Assembly (NCBI GenBank): GCA_010356995.1
Contig: ML996691.1
Span: 1,432,174 to 1,490,829, forward strand
Source of the DNA: Trichodelitschia bisporula
Lineage: Eukaryota
DNA length: 58,656 bases
Reading direction: 5' to 3'
The position numbers were made by a program, and so were the translations under genes. Numbering within the stretch: the stretch's first letter is position 1; each line of letters starts with the position of its first letter. Positions 1 through 58,656 of the stretch are shown one piece after another. Below the pieces are notes generated by a model. It was not told the origin of the DNA and ran no database searches. It saw nothing but the letters and a program-made list of their open reading frames with translations.

Positions 1-196
1 ACATTTTGTTGCCAACGTCGACACTGGCAACGTTTCCCCATTGCTGCTCCAGTGGTCGTGAAGTTTTCTTTTCAGCGTCTTCGCACACCTTGTCTCGTTT
101 GCATGCAATCCATTCTGTAAAGACAACCTGCTGGCAATCTTCGAATTCCCCCCGAAAATCAAACGGCGCGGCTCCCCGCTTAGCACGAGGCGAACC

Positions 197-2356
197 ATGG
201 ACCGCAACGGTCACGATGGGGTGGGGCAACCCGTAAGCCCTTTGTTCTTGTTTGAATGTGGCTCACACCTTCAGGATCCGATGGATGACATGTTAGACGA
301 TATTTACGCCGAGCCGGACAAGTTGGCTTCGGAGCCCACCCTCAACACAACGGCGAACGCACAACCGGCAACCGTTGCAGTCCCCCAGTTCGCTGTCCCG
401 ACACAATCTGCCACCTATATTCCCGGCCTTAGCTTTTTGCAGACTGCTAAAGTTGCGGTTACAGAGGCTCCTGCGATTACTGAGGCTCCTGCTGCTATAC
501 CCATACCCGCCCAAGTTCCTCACCAAGAGCCCGCCAGCTTGGACACAACGAGCGCTCCCGTACCGCAAGCTGGCCCGGTCGTCGAAGCTGACACTACTGA
601 AGCCAATGCCAGCCCGGTCGCGGAAGACGTCAATATGAACTCGGACAGCTCCGACTCCTCAGACAGTTCAGACAGCTCCGACGAGGACAGCTCCGATGAT
701 GACTCGGTGCTGTTGACGGCAGAAGAGCAAACGCGGATACTGTTAGCTGGTGTGGATGACGAGGGCATAGCAGTGACTGGCGAGCCCCTCAAGACCGCCA
801 ACGAACAGGAAGAAGAGGCTCCGCCCATCCCAGAAATTGAGATGACGCCGAATACGGTCATTACGGAGCTCGGCGCGGTCGAGAGTGTCGTCGAGAATCG
901 TGTGGTCATACGTACGAAGCAGGCGCCAAACATACCCACCCTCGAGCCCGGTTCTGCCCTGTGCCTGGAGGACAAACGTGTCATCGGCTCCGTGTGGGAA
1001 ACGTTTGGCAGAGTGCAAGAGCCTTTCTACGTGCTCGGATTCCGTGACCCGGAAGACATCACCAAATTCGGGCTTGCCTATGGAACCAAAATCTTTTTTG
1101 TCAACGAACATTCCAAGTTCGTTTTCGCTCAATCTCTCCAGGCCTTCAAAGGCACAGATGCCTCCAACGTCTTCGACGAGGAGGCGGACGAGTACGAGTT
1201 CTCCGATGACGAAAAAGAAAAGATGTTCAAAAATAAAAACAAGAACAAGAAGAGGCACCCGGATGCTCTGAAACAACCCACTGCAGAAATTCCTGCCGCA
1301 TTCCCCACTGTCATCAGCTACGATGATGACGAAGACATGGACGGCGGGTACAAGCCTCTTACCCGACCCCCAGACTTCGTCCACGAGATGACGCGCGCCC
1401 CGCCAACCATTGAGCAGTACAGTAAGCACCGCAAGCGTGGCCGCGGTGGCTCAATGCCGCACCATGACCGGGGCGGCCCCTCGCACCGCGGTGCTCGCGG
1501 CGATCGAGGCGGTAGAGGTGACCGGGGCGGCCGAGGCGATCGCGGTGGCCGTGGAGGCCGTGGAGGCGGGGTCCACGACAACGACCGCCGTGGCGGCCGC
1601 GGCGGCAATCGTGGTGGCCGGGGCTCGCGTCAGGGCACCCCGCAAGGCCCTCGCAACTCGCCCCGCGGGCAGTTCTCCCCGAGCAGGCGTAACGAGTCCC
1701 CGCACCAGCCTTCGGGTAGCCACTTTGGCAGCCAGCCGTCCGAACAGCGCGTGCCGCACTACCCGCAGCAGCAGGCCCAGCAGGCTCCTCAGGCTCAGTA
1801 CCACGCGCAGCAGTACCCGTCGCAGTACCAACCCCCCCCAACAGCTGCTCAATTCAACCCGTACATAAACCAGGCCGGCCCATCGTACCCGCAACGGCCT
1901 CAGCAGTACGGTCAGCACTTTCCTCAACCTCAGCAGGCAGGCAACCCGCAGAGCCGCGGCGGATGGGAAGCTCCCCCCCGCGCCGCGGAGCGTGCAGAAC
2001 CAGCCCCTCTGCCGCCGGTCCAGCAGTTTGCAAACTTGCTGCAGCAGATGGCGAGCCAGCAGTTGGCCGCCCAGCCGCAAGCTCCCAGCGCGACGCAGGC
2101 GGCTGCTCCACCGCGCGACCCGCGGTTGCAGACCCGGAGTGCGCCCCAGCAACAGGCGCCTCAGCAGCAGGCGTATCAGCAGTCGTGGCCTCAGCAGTCG
2201 GTGCCCCAGCAGTCGTATCAGCAGCCGGCGTACCAGCAGGTTGCTCGTCCGCCCGCTCCGGTTCCTGCTCCGGCATCAGGTGCGCCGACGAGCAGTGTTG
2301 ATGATCTGTTGCGGAACCTCATGGCGCATGCTCAGGCGTATGGGCGACAGCAGTAA
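197..2356 (+). CDS. NAF1: H/ACA RNP assembly factor Naf1
   Basis: Gar1/Naf1 core (ELGAVESVVENRVVI...GSALCLEDKRVIGSVWETFGRVQEPFY...KGTDASNVFDEE...EFSDDEKE), Ser/Asp-rich segment, RGG box, P/Q-rich tail. Probable in-frame 42-nt intron 233-274 (GTAAGC..CTCAC..CAG). Confidence 0.9.
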   Translation: MDRNGHDGVGQPVSPLFLFECGSHLQDPMDDMLDDIYAEPDKLASEPTLNTTANAQPATVAVPQFAVPTQSATYIPGLSFLQTAKVAVTEAPAITEAPAAIPIPAQVPHQEPASLDTTSAPVPQAGPVVEADTTEANASPVAEDVNMNSDSSDSSDSSDSSDEDSSDDDSVLLTAEEQTRILLAGVDDEGIAVTGEPLKTANEQEEEAPPIPEIEMTPNTVITELGAVESVVENRVVIRTKQAPNIPTLEPGSALCLEDKRVIGSVWETFGRVQEPFYVLGFRDPEDITKFGLAYGTKIFFVNEHSKFVFAQSLQAFKGTDASNVFDEEADEYEFSDDEKEKMFKNKNKNKKRHPDALKQPTAEIPAAFPTVISYDDDEDMDGGYKPLTRPPDFVHEMTRAPPTIEQYSKHRKRGRGGSMPHHDRGGPSHRGARGDRGGRGDRGGRGDRGGRGGRGGGVHDNDRRGGRGGNRGGRGSRQGTPQGPRNSPRGQFSPSRRNESPHQPSGSHFGSQPSEQRVPHYPQQQAQQAPQAQYHAQQYPSQYQPPPTAAQFNPYINQAGPSYPQRPQQYGQHFPQPQQAGNPQSRGGWEAPPRAAERAEPAPLPPVQQFANLLQQMASQQLAAQPQAPSATQAAAPPRDPRLQTRSAPQQQAPQQQAYQQSWPQQSVPQQSYQQPAYQQVARPPAPVPAPASGAPTSSVDDLLRNLMAHAQAYGRQQ

Positions 2357-3500
2357 ATGGCATCATGGTCAGCGGGTGAATTTCTTCGACTTGCATCTCT
2401 GGCGTTTGGGTTCGATACCTTGTGCAACTAGATGGGGATGGGCGGAAAAGGTGTCGGTGCATTGTCTATTTATGAGGCATAGTGCTGCGTGGTGGACATG
2501 ATGTATTTTTAGTGTTGATCTGATCAGGTTATTCTAAGGTTAAGCCTTTGTCAATGGGAGCTCGCATTCTGATTTCGCTGGGGAGGGTGGTGGTAGAGAT
2601 ACCGTGCCGAGATCTTGCAGTTGCTGTGGGTGAAGCAGATGCTGGTTTTCACGATGCAAACTACAATCCCGTGAAAAATATCCGGATAAATCAACGCAAC
2701 CTGATACCCAATCTCTGCATGTCAAAAGTTGTACTTTGATATCCAGCCATCTCATGTTTCACAGCGATTTACTCAATTCGACCTAACATATCGAGCTGTC
2801 TCGTCTTTCGTACGGTCGCGTCGACGTGTATGCTTGCATGCTGAGACAGCAGCAGCAGCAACCAACGGTGACGATTAAACGGCCCAGCCAGCCGGGGCTC
2901 TTTATGTCGGCCCTACCTATTTCACCCCACTAACATCGAACGAAGTACGCGGGGAGCACAATGGAGCTACGTACATCTTCACGGTAGGGCACCGACGGGC
3001 CGGAACAAGGCGATGCAGGGCGGAGATATGCGGGTGCTTGCCTCGCAGCCTCGTCGTTTGCTTGTTGCAAACTCGGGCACGGGTAGCTTGTGTCTTGTCC
3101 TCGGTCGGCCGGCGCAGGGTGCGTGGGATGTGGGATGCGGGATGTGTGACGGGGTGTGGGGTGGGAGGGGAGTTTTTTGCGCGTGCTGTGGGCGTCGCGG
3201 TGGTGTCGCGGGGGATGAAACGGGGATCTGACCGGCGGGGATTTTGGGTGTGATAGAGAGGGGAGGACTTTATTGAGGTATGGGAGATGGAGTTTGGATG
3301 GGATTGGTGACGCGGTGATGGGGGAAGGGAGAGATGGAGAGGTGGGCGATGTGGTACGTATCTTTCTTCAGCTGCTACTTGGCGGTGGTGGTGGGGAGAA
3401 TGAGGGGAAGGATAGGGAGGGGTCGTAGAGGGAAGGATGCAGTGCGGAGATGGAGCTGGATCCGGATGCGGGGAGGGGGAACGAGGAGAAATGATTGGTG

Positions 3501-3688
3501 GGTGATGGAGTTGGTGATGGAGTTGGTGATGGAGTTTGTGATGGAGTTGGTGATGGAGTTTGTGATGGAGTTTGTGATGGAGTTTGTGATGGAGTTTGTG
3601 ATGGAGTTTGTGATGGAGTTTGTGATGGAGTTTGTGATGGAGTTTGTGATGGAGTTTGTGATGGAGTTGGTGATGGAGTTGGTGATGG
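3501..3688. repeat. 12-bp minisatellite (ATGGAGTT[T/G]GTG), 15 full copies plus a partial
   Basis: Tandem array read directly; ATG recurs every 12 nt from 3505 to 3685; two unit variants. It explains the repetitive overlapping ORFs here. Confidence 0.97.
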
Positions 3689-4442
3689 TTTGCGATGGTG
3701 TTTGGGGGATAACGAGTGACGGGTGGTGTTCATGGGCCGTTATAGTGGGGAGATGGTGCTCGTGGTGGTCCACGAGGAGATGAGTTTTGTGGGACGCATC
3801 AACGGTTCAACAGTGACGACAGAAGTGGTGAAGATACGGAGAAATTGATCTGCTTCCTTCGATATCATCACATCTCTTCAACTCCTTCAACTCCTTCCAC
3901 TACCTCCGTAACCCTTTTTCTCCAATCGCTTCGATATCGCCCAGTGTGAGAGGCGTCTTTGCGGCGACGGTGCTAATACCTATTTGGGCTCCAAGCCTCT
4001 CTCCCGTCCAGAGCTCGTTCTTCTCTCCCCTCTCCTTGGCCTTGCCTTGCTTTCGCTTCCTCCTCTCTCCTCCTCTCGTCTCGTCCCAAGTCCCCCACCC
4101 TCAACCACCCAACCCACTGCGCCGTACAGCAATCATCCGGCATATCATCGTTGTGTGCTCGAGAGCTTCATAGCTACTCCCTCATCCGTGTAGATACTCG
4201 CCCTCCCTCTCTCCAATATCGACTCCCTCGCCTTCCATCCTCCCTTTTCCGCCATGACACGCTCCCACTCCCCGTAATCCGCCTCTCCACAATCCACCGC
4301 ACCCCCGCGTCCCGGCTTCAGGGCTACCCGAACCGCGCCCTCCGTACTTCTCGCATGGCCACCGCATCCGCATCTGCATCCGCATCCTCCGCATCACCAT
4401 AATCTTCCCTCTCCGCCGATCCCCTCCTCCCCGGTCGCAAGT

Positions 4443-7400
4443 ATGACGCGCAGAGAAGTGGCCGATCGCCATAGCTCGACCGCTAGCTCCAGCGCCGACA
4501 GCTGGAAGTCCACAGACACCATCAAGGGCAGCTCTTTTGCCCAACAGCAGCGACGCTCCACGCCTATGAGGGTTGCGACCAACGACAAGGACATCAGGTG
4601 CGTCGTGTCTTTCGTTGTCTCCCCCCGCCGCCGTGTGAGACTTTGCGTCGGAGACTTGTCTCTTTCGGCGTGTCTTGCGCGCGTCGAGACGGAACCTCCA
4701 GGCGGCGGATTCACGCGCGTTCGAACTGCCTCTGCCGTCGCGCATCGCATTCGCCGCTCCCCAGTCCCATCGCTGTTCCATGCTCCCATGCTGACTCGTC
4801 CCTAGAGGAAAGGATTATGAGATCTCGCCCGGCACCACAATGCCCTACCCCTCGCCGCCCCCATCCTCCCGTACTCCCATTCCCAATGCCATCGCACCGT
4901 GGGAGACCTCGCGCTCCTCTAGTTTCGGCGACTACCGCAAGGAACTCTCGGCGCTAGAACCGTCAGGTGGTCGCACGCCCATCCCCTCCATAAACCGTCA
5001 GCCGCCGAGCGCGTCGTCCCCCGCTGCCCACTGGTCCGGCGGCCCGTCAAACGGCAGGGACAACAAGGTCCACATGTCGTCCGTCTTTGGCGCCGGCAGC
5101 AGCTTCTTCAATGATTCCACCGAGGATGTCGGACAGCTGTCTCCTGGCTTTCGGCCCGGCAGCTCGCAGGAGGACATGGTGTTTCCGGACGACCACCGGC
5201 GCCCGTCGATTGCGAGCGCGACGACGGTGAGCAGCATTGGGTCCAAGTCGAGCATGAACCGCAATCAGCACAAGAAGCTGCAAGGCTTCTTTGGCGACGA
5301 ATTCCCTGGCTTCGGCGCTCAGCAGGCGGGCTCCGATTCAAGTCTCCCCGCCGGTGCCGCACCCTTTGTGCCTGGTAAAGGCCTCGATCCGCGCCCGAAT
5401 AAGCGCATTCGCAATAACTCGCTCAACAATACGAATCATGGGCAGCAGCTGAGCAGGCCCGACTCGCCGTCGAGCTTCACGCGGCCGCGCACGCCGTTCG
5501 CGCCTGAAGTGGCGCCCTGGGAGCATCAGGATCTGGTAAGCTCCCCCTGCTGTAAGCGCAGAATGACAGTATATCTCGATACGTTGCGGATGCGCGCATG
5601 TCAAAGACACTGATGTACTGACCCGCCTTTTCTCACTACTAACGTCTGCAGGAGGCGAATGCCGGCTCGGACAAAAACTCCGTCAACAGCAAGACCTCTC
5701 GCCACCAACACCACTCGCACAAGTTGCACCTCCCAGGCCACCGCCACACCCGCAGCAAGGACGAGCCGAAGACAACCGACGTAGGTGCGCCCCTTCGCCA
5801 GGCCATCAGCAGGGAGGACAGTGGTGCAAACTTTCCCGGCCGCGGGGTGCAGTTTCCCTCGGCCATGAGCTCCATGTCAACACTCGTCGGGGGCCGGCCC
5901 ACGAGCCCGACCCCCAGCGCCCACAGCAGCAACTATTCCACCAAGTCTCCAATGCCAGGCTCACACTCAGGCAAGCGTTCCCTCTTCTCCAAGATTCGCC
6001 GCCGCGATAAGCCGGACCGCGCGGAGGCCCTTCGCGATGCACCATCCGCCACCTCGAGCCCTGGCCTGCAACAGCCGCGCTATGGCAAGGCGCCTCAAGC
6101 CGATGCCGCTGCGCCGAGCGGACGCAAGAAAGATGCAGGCGGCGTGTTGCAACGCGGCGCGGGTTTAGCGCCGGCGGCATCGTCGACGCCCCGCGAGGGC
6201 CAGAAGCGCGAGCATGCCCGCTTGCCGTTTAAGAAGAAGAATACGTACGACCAGCCGCCGCCTACGCGCGACCCTAACGACGTGGACACGAATCCCGGCA
6301 CCACGCCTGCTCTGTGGAATCTGGATACGGATCTGCTGCATATGGAGGGCATCATTAGCATGCGCCCGCCGCTGACGCCGCCGGCCGGTGCCGACAAGAT
6401 CTTCTCCGGTTGGCCGCCTGACGAGGCGCCGGGCCCGAAGGAGCCGGAGGCGAATACGGCGGCGTGGGATGCGCCTGAGTCGTGGGCGGTTAAGAAGGCG
6501 GCGGATGAGAATATGGCAAGGTTGAGGGAGCTGGACGAGAATGGTTTGCCGCTTAAGGATGAGAATGCTGGTCCGCCTTATTGCGTGCGCATTTTCCGCG
6601 CGGATTCGACTTTTGCGGTGCTGTCGGTGGGGATTAATACGACGGTGTCTGAAATTATTGGGTTGATTGGGAAGAAGAGCTTTTTGCAGGATGACCTGGA
6701 TAACTATCACATTGTGATGCGGAAGCACGACACTTCGCGGCAGTTGCAGCAACAGGAGCGGCCACTTGTGATTCAGCGGCAGCTACTGCTGCAGGCTGGG
6801 TATACGGAAGCGGACCGCATTCCGGATGTGGGACGGGAGGATAACAGCTATCTCTGTCGCTTCACCTTCCTGCCGGCCAAGATGAGCGGCTACTCTAGCT
6901 TGGAGAAGGATCCAGGCTTCAGCAAGATGCAGAAGTTCTCGCACATCGACCTGCAAGGCCGCAACCTGATCACCATCCCGATCACCCTCTACCAGAAGGC
7001 GACGGAGATCATTTCGCTGAACCTCTCACGGAACCTGTCGCTCGATGTTCCGAAGGACTTCATCCAGGCTTGCACCAATCTGCGCGAGATCAAGTACACG
7101 AGCAACGAGGCGTGGAAGCTGCCGCCGAGTATATGTCTCGCAAGCCGGCTGACGATGCTTGATGTCTCGAACAACCGACTGGAGCAGCTCGAGCACGCGC
7201 AGCTGCACAAGCTGCAAAGCTTGATCAGTCTGCGGCTATCGAACAACAAACTCACATATCTGCCGAAGAACATCAGCCAGTTCAAGCAGCTGCGGAGCCT
7301 CAACGTGTCCTCGAACAACCTCTCCGAGTTTCCGGACTACATGTGCGACATGGACACGCTGGTGGACCTGGACATCAGCTTCAATTCCATCTCCCAACTT

Positions 7401-10400
7401 CCGCAGATCGGCAGGCTCAAGTCGCTGGAGCGGCTGTGGGCCACGAACAATAAGCTCTCCGGGCCCTTCCCGCCGTCGGCGTGTTACCTCGAAAACCTAC
7501 GCGAGGTGGACGTGCGGCACAATGCCATTGACAACATCGATGTGCTCGCAGACTTGCCGCGCCTCGAGTACCTGATGGTCGGCCACAACTCTATCTCGTC
7601 CTTTGTAGGCACCTTCCCTACGATCCGTGTGCTGCTTATGAACCACAACCCGGTCACGCGCTTCAACATCGAACTGCCAATTCCCACCCTGTCAACCCTG
7701 AGCTTGGATAAGGCAAAGCTGGCGGCGCTGCCAGACGATCTCTTCCAGAAGATCCCCAACCTCACCAAGCTGATCCTCGACCACAATCACTTCGTCTCGC
7801 TCTCGCCGCAAATCGGCAAGCTTACAAAGCTAGAGCACTTTTCCATTGCGAAGAACCTCCTCAGCAGTCTGCCGCCCGAAATCGGTCGCCTCGTCGAGCT
7901 GCGCTACCTCGATCTGCGTGAAAACAACCTCAACTCGCTGCCACCGCAGATATGGTTCGCGCGCCGCCTCGAAACGCTCAACATCTCGTCCAACGTGCTC
8001 AACGCCTTCCCGAAGCCCGGCGCCCCGCTCCCCGCGGCTCCGGACTCGCACCCCTCGACCCCGATCGGTACGCCGTCTACCAGCCGCGCCCCGACTGAGG
8101 ACTCGCTCGGCTCGCTCGAGGACTTTGCCGCGCGCCGCCCGAGCCAGGCTAGTGGGTATCTGAGCGCCGGTGCTAGCTCCGGCGGGAGCCGCAAGGGGTC
8201 TATCGGCGGCTCGAGCGTGGGGCCTAGTGTCCGCAAGGCGTCGGTTGTGTCGCGCATGTCGGAGGGCACTACGGTTGCGCCGATCAGTCGGAAGGATTCG
8301 AGTTTGTCGACGAGAATGATGACGACGTTCGCGGGGAGTTTGAGACATCTCTATCTTGCGGATAATCGGCTGCAGGATGAGGTGTTCGACGAGCTGGCGC
8401 TGCTGCCGGAGTTGCGCATCTTGAATCTCTCGTATAATCTGTTGTATGACATCCCGCCGCGCACGATTCGCCGCTGGCCGCAGCTCGTGGAGCTGTACCT
8501 CTCCGGCAACGACTTCACTGCGCTACCGGCGGAGGATCTCGAGGATATGAGCTCGTTGAAGGTGTTGCACATCAACAGTAACAAGTTCCAGGTTCTCCCG
8601 GCCGAGCTAGCCAAGATCCAGAAGCTCGCCGTCATGGACGTGGGCAGCAACGCGCTCAAGTACAACGTGTCCAACTGGCCGTACGACTGGAACTGGAACT
8701 GGAATCACAATCTCAAGTACCTGAACCTCAGCGGTAACAAGCGGCTGGAGATCAAGCCCCAGGGCCCGTACTCGCAGATGGGTACTGGGGGGAAGAATCT
8801 TACCGACTTTACCTCGCTTACGAAACTGCGCGTGCTGGGGCTTATGGACGTCACGCTCATGGTATCCTCCGTGCCGGACCAGACGGAGGACCGGCGCGTG
8901 CGCACCGCCGCTTCGACGGTGGGCAGCATGGCGTACGGCATGGCCGACACGCTCGGCCGCAACGAACATCTCTCCACCATGGATCTCGTCGTCGACCGTT
9001 TCCGGAGCCACGACGACGAAGCCATCGTCGGCATGTTCGACGGGCAGGCGCTGGCCAGCGGCGGGTCCAAAATCGCAAAGGCCCTGTACGAAAACTTCAA
9101 GAACCGTTTTACCGAGGAACTGGACAAGCTCCGCGCGAACGAGTCCCCGGTCGACGCGCTCCGCCGCACCTACCTGGGGTTGAATAAGGATATTGCGCTG
9201 GCGGCGAGTGTGTCGGACAAGGGCCCGAATCGCGGGAATGTGCTTGGGCTGGAGCTGGATGAGGATGAGGTGCACTCCGGGTGTGTGGCCACCGTGCTGT
9301 ACCTCAAGGAGATGGAGCTGTACGTGTCCAACGTCGGCGACGCCACCGCGCTACTCATCCACTCCGAAGGCGGGCATAAGCAAATCACCCGCAAGCACGA
9401 CCCGACGGATAGCACCGAGCGCGCACGCATCCGCGAGGCCGGCGGGTTTGTCAGCCGCCACGGCAAGCTCAACGACGTCCTCGAAGTGTCCCGCGCGTTT
9501 GGCTTCGCGCACCTGACACCCGCGGTCATCGCCAGTCCGCATGTAGCGCATATCACGCTCAGGGATACGGATGAGATGATTATCATCGCGAGCCGCGAGT
9601 TGTGGAATACGATGAGCCGCGATTTTGCGGTGGATATGGCGCGTTCCGAGCGCGGGGACCTGATGCGCGCGGCGCAGAAGTTACGTGATTTGGCGATCGC
9701 GTTTGGCGCGAGCAGTAAGATTATGGTGCAGATTATAGGAGTGAGCGATTTGCGGCGACGAGAGAGGGCGCGGTTTCGCACGCATAGTATGAGTATGGGG
9801 CCCTCCGCGCTGATTGAGGAGTTTGGTGGCAACCGGCGGAAACGTGCGAGACCGGATTGGGATTCGGAATTGGGGAGGCTGGAGAAAGAAGTCGAGGCAC
9901 CCACCGGGGATGTCAGCCTCGTGTTCACGGACATCAAGTCCTCGACGCTGCTGTGGGAGACGTACCCGATCGCCATGCGCAGCGCCATCAAAATGCACAA
10001 CCAGCTCATGCGCCGCCACCTGCGCCTCATCGGCGGGTACGAGGTCAAGACCGAGGGCGACGCGTTCATGGTCACCTTCCCCACTGTCACTAGCGCGTTG
10101 CTCTGGTGCTTCACCATCCAGACACAACTGCTCGAAGTCGCCTGGCCGCAGGAGATTCTGAGCAGCATTAACGGGCAGGAGGTGTGCGATGCGGATGGGA
10201 ATGTTATTTTTCGGGGGTTGAGTGTGAGGATGGGTATTCATTGGGGCCAGCCCGTGTGCGAAGTCGATCCCGTCACGAAGAGGATGGATTACTTCGGCCC
10301 GATGGTCAACCGCGCGAGCCGGATTACGAGCGTGGCGGATGGCGGGCAGATTACTGTTTCTGCGGATTTTATCGCGGAGATACAGCGCCTGCTCGAGACG

Positions 10401-11157
10401 CACATTGAGAGCGATCGGAGCGCGAGTACGGGGAGCGAAGAGGCGCTGGCTGAAGACGCGTTAACCCAGTCCATCCGCCGCGAGCTGCGCAGCCTCTCGA
10501 GCCAGGGCTTCGAAGTCAAGGACCTAGGCGAGCACCGCCTGAAGGGCCTCGAGAACCCAGAGTACATCTACCTGATGTATCCGCACGCACTGTCCAGCCG
10601 GTTGCAAGTGCAACAGCAGCGCGCCGAGGCAGAAGCCGCTGCTGCCAGCGCCGCGAGCGCGGGGACGAAGATGCGCGAGAGTCAGCTTACGATTGATACG
10701 GAGCATGTGTGGGAGTTGTGGAATATTAGTCTTAGGCTTGAGATGTTATGCAGCACGCTTGAGTGTCCGGGGAGTAAGGCGTTAAAAGCGCCTGAGACGG
10801 CGCTTTTGGAGAGGATGAAGCAGCAGGGGGGGGAGATTACGGATCGGTTTTTGGTGAATTTTGTGGAGCATCAGATTAGTCGGATTGAGGTATGTTGGGT
10901 CCTGAGTGAAGGTGTGGGTTTGGATTGGAGATGTGGGCTAATTGCTGGGACAGACGTGCATTAATACGCTTGCGCTGCGGAATTTGGTCAATCCGTTCCG
11001 CGAGGGGATGCTGAGTCAGGCGTGTCCGATGGAGGATGTTTTTGCGGTGTTGACGGGGCAGTTGGGTGAGTTGGCGGCGTTGAGGGAGAGTGCGGCTGCG
11101 GCGGCGGAGGGGTCGGACTCAGAGGACGGGGGCGGGTTCATCATTGAGGATTCGTAG
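4443..11157 (+). CDS. CYR1: Fungal adenylate cyclase (G-alpha-binding region, Ras-association, LRR, PP2C-like and class III cyclase domains)
   Basis: Exons 4443-4597, 4806-5535, 5652-10889 and 10954-11157 join in frame across GT..CTRAY..AG introns. Motifs: KKLQGFFG, CVRIFRADSTF, long LRR array, YDWNWNWN, PP2C-like region, SLVFTDIK...GGYEVKTEGDAFMV...RMDYFGPMVNRASR. Confidence 0.97.
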
Positions 11158-11611
11158 GGTTTTTTCTGTGGTTTGACTTGAGCGGGGGGGGTGGTTTCGA
11201 TGTGTTATGCTTTTGAGGGGGTATCATGATTGCGGGCATAGGTATGGCTAGGGGTGCTGATGGGTTGGGGGCGTTTGGAAGTGTGGTGTTTGATAGGCTT
11301 GGGGTGTTTTTCGCGGCTGTGTGCTTGCGAAGGCTTTTGGTGCTTGATGGGGGCGTTGGACTGCTCTCGGGTTTGGGGAGTGGGTTTTGTTGTTTTTTGA
11401 AGCTGGTGTTTTGGGGAAGGGACTTGTAATTCACGGTCTGGTCTGGCGTGGCGGGGCGTGGGTACTGTAAGGTGGTACTCGTGACGATTAGGCTATGAGC
11501 GGGCGGTAGGGGGGACGTATTGACGTTGCTGAGAATGAGTTCATGCTGCTGTGGTGCGTGATTACCTTGTGTTGACATTCAACTGCTGCGGGTGACGTCG
11601 TAATTGTATGG

Positions 11612-11750
11612 CATGTGCTCTTCGCCGTCACACACCAGCCGACGTCATATGCTGGCCGAAGACATCTGCCAACCGACATCACCCGCTAGCTGACAACATC
11701 TGCTAACCGACTTCACCTACTAGCCGACAGCATGTACTCACCGATTAGCG
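11612..11750. repeat. Degenerate 17/34-bp tandem repeat
   Basis: catctgccaaccgacatcacccgctagctgacaa (11663-11696) and catctgctaaccgacttcacctactagccgacag (11697-11730), with more diverged flanking units. Confidence 0.6.
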
Positions 11751-12173
11751 CCTAAGCCGAGCCGATGAGGCCGTGGTCAAATGGTGGTACGGAAGGCTGA
11801 GTCACATGACCGGCCAGTTGGGAAGCAATCGATTCTGTAAGGGGGCAGTTGAAGCTTTAAGCATGGATTGGAAGGTAGGAGATGACCCGTAAGCGGCAAA
11901 AGAAGCGCGTCGAGGAAGCCAAGATTAACGCGGAGCGCGAAGCTCACCGTCGCCGCCTCCAATTCCAAGACAGGCATAACAAGCACCCAGCCCTTCCCAC
12001 ACCCGCCCTACACCACACATCACCCATCACCCAGCAATATCGCCAAAAGACACCCAAGCACCCGCTAAAGCCGCCAGCATAAATAATCCATCTATAGGGT
12101 ATCATATACATCGTCCAAAAACCAGCCCAATCCCCAACCCAACCCAACCCAAGCCCCGCGCCTCGCCCCACAT

Positions 12174-13308
12174 TTACCTCCCCCCATCCAGCTCCGCAAC
12201 ATGCGCCGGTCTAACCGGCTCCCCCGGCACTTCCGCCACATGCTTTGGGTACTGATACCCAGGATACGGCCCCGGCAACGGTTGCCCCGGGCCACCAAAC
12301 GCATGCCCCGGCGTCGGCGGCGCCGTGCCCTGCATTTCATGCACCTGTGTCCTCGGGTCCTTCCCCTCGCCGGAGTAGAACTCCAACCCAGGCTGAGAGG
12401 CATTATCCCTCTGCGCCGCCGTGTAGGGCCTTGGCTGCGGCTGCGCCGCCCAAGCACGCATGGCGCGCTTGTGCCTTATGCAGAACACAACGATGAGGCC
12501 TGCGGCGCAGGCGTAGAGCAGCAGTATGATGATAGTGATGGCGATGACCATGACGATGGCTGCGGGGCGGCGGGCGTTGGGTGGGGTCGCGGAACTACTG
12601 GTGGGGAGGGTGGTGGATGAGCTGGAGGTGGAGGTGGTGAGGGACCCGCTGGCGCTGGTGGCGGCGCGGTTGATGATTATAGGGATGGCGGTGAGGGTGA
12701 CTAGGTCGTTGTATGTCGTCGCCATTGCGGTCCACGTGGAGGCGGAGTCCGGGGCGCACCCGTAGTCCTTGACGCCGAGGTCGGACCCTTACACATTAGC
12801 ACGGGGGTATCAAACAAGGTGTACACAGCATACACGTCCAACTCGCGCAATACGGCGCGAGGGCGAGCGAGCACACGCGGTTCGTAGACGAACACGCGCC
12901 GGTGCATCGACCCGCCGAATAGTCAGCGGCGTCGTAGCACGTGCTGATATAGTTGCAGTCCACGGTATTAAGCCGGCCGCCGAACGAAGTGCAGCACCCG
13001 GCCATGCCGGGCACGCTGCCGGACGAGGCCATCAGGACGCAGGTGCCGACGGGGCAGGTTATGGCCTGGCTGGGGCGAGTGTCGGATGGGTCGGAGTCCG
13101 AGTACCAGCCGCAAGTGTCGTACAGCGCTGTATCACGCCTGAAGAGCTCGATGGCGGGGACGGGGGCTTTGGTGGGTGCGGGAGACCAGTCTGCTGGGAG
13201 ACGCGCGTGGTGGTTTGGTGTGGTGTTTGTGGGCTCCGGGCTGGGGAACGCGAGGCCGTACGCTGAGGCGGCGAGGCTGAGCGCGCTCAGCAGGCGTGTC
13301 GCGATCAT
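12174..13308 (-). CDS. Single-pass membrane protein with signal peptide, Cys-rich ectodomain, Ser/Thr stalk, TM helix and cytoplasmic tail
   Basis: Signal peptide MIATRLLSALSLAASAYG; Cys-rich region (DTCGW, MAGCC, STCYD); intron 12788-12833 (GTATGC..CTAAT..AAG) joins the two ORFs in frame; long hydrophobic helix followed by RHKR. Confidence 0.85.
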
Positions 13309-15501
13309 GGTGAGAAATCAGATATTGCGACGCGAGTTGGGATGCAAATGAGTGAATTTGTCCGTTGGAGGGGCCGGCGCGAAAGGAATGACGGTTGAAT
13401 ACGCAATGCAAAAGAGCGACGGGCTGAAGGACGACGACGCGCGGGGGCGAGCGGGTACAATGTACATATACGGGCAGGAAATTCCCCTCCTGCAGCACGG
13501 GGCCCGAGGTTGGTGGCTGGTAGATCCGAGTCGGGATGAAACGTGACACAATGGCGTATATCACCGTTTGCTAGTGGATATTCGCCACAGCCGCTGAGGT
13601 GGGAGTTTTAGCGGAGTGGATCGTGTTGGCCAAAAATACGCCTGTGGCGTCGAGATAGGGGCACTTTTGGCGGAGAACTGATCCTAGCGCCTTGCTGCTC
13701 AAGCTAGGGGGCTTTGTTTGACCCCTGCAGGAAATTTGGCGAGGCAACGACACTTCATGTTCGATCTTTGCATGCGAACAGCACTGGCCGAGAAAAGCCG
13801 ATTATCTACAATCAGTGCATCTGTCCCAACGTGAGCTGCGCGTTGTTGTTTGAGGGTGTACTGTACTTCAAGTTACCGTTCAAAGACTCGTCGGCCTGTT
13901 GCTGCAGGTCTTCTGCCGACTTGTGTCTACGTATGCTGCAGTATGGCCAAGGAGCCAGAAGGCAAGTAGAACACCAGGCGGCAAGATGGGCGGCAAGATG
14001 CAGGGCAGGTCTAACAAGCCTCATGCTGACGATAAACCAACCGATCTTATCCCGTCCGATCTTATCAAAGGGGCGGGCTCGGGCCGACGCCTCACCGTTT
14101 TTCAAGATTGCCTGCTCCGATGCGCATCCCGTATATCTCATTGGACGCACTGTACTCGGCAGGCATTCCGAGCCTGCAGGTCGTCATCCGAGTACCAGCC
14201 TTGCGCATCTGGCCTAAAGCACAAAGTGAGGCGGGGACGCAACGTTCGCCAGAGGCCACAAGGCTGACGGGGGAGGTTGATGAAGATTTAAGGCCCGACT
14301 TGTCTCTACCCGGGCTCCTTCCCTCTTCACTGTCGTTTTCACCCCCATTTTTCCCAACCCAAACGCGATTGACCGTCACGATCGCCGAAAATGTCCATCG
14401 GAGCAAGCGGGGGCGCCACCAATCGAAGCCCCAACGGATGGTTCCTCGCCGCCGACGGGATCCGGGAGGAAGTTCTTCGGGAAGACATCAAGAGTTATCT
14501 GGGGCCCGGGGCTACATTTTCCCGTGGTTTTAACGCCGAGGTCAGTCGGTCACGCTAGGAGGAATCTTGCTGATTGCTAAAGGGCGTACCCGGGTTCTGC
14601 ATTTTCGCGATCCGAAACTTCACTCCGGTAAGCACGCTGTCTCACTCGCCGCCCGATACGCCGAACTGAGATGTGACAGGCGATGATTGAGGATCTCAAG
14701 ACAGACTCGGCCGATTATCCAGGGTACCGGTTGACGAACTATGGGCAATGAGGGATCCCTTGAGCTGGTGGTGTGTCTCGGTGCCGGACGGAGATGGCCA
14801 GAGTCGAGCCCTAGAATATAGGTCAAATTAAGTGATGTTGATGGAGATGTGCTGTTCCCACCTGGGTGGGCGGTTTACGGTTTGACGCATGTGTCCGTGA
14901 CTCGTAGAACTAATGGCTTTGTCTGATACAGTATAACCCGCCTTACCAAGATCTTGGGTGACTAAGACGACGGTTGCCTCGATGCTGCACTGATACTCAC
15001 AGCAAGCGATCAACAAGTGCTAAGAAAAGAAAGAGAAGCTCGCTGTCGCTACTCGTGTCTGATAACTGAAAACGGGTATATCACAATGACCTAAGCAGGT
15101 CGCATCCCTGAACGTAGTAAAATCCCAATGCCTTCCATACCAAGCCCTCTTACACGAAAAACAAATACACGTCTCGTCGACAGGTCTGTGAACTTGGCAG
15201 ATAAACTGGGGTTCACATGCGCGGTAGCCCACGACATGCTGTACGCAACATCTGGGATGTAAGTGACGGTGTGCGCGGCGCTGAGAAGAGCGCCGGCTGA
15301 GCGGAAAACCAAAAAAAATAAAAACCGCCTCTCGCCGACACAGGTAGCTAGAGCTCGCATGTGCGCCAGCCCAACTCCACGACATGCTCTTCGGCTGACG
15401 TCAGGCTCATCCGAGGAGTATGGAACGTGGTGCACTATATACATCACCGATTTGTTGCCGTGTGGTAAGCCGTTGCCCTGATTTATCAGCCGACAGCCGT
15501 T

Positions 15502-16739
15502 TTACAGCTGGACCTCATCGGTCGGGGTATGGGCAACGGCATTGAATGCTAGGACTCGGGCTGCTGGCCGCATTGGGCCTTGCCTTGGTCGGTTGCGCGG
15601 CGAACTCGGCCCATTGCCTATGACGTTAGTTGGATCTCGGAAGGGGTCAGGGATGCGAACCTTGGTCACGATATCCACCACTGCTTCAACTTCATCCACA
15701 AACTCGTCTAGGGACTGAGTATCGTCCTTTGGAGTCTCTACGACATGTGAATATTGTGGAGCCTCAGGACCATGTGAATCGGCTAGAGTCTCCGGGTCAT
15801 GTGGATCGTCCGGAGTCTGAGGGCTCTGCGAATCGTCTGGAGTCTGAGGGCCATGTGGATCCTCTACACTCTCAGACCTAAGCGGGTCCTTTCGGATCTC
15901 AAGGTGATGTAGGTAGGAATCCATCGCGACTTTCAAAAGAACCTCAATCTCATCAAGAAGCCCGCTTGGAAGCGGTGCGCTCCATGCACTCCTGGGGAAA
16001 GATTCATGGTTCGGATCGCAGAATACAGGTTTCGTAAGCCAAGAAGGAAAACTGTATCTGATTTTGGCTCGGCGAGCGTAGGTCGCTACGTCCAGGACAA
16101 GATTCGATCTATATTTGGGTAAACTTGAAGCTTGGGTGAAGAAGGATGGGGTGAAGGCTTATGACAGTCCGAAAGAACACTAGAGCCCAAAGGAGTATCA
16201 CCGCCCCAAAGAGCATCACAGACCGCCTTCTCCATCCTCTCCAGCCCCTCGCGGAAGGCCTCGTCAATTTTCGCAGAAAGTTCCTCAGTGCTCTTGTTGA
16301 CCTTTTCAAGCACAACCTTGAAGCCCAGGCCCATCGTCTGAATGCCATAGTGAGCCAGGAACGTGTTCACTGTACCCAAATGGATATTGAGATGCCCCTG
16401 CAGCGCCCGCACCTCGTCTTTGCGCCATACATCCCAGCTAACTTTGGCCGCCGTGCGCTTGAAGAAGGACCGCTTTCCCTTCGTATCCGTGCCCAAAATA
16501 TCCTTATAGCACGCGACCCTGCTTAAGAACTGTTCTACCGGTTGCTGGCGCTCAAAGGCAGCCTTTCGAATCTCTTTCGGAAGAAAGTTCAGTCGCGGGA
16601 GCAAGTCGAGGAGCGTCTGTAGCTGCTTGTGCACTTGTCGAAATTCAGATTCAGAGCGGCCAACATCGCGTATGGATTTGATGGCGCGGATAATGACTTG
16701 GCTGAGGGCGACAGCATCCCCGAAGGAGCTGAACGCCAT
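15502..16739 (-). CDS. Protein with a fungal STAND N-terminal (HeLo-like/SesA-like) domain, no NTPase domain, and a C-terminal 9-aa repeat
   Basis: N-terminus MAFSSFGDAVALSQVIIRAIKSIRD...SEFRQVHKQLQTL...AKVSWDVWRKDEVRALQGHL resembles this family. A possible weak 44-nt intron 16158-16201 (GTGATA..AAG) would join it to the open frame ending at 15502; otherwise it stops at 16086. Confidence 0.65.
15727..15861 (-). repeat. Coding 27-bp (9-aa) imperfect tandem repeat, about 5 copies
   Basis: DPHGPQTPD/DSQSPQTPD/DPHDPETLA/DSHGPEAPQ/YSHVVETPK; ggagtctgaggg recurs at 27-nt spacing. Confidence 0.8.
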
Positions 16740-16863
16740 CGTGGAGGTGCCCCAGTTCAGACAGCTATGGTGACGAAATTGAGGGAAAAATTGATGAAGG
16801 AAGAAGCCGCTTTAAAGTCCGCATGAGTGAAGTATCCCGCAGCGGTCAAGGTTCAGAGGCGCA

Positions 16864-16914
16864 GCCTGACTGGAGAGTACGCCTGACTGGAGAGTATGCC
16901 TGACTGGAGCGTGA
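16864..16914. repeat. 17-bp tandem repeat, 3 copies
   Basis: gcctgactggagagtac / gcctgactggagagtat / gcctgactggagcgtga, about 125 bp upstream of the HeLo-like gene. Confidence 0.9.
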
Positions 16915-17389
16915 CGTGCGTGTGAAGCCGCCTTGGTCCTCCTGGGGTCTGCATGAAGCCTGCATACGGGATGATGGATAACTGAAGCGGGACATGAGAT
17001 ACACTGAGGCACGGCTTTAAGCCGATGGTGCGTAGGACATTTCTGCCTTGTGGGGGGCAGCAATGCCTGCTCCTTTCCAGCAAGGCAGTACGTGCTTCTT
17101 GACCGGCAGCGATGGGGTTCGTCTTTGATGGATTGCGCCTGATGAGACTTCTCCGGCGTGATAGCCGCCAAGACGGCATACTTCTTTAGACCTTGACGGA
17201 GCTGTCAATCGTGAGTGCTCGCGGCTTGTCTTGAGTAACTGCAGCGATGTAAGTGCTGAGATCAGATATATCGAAGTCCACCCGGGCCGACACGAACGGT
17301 CCGTTGCCCTAGCCCGGATGGCCCGAACCAACCCCACCGTGCAGCAGACGCGCCGAAGCCGGTCCCGGCAAAAGTTTGGCATCATCCCT

Positions 17390-17481
17390 TCCTCCGTGGC
17401 GCAATTGGCTAGCGCGTCTGACTGTTATCCTCTGCGAGGATCGTAATCAGGAGGTTCCTGGTTCAAGCCCAGGCGGGGGAG
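17390..17481 (+). tRNA. tRNA-Asn (GTT) with an 18-nt intron (17428-17445)
   Basis: Acceptor stem TCCTCCG/CGGGGGA; D arm GCGC-AATTGGCTA-GCGC; anticodon stem TCTGA/TCAGG with GTT at 17424-17426; intron after base 37; T arm CCTGG-TTCAAGC-CCAGG; discriminator G. Confidence 0.95.
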
Positions 17482-17498
17482 TTCGTCGCGAGCGAATA

Positions 17499-17504
17499 TT
17501 TTTT
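17499..17504 (+). terminator. Pol III oligo-T terminator of tRNA-Asn
   Basis: T6 run 18 nt after the tRNA 3' end. Confidence 0.7.
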
Positions 17505-18177
17505 ACTTCAACGGCGTACGGTTACGAGTATGGTAGGTCGAGCGCTTGATGAAGGCTGGAAGGAAGATGAATTGGAAACTGGGGGATCTTTAGCTTGCCG
17601 GCTGATTCCTTGAAGCGCAAACCTTTTGCATCTTTTGCTCGTCTCGCTCTTGGTTTGTCGTAGCCTCTGCTCCTTGTGTGCTGGGGGTGGTTGAAGGAGT
17701 TGAGCCCAGATGAGCACCTTGTCGTCTTTGTCATCACTTCCGATAGAACGGGTCCATGATTCCACATGGAAGTCTTCCAAAAATATCGAACCGTCCACGA
17801 TGTGGAGTTGCATCATCTTTTGGTCTTGTCCTGTCGGCCGTGCTAACGAGCCAGCCCCCCACGCCAGCCGCCAGGAACACGCCACTGGGCGTGCTGACAA
17901 TGCAGCAACCCGATCATCCTCGATCCTAGCGCCAGCCGCAGAAACGTGCATCTCCGCGCGGCAACCACCAGTTCCACTACCGCCCACCACCCGATCAGAC
18001 GGCATCTGCTAGCGTGCACCAGTCAAAGCCTCGACTGCCGTGGTGCGATGCTTCATCAGCATATTTTCCATCTTCTCCGAGGAACATGCTCAATCTCGGG
18101 ATGCCGAACCTCCCCCACCGCTTCCATAAGGGGTGCTTACCATATGCCCCGCCCCGCCCTCCGGCTCGTTTTCGTCC

Positions 18178-18294
18178 CCGGCCCTTCCCGAGCGCCTCAG
18201 CCTCAGAGCCAGCCCTGCGACGAGGCGCGTGCAATTCATATTCTTCGCGATGTACGCGGAATGATGTCGTTTGGGGAAAGGCCGTCTGAGGCCG
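18178..18294. promoter_or_regulatory. Two CCG-N7-CCG (CGG-N7-CGG) motifs upstream of AOX, putative AOD2/AOD5 (AcuK/AcuM) sites
   Basis: CCGgcccttcCCG 18178-18190 and CCGtctgaggCCG 18282-18294 match the known alternative-oxidase induction motif. Confidence 0.6.
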
Positions 18295-18453
18295 TGTGAC
18301 TAACTATTGCTGAAGCAGGAAATGCTGTGCCCGGGCCGCCTATGCAGCCCCCCCCCCATTCGTTCGCTGGGATGTAGCGATGGTTGGTGAGTTCGTCGTA
18401 CCCGCTCGTATGCGCTTTGCTTCTGTAAGCCATGCGCAGCGCGCGGGCGGCGA

Positions 18454-18460
18454 TATATAA
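18454..18460 (+). promoter_or_regulatory. TATA box of AOX
   Basis: TATATAA about 100 nt upstream of ATG 18562. Confidence 0.65.
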
Positions 18461-18561
18461 GGCTGCCGGTGGGCTCACACCATGAGGGTGTTTATCGGAC
18501 ATCGGCTCTGTGCGACTTGATCTCTGTTCCACTCAATCAATATTTGTTCATCACGTTCTTC

Positions 18562-19654
18562 ATGGCGACGCACAAGCTCGTCGTTTCTCCCCTCCCTCGT
18601 GTCTTCCTCAATGGCATCACACACGCCTCCCGCCCTACCGCGGCGGTCCTCATCCAGCACCACTCGCAGCCATTCTCAACGACTCCACGCACCTCACTGA
18701 AGGAATTCTTCGTCGAACATGACCACCCGCATATCAGAAAGACGGAAGCCGCCTGGCAACATCCAATGTTCGTCCATCCCAGCCCCTGCCTTACCTCACC
18801 ACACCCCAACCACTAACACGCACACACACAGCTACACTCCCGAACAAATGGCCGCCGTCTCCATCTCCCACCGCGAAACCCGCAACATGTCCGACCGCGT
18901 CGCCCTCCTCGCCGTACGCTTCCTCCGCTCCTCGCTGGACTTCGTCTCCGGCTACCGGCACGACAAGGCCGTAGCCGACGGGACCAAAGCCGCCGGCGCC
19001 GCAACACAGGCCTTCGCCATGGACGAGAAGAAGTACCTAGTGCGCAACATCTTCCTCGAGTCCGTGGCCGGCGTGCCAGGGATGGTAGCCGGCATGCTGC
19101 GGCACCTGCACTCGATGCGGCGCATGAAGCGCGACGGCGGGTGGATCGAGACGCTCCTCGAGGAGAGCTACAACGAGCGCATGCACCTGCTCATATTTCT
19201 CAAGATGGGCGAGCCGGGCTTCTTCATGCGTGCGGCGGTGCTGGGGGCGCAGGGCGTGTTTTTCAACGCGCTGTTCTTTTCGTACCTCGTTTCGCCGCGG
19301 ACGGTGCATCGCTTCGTCGGGTACCTGGAGGAAGAAGCGGTCATCACGTATTCGCGCGAGATAGCGGATCTGGACGCGGGGAAGCTGCCGAAGTGGGAGA
19401 AGATGCGGGCGCCGGAGATTGCGGTTTCGTATTACAAGATGGCGGAGGGCAGGCAGAGTATGCGGGATTTGCTGCTGCATATCCGCGCGGACGAGGCGAA
19501 GCATCGCGAGGTGAATCACACGCTTGGGAACCTGGATCAGAAGGAGGATCCGAATCCGTATGTCAGCACGTACAAGGATGAGGGGAAGCCGCACCCTTGC
19601 AAGGATATTCGGTTCTTGAAGCCGAAGGGGTGGGAAAGGGAGGAGGTGATTTGA
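18562..19654 (+). CDS. AOX1: Mitochondrial alternative oxidase
   Basis: [41 protein letters not shown] and [13 protein letters not shown] motifs; presequence-like N-terminus; intron 18768-18831. Confidence 0.97.
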
Positions 19655-20689
19655 TGGGATGAGGGAAAAGGTTTGGCATTTAAGGTGTTGGTTCGGGGTG
19701 TGGGCGGCATTGGTGGTTGGGATACCCCCCTCTGTCGCTGTTTTCTCCTTTGTCCTCTGGGCAGCTAATTGATCCGGGCTGTGAATTTGCTGTAGACCCA
19801 ATGAAGCTCAGGTGGCCTGCATCACGATTGGCATGATCCCTCGGCTAGTTTGTCCACAGTCCTGTGCATGTCTCGTGCTAGATTCCAAGTCTTCGATGCA
19901 ACTTGCTCAGAATGACGACATACAGAAATGACGATGCACAGCATGACGCTTCTGCCTAAGCTAGGCTTCTCCAAAGAGATACAAACGAGAGCACCAACAT
20001 CTTTTCCACATCACCGGCTTCAGATGGACTGCAATTGGCTTCGCTCGTTCGTTGACATTTCGTGGCCGCAACACTTCTGCATCCTGGACGAGAGGGGTGT
20101 CCCATGACCGGGGTCCCCTGCGCCCTCCTCTGCGTGGGTTAGGGGTTAGAGATAAAACCCTTCACCGAAAAAGGCCTCTGAGAGGTCATCACTTGGTTTA
20201 GAAGGACAGCACAACTGTGTTCACCTGGCAAAGGTTCTAATCAGGACCTGGGGAGATCTTGCCTGGTGGCCAAGTTTCTGCATCAAAAACGAAAGTCGCA
20301 ATGACAACGATCTATCTCCCAAAGAAGACAAACCAATGCTCATGAGCAGCAATAACCACCATGAAAAAGAGTACAAAGAACGACCGTAAAGACCAGCGAA
20401 GGTGGCCTTGGCCTGCAGCTCTGTTTTCACTACCCCGCATTAAAAAAGCTCAGCAAGGCATGACGTGCGGGTGATGCACTTCATCCAAACGCTGCTCGAA
20501 CCTCATATTGAGAGGCTGATAAGTGCGATGCCAATAATCAGCCCCGAGAGCTGCGTGTGGCCATGGTCAGCGGATGCCAGGTATCGCTAGACTGGAAGAA
20601 GAGTACCGTCAAGGCAAAGAAGAAGCCGGGGTACCATTATAGCCAGCTGAGTGTCATGACTGCGAACCCTCCGTTCAGTCAATCCAGGG

Positions 20690-23071
20690 CTAAAACGAAG
20701 GGTGAGGACAGGTTTCTAAGGCAGAAAAGTCTTTCCAGAAAAGGCCGCATCTGCAAACAACGACAGTGTATTCTGCTTCGTGCGTATCTTTTTTCACGAT
20801 GCTACGGTACCTTGTCCTCCTCCCCACAGTACCTTCCGGGAAGTCGGCTCCGTGACAAATCTTAAAGTGTTCGAAGGCCTGTTTGAAGACGGACAACATT
20901 CTCATATGGCTGGTAACTTGATCAGACGACTTCTTGGGATTGTCGGAAGTCTTGGGGGCGGGGTGAACATGGCATTTCCCGCACCGGATAGTGAGGGGGT
21001 TACAATTATAGAGCCAAGCAACCGACTCAAGGTAATTCAAAAGTGGTTGCAGGAAATGAGTCAAACCCAAGGGGGCCAGAAGGGGTAATGCAAGTTGATG
21101 GGGAAGAAGAGAGCCCTCAAGATCGTGTTGTTTCTGAAATGCCTCAATAATTGAATTGGGCCGCATCGGCTGATCTGGTGCCCCGGGAAGTTTAGCGGTT
21201 ACGTCTCCGATAAAATCCATCTGCCATTCATCATGAGGCAAGTCGAAGTGAGGGTATTCTCTATAGGCATAAAATCCAGGGAAGCAAAAGCCTGTGCGTG
21301 TGATGATTAGATCCTGGAGAGCGACTTGGGGGCGAACATTGCCTAGCGGTATTGGGGGGAGGTTCGAGGGCGCGCTGGGAGCCGGACCGAGCGGCGCGGC
21401 GCTTGGAGTAGAGACCGTAGAGGGCCGCTGAGTAGTCGGTCCGGCTGCGAGAGTGGAGACGGCGGCGCTGGATAGCGGGGGGGCGGAACCGTAAGAGAGG
21501 TTTGAGGGCCTTATGGAAGTTGTTCCGACCGATGCGGCGCTTGAAGCAGAGGCGGTAGTGAGCGGCTGAGTAGTCGGTCCGGCACCTAGAATGGGCGCGG
21601 CAGCGCTGGATGACTGGGGTGCGGAAAAGGAAAAGGGCTTCGAGGGCCTTCGAGACGTAGGAGCGAGCAACGGCACGCTTGAAGCAGAGACCGTGGTGAG
21701 CGGCTGAGTAGTCGATCCGGCTTTTAGATTGGGGACGACGGCGCTGAATGGCAGGTGGCCGGAAGTAGCCAAAGGGTTCGAGGGCTTTACGGGAGTTCTT
21801 CCGAACGTTGCGGTGCTTGAAGCAGAGGCGGTAGTGAGCGGCTGAGCAGCTGGTTCGAGTTCTGGAATGGAAAGGGAGCCCCAGTATTCAGGGGAGAAGC
21901 GAGATGGGGAGAAGGGAGAAGAAGAGTTCTCGGTAGAGAGTTCGCCCAGATGCCTTCGTTTGGTCACTGGTACAAGTCCCTCAGCTTCTTCTTCTTCGTT
22001 TGTTGCATCTCTAACACTGTCAGATTTCCGCTTCCGGTGGCTGGAGGGCCCGGGCGGAGGGTTATTATGCGAAGGCTTATTGTGCGGAGGGCCGACAATT
22101 AGACGGTTACCGTGCGGAGGCTCCTCGTGCGGAGGGTCGTCTTGCGGAGGGTCGTCTTGCGGAGGGTCATCGCGCGGAGGGTTATCGTGGGGAGGGTCAT
22201 CCCGCGGAGGGTTATCCTTTGAAGTGTTGATAGTTGGGCACAGTGGACACTTGCCGATATCGAAGCCATAAGGCTCGTAGTTCGACGTCATGGGGATCCG
22301 GCACCGATAGTGAACGCGGTGCAAGCAGGCAAATATCACGACGTTCGGGTCGAGCGGCGCACGGCACGCCTCACAGTGTAGGGGGGCATCGAAGGGCTCG
22401 GAGTCGCTAAACATTTTCAGTGGATCCGTCAAACGTGGGATTTCGGCCCTTCCTGCCGAATCCACACGGGGTCTCGGGTTGTACTTCCCCATCTCCAGAT
22501 CCTCCTTGCGGTGGTAGTTCTCCCACCAGAGGCGGATCTCATCCTTTTGCTGTTGAATTTTCACCTCCTCCTCTCGCCGCTTCTGCTCCCGGCGCAACTG
22601 GTTCTCTCGCTGCTCCTGCTCCCAGCGCTCCCAGATCATTTGCCAGTCCAGGCCCAGCCTCTGCCCCTCGTCCGACCGGGCCTCTCGTCGCTTCCGCTCT
22701 AGGACCTTGTGGTACGCTCGCCGCTCCAGCTCGAAATCCGCCTCTTTCTTTCGCCGATTCTCGTCCCGGGGTTCCAAGTTCTCTGGCAGGCGGCGCCGAT
22801 TCTGCAGATGCTCCCACCCTGACGGAAAGTTTGGGTTGCTGGACGGGCCTAGCCGAAGCACGATAGTGCCATCCTCTTGAAGTCGACGAACCACCTGAGA
22901 AACGAGTCGGACATGATTTTTCCTGGGCTCCGTTTTAAAAGCGTGGGTGTGTGTTTGAAGGAAACGCCGTGCTTCGTTTTCCGCTGCAACTCTGCCATCG
23001 AAATATTTACTCATGCGTGGGGCTATCATGGCCGCGAAGATCGGTACACTCCGTATTTCGGGTAAAGCCAT
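20690..23071 (-). CDS. Orphan intronless protein with a coiled-coil, RING-H2 finger, Pro-rich repeats and a C-terminal Cys/His cluster
   Basis: 865-codon open frame (20690-23287; likely start MALPEIR at 23071). CEAC-x12-CLHRVHYRC-x17-CPLC at 22238-22375 fits RING-H2 spacing. Confidence 0.7.
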   Translation of the reverse strand: MALPEIRSVPIFAAMIAPRMSKYFDGRVAAENEARRFLQTHTHAFKTEPRKNHVRLVSQVVRRLQEDGTIVLRLGPSSNPNFPSGWEHLQNRRRLPENLEPRDENRRKKEADFELERRAYHKVLERKRREARSDEGQRLGLDWQMIWERWEQEQRENQLRREQKRREEEVKIQQQKDEIRLWWENYHRKEDLEMGKYNPRPRVDSAGRAEIPRLTDPLKMFSDSEPFDAPLHCEACRAPLDPNVVIFACLHRVHYRCRIPMTSNYEPYGFDIGKCPLCPTINTSKDNPPRDDPPHDNPPRDDPPQDDPPQDDPPHEEPPHGNRLIVGPPHNKPSHNNPPPGPSSHRKRKSDSVRDATNEEEEAEGLVPVTKRRHLGELSTENSSSPFSPSRFSPEYWGSLSIPELEPAAQPLTTASASSTATFGRTPVKPSNPLATSGHLPFSAVVPNLKAGSTTQPLTTVSASSVPLLAPTSRRPSKPFSFSAPQSSSAAAPILGAGPTTQPLTTASASSAASVGTTSIRPSNLSYGSAPPLSSAAVSTLAAGPTTQRPSTVSTPSAAPLGPAPSAPSNLPPIPLGNVRPQVALQDLIITRTGFCFPGFYAYREYPHFDLPHDEWQMDFIGDVTAKLPGAPDQPMRPNSIIEAFQKQHDLEGSLLPHQLALPLLAPLGLTHFLQPLLNYLESVAWLYNCNPLTIRCGKCHVHPAPKTSDNPKKSSDQVTSHMRMLSVFKQAFEHFKICHGADFPEGTVGRRTRYRSIVKKDTHEAEYTVVVCRCGLFWKDFSALETCPHPSF
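21355..21865 (-). repeat. Coding 138-bp (46-aa) imperfect tandem repeat, about 4 copies
   Basis: gcttg[a/g]ag[c/t]agag anchor near 21401, 21539, 21677 and 21815; peptide unit ..TTQPLTTASASS..PSN.. Confidence 0.85.
22110..22217 (-). repeat. Coding 15-bp (5-aa) repeat (D/N/E)PP(R/H/Q)(D/E/G), about 7 copies
   Basis: gcggagggtc-like core every 15 nt, just C-terminal of the RING finger. Confidence 0.9.
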
Positions 23072-23378
23072 TGGCGTACAGGGAGTAGTAATGATGCTGC
23101 TCGAACAGATAATAGAGCGGTGAGTCCAAGAGAGTAGCAATGTGCGTTGTGAGATCGGTTGTGGACGGAAGAGTGTTCCAAAGCGAACAACTTCTGTGCG
23201 GTCAGCGTCTTTGCTCAGGGCAGTCACCAGCTCTAAGCCGGCAGGCTCGCCCCTTGCCATGTCCCTTTCCGTCCCACCAGGAGGCAAGAGCGAACCGTTC
23301 CAGTAAAGCCGCCTTCGTCCTCATCTTCACACACTTCACCGACACATCTCACCAACCCACCGGCACACTCCACCCACA

Positions 23379-24394
23379 ATGCACCCCCACCCATCCCCAA
23401 CCAAGCGCCCCTCCCTCCTCTCCCTCTCTTCTCTCCGCCAAAGCCCAGCCAAACCCCTCATCAGACTCTTGAAGTCCACCAAGGCGACCCTAACCGCCCA
23501 CACCACCGCCACGCGCGGACAGCTCGCCTCCGCCGCGAATCTGACCGTCTGGGCCGCCTCGACCGATGACCCTGTGGTCGCAGCCGTGGCGGAGAACCTC
23601 GCCGTGCTGATCGCGGAGATGGGCGAGCAGGAGGGCGCCTTCGTCGACGGGATGCAGGCGGCGCGGACCGTGCTCAAGGAAATGAGGGACGTGGAGCGGA
23701 GTGTCGTCCCGGGCCGAGTGACGAGAGCGAAGGTGGGTAGTCCTGAATCGGGGGGGCCAGATGGGGCTGACATGTGCGGTGTTGATGAGGCAGATCAACG
23801 ACGAACTCCAGCGCCTCAAATACCGAGATCCCACATCGACGCGCATCCCGCTGCTGGAACAGGAACTAGTCCGCGCAGAAGCAAGCTGCCTCGTTGCAGA
23901 CGCGCAACTGACGAACGCGGTACGGCTGCTTTCCAGATCCCCGCATTCGACTAACACCTACCCCGCAGACTCGTGCCAAATTTCGTACAGCTCTGGCACG
24001 GCACCTCAATGCTACAATTGCACGCGGTGAGAAACAGGCCCTCCTCGCGCGGCACGGTTTGCAACTCCTGGCGCTTGTGAATGAGACGGCCGTTGTGCCG
24101 GGTGAGCGACCAGGCGCCTGGGTCGACGCGAGGGAGGCGGCGAATATCATGCGTGGGGCGCAGGAGGATTTGCAGGCTTGGCAGGATGAGGAGCAGGGGA
24201 GAGGGAGTTGGGAGACGGTTCGGATGAGTGTGGAGGCGATGAGAATATCAAGCGAGGCGGGGCGCGTGTCGGAAGAGATGGTGAAGACCTCGCAGGAGAG
24301 AGTGAGGGGCACAGCGGGAAAGGTAATGGTGGAGAATATGACCCCGAGGACGGTGACTGGGACGGAGTACGTTGGGGGAAAAGTGGCGCATTGA
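23379..24394 (+). CDS. Divergent eisosome BAR-domain protein (Pil1/Lsp1 family)
   Basis: LKEMRDVERSVVPGR..AK|INDELQRLKYRDPTSTRIPLLEQELVRAEA..LVADAQLTNA|TR..EKQALLARHG..VVPGE; introns 23733-23793 and 23920-23968. Confidence 0.88.
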
Positions 24395-24584
24395 CTGCTA
24401 ACGTGGTTTCTTTCTGGCTTCCATTTAGCAGGGAAAGCGGTGAATTAGCTGTTAATGCGGGTTCTTTCTGGCGTGCAATTAGCAGAGTATGTCATGACGT
24501 CGAATACTTGGACATGAGTTTGGCCTCTACAGGAGCCTATCTACACGATGGGTATCGTAGAGCGTATAATGCATGATTCAAAAC

Positions 24585-26865
24585 CTACGGCTTTGACGGC
24601 AGGACATCCTCCAATGGCTTCTTCGGGTCGTCCTCCCCGAACAGCATCTCTTGGGCTGCGACGGTTAGCTAGTTCTAGATTAAGTTTAAAGGGGATGACT
24701 GACCGCTCCAAAGTTCAGCATATAGGCCGCCATGGTTCACGAGCTCCTCATGCGTGCCCTGCTCCGCCACACGCCCATCCTTGAGCACGATGATCAAGTC
24801 CGCGTCGTAGATAGTGCGCAGGCGATGCGCCACAAAGACCGATGTCCGCTTCTTATCCTTGAGGATACTCTGAATGTTACCCAGCAGGGCCGATTCGGTG
24901 TGAGTATCCAACGCAGAGGTCTGGTCCGTTAGTCAGGTACGAGAATGAAAACGCGCAACATACCGCTTCATCGAAGAACAGCAGCGGAGGATCCTTCAAG
25001 ATCAACCGCGAGATAGCCAAGCGCTGCTTCTCCCCCCCACTAATCATCATCCCCCGCTCTCCAACCATAGTGTCGTACTTATCCGGCCAGCTGTCCACAA
25101 TCTCATGGATATGCGCCCGCCGCGCCGCGTCCTGCACCTCCTCGTCCGACGCGTCGAGTCGGCCGTAGCGGATGTTATGCCCGATGGAGGCATTGAAGAG
25201 CGGCGTGTCCTGCGGCACCACGCCGATGGCTTCCCGCAGCGACGCCAGCGACACATGGCGGATGTCCTGGCCATCAATCAAGATGCGCCCGTCCTGCACG
25301 TCCCAGAAGCGGAACAGCAGACGCAGGAGCGTCGACTTGCCGCAGCCGCTGGGGCCAACAATGGCGACTTTCTTGCCCGCTGGGATGGTCAGGTTCAGGC
25401 CGTTGAGGATGATGCGGTCCTTGCGGTAGCCGAAGCGCACGTTCTCAAATACGATTTGGCCGCCGGTGAGGGCGAGGGGCTTGGCTTCTGGCGAGTCTTT
25501 GATGGTTACGTTCACTTTTTGCAGGTTGAATAGCGTTTCCATGTCCAGCAGGCTCTGGCGCAGTTCGCGGTACACGCTGCCTAGGAAGTTGAGCGGTACG
25601 GAGAGCTGGAAGACGAGTTGGTTGACCATGACGAGATCGCCGACGGTCAAGTTACCCGATGCTACACCGCTGCAAGCAAGGTACATCATCGCGGTGAGGG
25701 CGGAGGAGAAGATGATGTTTTGCCCGCTGTTGAGGTACGCTAAGGAGGTGGCGACCTTGATGGATGCTTTTTCATACTGCTGCAAGGCTGAGTCGTACCG
25801 CGCCACCTCGTAGGCTTCGTTGTTGAAGTGCTTGACGGCTTCATAATTGATTAACGAGTCGACGGCCACGGTGGCGGCTTTGTTGTCCGCGGCGTTGGCC
25901 TGCTTGCGGAACTTGGTCCGCCACGAAGTGGTAGTGATAGTAAACGCGGTGTAGGCAACCATGGTGACGGCAGTGATGGCGGCAAACTTGGCCCCGTATT
26001 GATACGTCAGGATGCCGCAGACCAAGCTGATCTCGAGAGCTGTCGGGAAGATGTGGAATACCATGCTAGTCAACAGGAAGCTGATACCTTTGGTTCCGCG
26101 GTCAATGGCCCGGGTCAAGCCACCAGTTTGCCGCGAGAGGTGGAAGTTGAGATCGAGCCGCAGAAGATGACCGTACACGCCAGCAGCCACCTTGCGGATG
26201 GCCTTTTGGGCTACAGATGCAAAAACGGCGTTTCGGAGCTCCTGGAACAGCGTGGCTCCAACCCGAGTTGCTCCATCTAGCACCATCAGTCAGTGGCCTA
26301 CGAAAACTGCCAGCCAACATACATGCAACTACCATGCTACCCGCTACCGTCCACGCAGTCCCGCCCACCGCCATGAAGTCGATGTTCATACTGTCAACGA
26401 TCGACTTAAAGTAGAATGGCACTTGGACATTGAGCACCTGCGCATATGAGCTAGGCCCATGTCAGGATACGTAAAGCCCACCTTTGCACCAACGAGCAGG
26501 CTGACGGCGAGGCCAACGCGGAACCGCGTCCCCAGATTGTCTTTTGGCCACAGATACCGCGACATCTCCTTCATAATAGCCCAGTCCGCTTTGCGCTGCT
26601 CAGCATTCGTGACAACTTTTTCCTCGAGGAGAATGTCCGGCTTTGCGGCTGCTTTCACGGCGGGGGTTGCGGGCTTCGCGCCGGCCGGGATGGAAGCTCG
26701 CGGCTGCGGGAACGAGGCCTCTTTCCGGAACCATGGCCTAGTTGTAAACACACGGTGTGTGGACAGTCCCAGACATAGGTGGATGGAGTTGACGAAGGCC
26801 AGCGGACGTGATATGCCGAGTGAGGCTGGCCGCGCGCGGGCGCAGCGGATAGCTTGAAGATGCAT
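24585..26865 (-). CDS. ATM1: Mitochondrial ABC half-transporter Atm1 (Fe-S export)
   Basis: [90 protein letters not shown]; several short introns; last exon [13 protein letters not shown]. Confidence 0.96.
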
Positions 26866-27211
26866 GGAGAGCGGGGGAGTTCAGCGCATGAGGGTAGTTT
26901 GTTTACTGGAGGAGCCGGAAGGGACGAGGGGAAAAGACAATTATCATGGCGGGTAAAAGGAGAGTGAAGAAGTGAAGAGAGATAGAGGAGAGGTTGCCGA
27001 AAGGTCGCAAATGTCGCGCAGTGTAGTTCTAGTGACGGTTGCGCAATAATGGCGAACGCGGAGTGGATCCCCCAAACCACTTTCTGCCGGGGCGGCCCGC
27101 TCCACACCAGCCGAGCCAAAGCTTCCTCCACTTGGAGATGTGACGACACTTCGGGATTCGAAGTTGCAGACGACCGAAAAACACCAACAACTTCACTCTC
27201 CTCCGCCCTCC

Positions 27212-28610
27212 ATGAGACCGTCACGGCTCAATGCCGCACGCACGGCCGACCTCTGGACCGCCTGCCATCGTCGGCCTGCTCAGTCCTCCATTCCGAGAGC
27301 GGCACTGCTTGCCCGCCGTGGCCTGCGCATCTATGCAACACCGAGCTCATCGGCGCCCGCGGTGGGCGAAGTTGAGGCCGACCCGGACCTGTCGCAGCAG
27401 CAGCCCGGTGCGTGACACTTTTGACCGGAAGAACGAGTCTAATTGACCGCAGATGCGCGCTTCGAGGTGCTGGGCGCACCGTTTTCGCTACTCTCAGTTT
27501 CCCTCTCCGCCTCGCAAAATCTCTACACCCGGCGAGGAACCTTGGTTTCTGTCAGCGGAAAAGCCGAGAATGTAGGCCTTCTGATCGCCATGTTGGACGG
27601 GCTGACAATAGTAGACTGTCTCTACACTATCCGTGCTCTCGCCCTTCACCCGCGGGGTCCTGGGCGTTCCGTTCCTCTACCAACGTGTACGCCAGCTATC
27701 CCTCCACGTCCGCTCGCAGCTGACGGCCAGATCACCTCTACCTCTCCCATCACCGCTCTCATAGCTACCAAGTCTCCGGCGACTTCTTTTGCGACGGTGC
27801 ATCTCGATGGCCGTGTCGACTGGATACTGGCACAACGGTCAGCCCTGCTGGCTTGGACAGGACATGGCCTCACTGTACGGCCTAGTATCAACCCGAAGCT
27901 GGTACATATGGCGCTTTGAGCATCCGTCGGCTACCGCTAATCAACGGTAGAGCATTGCGCATTGGGGAAACTCCTACATCTCCGGCCGGGGACTTATCGG
28001 ATTGGTCGGCAAGGGCCAGATCTATCAGATCAGCCTCAAAGCCGGCGAGGAATACGTGGTTCACCCGAGGTACTGCCTTTCCAGCCGTTTCAACCGAAGC
28101 TTACTTTGCAGCCACGTTGTCGCGTACAGCAAGACCCAGCAGCCGCCAGTGCCTTACCGCTTCATGTCCTCCACTTTCCGATTCCAGATCCCCTCACTCT
28201 CACCAGTCCTCCCCAACACACGCTTCTTCAATGAGCTGCGAAAATCGCAGGGCTGGAAAGTCGCCGCGGACTTGCTCTTCAAGCTTCGGACATGGGCGCG
28301 GAGGTCAATATGGGGCGACCGGGTATGGCCCTTTTTGTTGTGTCAACTTTTGCTAACTTCGCAGCTCTTTCTTCACTTCCAAGGGCCAACCACAGTCCTC
28401 TTGCAATCACGTGGCTCGAGAATCTTTGATTCCTTGTCTAACCGAGAAATCAACGAGATCGCGGATGTGCCAGCGGGAACGGTTCAGGAGGTTCTTGATA
28501 AGCCTGCCGAGACTCCGAGCGTGAAGTCGGAGCCACCACCGCCCGCCACTGCGGTCAAGTTTGCTACAGTGGGGCAAGATAAAGTAGAGATCAAGGATAG
28601 AGGTGCGTAA
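27212..28610 (+). CDS. AIM24: Mitochondrial biogenesis protein Aim24
   Basis: Arg-rich presequence; [70 protein letters not shown]; six short introns (e.g. 27572-27614, 27687-27730, 28070-28111, 28323-28364). Confidence 0.88.
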
Positions 28611-28682
28611 GCCTGTAAAAACTGTACTATAGTGTATCCATACAGCACGCGCTGCTATTCCCGCCTTTGATGCTGCATGCAT

Positions 28683-30374
<1,692 letters not shown>

Positions 30375-30567
30375 GGCTGGGGGAAGGCTGAAACGAAAGA
30401 CGGGTGAGATGGAATCCGGCCGGAGAGGCTGGTTGCGGTAGAGGTTATAAGCATGGCGGGAAGTTGGCGAGTTCGGCCGACGATGTTGCGCGTAAGTAAG
30501 AAATGTTGATCATGTCCTTTGGGTGCAATCTGGGTTTGTTTGAGGTTTATCTGGGATTTTTAAGGTG

Positions 30568-30587
30568 ACCTCGGTAATGGCCGAGGT
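30568..30587. promoter_or_regulatory. Inverted pair ACCTCGG-N6-CCGAGGT, putative FarA/Ctf1-type site
   Basis: Perfect 7-bp inverted repeat with two CCGAGG cores, about 195 bp upstream of the carboxylesterase ATG. Confidence 0.5.
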
Positions 30588-31295
30588 AGGGGGTTGCTAT
30601 AGGGCTGATATAGAGAAGGAAGCCAGAAATCGGCATGAGATCTATGGGATTAATGAACGGTCAGCCTTGCCAGCCGCCGCATTAGTAAGTCACTAGCTTG
30701 GCTGGCTTTCAATTTGACATTTATAGGCCGGACGGACCCCTTGGACGACCATGGAACTTACTATAATGAGCAGCTGGTGATATGACACACATCACACATA
30801 GCGCAGAGGCTTCACTGGTGCGGCTCTTGGTTCGAGAGTATAATTCATGACACAGATATAATGAAGCTGGATCTACGGATGTATGAATCTGGTATTCACG
30901 ATATCCATCGTCAGTTTCTTAGTAGGCTTGCGATGTAGTGTAAGCAAGAAGGCGAGCATGGCATATGTCGCTTAGACGAACGATCATCTGTCCTGCATAT
31001 GTAAAAGGAAGACTTGAGCGGGTGTCGTAGTGTACAGTACATATGGAAGTTTTCCAGTTGCAGCGATTCGCGATTGGCTTCAGCTGCGCGGGGTGAAACG
31101 CATCAGAAACCGTCAACGCAGGGAGACTCCTCGCCAGCGTCTAGCTGCCTCGCCATGCCTGAGAAGGCAATGTCATATAATGACAGGAGATGTTTCCACA
31201 ACTTGATCTACGTTGCGTTGTTGTGTTTAGATTTTCACTCTTCCGTCGTCTGGGCATAAGCACTGTCTGAGTATGCAAAAGCCCTCCGCCGACCT

Positions 31296-32730
31296 ATGAG
31301 ACCGACAAGGATGCGCTTCTTCTTATCGACTTGCTTGATCGCACTTGCAAGACACACTGAGGGTCATGACTTGAGGCTCGGACTCAACACAGGAATCTGC
31401 GCATTTCCACCATGGACCAGCTCCTTCGGTCCCATCTGCAGCCAAGAACACTCGCCTCACGATGCCGTATATCCCCTTCAACAGCTGGTGGACTCCGGAG
31501 ACACGCATGCCGCCGAGTGGCCGACAGGCAAGCTGCAAGACGAGCTGAGCCTCCACAGCGGACCGGACTCTAGCTACGACGAACCGTGGTCCAGTCGCTC
31601 ACGATGTCTGCGCTTCCAGAACAGCACCGAGCGCTACTGCGTCTACACCAGCACCACCTTCGCCGGCGGCCGCGGCATCTCCGTCTTCACGACGCCGGAG
31701 CGCGCAGCACAAATTGCCCGTCTGCCTGCATTCACCGACCCGGAAGTCCTGCACGGCGTCAACCATGAACCGAACCCGCCGTACGAGGCGCGCACTCTGC
31801 CAGGGAGGGGCATCGGGCTGATTGCCAATCGCACGTTGCATCGCGGCGACCACATATTCAGCAACACGCCGGTGTTGCTGGTGCAGGAGAGCATCTCCGA
31901 GGATTTCTTCCTCAAGGACCACGGGCCATTCCACGCTGAGGCAGTTGAGCGCCTGCCCGAGAGATCAAGGGCAGCCTTCATGAATCTGTGTGGGCACTTT
32001 GGTGGTGATCCGGTCCAGGACATCATCAATACGAATTCCTTTGAGGTAGTGATGTTCGACGACGAGGACGATGTGCCGTTCAACATGGTGGTGTCTGAGA
32101 TCTCGGTGAGTACTGTATCCCGTTGCGGTCGCGAGCCCGTCTGATAGCCAGCGCCTTAACCACGCCTGCCGCCCAAACGCACACTACGTGTTCGACAACA
32201 CCACTCTGACCCACCGTGTACACGCCCTACGCACCATCCAGCCAGGAGAAGAGTTGACAATCTCCTACATCGACCCTGTTTTACCCCGTGCCGTGCGCCT
32301 GGAGAGCCTGAAGCACTCATGGGGCTTCAAGTGCAGCTGCAAACACTGCAGGCTGCCCGACGACGAAGCCGCTATCAGCGACGCCCGGATTGCGAGGATC
32401 CAGAATTTGACAGAGGAGCTGAAGAACTACGAGAGCACGGCCCGAGCCTCGCCAGAGTCGGCGGTGGAGCTCGTCGACCTGTATGAAGAGGAGCGCTTGT
32501 GGGCGCCTATTGCGGAGGCGTATACGCTGGCGGCACTAGAATGGAATGGCGATGGAAATGTTGGAACGGCGCGAGTATTTGCGAAGGCTGCGGTAGAGAG
32601 CGGGCTGTTGTATGGGGGGCGGGCGGACGATGATGTCCGGGAGATGGAGAGGCTCGTTGAGGATCCGACGACGCATTGGAGCTGGGGGTTACGGGGGAGG
32701 ACGAGGATAAAAGGCGATATACCTGAGTGA
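31296..32730 (+). CDS. SET-domain protein (SET5/SMYD-like) with a signal-peptide-like N-terminus
   Basis: GRGIGLIANRTLHRGD, S|RLNHACRPNAHY across intron 32106-32151, GEELTISY, WGFKCSC. Confidence 0.88.
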
Positions 32731-33051
32731 CGGTCCTGATACTGTAAGGCGCATATTTACCAACGCATGGCGAGAAGCCCAAGAGATGAAGTGACAACAG
32801 GAAGTGGGGACGGATGTACCGTACGGTACTGATCGTGCTATCCCGGTCGAGAGATCGATGGCCGGGGTGCCAAGCCATGTGACTCCGCGCGGCCCGACGC
32901 GTTCATAACACGCGCCAGAGCCCGTGCGCAGACAGGACGCGTCGCCACTCTCCTCCCACTCCCTACAGTCAACGTTATCTCATCAGCATCATCACCTTGC
33001 AACATAAGCCTTAGATTTCTCTGGTGATATTGGTTCACTTTTGTGCTCAGG

Positions 33052-35661
33052 ATGTAAGTCATTCCGCCTTCTCCTAGTAACTGCTGACCCTCTAGGCATC
33101 GTGCGAAAACCGCGCCGGCGGTTCCCGGCCAGCCGAGTGACGGAGCGGCCCAGCCGAAGGCCCAGCGCCTCTATGGAGGTACGCCGCAGTTCATCGATTG
33201 CTTGACGAAGCCCTTTCGCTGCCCCGGAACTGCGGTGAAGCGCGCGCACACAGATCGGCCAGCGCGGAAGCGGCGTAAGATCTCATACGCGGATGCCGAC
33301 GGCAGCGTTGAAGATGGCGACAAGCCGTACACAAACGAGGACCGACTGGCGCTTTCGACGCGCGACGTGAACAAATTCCCCGTGTTTAAGCCAAAGGACA
33401 AAGAGTCGATCTTTAAGCAGCGCTTTTCTGTGCCTCTACTGAACAAGGACGCCGGTACTTATAATGCAGGCCGTCCTGCGCCGCTGCTGGGGATGCGCCA
33501 GGGCAGCGTGTTTGTTGTGAAGCCGCTATACGATCCGAGCGGAGAGTTTGCGATTGTTCTGTACGACCCTACGATAGACGATAAGCCTGCTGTCCCCGAG
33601 GTGGCGGAAGAGAAGGAGGAGGAGGTGGTCAAGTTGGACGCACCTTTGGTCCACAAGAGTTTGGCCGATATCTTGGGATTGAAGAAGAAGGTGGAGGAGC
33701 GGCCACGCGTGCCGGTTGTTATCGATCCTCGCCTGGCCAAGGTGCTGCGACCGCATCAGGTGGAGGGTGTCAAGTTCCTGTACCGGTGTACGACCGGCCT
33801 CATTGACCCCAATGCCAACGGCTGCATCATGGCCGACGAGATGGGCCTGGGGAAAACGGTACGTACTGCGTATCCTCAATGTCCGCGCTAACAACCATAG
33901 CTGCAATGCATAGCCTTGATGTGGACTCTTCTCAAGCAGTCGCCCGAGGCCGGGAAGTCAACGATTCAAAAATGCATCATTGCCTGCCCGGCTAGTCTCG
34001 TGCGCAACTGGGCCAACGAACTTGGTATTTTTCATTGAAAAAGTTCATGGCAAAGCTAACTTTGGAAGTGAAATGGCTGGGAAAGGATGCAATTACACCG
34101 TTCGCTGTCGATGGCAAAGGCACAAAGGAAGAACTCACCCAACAGATGCGCCAGTGGGCCATTGCATCGGGGCGCACGGTGGTGCGGCCTGTGCTCATCA
34201 TCTCGTACGAGACGCTGCGGCTTTACGTCGAGGAGCTCCGCAACGCCCCTGTTGGCCTGCTGCTCTGTGACGAGGGTCATCGCCTGAAGAATTGCGACAA
34301 TCTCCTTTATGCCGCCCTCAGCAGCCTCAACGTGAAGCGGCGCGTGATTCTCTCCGGCACACCCATCCAAAACGATCTTTCCGAGTACTTTGCGCTCCTG
34401 GACTTCGTCAATCCTGGCTATTTGGGAACCCGCATGGACTTTCGCAAGCAGTTTGAACTTCCGATTCTCAAGGGTCGCGACGCTGCGGGATCGGACAAGG
34501 ACGTGGCAAAGGGTGAAGAGCGCCTTCGCGAGTTGCTGGCGCTTGTCAACAAGTTCATCATCCGGCGGACGAACGACCTTCTCTCCAAGTATCTGCCTGT
34601 CAAGTACGAGCACGTCGTCTTCTGCCACCTGGCACCGTTCCAAAAGGACCTCTACAATTACTTCATCAGCTCGCCTAGCGTCAAGGGTCTTCTCCGCGGC
34701 AAGGGCAGTCAGCCACTTAAGGCCATTGGCATGCTCAAGAAGCTTTGCAACCACCCGGATCTACTCGACCTACCTTCCGATCTGCCAGGCTGTGAGGAAT
34801 TATTCCCCGACGATTATGTCCCGAAGGATGCTCGCGGTCGGGACCGTGATGTCAAGGTGTGGTACTCGGGCAAGATGCAGGTACTCGATCGGTGTGTATA
34901 CGAGCACCCCCGGCTACGATTGACGCTAATGAAACAGAATGCTTACGCGCATCCGACAAGACACCAACGACAAGATCGTTCTGATCAGCAACTACACGCA
35001 GACTCTCGACGTCTTCGAGAAGCTCTGTCGTCACCGAGGTTACGGTTCGCTGCGTCTGGACGGCACAATGAACGTGAACAAGCGCCAGAAGCTAGTGGAC
35101 AAATTCAACAACCCTGACGGCCAGGAGTTTGTGTTCCTCCTCAGCAGCAAGGCGGGTGGCTGCGGCCTGAACCTGATCGGCGCCAACAGGCTCGTCCTGT
35201 TCGACCCGGACTGGAACCCTGCGGCTGATCAGCAAGCCTTGGCGCGCGTCTGGAGAGACGGGCAGAAGAAGGACTGCTTCGTGTACCGCTTTATTGCTAC
35301 GGGCACCATCGAAGAGAAGGTCTTCCAGCGCCAGTCGCACAAGCAGGCGCTCTCGTCGTGCGTCGTCGATTCGGCCGAGGATGTCGAGCGCCACTTTACA
35401 CTTGACAGCCTGCGCGAGCTCTTCCAGTATCTGCCGAATACAACGAGCGACACCCATGACACGTTTAAATGCAAGCGGTGTAAAGCGGACGGCCGACAGC
35501 ACATCAAGGCGCCCGCACTGCTCTACGGTGACACAAGCACTTGGAATCACTTTGTCAACGACGGTGAGAATGGGCCACTTGGTCGCATCCAAGACTTGCT
35601 TCTGCGACAGGAGACAAGTGCAAAGGATGTGAGCGCGGTGTTCCAATACATTAGCCATTGA
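33052..35661 (+). CDS. RAD54: DNA repair and recombination ATPase Rad54
   Basis: [97 protein letters not shown]. Start codon apparently split AT(33052-33053)/G(33096) by a 42-nt intron. Confidence 0.96.
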
Positions 35662-36445
35662 ATCTGAGGACGCAAAATTGAGCGATTGTTCTATCTTTGC
35701 ATGGTGACATGATATGCTGGGGTGTTGCAATTCAAGCGAGCTTTTCGTCCTGCAGCTGAATATTGCCACCGGCAAATTCCCTAACCACCGAGCTAGGATT
35801 GGAGGCCTGACCGAGCGAGACAGCTCATGGCGCCCCCAAAAGCCTCAGCCTGATGCGGCAAGACCTGGGGGCCGTATCGGACGCCTATCAAGTGCGGGGA
35901 AAGAGTGTTGGTGGCACTTCTGTCAGCCATCTCGCAGCAAAGCACTTTTAGCAATTTGAACGGCTTTTCCTGCGCGAACTCTCATCTTCGGCTCCGGGGA
36001 TGCTTCCTTGCTCACGCACGTCATACATGTCATCGGGACTTTTTTATATTGAGATCTATTGAAATGGGCTGAAACGGCAGCTGCGCCCCAGTTTACCGTA
36101 CTTTGCGGAGCAGCATGCGGAGGCGGGGGCCGCTTGGGAGCTGCATGCCCAGATCCCACCACATTAGGCTAAGGATCCTAAAAGCAAATGGCGAACGGTG
36201 CAGCCCGGTCTATCGCTTTACATGCAGCCGCAAACGGCAGAGATGCTTCTCGCTAAATGCATGGCGCCCATCGCCTGACCGCGCGACTGGCTGCGATGTG
36301 CGTGCGGAGGTCCAGCTGCGGCTGTAGGCGAGGTCTGGTCCCTCGCCCGGCGGGGTAAGACTGTGTGTCGTCCAGCTGTTAAGACTAACGTAGGAACTAC
36401 GGTGCCAATGCCCCACTCCTTCATTTCCACTATTTTGGCTCGACC

Positions 36446-38509
36446 ATGGAGGGATCCGCAAGACCCACGTCCGGCCCCGTGTCGGACACGTTAAAGTACT
36501 ATACCCGCGCTCGTATCCACCGTGTCTCGAGTCGAGCTGACTTGCGCAGCGAACAAGTCTACCAGCCTGTGCCTCACCCGCAGCCGTACTATAGTGAAGG
36601 CTATCCACAGCCTCAGCCTCAACTGTCACCGCCGCTGGATGCTCGTGGCTCGCCAGGGACCCATCCGTCTCCCAACTCCCAGGCCACTTACCACGATGAC
36701 AAAAGTCCACCTCTTCAGAGTGCCCCGTTCGGGCCGCAAACTCCCCCATTCCAGCCCCAGACGTTCCAGCCGTACAGTCCGCCGTACCAACCTCCGAGTC
36801 CGAACCCTCCATACCAGCCTGGATACGCACCGAGTGGAAGTCCGAACCCTCCATACCAGCCTGCGTATCCGCCGAGTGCCAGCCCGAATCGAGTCACCTC
36901 GCCCGCGTCCGGCGCACCAGAGGTAATCCAAGGGTTTGGATTCTACCAACCACAACCTGGCCAAGGCCACCGCTCGTTATCGCCGACGCTGTCGCAGGGC
37001 AGCACGGCGTATGGATCGGCGGGCCGAGACTCGATACCGCCCAACGCGGATGGGAAGGAGGTGTACGCCGTGTACCAGCAGCCGCTGCAACAACAACAAC
37101 AACAACAACAGCACCCGGAACAGGCGGAGAAGCCGAGGCGAAGGGTGTGCGGGCTGCCAATTCTGCTGTTCTGGATTGTGGTGGGCGTGATCCTTTTGGT
37201 TCTTTTGGGCGCCGGTCTGGGTGCGGGCCTAGGGCTCGGGCTCAAGAAAAAGTGAGGATATCGTACTGCAGAGAAAGGCTAAGCTGATTATCAGATCCAA
37301 TCCCGCCGCTGCTCCCGCCACGAATACCACCAAGCCGTTTACCGGCAATCCGAAGCTCTCCATCGGTGGTGCCATCGACCCCAAGTATTACTCCACTAAG
37401 GGTGCATGGAATGGGTCCGGCATCGCCTTTGCTGGCGAGTCGTTCTCTGGCGGCGAGCGTGGACTCGCAACTGTGTATTTCCAGCACCACACTGGCGACA
37501 TTCGGTGGATGCGGCTAAACTCCGACTACAACTGGGTCGGCGGCACCAAGGCCGAGACAGTCGCCTCCGACGCCAAAAACTCAACTCCCTTGTCGACGGT
37601 CGCTTACGTGATGAACGGGACCAACACGTACCACCTCTTCTACATCAGCAAAGATGGCTACGTGATTCAAAAGAGTAATAGCAATGCGACCAACTTCTGG
37701 CAGGACGGGTACGTCAACCAGCTGAAGCTCAAGGCGTTCGACGATGACTCGGTGGGGCTACAGGCCTGCTGGTACGGCAACTTCTACGGCGATTCCGACT
37801 ACAGCAAGTTTCCGACGGTGAATGGCGATAAAAATACACTTGCATACTCGTCCCAGTTTGGCATGCATCTGTGGTTTCCGAGTGATGCCACGACGATGGA
37901 GCAATACGGGTATTACGAAGGCCAAAAGACCTGGATATCTCAGCGGAAATGGCCAGGGATCAACGGGCATGCCGGCGTGGGCTGCTATTCATGGGGACCG
38001 GGGACGGTGTCATACGCCATGATGGTGAATCTGCAGAACACGATCGAGTTCTGGTGGAAAGACACCAACTCGAGCCTACCGTCGACGGAGTCGCATCCCA
38101 TCCAGTCATGGCAGAACGGTGCGTGTTTTCGTCCGCTGATGTTGCTCAGCTAATGTCACTAGCAACCGGTGCTGCCATTAACAATGTGTGGCCGTCGACG
38201 TCACTAGGGTACACCACGTTCTTCTACGCTCAGAGCGATGACGGGTTCGTCCGCGGCTACAACATCTCGTACGAGGCGGAGTCGACCACAATAGTGCAGG
38301 ATAACACGACCATCGTCGGCGACGCTTCTGGGCCTGTTGCAGCGATAGGCGGCTCGCACTTGACTGTCAGTGCCATTCCCAACCAGAAGGGAGCGGGCGC
38401 GAACTTGTGGGTGTTTTACCAGGTCAACGGCGACGACATCACCGTCTTCCAGCGGGGTTTGACGGAAGGGCAGTGGGGGAGGGGGCCGATGCCCATCCCG
38501 GATCTCTAA
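36446..38509 (+). CDS. Type II single-pass membrane protein with a Pro/Gln-rich N-terminus and a beta-rich ectodomain resembling fungal fucose-specific lectins
   Basis: RRRVCGL-TM-GAGLGAGLG followed by GAWNGSGIA..YFQHHTGDIR..DAKNSTPL; introns near 37252-37294 and 38119-38162; (CAA)n polyQ near 37088-37112; 14-aa SPNPPYQP duplication. Confidence 0.75.
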
Positions 38510-39314
38510 TTAACTGATGATTAGTTGGCGGCAGTGTTCGGAGTTTTCGATGATATCCACTCGTTGATGAGACCTTAAATCTTTGATGCGGTGCACAGTC
38601 ACCCATCTGCACTCATATTTGAGGCCATCAATGCATGCATTGCGTTTGTGCTCGAGGCCTGGTTCTAGATGCGTCTGCTGGTGTTCAGTCAGCAAGGCTG
38701 TGACCAATGCTCATGTTGACATATGAACGCCGAAGGGATTCCCAGTAATCTCTTGCTTATGCAAGCTGGTTACTCAGACATGACACATATGGCGAGGTAC
38801 CAGATAGTGGGGAATTCTTGTGAGCAGGGCAGCCTCGCAGAACGCCCTTCCCGATAGTCTCTGCTTTTTCCTCAGCAAAGGCCCTAGCAAAAGCCGGCCA
38901 CAACCTTTTGGGAGGGCGCACATTCACTTTTCCGTCCAGCTTTTTTGTCGATGATGCCATCACCAATAAGGCAGGATCTTTGGTCTGTTTAGTCAGCTCC
39001 GACATGTGTTGCCCTACGCGCCAATTAGCTAGAACTAGGTACTGTGGGAGCAAAAACCTCGGAGTGACCGATGGCATCTTCTGTGACATCAGGAATCGCA
39101 TCCGGCGCTGTCCGGCGTTGAACTTCGCGTTTCCACTGCCTTCTCTGTATCCGTCGTTGCTGTGTATCCACTCTCTCCATTATCCCCGCTTCTCTCCATA
39201 ATCCAGTCTGTCGCAGTGTAGATACATCCGGGTTAACTCCATGTGGAGATATATAAGAATGGCCAAGCAGCGCTCAGTTGTAATACTCCACGACATCGAT
39301 ATTGCATAGAACCC

Positions 39315-39362
39315 AAATCAAGCTTTCTTCTTATCCCAAAATCAAGCTCTCCTCTTATCCCA
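39315..39362 (+). repeat. 24-bp tandem duplication immediately before the reductase ATG
   Basis: aaatcaagctttcttcttatccca / aaatcaagctctcctcttatccca (2 mismatches). Confidence 0.9.
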
Positions 39363-39364
39363 AA

Positions 39365-40393
39365 ATGACCAAGGGAGTTATTCTTGTCACTGGCGCGAAC
39401 GGCTTTATCGCCGGTCATATCATCGACCAGTTCCTGGCCGCAGGCTATACCGTCCGCGGCACCGTACGCTCTCCCTCATCCGGCTCCAAGGTCCGGGAGC
39501 TCCACGCCAAATACGGCGACAAACTTGAAATCGCCATCGTTCCGGACCTCACCAAGGTCGAGAGCTACGAAAATGCGCTCCAGGACGTCGTCGGTATCAT
39601 GCATACGGCCTCACCCGTTGATCTCTCCGCCAGTGACAACGAGAAAGAGCTTCTCATCCCCGCCATCCAGGGCGTGACCGCCCTCCTCAAAGCTAGCAAG
39701 AAATGGGCCACCTCCCTCAAGCGCATCGTCTTCACCTCTTCCTTTGCCGCCAATATCAATGTCCCCGAAGGATACCGCCCAGGCTACACCTACACCTCCG
39801 AAGACTGGAACCCCGTGACCTACGCCGAAGGCGCAACCGCCGATCCCGTCTCTGCCTACTGCGCCTCCAAGACACTCGCCGAGCAAGCCGCCTGGTCCTT
39901 TATCAAGGAAGAAAAGCCCAGCTTCGACCTCGTCTCCCTCAACCCGGCCTGGGTCTTCGGCCCCCACTTCGCGCCCACCACGCCCGCCCTCGACCTCAAG
40001 CACCTCAACGAGTCAACCCAGGCGCTGTGGAAGGTCGTCGACGCCGACACGGTCCCGCCCGTTGACTTTGCCGCCGCCGTCGACGTGCGCGACGTTGCTC
40101 GTGCCCACCTTCTTGCCTTCGAGACCCCGGCCGCAGGTGGCAACCGCTTCTTGCTCGCCGAGCATTTCTCCTACCAGCTGGCGGCCGACATCGCGCGAGA
40201 GCAGGTCCCCGAGCTGGCCGGCCGGGTACCGGTCATTGAGCAAGGCAAGGAGCAGACCCCGGCGACGTACTACGCCGTCGACGGCAGCAAGCCAACTGAG
40301 ATCCTGGGGCTCAAGTACAGGCCGATCACGGACACGATTCGCGATGCCTACGCGCAATTGGCTGCGGTGGAGAAGGTTGCAGCTGCGGCTTAG
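39365..40393 (+). CDS. NADPH-dependent aldehyde reductase/epimerase (Gre2/Ari1-like extended SDR)
   Basis: LVTGANGFIAGH, HTASP, FTSSFAA, YCASKTLAE, VDVRDVA; intronless; TATATAA near 39250. Confidence 0.93.
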   Translation: MTKGVILVTGANGFIAGHIIDQFLAAGYTVRGTVRSPSSGSKVRELHAKYGDKLEIAIVPDLTKVESYENALQDVVGIMHTASPVDLSASDNEKELLIPAIQGVTALLKASKKWATSLKRIVFTSSFAANINVPEGYRPGYTYTSEDWNPVTYAEGATADPVSAYCASKTLAEQAAWSFIKEEKPSFDLVSLNPAWVFGPHFAPTTPALDLKHLNESTQALWKVVDADTVPPVDFAAAVDVRDVARAHLLAFETPAAGGNRFLLAEHFSYQLAADIAREQVPELAGRVPVIEQGKEQTPATYYAVDGSKPTEILGLKYRPITDTIRDAYAQLAAVEKVAAAA

Positions 40394-40966
40394 GGTGTGA
40401 GGACGGATACGGTGGGCAGATTAGTGCTGGGGAGGTAATCAACTGGACGCGAGGTAGACCGAATTCAAACCTTTCTCAATGAGATCTGCTACAATCGTGA
40501 TTTGCGCATCGCGTGGGTCGAGTTCCGTGCCTGGACCTGAACGCTAATGTTCCGATCTCCTTCCCGCGGGCCCGAAGGGCACTGGGAAAAATTGTGGCCT
40601 CCCTGTTGGGGAGTTTTGTGGGCTGACGGGGCCATGATCTTTCGAGCGGTTGAGCCGCGCAGCCCTAACCTGACGTTCTCCCGGGGAGAGCACGCGAGGG
40701 CCAGAGCCGCGGGAGAGGCCGGCTTGGCGGGATCGGATGAAGGCTGACGATAGGGCTGGAACAGAGGCGCAGGGCTAACGTGGGGGAGTAATATGCGGCA
40801 GATTGAAGCATGAGTTAGGCGAGATTGCCGCGCCAGAGCCCAGAGCGCTGCAATCATGGTGAGAACAGAGGTCACGGCGCCATTAAATAGGTCCATCGCG
40901 CGGTAGCTCTAAACGGCGAGCATTCACTCCTTCAACTGCTTCGAGCGTTCAATCGTTACATTCGTC

Positions 40967-42172
40967 ATGAAGTACCAGATCATCGCAGCGGCGCTGTTCG
41001 CGCAGGCCGTCCTGGCTGTGCCGCAGATGCCCACCAAGGGCACAGGCGCGCCTAAGGGTACGTCCTCGCCGAAGGGCACCACGTCGAAAGGCACCACACC
41101 AAAGGGCAAGGGTGGCGCGGGCGGCCTCGGCGGTCTCCTATCCCTCCTCGGTGGCGGCAGCTCCGGGCCCGGTGGCCTCGCAGGCATCGCAGCGTCGTTC
41201 GGCCTCGACCCCAACTCCGAGGTCTCAGACATGGTATGTCAGACCTTCAACGGCAACAGTACGCTCGGTAACATGCTCGGGAGCATCTTCGGCAGCCCGA
41301 TCGGGAAAGAGCCAGGGGAAGAATGCGTCAAGGACACGAGCGGCGGGTCCGGGCCGTACAAGGCCGCCTACTTCGGCGAGCCGTCGCTGGAAAACCACAC
41401 TATCTATGCGCCTAAGACGCCGCCGCCGCCGGGCGTCAAGTTGCCGGTTATTGTCTGGAGCAATGGGTTCTGCATGAGTGCTGGGACTATGTTTGCGAAT
41501 TTCCTGAATGAGATTGCGAGCCATGGGTTCTTCATCGTTTCCAATGGCGCGGCCAAGGGCGGCCTCGGCGGCGGCATGACGACCTACAAGGAGCTGATCA
41601 AGGCGATGGATTGGGTGACGACGAACCCGGCGGTGAAGAAGTACGGCGACATCGACATCCACAACATTGCTGTTTCTGGCCAGTCATGCGGTGGTATGGA
41701 GGCGGTAAGTTGACCTGCTGGCGTCGCGATCCTATCTGACAAATCAGTACCAAGCCAGCCCTGACCCTCGCGTCAACTTGACGGTCCTTTTCAACAGCGG
41801 AAACTTTGCCGGGTCCACGCCGGGGGCTATGGCGAAGCAAACCAAGCCGGTTGCATGGTTCCTCGGTGGGCCAAATGATATGGCACAGAAGAATGTAAGT
41901 GCCCCGAGCATACCGATCTGCATTGGCTGATTTTCCAGGGTGATGCCGACTACAAGAACCTCGGCGCCGTACCGGCACTCAAGGGCAGCATCGACGTCGG
42001 CCATATTGGCACCTACTACCAGAAGGGTGGGGGCAAGATCGGCAGGGCCGCGGTGGCCTATTTCAGCTGGAAGCAGAAGGGCGAGACCAAGTACAAGGCC
42101 GAGTTCTGCGGCACCGGCGGGGAGCTGACCAAGGTGGGCTGGAAGTTCGAAGCGAAGAACGGCATGTGCTAG
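40967..42172 (+). CDS. Secreted alpha/beta hydrolase (chlorophyllase/dienelactone-hydrolase-like esterase)
   Basis: Signal peptide; HTIYAPK, LPVIVWSNGFC, LNEIASHGF, nucleophile elbow GQSCGG, LGGPND, GHIGTY; two introns near 41705-41746 and 41895-41938. Confidence 0.85.
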
Positions 42173-42197
42173 ATGCACATTTGATAGCTATATAGTG

Positions 42198-44113
42198 TCA
42201 ATAAAACATTGGTGATATCTTCCCCGCAGACCGCTCCATAATGCGTTCCGGTAGAAGCACCTCGTACACGTGCTTGACCCAGGTAGCGAGCAGGTGGCGT
42301 GTCTCTACCGGGTCGATGATTTCCTCGACGCCGAAATTGTTGGCCGTGCGGACCGGATTCATCAGCCGTCGGTACTCTTCGTCAAGCTCCCGGTAGCGCT
42401 CTTTGCGCTTCTCGAGACCTTCCTTGCGCTCAATTTCCTTGAGTTCAAACGAGTGTCCCACATCGATGCCGCCAGCAAGAGGTAGGCTACCCCACTCGCC
42501 GCTGGGCCAGGCGACGCAGAATCGCGGTTCACGGCAGCTGATCATGATGCCGCCAGCGACACCGTACGAGCGACGCGTGACGACGGAGAAGACAGGCATC
42601 GTGGTTGCGTGATACGTCGTTGCGAGCGAAATGCCGTGCCGCATGGTGGCCGTGCGCTCGGCCACGGTGCCGATAGCGTACCCGGGGATGTCGATGAATT
42701 GCACCAAGGGAATATTGAACACATCGAGGAACTTAAGATGACGGGTGAGCTTCTGCGAGCCGAGGGCGTCAATCGCGCCGGCGTTGACTAATAATCAGTG
42801 AGATGAAAGGGGTGTAAAGAAAAGCCTTACCTTCACAGTCGAGTGTAATTATGCCCACAGGGCGCCCGCCAATCCGGGCGAGCCCGCAGATGGCAGTCGT
42901 ACCCCAGTACCTGCCAATCTCAAACCAAGATCCAGTGTCGACGATGGTGGTAATGACTTTACGTGCATCATACATGCGCTCGCGCTTGCGCGGGATGATG
43001 GTCCGCAGCTCAGGGTTGACGCGGTCGATAGGATCGTCGCAAGCAATCACAGGCGGAAGTTGTAGACCATAATTTGGCAAATAGCTTAGGACAGTACGCA
43101 TCTGTTCGAAGCATTCCTCTTCGGACGCCGCGAGATTGTCGATGGTTCCGTTTGTGCAGTGCATGTTGGGGCCGCCCAGGTCCGTGAAGCTGAGGCCTTC
43201 CTCGAATGTGGCATCTGATTCTCAGCAAAGTTCGGTGTGGGTACGAGACCTTACTTGCGACGACACTGGGACCCGCATTAAACAAGCTCCCAACGTCTGC
43301 AGCCATGACGGAGAAGTGGCAGGAGACCACGCGGGCGGCTCCCAGTCCGATAGCCGGTCCCAGTACGGCGCCCAAGTTCGGGATGCCCATGTTGAGCTGC
43401 TTGACCACAACGTTGAACGTGCGAACTGTTGGAAGATACGACCAACCGGCGGTGCGGATTGTAGTGACGGAGCCGCCGCCAGACGAGCCATCCACGAGCT
43501 TCACCACGGGCAGCTTGAGGGCCACCGCAAGCTCCTCGATGTACATCTACTCAGTCAGTGGCGCTTTCATATGTCCGAGATCGAACACACCGTCTTCGCC
43601 ATGAGAGCACCATCCGCATGTCCCGCTCGAATGGAATAGTCGTCAGCTGTAAAGAGAATTGTCCGACCACGCAGCTTGCCGAAGCCTTGAACATTGTTTG
43701 AGGGAATGTCTGGGCGGATGAGCGAAAGGGCGCCACAACTGGATAGCAACGAACTCACACTCAATGGGCTCCTCGCGCGCATCGCCCACCTTTTTCCACT
43801 TGACCGTGCCGCTTACGGAGCCGACCTCCCGAAAGGAGCCTTTGTCCAGCAGTGCGTCGATGCGTTCACGCACCCAAAGCTTGCCCGCCTTCTTCTGCCG
43901 CACATAACCCCTGTTGTTCAAGTCTGGCGTGACCGCAATCTTCTGGAGTGTCGCGATCTGGCCTAGGATGTCCGAGTAGTCGGCGGGAAGTTCGGCTTTG
44001 TCGTCCTTTCGTCGTCGGCGCTTGGGGGATGAAGGGGAGACATGTTGTTGAACTTGCGCGAGGCGATCTTTGGCTTTGGAGCTGCTGGAGCTGGAGTCAC
44101 CACCGTCGCCCAT
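42198..44113 (-). CDS. Acyl-CoA carboxylase carboxyltransferase (beta) subunit
   Basis: GKLWVRERIDALLDKGSFREVG, ADDYSIRAGHADG, LVDGSSGGGSV, LFNAGP, VDTGSWFEIG, FIDIPGYAIG, AWPSGEWG, VEEIIDP; several short introns. Confidence 0.92.
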
Positions 44114-44270
44114 GGTCGCGTCGGCACCTACGGTAATGGAGAAGTGCGAGGGAGTGTATAGAGAGTATAAACTGGGATGGACGTACGCCGATCAATGAGC
44201 CTAATGTCTACATGGCATTTATGCGGAGGTGACATGGGGAGGTGGTGGACGCGGAGAAAGGTCCAGGGGA

Positions 44271-44276
44271 CCTCGG
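44271..44276. promoter_or_regulatory. CCTCGG FarA/FarB-type core in the bidirectional carboxylase promoter
   Basis: Single hexamer near the middle of the 320-bp gap 44114-44433; CreA-like GCGGAG at 44223 and 44251. Confidence 0.4.
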
Positions 44277-44433
44277 CTGCCGTGCCTTGACCCCACGTTC
44301 TTCTCGTAGTTCCTCTAATGCATCACCGAGACCGACGACGCGTGCCGACACCATGTCTTTTGGATCTCCTGCACGAACATCTCGTGCGTACATATTGAAA
44401 CCAGACTGATAGTTTTCGTCCAACCTCCCGGCC

Positions 44434-46504
44434 ATGTCTCCGCTCACCTCGCGCCCGTCCCCGCGCCCCATCCGCCGTCTCCTCGTCGCCAACCGGTACG
44501 GCCCGCCCCACTTGGAGCTCTTGAGCTAACTAACCGCACCACTAGCGGAGAAATCGCGACTCGCATTCTGAATTCCGCACGGGAGCTGGACATTGAGACC
44601 TTCGCCGTTTACACCGCTGATGACACAACACACACCCACGGCGCGGCCCACAGCGTCAAGCTTTCATCTCCATCGTCGTACTTGGACATTGCGGAGTTGG
44701 TGTCGGTGGCCAAGGAACACGCCGTTGATGCGGTCCATCCGGGTTATGGCTTCCTATCGGAGTCGACCGAGTTTGCGCTGAAGATGTGGGAGGCCGGCGT
44801 GGCAGTGGTCGGCCCAGGCTGGGATATTCTCGCGCAGACGGGAGACAAGTTGCAGGCTAAGAAGCTTGCGGAGCAGGGTACGAGCTATGGATGCACTCTC
44901 ACTGCGGGTTTGCTAATTTTTCAGCTGGCGTGCCGGTCCTCGCAGCTCTCGAGAGCCCGACGAACAACATTGGCGATCTGCGGGCCTTCGCGACGCACGC
45001 CGGTTATCCCATCATGGTCAAGGCGGTAGATGGAGGTGGTGGTCGTGGGATACGACTGGTCCGGTCGGAGGAGGAGCTGGAAGCGGCAGCTAAGCGGGCG
45101 ATTGAGGAGAGCCCGTCGCGCCAGGTCTTTGCGGAGAAGGCGGCCGTAGATGGGTATCTTCATGTTGAGGTACAAATCGTCGGTGATGGCCGAAACGTGG
45201 AGCACCTGTGGGAGCGGCAGTGTAGCATCCAGCGGCGGTACCAAAAGGTGGTCGAGATTGCGCCATGCATAACGCCAAAGAGGGCCTTCGTTGAGAACAT
45301 CATACAGTCTGCGGTGCGGATGGCGAAGAGGGTGGGTCACTCGGTGTCGCTGCGATTATGGCTAACGTTACAGGTCAAATACTTTTCCCTCGGTACCTTT
45401 GAGTTTCTCGCAAACCCAACAACTGAAGAGTTTTACTTTCTCGAGGTGAATCCCCGCCTGCAGGTGGAGCACACTATCACGGAAAGCATCTCGAGTGTAG
45501 ACTTGGTGCGGGCCCAGCTGCTCCTCGCTCAAGGCGCGACCCTTGAAGAGGCCGGAATTCGTCGCAACACGGCCAAACCCTTGCTCTTCTCCTGCCAGCT
45601 CCGCATTACAGCCGAAAACGCGAGTGACTGGTCGCTCAGCATCGGTCGAATCCAAAGCTTCCAGCTTCCATCTGGGAACGGCATCCGCGTCGACACGAAT
45701 CTGCTCAACGGTCACGCTTCCGTGGTTAGCTCGGACTTCGACAGCTTGCTGGCCAAGGTCATTGTCACCGCACCGAGTTGGCCCGAAGTGGTGCGCAAGT
45801 GTCAGCGCGCCCTGCAGGACACGCACATATCAGGGGTTAAGACCAACTTGAACATTCTCCGTGGCATTGTTGCGCATCCAGACTTTGTGGCAGGAGACTG
45901 CGATACACGCTGGCTGGAGACAAACCATGCCGCCCTGCTGGCAGCGGGAGATAAGCTAACGGCAGCGGTCCCAGCACTCGCAGTGTCACAGAGCGTGGGA
46001 CTATCGGCCTCGGCCGCTGCAGCGCCCATATTCCGCCCTGGCGATGCCTGGACCTTATCGCTTTCGGCACCGGGCAAGGAACCGCGCACGGCCCACTTGC
46101 AGTTGGCACGTCTGCTGCGAAATGAGTTCCCTGCAGCGCTGTCCGCCAACTTCCTCTACTCCACTGCCACTGAACAAACCGTGCCTCTGACGGTTTCGCT
46201 TGCGAGCACGTCTGCATCGGCTGGCGCCGCAACATCGACGCACCGGCGCGGTGACCCGGCAAACCCGAAACAAGTGGTCATTCCATTCCCCGGAAAGCTG
46301 GTGGAGGTGTTGGTGGATGTGGGGGATGTGGTAAAGGAGGGTGATGTCATCTGCGTGGTGCAGCAGATGAAAATGGAGCTGGAGGTGCGGGCCGGGCGCT
46401 CAGGGAAGGTGACCTGGCTGCTGGAGGCGGAGGACGGGGAAGACGTGGGCGAGGGTGTGCTGGCAGCAGAACTCGACGTTGATGGGAGGGAAGCCAAACT
46501 GTAG
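44434..46504 (+). CDS. Acyl-CoA carboxylase alpha subunit (biotin carboxylase plus biotin carrier), ending in PTS1 AKL
   Basis: RRLLVANR|GEIA, HPGYGFLSES, KAVDGGGGRGIRLV, ERQCSIQRRYQK, EVNPRLQVEH, biotinyl domain QQMKM, C-terminus REAKL*; introns include in-frame 45332-45373. Confidence 0.93.
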
Positions 46505-46582
46505 AGTGGGTCCACAGGTCCCGCTTAAATTAGACTATGGATAGACGATATCTCCAGCGCTATCAGACCGCCTATATAAAAA

Positions 46583-47904
46583 TCACTCGATTTCACCGAG
46601 AAGGTCATGGTCGCCTTGCCCCTGCGCCTTGTCCTGCGCCTCGTCTGCGACTTGTTCCGCTTGCATCCACGTAGCGGCCCTGAGAGCCTCAGTCTGGATT
46701 TCCCATATGGGCTTTGCCATTTCCAGCAAGGTGTCTCCAAACTCTGCGACAGCCTGGTTGACGGCGTCCTTTGAGCTGTCAAACACTGCTGTAGACATGC
46801 CGAGTTCCGGAAACGTGCATGCCATCCACGCACGTCGCAGCTTTTCGACCATCCCCTTGGCCTCGGCCGAGTCAGGTCGCAAGTTTTTGGCGACGAGATA
46901 GAAGGAACTACTCTCTCTATGTGCGCACGTCGGCTTGAACAGCTGCAGGTCGGAAAATTTCGCAAAGCCCGCCAACAACGCAAACACGTTCCACTGGTAC
47001 GCCCGGTGCATGAGTGCGATGATGGTCCCTCCGATGTGAACGCGCTGCAGCGCGATGGCCATCTGCGAGCACATCAGGCGGGTGGACTCGCAGCTCTCAC
47101 GATACTCGGCGCGGCCATGGGTCCTCAGCACCTGTCCGTCGCACAGCACCAAATGGTAGTTTGTCGGCGCGGCAAACGGCCACGGGCATAGTAGCTCGTC
47201 ATTGTCCGGATGAACGCGGGCAGCCTCTATAGCTTCCGGCACGTTTGCCATCCCTAGTTCGTAGCCCAGAAGAGTCACATCGCGGAACGAAACTTGGACT
47301 CGCGAATCCCGGCGATCGTACGGAACATGTATAGCGTATCCACCTTTCTCCCGGCCCAGAGTAACGGCATTTGCCAGCATTAAAAGATATTTCTTAAGGG
47401 CGTAGGCGAGATAGCCGCCAGGAGCCATACAGAGGTCCAGCACGTCCGGACGCCGGTTGCTGAGCTCGAAGGCACCTGTAGCCTGGTTGAGTTCCTCTGC
47501 AATGTTCTGCATCGTCAAAAATATGCTCCGTTGCGTAGTGAAACCGGCTTTGTCAACTTTGGCGCGCTTTTCGGCGTAGTGCTTGTCGCCAGTGGGGCAG
47601 TTGCTCCCCTTGGCTTGTAAGCGGTTGACCATGACGAAAACGGCTAACTAACCTTGGCCATCCATGCCATCAACTGCTCGAACTCCGAGGCTTTGTGGAG
47701 GAAAAGCTGCAACGCATCGTCTGGAGTATCCAACGAGATCATGTCGTATGAAGAGTCCTCGGGGACGACAGGTGTATCAGTTAGGGTCGTAGCTTGTAGC
47801 GCCTTGGTCAGATTGTCCACCCAGCCATCACCGGGCTGGAACTTCTCGTTTCCGAGTCGCTTTTCGAGCGAGGTTGGACTAATGTTCGTGTGGTTCGGCT
47901 CCAT
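46583..47904 (-). CDS. FtsJ-like SAM-dependent methyltransferase
   Basis: VLDLCMAPGGY, LVLCDGQVLRTH, GGTIIALMH, LFKP..HRESSSFYLVAK; intron 47609-47652. Confidence 0.88.
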
Positions 47905-49005
47905 GGTGACTGCTCGGGATGCCGGGGGTAGCAGAAGTCGGGGAACAGGTTGCAAACGCTGCGGTGGGCGGCGGAGGCGCAGGATGCTGAAGACGAGTGG
48001 ATATCAAAGACTCTGAAATGGCGGGGAGATCAGCGAGAGCAAGGAGTGCAATGGAGAGTAATGCTGCTCCGGTGCAAAAACGTGGGATACAGTTCAGGTT
48101 CGTGACGGCGGAGTGGACAATTACTACACTCAAAGACATGGACCATCGCGCCTTCCGTGGGAATTCGTCATGCCGGCCGTAATCGATGACTGCGTTGGAA
48201 GGTGCGGGTTGTTTGCTGGCGAAGTTCGCGCCTTCCCGATGAAGCCATTCGGTCGGCAAGTGCGAGTTGTTCGGGGGCAACCATCGTGGCATCGAGGGTT
48301 CCCGAAGGAGGCATTTCCGTCTGGTGACGAGAGGGTTGTCGATATCGGAGATTAAGGATTCATGGGAGCCAAAGAATGAAGGAGGAAAGGTTCTTGGAGC
48401 TGTCAGCTGTGGATCAAAAGATGAAGTCAAGAGTTTGAGCTTCTATGGCAACTGCTGCAATAGCTTACGACTCCCAGCAACGAAAGAGCCCATACTAGTT
48501 CTAGTTCTAGTTGATATCAACCCGAATCTCATGGGCTGAGGACCAGGGCCATGAATGAGGCTCCTCCCTTCGATACCAGAAATACAGGAGTTGGGCGCAA
48601 CAAGAACATGACCGTGGCCATCTGGTGCTTCGTTAGACGCGTTGTTGTCAGAACACAACACTACGTCATGTGTTTTACGCCATTATGGAACAAAACACCG
48701 ACAAATGCCGGCGCCGTGATGGATCGCCAAGCCGGCACCAGGAACGCCTCCACGCCAAACATCCTAGCTCTACCCCGCCAACCGGCTGCCGTCCCATTCT
48801 CGAGTTCCAATTGGCTCGAGCTTCCAGTTCACAAATGCGGGGTAACGAACAAATGCATTAGCGAGGAAATCGATGCCCGGAGTGCCGGTATTTATGGAGG
48901 GTGAGGGGTCAATGAAATGCTTCCGCTTGAGCCTTGCCCCTTGGTCGTCGCCGAATTGACGTCAATTTCTCCCTTCATCAGGATTTAATCTCATCGGTCG
49001 CAATC

Positions 49006-50901
49006 ATGGTCATCTTCAAGTCCCGGATGCCCGATATACTCCGTAGGTGATGCGGAGGAGCCGCAAGACCGAGACGGAGCTGACGCGAGTAGTGCCGACA
49101 GAGCTCACCGTCTGGGACTGGGTGTTCGACAGTGCCTTCTCGCCGCTCCAGCGGTTCCCAGAGGGCGAGCTTCGCGGATACCAGAATGCCGTAACAAAGG
49201 AGCGAGTCAACTGGGCCCAGGTCAAGGAGTACTCGACGTACATCAGCACGGCACTGGTGCGGCGATATGGACTGAAGGAAGGAGAGACGGTGTCGCTGTT
49301 CAGCCAAAACTCTATATGGTACCCCGTCGTTATGCTAGGCGCGCTGCGCGCCGGTGAGTGCCATATGTTGCGTTATGGGGCTCGGCTGATGTTTCAGGCG
49401 CAAAAATATCGGGCGCGTCACCGGCGTACAACGTTGATGAGATGGCCTACGCCCTCAAGACGGCCGACGCCAAGTTTCTGATGACCTCACCGGTGTCCAT
49501 GGAGGTTGCGACCGGTGCGGCAAAGAAGGCCGGCGTCCCACTGACGAACTTGTTCCTCCTCGAGGGGACGCTGGAGGGGTACTTGACAGTGCACGAACTC
49601 ATTGAGATCGGCCGCAGTTACGGCCCGTCCGGGCAAGTGCCGGCGTATAAGATTCCGGCAGGGAAGAAGAACAAGGACGTGTGCGGTTTCCTATCGTTCA
49701 GCTCCGGAACGACTGGGCTGCCTAAAGCAGTAAGTGCATACGATTATTGCGGAATGTTGCTAAGAAACAGGTTATGATCTCTCACCAAAACGTTATTGCC
49801 CAGTGCCTGCAGGTGCAGCAGTGCACTCCGCCCGAGACGGATAAAGTCCTCGCGGTGCTACCGCTCTTTCACAGTGAGTTGCATTGACATGAGCCGCCTG
49901 CAGTCGCTTACCCGGCAGTTACCGGTCTTGTGCACCAGTTGCATCTGCCAATTCTCATAAATGCTGAAGTGCTTATGACGCCGACGTTCACCATGCCGCT
50001 CATGCTGTCTGTGATCCAAGAGTACAAGCTCAAGGAACTGCTGCTCGTGCCGCCGATTCTGATTCGGCTAGTACGCGATGCGGTCGTCAGCCAGTACGAT
50101 ACGTCGTCGATCCGCCGCTTCTCATCGGGTGCCGCGCCGCTGTCCCAGGAAGTGATTGAACTCATGGCTCAGAAGTTCCCCGCCAGTGCCACGGGCACGC
50201 CGTACGGACAGACGGGGCTGAAGCAAGGGTACGGCATGACCGAGTCATGCTCATGCATCACTGCATTTCCGCTGCACCGCGTTACCGGGTACAAGTACGG
50301 AAACTCGGTGGGTGAGGCGGTGGCAAACACCGAGATCAAGATTCTGAAGGAGGACGGATCCGAGGGCGACGTTGGGGAGGCGGGTGAAATCCTGGCGCGC
50401 GGCCCGCAGATCACCATGGGCTACCTAGGCAACGAGAAGGCCACGAAGGAGACGTACGAGCCGGACGGCTGGCTGCACACGGGCGATCAAGGCATGATTG
50501 ACCCCGACGGCATGGTGTGGATTCTGGACCGCATAAAGGAGATGATTAAGGTCAAGGGCACGCAGGTCGCGCCCGCAGAGCTGGAGGACCTACTGCTAGG
50601 GCATCCCAAGGTCGAGGACTGCGCCGTGCTCGGCATGCCCGACGACTACGCCGGCGAGCTGCCCAAGGCATACGTCGTGCTCAAGGCGGGTGTGCCACGG
50701 GGTGTTGCCGTCGGCCGTGAGCTGATCCAGTACGTGAAGGAGAAAAAGGTGCGCTACAAGTGGATCAAGGAGGTGGAGATTGTCGACGAGATTCCGAAGA
50801 GTGCATCCGGCAAGATTCTGCGGCGCATTCTGCGCGACACAGCGGGCGTCGCGGACAATGTGCGGGTACGGGACGCGGTGGGAGAGAAGGCGATGCTGTA
50901 A
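49006..50901 (+). CDS. 4-coumarate-CoA-ligase-like acyl-CoA synthetase (ANL superfamily)
   Basis: FSSGTTGLPKA, LPLFH, QGYGMTES, WLHTGD, DRIKEMIKVKG.QVAPAELE, IPKSASGKILRR; C-terminus EKAML*; four short introns. Confidence 0.93.
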
Positions 50902-52859
50902 ATTAGGTGAGGTGAGTGGGAGTGGTGGTGCTGGTGGTGCTGGTGCTGGTAGATGGTTGAGATGTCAACGGAGAGGAGTGGCATTCAGTGACATTCTCGC
51001 ATGGATCCGATACTGATGAGGGATGAAGTAGTGGATGTACCTTGTAGACAATATTTTTGTAACTTGCAATGTACATCTCGAGCGATCTCAACGTTGCTTT
51101 AGTGTCGAGATGGAAAACTGGTGGAGATGACGATGAGCCACGTGGCGGGCGTGTCGTCTGTTGCGGCGCGTATCGCGGCTTTGTGACGTTGTTTAGCTGT
51201 TGTTCGACCACATCTCAACCAAGCACTTTCTCCCTCGCTCTTTGATGCCCCAACCGTTCGCATATTCCGACAATGATCCACACCATCCACTGCAATCCAA
51301 CGGTCACCGCCTTCTGCGCTGCGCGATTGGCTGACTCGAGTAGGGCATACGGCATTGCTCCGTCGGAGAATTGGTTCAATACCTCTGGCCACATGGTAGG
51401 ATCAGGGAGCAAAGCCCTCCCTGGAACAGCACTCCCACATGTCTGTCGATCACTGTGAGGTCTGGTGGATGTACGATTTCAGAACGAGTCCAAGGGTTGA
51501 TCCTCCGTAAAGCAATGGCGACCAGTGATCGAAAGACATGGCCGCGAGATTTCCAGAGCAGGACAAGGTGCGAAGCCGCGCGAACCGAGCGAGCGTGCGC
51601 GAGCTGCACGATGATCATCAACAACATGAATGCCAACCAGGGCGCAAATTGACTCCCGGTGAGCCTTCGACCGACGATGCGCTGAGCGGGCAGTGAACGA
51701 CGCGCTCTTGCCTGTCGCATCTCACATCTCGCATCTTCGGGAGGTTTCGGGACGCAATGCCGGCAAGCGGTGCTGCTGCAGTCCACCGCTCATGCAGCAG
51801 CCTCCCGGTCGCGGACTCGAGCAAAGACGTTTCACCCATGACTCGGCCATAACAGCAATATAGTCAGAGGCCAGGTCTTATCGCTGTCGACGCCGCCGGG
51901 CCATATAACCGAGGCCACTGCGCACCTTGCGGAGGCGAAGAACGGAGACAAAGCAGCGGGGCCAGACTGTCGGGCCTTCTTGGGCTTGCAGCCTTCACGT
52001 TCTCACATGCAAGGCGCATCCTCGAAGCAATGCCATCCTAGACCAGAGCATCCCAGCGTGCAGCGCCGCGCGCAAAACATCATACACTTTTTTTTGTCGT
52101 CCGGTGTTGCTAGGGCCGCCGCTCTCCATTCCCCCAATCCCCTCGCCATTGCAATGTTCACAACCCCGCTCACCCTCACCCTCCCCCCGGTTACGCGCGA
52201 CTCGACAGTGGATAAAAGTCTTTGTGCCACCCGTCTGTGCTTGAGCGACGCAGCAGCTCTGAGCTGGGCGCCCCGCAGATAAGCGTGTTTGATTGATACG
52301 CCGCGGCCATCTTTGGGGCCGGCATATAAGTGCTGGCCGCCGTTGACTCTTGGGATGAGGCAAGTCTGACTTGTTGACTGGCGGACACGACTGTGGCTGC
52401 CAATTGAAAGCGACAAGCAACACTGGCAACTTCACTCAGGCCGACGACGACCGGTGACTGCACCTTCTGAGCATAGTGTTCTGCTGTTAGCAAGCACCAC
52501 CCAGCACCGCCGTCCACAACACCAACACCTTCATCTACGGGAGAATAATAACCACCATTCACAGTCCATTCCGTGACTTGTTTGCCACGGCCGTCCACAA
52601 AACCGCTCGCAAAACCGCCCCCGAGACTTCCCCACCCTCGAAGACAACATCCTCACAACATCATCCTCCATTGTCAACCACGAATTCGCATACAGGATCT
52701 TATCCGTCGCCTCCAGGATCTTGTCTGTTGTCTACAGCACTGTGTCCGAACCGCGTCCATTGTGATACATCATTACAGCCACACAGTCGAGCTTCACTAC
52801 ACCTACCCCAGGGAGCATATAAATCGTGCTCACCTCTTGTTTCCACCAAAATCTTACCA

Positions 52860-53864
52860 ATGTCTCACTTTACAACTCCTGGCCTGTCCTCGGGCAGCTC
52901 GCCTCGTCTGGATACGCCCGCCAGCTCTGTTTCCGCCGTGTCCACCAGCAGCCTCCCTCGTCTTCACTCGGCGCTCATGTCGTGCCTCCTTGAGCGCATG
53001 GACCTGGACGACATCTGCGCCACCCTCGTCAAAGTCGCTCGCGAGGCCGGGGAGATGATCTTGCTTGCCGACCCGTCGGTGGACACCTCGCTCACGAAGA
53101 AGAACACCTCAGACCGCGTCACTGCCACCGACCGCGCTGTGGAGAACATGGCGCGCCAGCGCCTGATGGATCAGTACCCCGACTTTGAATTTCTCGGCGA
53201 AGAGACGTTCAAAGTCGGTCAGGAGCTCACGGATGCACCCACCTTTGTGGTCGACCCCATCGATGGAACTCTCAACTTCATTCATGGCTTCCCAAACACA
53301 GCCATCTCGCTCGCCTTGACCGTCGCAAAGCAGCCCGTAGTCGGGATTGTGTACAACCCCTTTAGGAAAGACCTCTTCTCGGCCATCTACGGCCGCGGTG
53401 CCACCCTCGAGCGCGCCAACGGGACGACAGCGACGCTGCCGCTGCGCCGCAACCCGGCGCCGCTGAGCGGGCTGAACGACTGCCTGGTCGCCATCGAGTG
53501 GGGCAGCGAACGCAAGGGGCCGAACTGGGAGCTCCGCACCTCCGTCTCGAAGAAGTTGCTGAGCGCCGACGGCGCCATGGTGCACTCGGTGCGCTCGTCT
53601 GGCTCAGCCGCCCTCGACTTCTGCTACGTTGCCGCGGGGTGGATGGATGTATTCTGGGAGGGCGGGTGCTGGATCTGGGACGTCGCCGCCGGGTGGCTCA
53701 TCCTGGAGGAGGCCGGCGGGCTCGTTGCTGGCGCCAATCCTGGGGAGTGGACCCCGACTCTTGAGGGTCGGAGCTATCTCGGCGTGCGGGGTGCGGCCGC
53801 CGGACAGCGCGTCGTCGTTGAGCAGCTCTGGGGACACATGAACGGGCAGAAATTCCGCTTCTGA
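52860..53864 (+). CDS. Inositol monophosphatase family protein (QutG/Qa-x-like)
   Basis: FLGEE, VVDPIDGTLNFIHG, GSAALDFCYVAAG, WEGGCWIWDVAAG; TATAAA at 52818-52823 supports ATG 52860 (alternative start 52997). Confidence 0.92.
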   Translation: MSHFTTPGLSSGSSPRLDTPASSVSAVSTSSLPRLHSALMSCLLERMDLDDICATLVKVAREAGEMILLADPSVDTSLTKKNTSDRVTATDRAVENMARQRLMDQYPDFEFLGEETFKVGQELTDAPTFVVDPIDGTLNFIHGFPNTAISLALTVAKQPVVGIVYNPFRKDLFSAIYGRGATLERANGTTATLPLRRNPAPLSGLNDCLVAIEWGSERKGPNWELRTSVSKKLLSADGAMVHSVRSSGSAALDFCYVAAGWMDVFWEGGCWIWDVAAGWLILEEAGGLVAGANPGEWTPTLEGRSYLGVRGAAAGQRVVVEQLWGHMNGQKFRF

Positions 53865-54379
53865 TCGGGAACCAACGGATGACTTCTGAATGGATAATGT
53901 GTGGTGGATGAAAGGACGGCGTTTGGGCGCAGAGAAACGATACCTTAGATCTAGAATGGATACTGGCGCAATGGAACTGCTGATACGATAACAAGACGGC
54001 TACCTCTTAAGTGACGAAGTGACTTTTTGAAACGGGTGAAGTTGGTGAAGTTAATGAAACTGGCGCCGAGCTGTTGCAGCTAACATAATACCGTCGTGAA
54101 GCTAGGCATTGCGCATGGAGTGCTGTCGCTAGGGCATACGATGATTGGACAATTGCATTGCGACGACCCCGCTCTCGGCTGCCTGAGTTTTCATTAGTGC
54201 CCGAGGCAGAGATCACGTCAGTGTCGCGTCTTGCAGCCGCGGGGTCTCAACTTCGAACACTTTGTCCACAATACCGTACACTTCACGTAACTTGCTGTAC
54301 AACCCCCCGCTCCATTCTCCGCGTCGGCAATTTGTCCGCTCTGCACTCTGTCGCTCACTGCACACGTTACTCGCCCAGG

Positions 54380-55281
54380 ATGTCCGCCTCCATGCTTCCC
54401 CGTACCTTCGCTCGTCGCGCGATGCTCGCCGGAGCTGCTCGTCCGCTCGTGAGATCATCACCCCTCCGGCTCGCGCTGCGAGGTGCAGTACCTAGGAACA
54501 GCCACTGCTTTTCTGCAGGCAGGCCGGAGCAGCCCAGGCTGCGATTGGGTACCGTTGGTACGTTCGCGGCTGCGCAAGTTTCGTCCACACTTGTAGTCTC
54601 TTCTAGTCGCAGACGCTGACAGCACGCAGCGCCAAACTTCACCGCGAAGACGACACAGGGCGATATTGACTTCCACAAGTTCATTGGAGATAGCTGGGCC
54701 GTGCTTTTCTCCCATCCGGCCGACTACACACCCGTCTGCACGACGGAGCTGGGCGCCTTTGCGAAGTTGAAGGGGGAGTTTGAGAAGCGCGGTGTGAAGA
54801 TGATTGGCCTGGTAAGTCGGCTTCTCTCTTGAAGCTCCGCTAACGACTGTAGTCTGCCGACGACCTGGGCTCGCACGAGGGCTGGATCCGCGATATCAAG
54901 GATGTCACCTCCGGTGACGTACACTTCCCCATCATCGCCGACGCCGACCGCAAGGTCGCCTGGCTATACGACATGGTCACTGCTGATGACGCCGCAAAGC
55001 CGGACATTGCTTTTACCATCCGCAGCGTTTTTATCATTGACCCGGCCAAGAAGATCCGCCTCATCATGCTTTACCCGGCCTCGACCGGCCGCAACTCGGC
55101 CGAGGTGCTGCGCGTCATCGACAGCTTGCAGACTGGCGATGCAAAGGGTGTGGCGACCCCCATCGACTGGCTGCCCGGCGGCGACGTGATTGTGCCGCCG
55201 AGCGTGTCGACGCCTGACGCGCGCAAGAAGTTTGGCGACGTGCGTGAGGAAAAGCCGTATCTGCGGTGGACGCGGGTTTAG
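54380..55281 (+). CDS. PRX1: Mitochondrial 1-Cys peroxiredoxin
   Basis: Arg-rich presequence; EQPRLRLG, LFSHPADYTPVCTTELG, FTIRSVFIIDPAKKIRL, YPASTGRN, KPYLR; two introns. Confidence 0.94.
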
Positions 55282-55629
55282 GAAGTTCTAAACGCTGACA
55301 ATACTCATGCTCCTTTTAAGTAGATGATGGTGGGTCTGAGTAGCTACGGAAAATGTATCGCAAGCCGAGCTCATCTGGATGGCTCAGGCGACGTGTTTTT
55401 TGTGGATCACAATGTAGACTTCTACGTGTATTTGTACTGGACTTGGGTAGTAAACTGGCCACTTCTGCCCGGAGTCGCGGCTAGCGGTAGCTATAGCTTT
55501 ATGGCTAAGGGATTACATTCTCTTGTCGCGGTCATTGCAAGTGTGCACAAAGCTCTGGATGCAGATGGATGATTGTAAATATCAGATGCAGAGGAAAGAA
55601 AGGAAGAGGATGGCAAAGCCAAACACAAC

Positions 55630-56205
55630 CACGGTGTGGGGGTGTGGGGCTAAGCGAGGCGCTAGCCCGCACTAGCCACACAGCCACAGCCACAGTGGTG
55701 GTGCAAGCGACCCTGACGATCAGTCATGGCCTTAGGCATCCTACCGACCATGAGCCATGACAATTCTCTTGCCGCGATTGAGGTTATGTACAATCAGTTA
55801 CCTTATATTATATACGAATACGCAGCCACCCATATTCGGAGCCAGAAGTAACCCTACGGGATGTCACGGTATGACACCCGGTTCTGCAGCTCCATGGGCT
55901 CGCACCATCACCGGGTTTATGTTGTCACGGTGCCAGCGAAGAGCGGTGCAAAAACCATGGATTGCTTCGAGACGATGATAAAGAGTTGGAGAAGTAATCT
56001 ACAGGAATGGGTGTGCAAAAGCATAACCGCAGTGTGGGGGCTTGGCGCCAGTCACATGACTGCGCTAGTCCCCATACGTCACCTCGGTACTGTGCTGCCA
56101 CCCAGACCACATCATGGCCTGAGGCATCACACCGTGTATGGCCAGAGCCATGACATATGTGGGGCTTGGCGCTGTGCCAAGCCGCCACACCCACACTCAC
56201 ACACC
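55630..56205. mobile_element. Possible degenerate non-autonomous DNA transposon (MITE-like) relic or old duplication
   Basis: Imperfect terminal inverted repeats GGTGTGGGGGTGTGGGGCT ... AGCCGCCACACCCACACTCACACACC; internal direct homology at about 390-bp offset; no transposase. Confidence 0.35.
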
Positions 56206-56781
56206 AGGCATACTTACCCGCAGTCCCTGACATCTTTGCTCCGTAGCTTTACAATCTACGTCTTACTGTTGAAAGGTGATGCGTGATCAATGGAAACATC
56301 ACTGCATCACAAGTTGACCGGAGGTCTGTTCATGAACGAGTTGCTTGATTGACTAGCTGTCAGGGGCGTGCAAAAGTGTGGAAGTCACGATGGGTATGGT
56401 GCAGGCATGAACAAGTTACTTCCACAAAGATCTATCTGAAGAGCGAGCCGCCAGACTCTTGAGCAGATCGCGCTGCCGTCTGCCTAAGGCACGGCGGGGT
56501 GCGGGAAGGCTGGCGTGAAGTGGGGGAAGATCGCGGGGAGCCAATGAGGTTAAGGCCCGGCATTGGTCTCCCACGACACAATTGGCTGAGCCTGCATTGC
56601 TGCCCAAATCTTGCTGCGTTGTCCAGGTCAGCTACAGGGGATGTGAGGCTGAGCCGCGGGGTCGAAGACAGGATCCCCCGATCCAAAACCCCTTCCATCT
56701 CCATACACTTCACCACTCCCAAATACATCAGGATTCATGCAAGCATCGTTTAGAGTCGCCAGAACCGTCCAGGATCACATT

Positions 56782-58656
56782 ATGGTTCGTCAACTTCAAC
56801 GCAAAGACTACACAGTGGGATGGATATGCGCACTCGCTCTTGAATTTGCAGCAGCGGAAGACCTACTGGACACAGAGCATCCAAAGTTCCCGCAAGTCTC
56901 AGGCGAGCCCACCTTCCGATACAAAGTGGGTTGTATTGGTAGCCACAACATCGTCATCGCCTGTTTGCCTGCCGGCCGTACTGGAACGACCTCCGCGCTT
57001 TCGGTGGCGCAGCAAGTGAGATTGGTATTTACATCAATTCAATATATCCTGATGGTTGGCATTGGAGGCGGTGTACCCAACACAAAGAACAATCTGAGGC
57101 TCGGGGACGTTGTTTTCAGCCAACCTGACGGTGCTCATGGTGGAGTGGTGCAGTACGGATTTGGCAAAGACGTTCCGGGCGGGTTCCAACAGACCGGACA
57201 TCTCAGTGCCCCCCCCGAGTATCTTTTGAATACACTTCAGGAACTCAAAATTCGGCACAGAAAGAAAGAATTCGGTTTTCGTGGGCACCTTTCCAAGCTC
57301 ACGGAACCGGGCAGTCCATTCGCTCGCCCCGATGCCGCATCCGACGTCTTTTTTGAAGCTGCCTATAGCCACGTGGACTCAAATGACGCCGTTGGATGTG
57401 TTGAATGTGCTCAAGAGAAGCGAAGAAACCGGGATAGATGGCAGACCCGCACCGGGGACGTCCAGGTCCACTTTGGCACCATTGCATCAGACAATCGGCT
57501 CATGCGAGATGGCGAACGGCGGGACGAAATCAGCAAGAAACTTGGGGGTATTCTTTGCTTTGAGATGGAGGCAGCTGGGCTGATGAACCACTTCCCCTGT
57601 CTAGTAATTCGAGGGATCTCTGACTATTCCGACTCACACAAAAGTGATGATTGGCAGGCGTACGCGGCGGCAACAGCAGCATCCAGCGCGAAGGAGTTTC
57701 TGCTACTGATGCCGCCAGTTGCAAGTTAGTTGCATCCCGTTTCTTCCGCTCCGAGTTGCAATGCGAACGTCTCCCTGCTTTCGTCTCTGCTTTTGTCCTA
57801 GGGGAGGCAAACCTCTGTGTACCAAACGACAACGCTTGATGAGCCGGATGGAGCCCAACGCTGACAGCCTTATGCATAGACCTCCCACGTTATCGAACAC
57901 ACTTCAGCCTCGAAGGCGTTCCTGTAGTGAAAGAATTCGTTCAACGGCCGGCAGAGATGGTGCAACTTGAGAATGCACTGTTGCCACAACCGGACACCCA
58001 ACGCCGAAAGATACTTGCGCTCTGCGGACTCGGTGGAATTGGCAAGACACAGCTTGCCCTAGAGTTCGTCCGGAGGCACCGTGAAGAGTTCAGTTCTGTG
58101 TTCTGGCTGGCTGGAGACACAGCGGACAGCCTGAGACAGAGCATTGCGCGATGTGCAACCCGGATTCCGAAAGGCCAGATTTCGGAGGACAGCAGGCAGT
58201 ATGCACTCAGTGCCAGTGGCAATGTCGAAGCTGTGATCTCTGAAGTGTTGGGCTGGCTCGCTCAACCTGACAACACTAGCTGGCTCCTGGTGTTTGACAA
58301 CGTCGATCGAGAGTTTACGTGGCCCGACGTTCACGCATACGATATCCGAAAATACTTCCCCGGCGCCGACCATGGGTCAATTTTGATCACGACGCGCCTG
58401 ATGAGATTACAGCAGCTGGGAGAGTCGCAGCAATTGGGCAGGGTAGACAGAGCTCAGGCGCAGGCAATATTGGGGAGCTGGTACAAACATGGCTATGGTC
58501 AGAGGCTATTCACAGTCCGACGAAACTAGGAACTAACGGATGGTAGATGCTGTCGAAGGCGAGCGCTTGTTTGAAATGCTGGACGGTCTACCGTTGGCCA
58601 TTGCTCAGGCCGGAGCTTACCTGCAAGAGAGCGGGGTTGAACTCCAAAAGTATCTC
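56782..58656 (+). CDS. Fungal NLR (STAND) protein with PNP_UDP N-terminal domain and NB-ARC, truncated by the window end
   Basis: DYTVGWICAL..E..AA, LMVGIGGGVP, RLGDVV, FEMEAAG, IRGISDYSDSHK; intron 57725-57879; Walker A GLGGIGKT, Walker B WLLVFDNVD, GSILITTR; intron 58498-58546; LDGLPLAIAQAGAYL. Confidence 0.93.

What the first reader, a model, noticed from the sequence alone, without database searches (positions are those of the whole stretch)
42198..50901. Candidate peroxisomal acyl-CoA activation and biotin-dependent carboxylation cluster
Seen: a carboxyltransferase and a biotin-carboxylase/BCCP gene lie head-to-head across 320 bp, with a 4CL-like acyl-CoA ligase 2.5 kb further on. The alpha subunit ends in AKL, the beta subunit has an N-terminal RLAQVQQHV, the ligase ends in AML, and a CCTCGG lies in the shared promoter. 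Known: AKL is a canonical PTS1; PTS2 is roughly R-L-x5-H-L; FarA/FarB bind CCTCGG in fatty-acid and peroxisome genes; the characterised eukaryotic two-subunit MCC/PCC enzymes are mitochondrial. Inference: a peroxisomal pathway activates and carboxylates a branched-chain, terpenoid or aromatic acid, analogous to bacterial geranyl-CoA carboxylase. I know of no characterised fungal example.
Basis: partly seen in the sequence, partly recalled or inferred. Interest (0 to 1): 0.8.

Follow-up and report, generated by a model that had tools for sequence, protein, structure and literature searches.

The report
Peroxisome-targeted two-subunit biotin acyl-CoA carboxylase
Two back-to-back fungal genes encode the two halves of a biotin-dependent acyl-CoA carboxylase that carries conserved peroxisome address tags on both halves, pointing to an undescribed carboxylation step inside peroxisomes, while the nearby CoA ligase is a separate, only locally linked peroxisomal enzyme.

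Summary
The described sequence features are all present. A carboxyltransferase gene (beta, 579 aa, minus strand) and a biotin carboxylase/BCCP gene (alpha, 643 aa, plus strand) are divergent, with 320 bp between their ATGs. A 4CL-like ligase starts 2.5 kb beyond alpha. Spliced transcript contigs confirm all 11 introns.

Peroxisomal targeting is well supported by conservation. All 120 listed alpha homologues end in x-[K/R]-L. Of 78 full-length beta homologues, 77 carry R-L-x-Q-[VIL]-x-x-H-[ILVM] in an otherwise variable N-terminus. Neither subunit has a presequence.

- By PDB scores and a tree, beta is not MCC/GCC-type. It also falls outside the PccB clade.
- Beta sits in a separate clade with bacterial stand-alone and single-chain (LCC-like) carboxylases. 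That clade also holds protist BCCP-CT fusions, five of six ending in PTS1-like tripeptides.
- The ligase family is itself PTS1-tagged (118 of 120). It is unlinked to the carboxylase in all 28 other species I compared.
- CCTCGG occurs at chance frequency.

My reading is a peroxisomal ATP-dependent alpha-carboxylase of an acyl-CoA. The substrate is unknown; the PccB Asp422-equivalent is Gly. I found no paper describing it. I rate it a new variant of a known kind.

The parts
42198..44113 (-). Beta subunit gene (carboxyltransferase, 579 aa). Exons are 44113-43759, 43709-43591, 43546-43255, 43214-42831 and 42787-42198 (stop included).
   Evidence: Pfam Carboxyl_trans on the ORF pieces. Identical to the deposited protein P0121. 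Four introns are skipped in a spliced contig of run X2.
44039..44065 (-). PTS2-like nonapeptide RLAQVQQHV (beta residues 17-25).
   Evidence: Sequence. The motif R-L-x-Q-[VIL]-x-x-H-[ILVM] occurs in 75 of 78 full-length homologues, and the relaxed form in 77 of 78.
44114..44433 (.). 320-bp divergent intergenic region. Transcript contigs start at 44146 (beta) and about 44321 (alpha). One CCTCGG lies at 44271-44276.
   Evidence: The CCTCGG frequency is at chance level (46 observed, 44.9 expected).
44434..46504 (+). Alpha subunit gene (BC, a short middle region and BCCP; 643 aa). Exons are 44434-44495, 44546-44877, 44925-45331 and 45374-46504 (stop included).
   Evidence: Pfam domains. Splice enumeration. 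Three introns, including one of 42 nt, are skipped in a spliced contig. Motifs GGGGRG, EVNPRLQVEH and MKM are present.
46493..46501 (+). C-terminal AKL of alpha (PTS1 tripeptide).
   Evidence: All 120 listed homologues end in x[KR]L, and 88 of them in [SA][KR]L.
49006..50901 (+). 4CL-like acyl-CoA ligase gene (571 aa, ends AML). Exons are 49006-49042, 49093-49353, 49398-49729, 49771-49873 and 49919-50901. It is a neighbour here but not a conserved partner.
   Evidence: Pfam AMP-binding and AMP-binding_C. 100% match to P0241. Four introns are skipped in a spliced contig. 118 of 120 homologues end PTS1-like. Unlinked to the carboxylase in other species.
46583..47647 (-). Intervening FtsJ-like methyltransferase ORF. 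It is not part of the system.
   Evidence: Pfam FtsJ, E 2.5e-13.

Best explanation
The divergent pair encodes a heteromeric biotin-dependent acyl-CoA carboxylase that works in the peroxisomal matrix.

How it works:
- Alpha carries an intact biotin carboxylase domain and a BCCP domain with the M-K-M biotinylation site. It uses ATP and bicarbonate to carboxylate its own biotin.
- Beta is a carboxyltransferase on the ACC/PCC side of the family. It passes the carboxyl group to the alpha-carbon of an acyl-CoA, giving a 2-carboxyacyl-CoA of the malonyl- or alkylmalonyl-CoA type.
- Alpha is addressed by a C-terminal PTS1 (AKL) and beta by an N-terminal PTS2-like nonapeptide.

The enzyme belongs to a clade separate from PCC, MCC and GCC. 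That clade also contains bacterial stand-alone carboxyltransferases, bacterial single-chain BC-BCCP-CT (LCC-like) carboxylases, and protist BCCP-CT fusions with PTS1.

The 4CL-like ligase 2.5 kb away is an independently conserved PTS1-tagged ligase. It is linked to the carboxylase only in this genome.

Shown: domain content, catalytic motifs, splicing and transcription, conservation of both signals, conserved alpha-beta linkage, and the phylogenetic position of beta.

Inferred: peroxisomal location, assembly of alpha with beta, alpha-carbon carboxylation, and the substrate. I split the substrate roughly as one third acetyl- or propionyl-CoA from beta-oxidation, one third medium- or long-chain acyl-CoA, and one third something else.
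For: Domains and motifs:
- Pfam domains score above their cut-offs.
- Alpha has GGGGRG, EVNPRLQVEH and MKM.
- Alpha starts 13 residues before the conserved RRLLVANRGEIA motif, so it has no presequence. Full-length-looking homologues in the list start within about 25 residues of this motif; others are N-terminally truncated models.

PTS1 on alpha:
- All 120 listed homologues end in x[KR]L: ARL 47, AKL 26, ERL 13, SKL 12, NRL 7, others 15.

PTS2 on beta:
- The relaxed motif occurs in 77 of 78 homologues of 550 aa or more.
- R17, L18, Q20 and H24 are invariant in a 15-sequence alignment in which, among residues 2-33, no other position reaches even 90%.
- Controls: 1 of 100 alpha N-termini, 0 of 73 ligase N-termini, and 4.8% of shuffled beta N-termini.
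- The window motif also fits the PTS2 search pattern quoted in PMC8611851 (passage seen).

Linkage of alpha and beta:
- Consecutive locus tags in 8 genomes, and equal contig length in 31 species compared by eye.

Transcription:
- Spliced contigs cover alpha, beta and the ligase.

Position of beta:
- PDB phmmer gives 229 bits for ACC beta 7w5u, 206 for 6ybp PccB, 200 for human PCCB and 201 for 5inf. MCC beta 3u9r scores 140, GCC beta 5ikl 130 and human MCCB 125.
- In the tree of 67 CT rows rooted on two MCC-type references, the fungal family has support 100. Its sister is a eukaryotic protein ending SKM (99), then a chytrid protein (96). All sit inside a 41-row clade with support 100 and stem length 0.52. 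The clade holding S. meliloti PccB is separate.

Relatives:
- Five of six protist BCCP-CT fusions end AKL or CKL.
- Alpha's BC domain is 42% identical to that of the fused Streptomyces protein P0379 (313 bits). The corresponding scores are 268 for an MccA and 236 for a PccA.
Against: - No localisation experiment exists. Everything about the compartment rests on motifs.
- The window's nonapeptide departs from the strict PTS2 consensus (recalled) at position 6 (Q) and position 9 (V). Only 8 of 78 homologues meet the strict form, and position 9 is I in 42, L in 18 and V in 14.
- 32 of 120 alpha homologues end in non-canonical tripeptides such as ERL, NRL and PKL.
- A conserved basic run (KRRRRK) directly after the PTS2 resembles a nuclear signal and is unexplained.
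- The chytrid relative shows neither PTS.
- A BT domain, which holds alpha to beta in PCC and MCC, could not be shown. The model has one helix, a disordered stretch and three low-confidence strands.
- The substrate is unresolved. Only one specificity position is readable: the PccB Asp422-equivalent is Gly. The Phe161-equivalent is ambiguous between two HMMER alignments.
- Bacterial neighbourhoods of the sister clade are heterogeneous and give no pathway.
- The tree used a quick search with LG+G4 only.
Confidence: 0.7

Rival explanations
1. The ligase, alpha and beta form one peroxisomal pathway that activates and then gamma-carboxylates a branched-chain, terpenoid or aromatic acid, as bacterial geranyl-CoA carboxylase does.
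For: - All three proteins carry PTS-like signals.
- All three are transcribed.
- In Tistrella mobilis a close bacterial CT (42% identical) sits head-to-head with an AMP-binding ligase. This is a single example.
Against: - Beta is far from MCC and GCC beta: 125-140 bits against 197-229 for ACC/PCC-type. In the tree it lies on the other side of the root placed on two MCC-type references.
- The closest ligase homologue is on another contig or in a distant locus-tag range in 28 of 28 other species compared by eye.
- No enoyl-CoA hydratase, HMG-CoA-lyase-like or acyl-CoA dehydrogenase gene appears in the 58-kb window.
- An unrelated FtsJ-like gene separates alpha from the ligase.
Confidence: 0.07
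2. It is an ordinary propionyl-CoA carboxylase, as most database names say ('propionyl-CoA carboxylase beta chain, mitochondrial'), and it works in mitochondria or the cytosol. The terminal motifs are then incidental.
For: - Source names.
- PCC and ACC beta subunits are the best-scoring solved relatives.
- The best NCBIfam match is mmdA/TIGR01117.
Against: - The mmdA score of 257 bits is far below its 998.8 cut-off.
- The fungal family is outside the clade holding S. meliloti PccB, whose gene sits next to methylmalonyl-CoA mutase.
- The Asp that tunes PccB to propionyl-CoA is Gly here.
- There is no presequence on either subunit, and both termini carry conserved PTS-type motifs.
- Alpha's BC domain scores higher against pyruvate carboxylase (360 bits) than against PCC alpha (240-276).
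Confidence: 0.1
3. It is a peroxisomal short-chain carboxylase. It turns beta-oxidation-derived acetyl-CoA or propionyl-CoA into malonyl- or methylmalonyl-CoA inside the organelle, for export, detoxification or local biosynthesis. This is a sub-case of the best explanation with a named substrate.
For: - The highest PDB score is to an acetyl-CoA carboxylase beta chain (7w5u, 229 bits).
- Acetyl- and propionyl-CoA are the end products of peroxisomal beta-oxidation (textbook knowledge).
- The family is broadly conserved in saprobes and pathogens alike, which suggests primary metabolism.
Against: - The Asp422-equivalent is Gly. In the aligned structures a smaller or non-acidic residue at this column goes with wider or longer substrates: Ala in the hexanoyl-CoA enzyme 5inf, by the passages of PMC5187497.
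- The nearest bacterial relatives include single-chain proteins. One of them, P0379, matches the long-chain acyl-CoA carboxylase 4rcn over its full length.
- No known fungal user of peroxisomal malonyl- or methylmalonyl-CoA is nearby.
Confidence: 0.25
4. It is a peroxisomal medium- or long-chain acyl-CoA carboxylase that makes 2-alkylmalonyl-CoA. This is a sub-case of the best explanation with a named substrate.
For: - The CT groups with those of bacterial single-chain carboxylases. P0379 matches LCC 4rcn at 639 bits over its full length.
- The Asp422-equivalent is Gly.
- Peroxisomes hold the acyl-CoA pools.
- In Tistrella the CT neighbours are a ligase and a fatty-acid desaturase.
Against: - Beta itself scores only 132 bits against 4rcn, which is lower than against PCC.
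- The Phe161-equivalent could not be read.
- No downstream user of alkylmalonyl-CoA is evident.
- The chain-length preference of LCC is recalled, because the paper was not held.
Confidence: 0.25

Closest known systems
Propionyl-CoA / acetyl-CoA carboxylase beta subunits (PccB, archaeal ACC beta; PDB 6ybp, 1xnv, 7ybu, 7w5u)
   Same: Two-domain carboxyltransferase of about 510-580 aa. These are the best-scoring solved relatives (197-229 bits). It pairs with a separate BC-BCCP alpha subunit.
   Different: - About 30% identity only.
- Outside the PccB clade in the tree.
- The Asp422-equivalent is Gly.
- It has a roughly 70-residue N-terminal extension with a PTS2-like motif instead of a mitochondrial presequence.
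- Its alpha partner has a pyruvate-carboxylase-like BC domain.
3-Methylcrotonyl-CoA and geranyl-CoA carboxylases (PDB 3u9r/3u9s, 5ikl, 8j4z)
   Same: Two-subunit biotin enzyme. The alpha subunit is of similar length.
   Different: Beta scores only 125-140 bits and lies on the other side of the root placed on two MCC-type references. There is no liu/atu-type neighbourhood and no presequence.
Single-chain multi-domain carboxylases (long-chain acyl-CoA carboxylase 4rcn; 'single-chain bacterial carboxylase' domains 5h80/5fif)
   Same: - Bacterial fused BC-BCCP-CT proteins (P0372, P0379, P0388, P0525) are among the closest non-fungal relatives of beta, at 36-42% identity.
- P0379 matches 4rcn over its full length.
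- Alpha's BC domain is 42% identical to that of P0379.
- 5fif is the best PDB match of beta's last exon.
   Different: - Here there are two genes, divergently transcribed.
- Alpha has an extra region of about 100 residues before BCCP.
- Beta scores only 132 bits against 4rcn itself.
- It is eukaryotic and carries PTS signals.
Stambomycin medium-chain acyl-CoA carboxylase beta (MccB/SamR0483; PDB 5inf/5ing; PMC5187497)
   Same: Similar score (201 bits). A non-acidic small residue replaces the PccB Asp: Ala there, Gly here.
   Different: It is a bacterial enzyme of secondary metabolism. Whether its second determinant (Gly161 versus Phe) applies here could not be aligned with confidence.
Protist BCCP-CT fusion proteins annotated as PCC beta (Thecamonas trahens P0399, Diplonema papillatum P0417, D. 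japonicum P0413)
   Same: Same CT clade. They are eukaryotic, and five of six end in AKL or CKL.
   Different: BCCP is fused to CT rather than to BC. The signal is a PTS1 on the CT protein rather than a PTS2. All are uncharacterised. PMC8611851 treats Diplonema PCC as a mitochondrial enzyme of wax-ester synthesis (passages seen).
Plant-type 4-coumarate:CoA ligase and firefly-luciferase-like peroxisomal acyl-CoA ligases (PDB 3a9u, 5bsm, 7kyd)
   Same: The window ligase scores 263-283 bits against these. 118 of 120 homologues end PTS1-like.
   Different: The substrate is unknown. It is not syntenic with the carboxylase outside this genome.

Membership tests
Two-subunit biotin-dependent acyl-CoA carboxylase | Alpha subunit with a complete biotin carboxylase (ATP-grasp) domain | tested here: met
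   Biotin_carb_N 94.8 bits, CPSase_L_D2 153.3 and Biotin_carb_C 100.9, all above their cut-offs. GGGGRG and EVNPRLQVEH are present. The AF2 BC domain matches solved BC domains at Z about 50.
Two-subunit biotin-dependent acyl-CoA carboxylase | BCCP domain with the M-K-M biotinylation motif | tested here: met
   Biotin_lipoyl 49.4 bits. MKM at residue 599. M-K-M is invariant in 30 homologues.
Two-subunit biotin-dependent acyl-CoA carboxylase | Beta subunit covering both halves of the carboxyltransferase domain | tested here: met
   Carboxyl_trans profile positions 84-472 of 493 are covered across the exon pieces. P0121 residues 72-551 align to full-length solved beta subunits.
Two-subunit biotin-dependent acyl-CoA carboxylase | BT domain in alpha that contacts beta (a PCC/MCC feature; recalled) | tested here: inconclusive
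   The AF2 model has helix 449-467, a disordered stretch at 470-511 and three strands at 514-551 with pLDDT 57-73. The fold search was dominated by the BC domain. The model of the last exon alone was poor, pLDDT 59.
Two-subunit biotin-dependent acyl-CoA carboxylase | ATP- and bicarbonate-dependent carboxylation of an acyl-CoA, and biotinylation in vivo | not testable with these tools
   Needs enzyme assays and a streptavidin blot.
MCC / GCC (gamma-carboxylating) clade | Beta groups with MccB or AtuC-type subunits | tested here: not met
   125-140 bits against 197-229 for ACC/PCC-type. The two MCC-type references served as the outgroup, and the fungal family sits deep in the other part of the tree.
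MCC / GCC (gamma-carboxylating) clade | Pathway neighbours: isovaleryl-CoA dehydrogenase, methylglutaconyl- or isohexenylglutaconyl-CoA hydratase, HMG-CoA lyase | tested here: not met
   No such Pfam family appears among 75 ORFs of 133 aa or more scanned across the window. The bacterial MCC references do have such neighbours.
Mitochondrial PCC | Beta inside the PccB clade | tested here: not met
   S. meliloti PccB, encoded next to PccA and methylmalonyl-CoA mutase, falls in a separate 13-row clade with support 99. The fungal family is in a 41-row clade with support 100 (quick search only).
Mitochondrial PCC | Asp at the PccB-422 position (421 in PMC5187497's numbering) | tested here: not met
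   Gly463 aligns with this column in ungapped HMMER alignments to 6ybp, 1vrg and 5inf. The role of the residue is taken from PMC5187497 passages.
Mitochondrial PCC | N-terminal mitochondrial presequence on both subunits | tested here: not met
   Alpha starts 13 residues before the conserved RRLLVANRGEIA motif. The beta N-terminus is acidic and Ser-rich and then carries the PTS2-like motif. No targeting predictor was run.
Single-chain LCC-like carboxylases | BC, BCCP and CT on one polypeptide | tested here: not met
   Two divergent genes with separate spliced transcript contigs.
Single-chain LCC-like carboxylases | CT domain groups with those of the fused proteins | tested here: met
   P0372/P0525, P0379, P0388 and P0392 fall inside the same 41-row clade with support 100. 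4rcn itself could not be put in the tree.
PTS1 cargo | C-terminal tripeptide of the [SAC][KRH][LM] type (recalled consensus), conserved in homologues | tested here: met
   AKL in the window. 88 of 120 homologues end in [SA][KR]L, and all 120 in x[KR]L.
PTS1 cargo | Pex5-dependent import | not testable with these tools
   Needs localisation in the wild type and a pex5 mutant.
PTS2 cargo | N-terminal nonapeptide matching R-[LVIQ]-x-x-[LVIHQ]-[LSGAK]-x-[HQ]-[LAF] (recalled consensus) | tested here: inconclusive
   The window's RLAQVQQHV misses positions 6 and 9. 8 of 78 homologues meet the strict form and 77 of 78 the relaxed form. The family consensus has S at position 6 (51 of 75) and I, L or V at position 9. 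The window motif fits the looser pattern used in PMC8611851.
PTS2 cargo | Pex7-dependent import | not testable with these tools
   Needs localisation in a pex7 mutant.
FarA/FarB regulon | CCTCGG element in the promoter, enriched over background | tested here: inconclusive
   One copy lies at 44271-44276. The window-wide count is 46 against 44.9 expected, so a single copy carries no weight. No orthologous promoters were available.

The most novel reading that the evidence does not exclude
Peroxisomes of many ascomycetes contain a biotin-dependent, ATP-consuming acyl-CoA carboxylase, and its relatives are present in diplonemids, an apusomonad and other unnamed eukaryotes. This would be an old eukaryotic peroxisomal enzyme family unrelated to mitochondrial PCC and MCC. 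It would define an unrecognised peroxisomal route that turns beta-oxidation intermediates or products into malonyl- or alkylmalonyl-CoA. It would also mean that holo-biotinylated protein, ATP and bicarbonate are used inside the organelle.
Probability: 0.5. Interest if true: 0.8.

Novelty: new variant of a known kind. Interest (0 to 1): 0.62.

Why it matters
As far as I recall, every characterised eukaryotic biotin carboxylase is mitochondrial, cytosolic or plastidial. Five literature searches found no report of a peroxisomal one.

A conserved enzyme with a PTS1 on one subunit and a PTS2 on the other would add a carboxylation step to peroxisomal acyl-CoA metabolism. That raises testable questions about the substrate, the fate of the 2-carboxyacyl-CoA, and the supply of ATP and bicarbonate in the matrix.

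It would also correct a widespread annotation. Homologues of both subunits are currently named 'propionyl-CoA carboxylase beta chain, mitochondrial' or 'pyruvate carboxylase'.

The family occurs in many plant pathogens, including Parastagonospora, Bipolaris, Alternaria, Venturia, Ascochyta and Plenodomus. Ordinary knockout and localisation experiments are therefore feasible.

Tried and rejected
- Whole-genome search for the ordinary MCC paralogue: no genome is held for this window.
- Prokaryote genome scan with the fungal beta alignment A1: 600 pattern matches, none a relative.
A 4-sequence one gave 80 loci.
- Neighbourhoods of 50 full-length loci showed no gene family shared by more than 15 loci. 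Enoyl-CoA hydratase was in 15, an IclR regulator in 12, CoA-transferase III in 9 and thiolase in 9, with transporters besides and no adjacent BC gene. I drew no pathway from this.
- Tistrella context: a divergent AMP ligase and a desaturase. This is one example only.
- Structure of alpha's last exon alone: pLDDT 59, not usable.
- Fold search of the full alpha model: BC chains of PC, ACC, MCC and LCC all tie at Z about 49-52, so it does not discriminate families.
- Phe161-equivalent: two HMMER alignments place Pro197 or Val199 opposite it, and Phe202 lies nearby. I left it open.
- Earlier findings of this scan: three look-ups returned nothing.
- Protein Atlas: it returned only its own cluster and generic bacterial PCC-like clusters.
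- Literature: searches found no paper on a peroxisomal acyl-CoA carboxylase. Six locus tags of homologues gave 0 papers.
- The LCC paper (Tran et al. 2015) is not held, so its substrate data are recalled.
- RNA holders: no listed run is on record as RNA. One of two runs could be laid, and X1 could not be read. Contig depth was not used to rank genes.
- Complex prediction was not used. An alpha-beta pass would rest on likeness to solved carboxylases.
- The deposited alpha protein of this organism was not among the 120 best hits (best 65%), although beta and the ligase were found at 100%. I did not find out why.

Full report
**Observation.**
The window is fungal. Its genes have short GT..AG introns, and two of the encoded proteins are 100% identical to records of Trichodelitschia bisporula.

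The beta gene (carboxyltransferase) is on the minus strand, from ATG 44113 to the stop at 42198. My five-exon model gives 579 aa and equals the deposited protein P0121 letter for letter.

The alpha gene is on the plus strand, from ATG 44434 to the stop at 46504. It has four exons and encodes 643 aa.

The ATG-to-ATG distance is 320 bp. Alpha ends in AKL. Beta residues 17-25 read RLAQVQQHV.

The AMP-binding ligase runs from 49006 to 50901, encodes 571 aa (identical to P0241) and ends in AML. One CCTCGG lies at 44271-44276.

Contigs of a public run (coded X2) skip all eleven predicted introns with canonical ends:
- four in beta
- three in alpha, including one of 42 nt
- four in the ligase

So the three genes are transcribed and spliced as modelled. 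The contigs begin at 44146 (beta) and about 44321 (alpha).

**What the proteins are.**
Alpha has Biotin_carb_N, CPSase_L_D2, Biotin_carb_C and Biotin_lipoyl domains. It also has the glycine-rich loop, the E-V-N-P-R-L-Q-V-E-H motif and the M-K-M biotinylation site.

Beta has the Carboxyl_trans domain over both halves. This is therefore a heteromeric biotin-dependent carboxylase.

Alpha begins 13 residues before the conserved RRLLVANRGEIA motif. Beta begins with an acidic, Ser-rich stretch. Neither has a presequence.

**Targeting signals.**
All 120 best alpha homologues are 55-65% identical to the query ORF. Most are from Dothideomycetes and one is from Xylariaceae. All end in x-[K/R]-L:

| Ending | Count |
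|---|---|
| ARL | 47 |
| AKL | 26 |
| ERL | 13 |
| SKL | 12 |
| NRL | 7 |
| PKL, SRL, GKL | 3 each |
| VKL | 2 |
| four others | 1 each |

Of the 120 best beta homologues, 78 are 550 aa or longer. Of these, 77 carry [RK]-[LVIQ]-x5-[HQ]-hydrophobic within the first 80 residues. 75 carry R-L-x-Q-[VIL]-x-x-H-[ILVM], and 8 meet the strict recalled consensus. The one exception has an unrelated N-terminus that looks like a different gene-model start.

In a 15-sequence alignment, R17, L18, Q20 and H24 are invariant, and among residues 2-33 no other position reaches even 90%.

Controls for the relaxed motif:
- 1 of 100 alpha N-termini
- 0 of 73 ligase N-termini
- 4.8% of 15,600 shuffled beta N-termini

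Points against:
- The window's motif has Q at position 6, where 51 of 75 homologues have S.
- The window's motif has V at position 9. Across the family this position is I in 42, L in 18 and V in 14.
- 32 of 120 alpha endings are non-canonical.

Location is inferred from these signals, not shown.

**Linkage.**
Alpha and beta have consecutive locus tags in 8 genomes. Examples are NX059_011314/15, EKO04_004469/70 and HBI56_057070/60.

Two species, Ascochyta rabiei and Epicoccum nigrum, differ, possibly because different assemblies are involved.

The ligase family is itself PTS1-tagged. 118 of 120 homologues end PTS1-like: AKL 49, AML 29, ARL 26, SKL 4, SML 3, ANL 3, PKL 2, TKL 1 and SKM 1.

The closest ligase homologue sits on another contig or in a distant locus-tag range in 28 of 28 other species that I compared by eye. 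Examples are HBI56_028330 against 057070, NX059_004691 against 011314, and PV09_03340 against 04713.

In the window, an FtsJ-like gene separates the ligase from alpha. The rest of the window holds housekeeping genes and no hydratase, lyase or acyl-CoA dehydrogenase.

**Family placement.**
Scores of beta (P0121) against PDB sequences:

| Chain | Bits |
|---|---|
| Archaeal ACC beta 7w5u | 229 |
| 1x0u | 216 |
| 1vrg | 212 |
| PccB 6ybp | 206 |
| Stambomycin MccB 5inf | 201 |
| Human PCCB | 200 |
| S. coelicolor PccB | 197 |
| MCC beta 3u9r | 140 |
| LCC 4rcn | 132 |
| GCC beta 5ikl | 130 |
| Human MCCB | 125 |

The only NCBIfam match is mmdA, at 257 bits against a cut-off of 998.8.

An exhaustive search of 1.84 billion representatives found the following, in order of similarity:
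- the fungal family's own cluster (63%)
- an unnamed eukaryotic protein ending in SKM (44%)
- a chytrid protein (45%)
- bacterial single-chain BC-BCCP-CT proteins of about 1,100 aa (36-42%)
- bacterial stand-alone CTs of about 520 aa (37-41%)
- protist BCCP-CT fusions

Five of the six protist fusions end in AKL or CKL. The named ones are from Thecamonas trahens and two Diplonema species.

I built a tree of 67 CT rows with IQ-TREE (quick search, LG+G4). Two fragmentary rows were dropped. The tree was rooted on two MCC-type references taken from annotated plasmid operons. It shows:
- the fungal family as one clade, support 100
- the SKM protein as its sister, support 99
- the chytrid protein next, support 96
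- all of these inside a 41-row clade, support 100 and stem 0.52, together with the bacterial stand-alone and fused proteins and the protist fusions
- S. meliloti PccB, encoded next to methylmalonyl-CoA mutase, in a separate 13-row clade

Scores of alpha homologue P0001's BC domain against PDB sequences:

| Enzyme | Bits |
|---|---|
| Pyruvate carboxylase | 360 |
| MCC alpha | 286 |
| AccA3 | 283 |
| PCC alpha | 240-276 |

By BLAST, the window's alpha is closest to the BC half of the fused Streptomyces protein P0379 (42% identity, 313 bits). An MccA scores 268 and a PccA 236. P0379 matches the long-chain acyl-CoA carboxylase 4rcn over its whole length, at 639 bits.

**Substrate clues.**
In ungapped parts of the HMMER alignments, the column of PccB's Asp holds Gly463 in the window protein. 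That Asp biases PccB toward short chains and is Ala in the hexanoyl-CoA enzyme (passages of PMC5187497). The column holds Ala in 5inf, Ile in 1vrg and 7w5u, Asp in 6ybp and Gly in 9j0c.

The second determinant named in that paper is Phe opposite MccB Gly161. It falls in a loop with insertions and deletions. Two alignments place Pro197 or Val199 there, and Phe202 is nearby. I leave it open.

Bacterial neighbourhoods gave no consistent pathway.

**Structure.**
AlphaFold2 of alpha homologue P0001 gave mean pLDDT 79.6. The BC and BCCP domains are confident. Between them lie a helix (449-467), a disordered stretch (470-511) and three strands (514-551) at pLDDT 57-73.

The fold search cannot tell BC families apart, since all score Z about 49-52. 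Whether there is a BT-like domain stays open.

**CCTCGG.**
There are 46 copies in the window against 44.9 expected, and 45 of 100 shuffles reach 46. One copy in 320 bp says nothing.

**Verdict.**
The peroxisomal two-subunit carboxylase reading is the best-supported explanation (confidence 0.7). The three-gene cluster, the GCC analogy and the FarA/FarB argument are not supported.

I found no description of such an enzyme. I file it as a new variant of a known kind. It is a biotin-dependent acyl-CoA carboxylase of a distinct clade, split into a PTS1-tagged alpha and a PTS2-tagged beta.

Noticed in passing
window 44005-44022 (beta residues 31-36) and homologues P0122-P0240: Directly after the PTS2-like motif, beta homologues keep a basic run (K/R-R-R-R-K) and then a conserved L-P-A-D-Y-S-D-I-L-G-Q-I stretch. 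The basic run resembles a nuclear localisation signal, or perhaps a processing site. Its role is unknown.
   Followed up: no
P0383, P0399, P0413, P0415, P0417: Protist relatives from Thecamonas trahens, Diplonema papillatum, D. japonicum and two unnamed sources fuse BCCP to the N-terminus of the CT. They end in AKL or CKL, so a peroxisomal or glycosomal address recurs in a different domain arrangement.
   Followed up: partly
P0371 (Synchytrium microbalum): The chytrid relative has an N-terminal extension of about 158 residues with no PTS-like motif at either end. The extension was not analysed.
   Followed up: no
P0122 and P0235 (Rhizodiscina lignyota): One species has two beta homologues on different contigs (860553 and 1995651). 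Only the second shares a contig with the alpha homologue P0049. This suggests a beta duplication.
   Followed up: no
The deposited beta and ligase proteins of the window's organism were found at 100% identity. No alpha at 100% appeared among the 120 best hits (best 65%). The alpha gene may be missing or modelled differently in the public annotation, although spliced transcript contigs cover it.
   Followed up: partly
window 40913-42172 (+): A gene convergent with beta. It has a signal-peptide-like N-terminus, a Gly/Ser/Pro/Lys-rich low-complexity stretch, and a weak chlorophyllase/hydrolase-type match (24 bits, below the 26-bit cut-off). The beta transcript contig (4,686 nt) runs on beyond 42000 into this region.
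   Followed up: no
window 46583-47647 (-): An FtsJ-like methyltransferase ORF lies between alpha and the ligase. It has no NCBIfam match.
   Followed up: no
window 45332-45373: A 42-nt intron with a CTAAC branch site, in frame and free of stop codons. A tool-less reader would read straight through it. The spliced contig shows that it is removed.
   Followed up: yes
L001 6969-11910 (Tistrella mobilis plasmid pTM3): A close bacterial relative of beta found on a plasmid (42% identical, 531 aa). It sits head-to-head with an AMP-binding ligase and is followed by a fatty-acid desaturase. No BC or BCCP gene lies within 9 kb.
   Followed up: partly
window 5643-10961, 18701-19651, 33088-35658: The rest of the window holds ordinary genes: an adenylate cyclase with LRR and PP2C domains, alternative oxidase, a Rad54-type helicase, Pil1, an ABC transporter, AIM24, inositol monophosphatase and a peroxiredoxin.
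   Followed up: no
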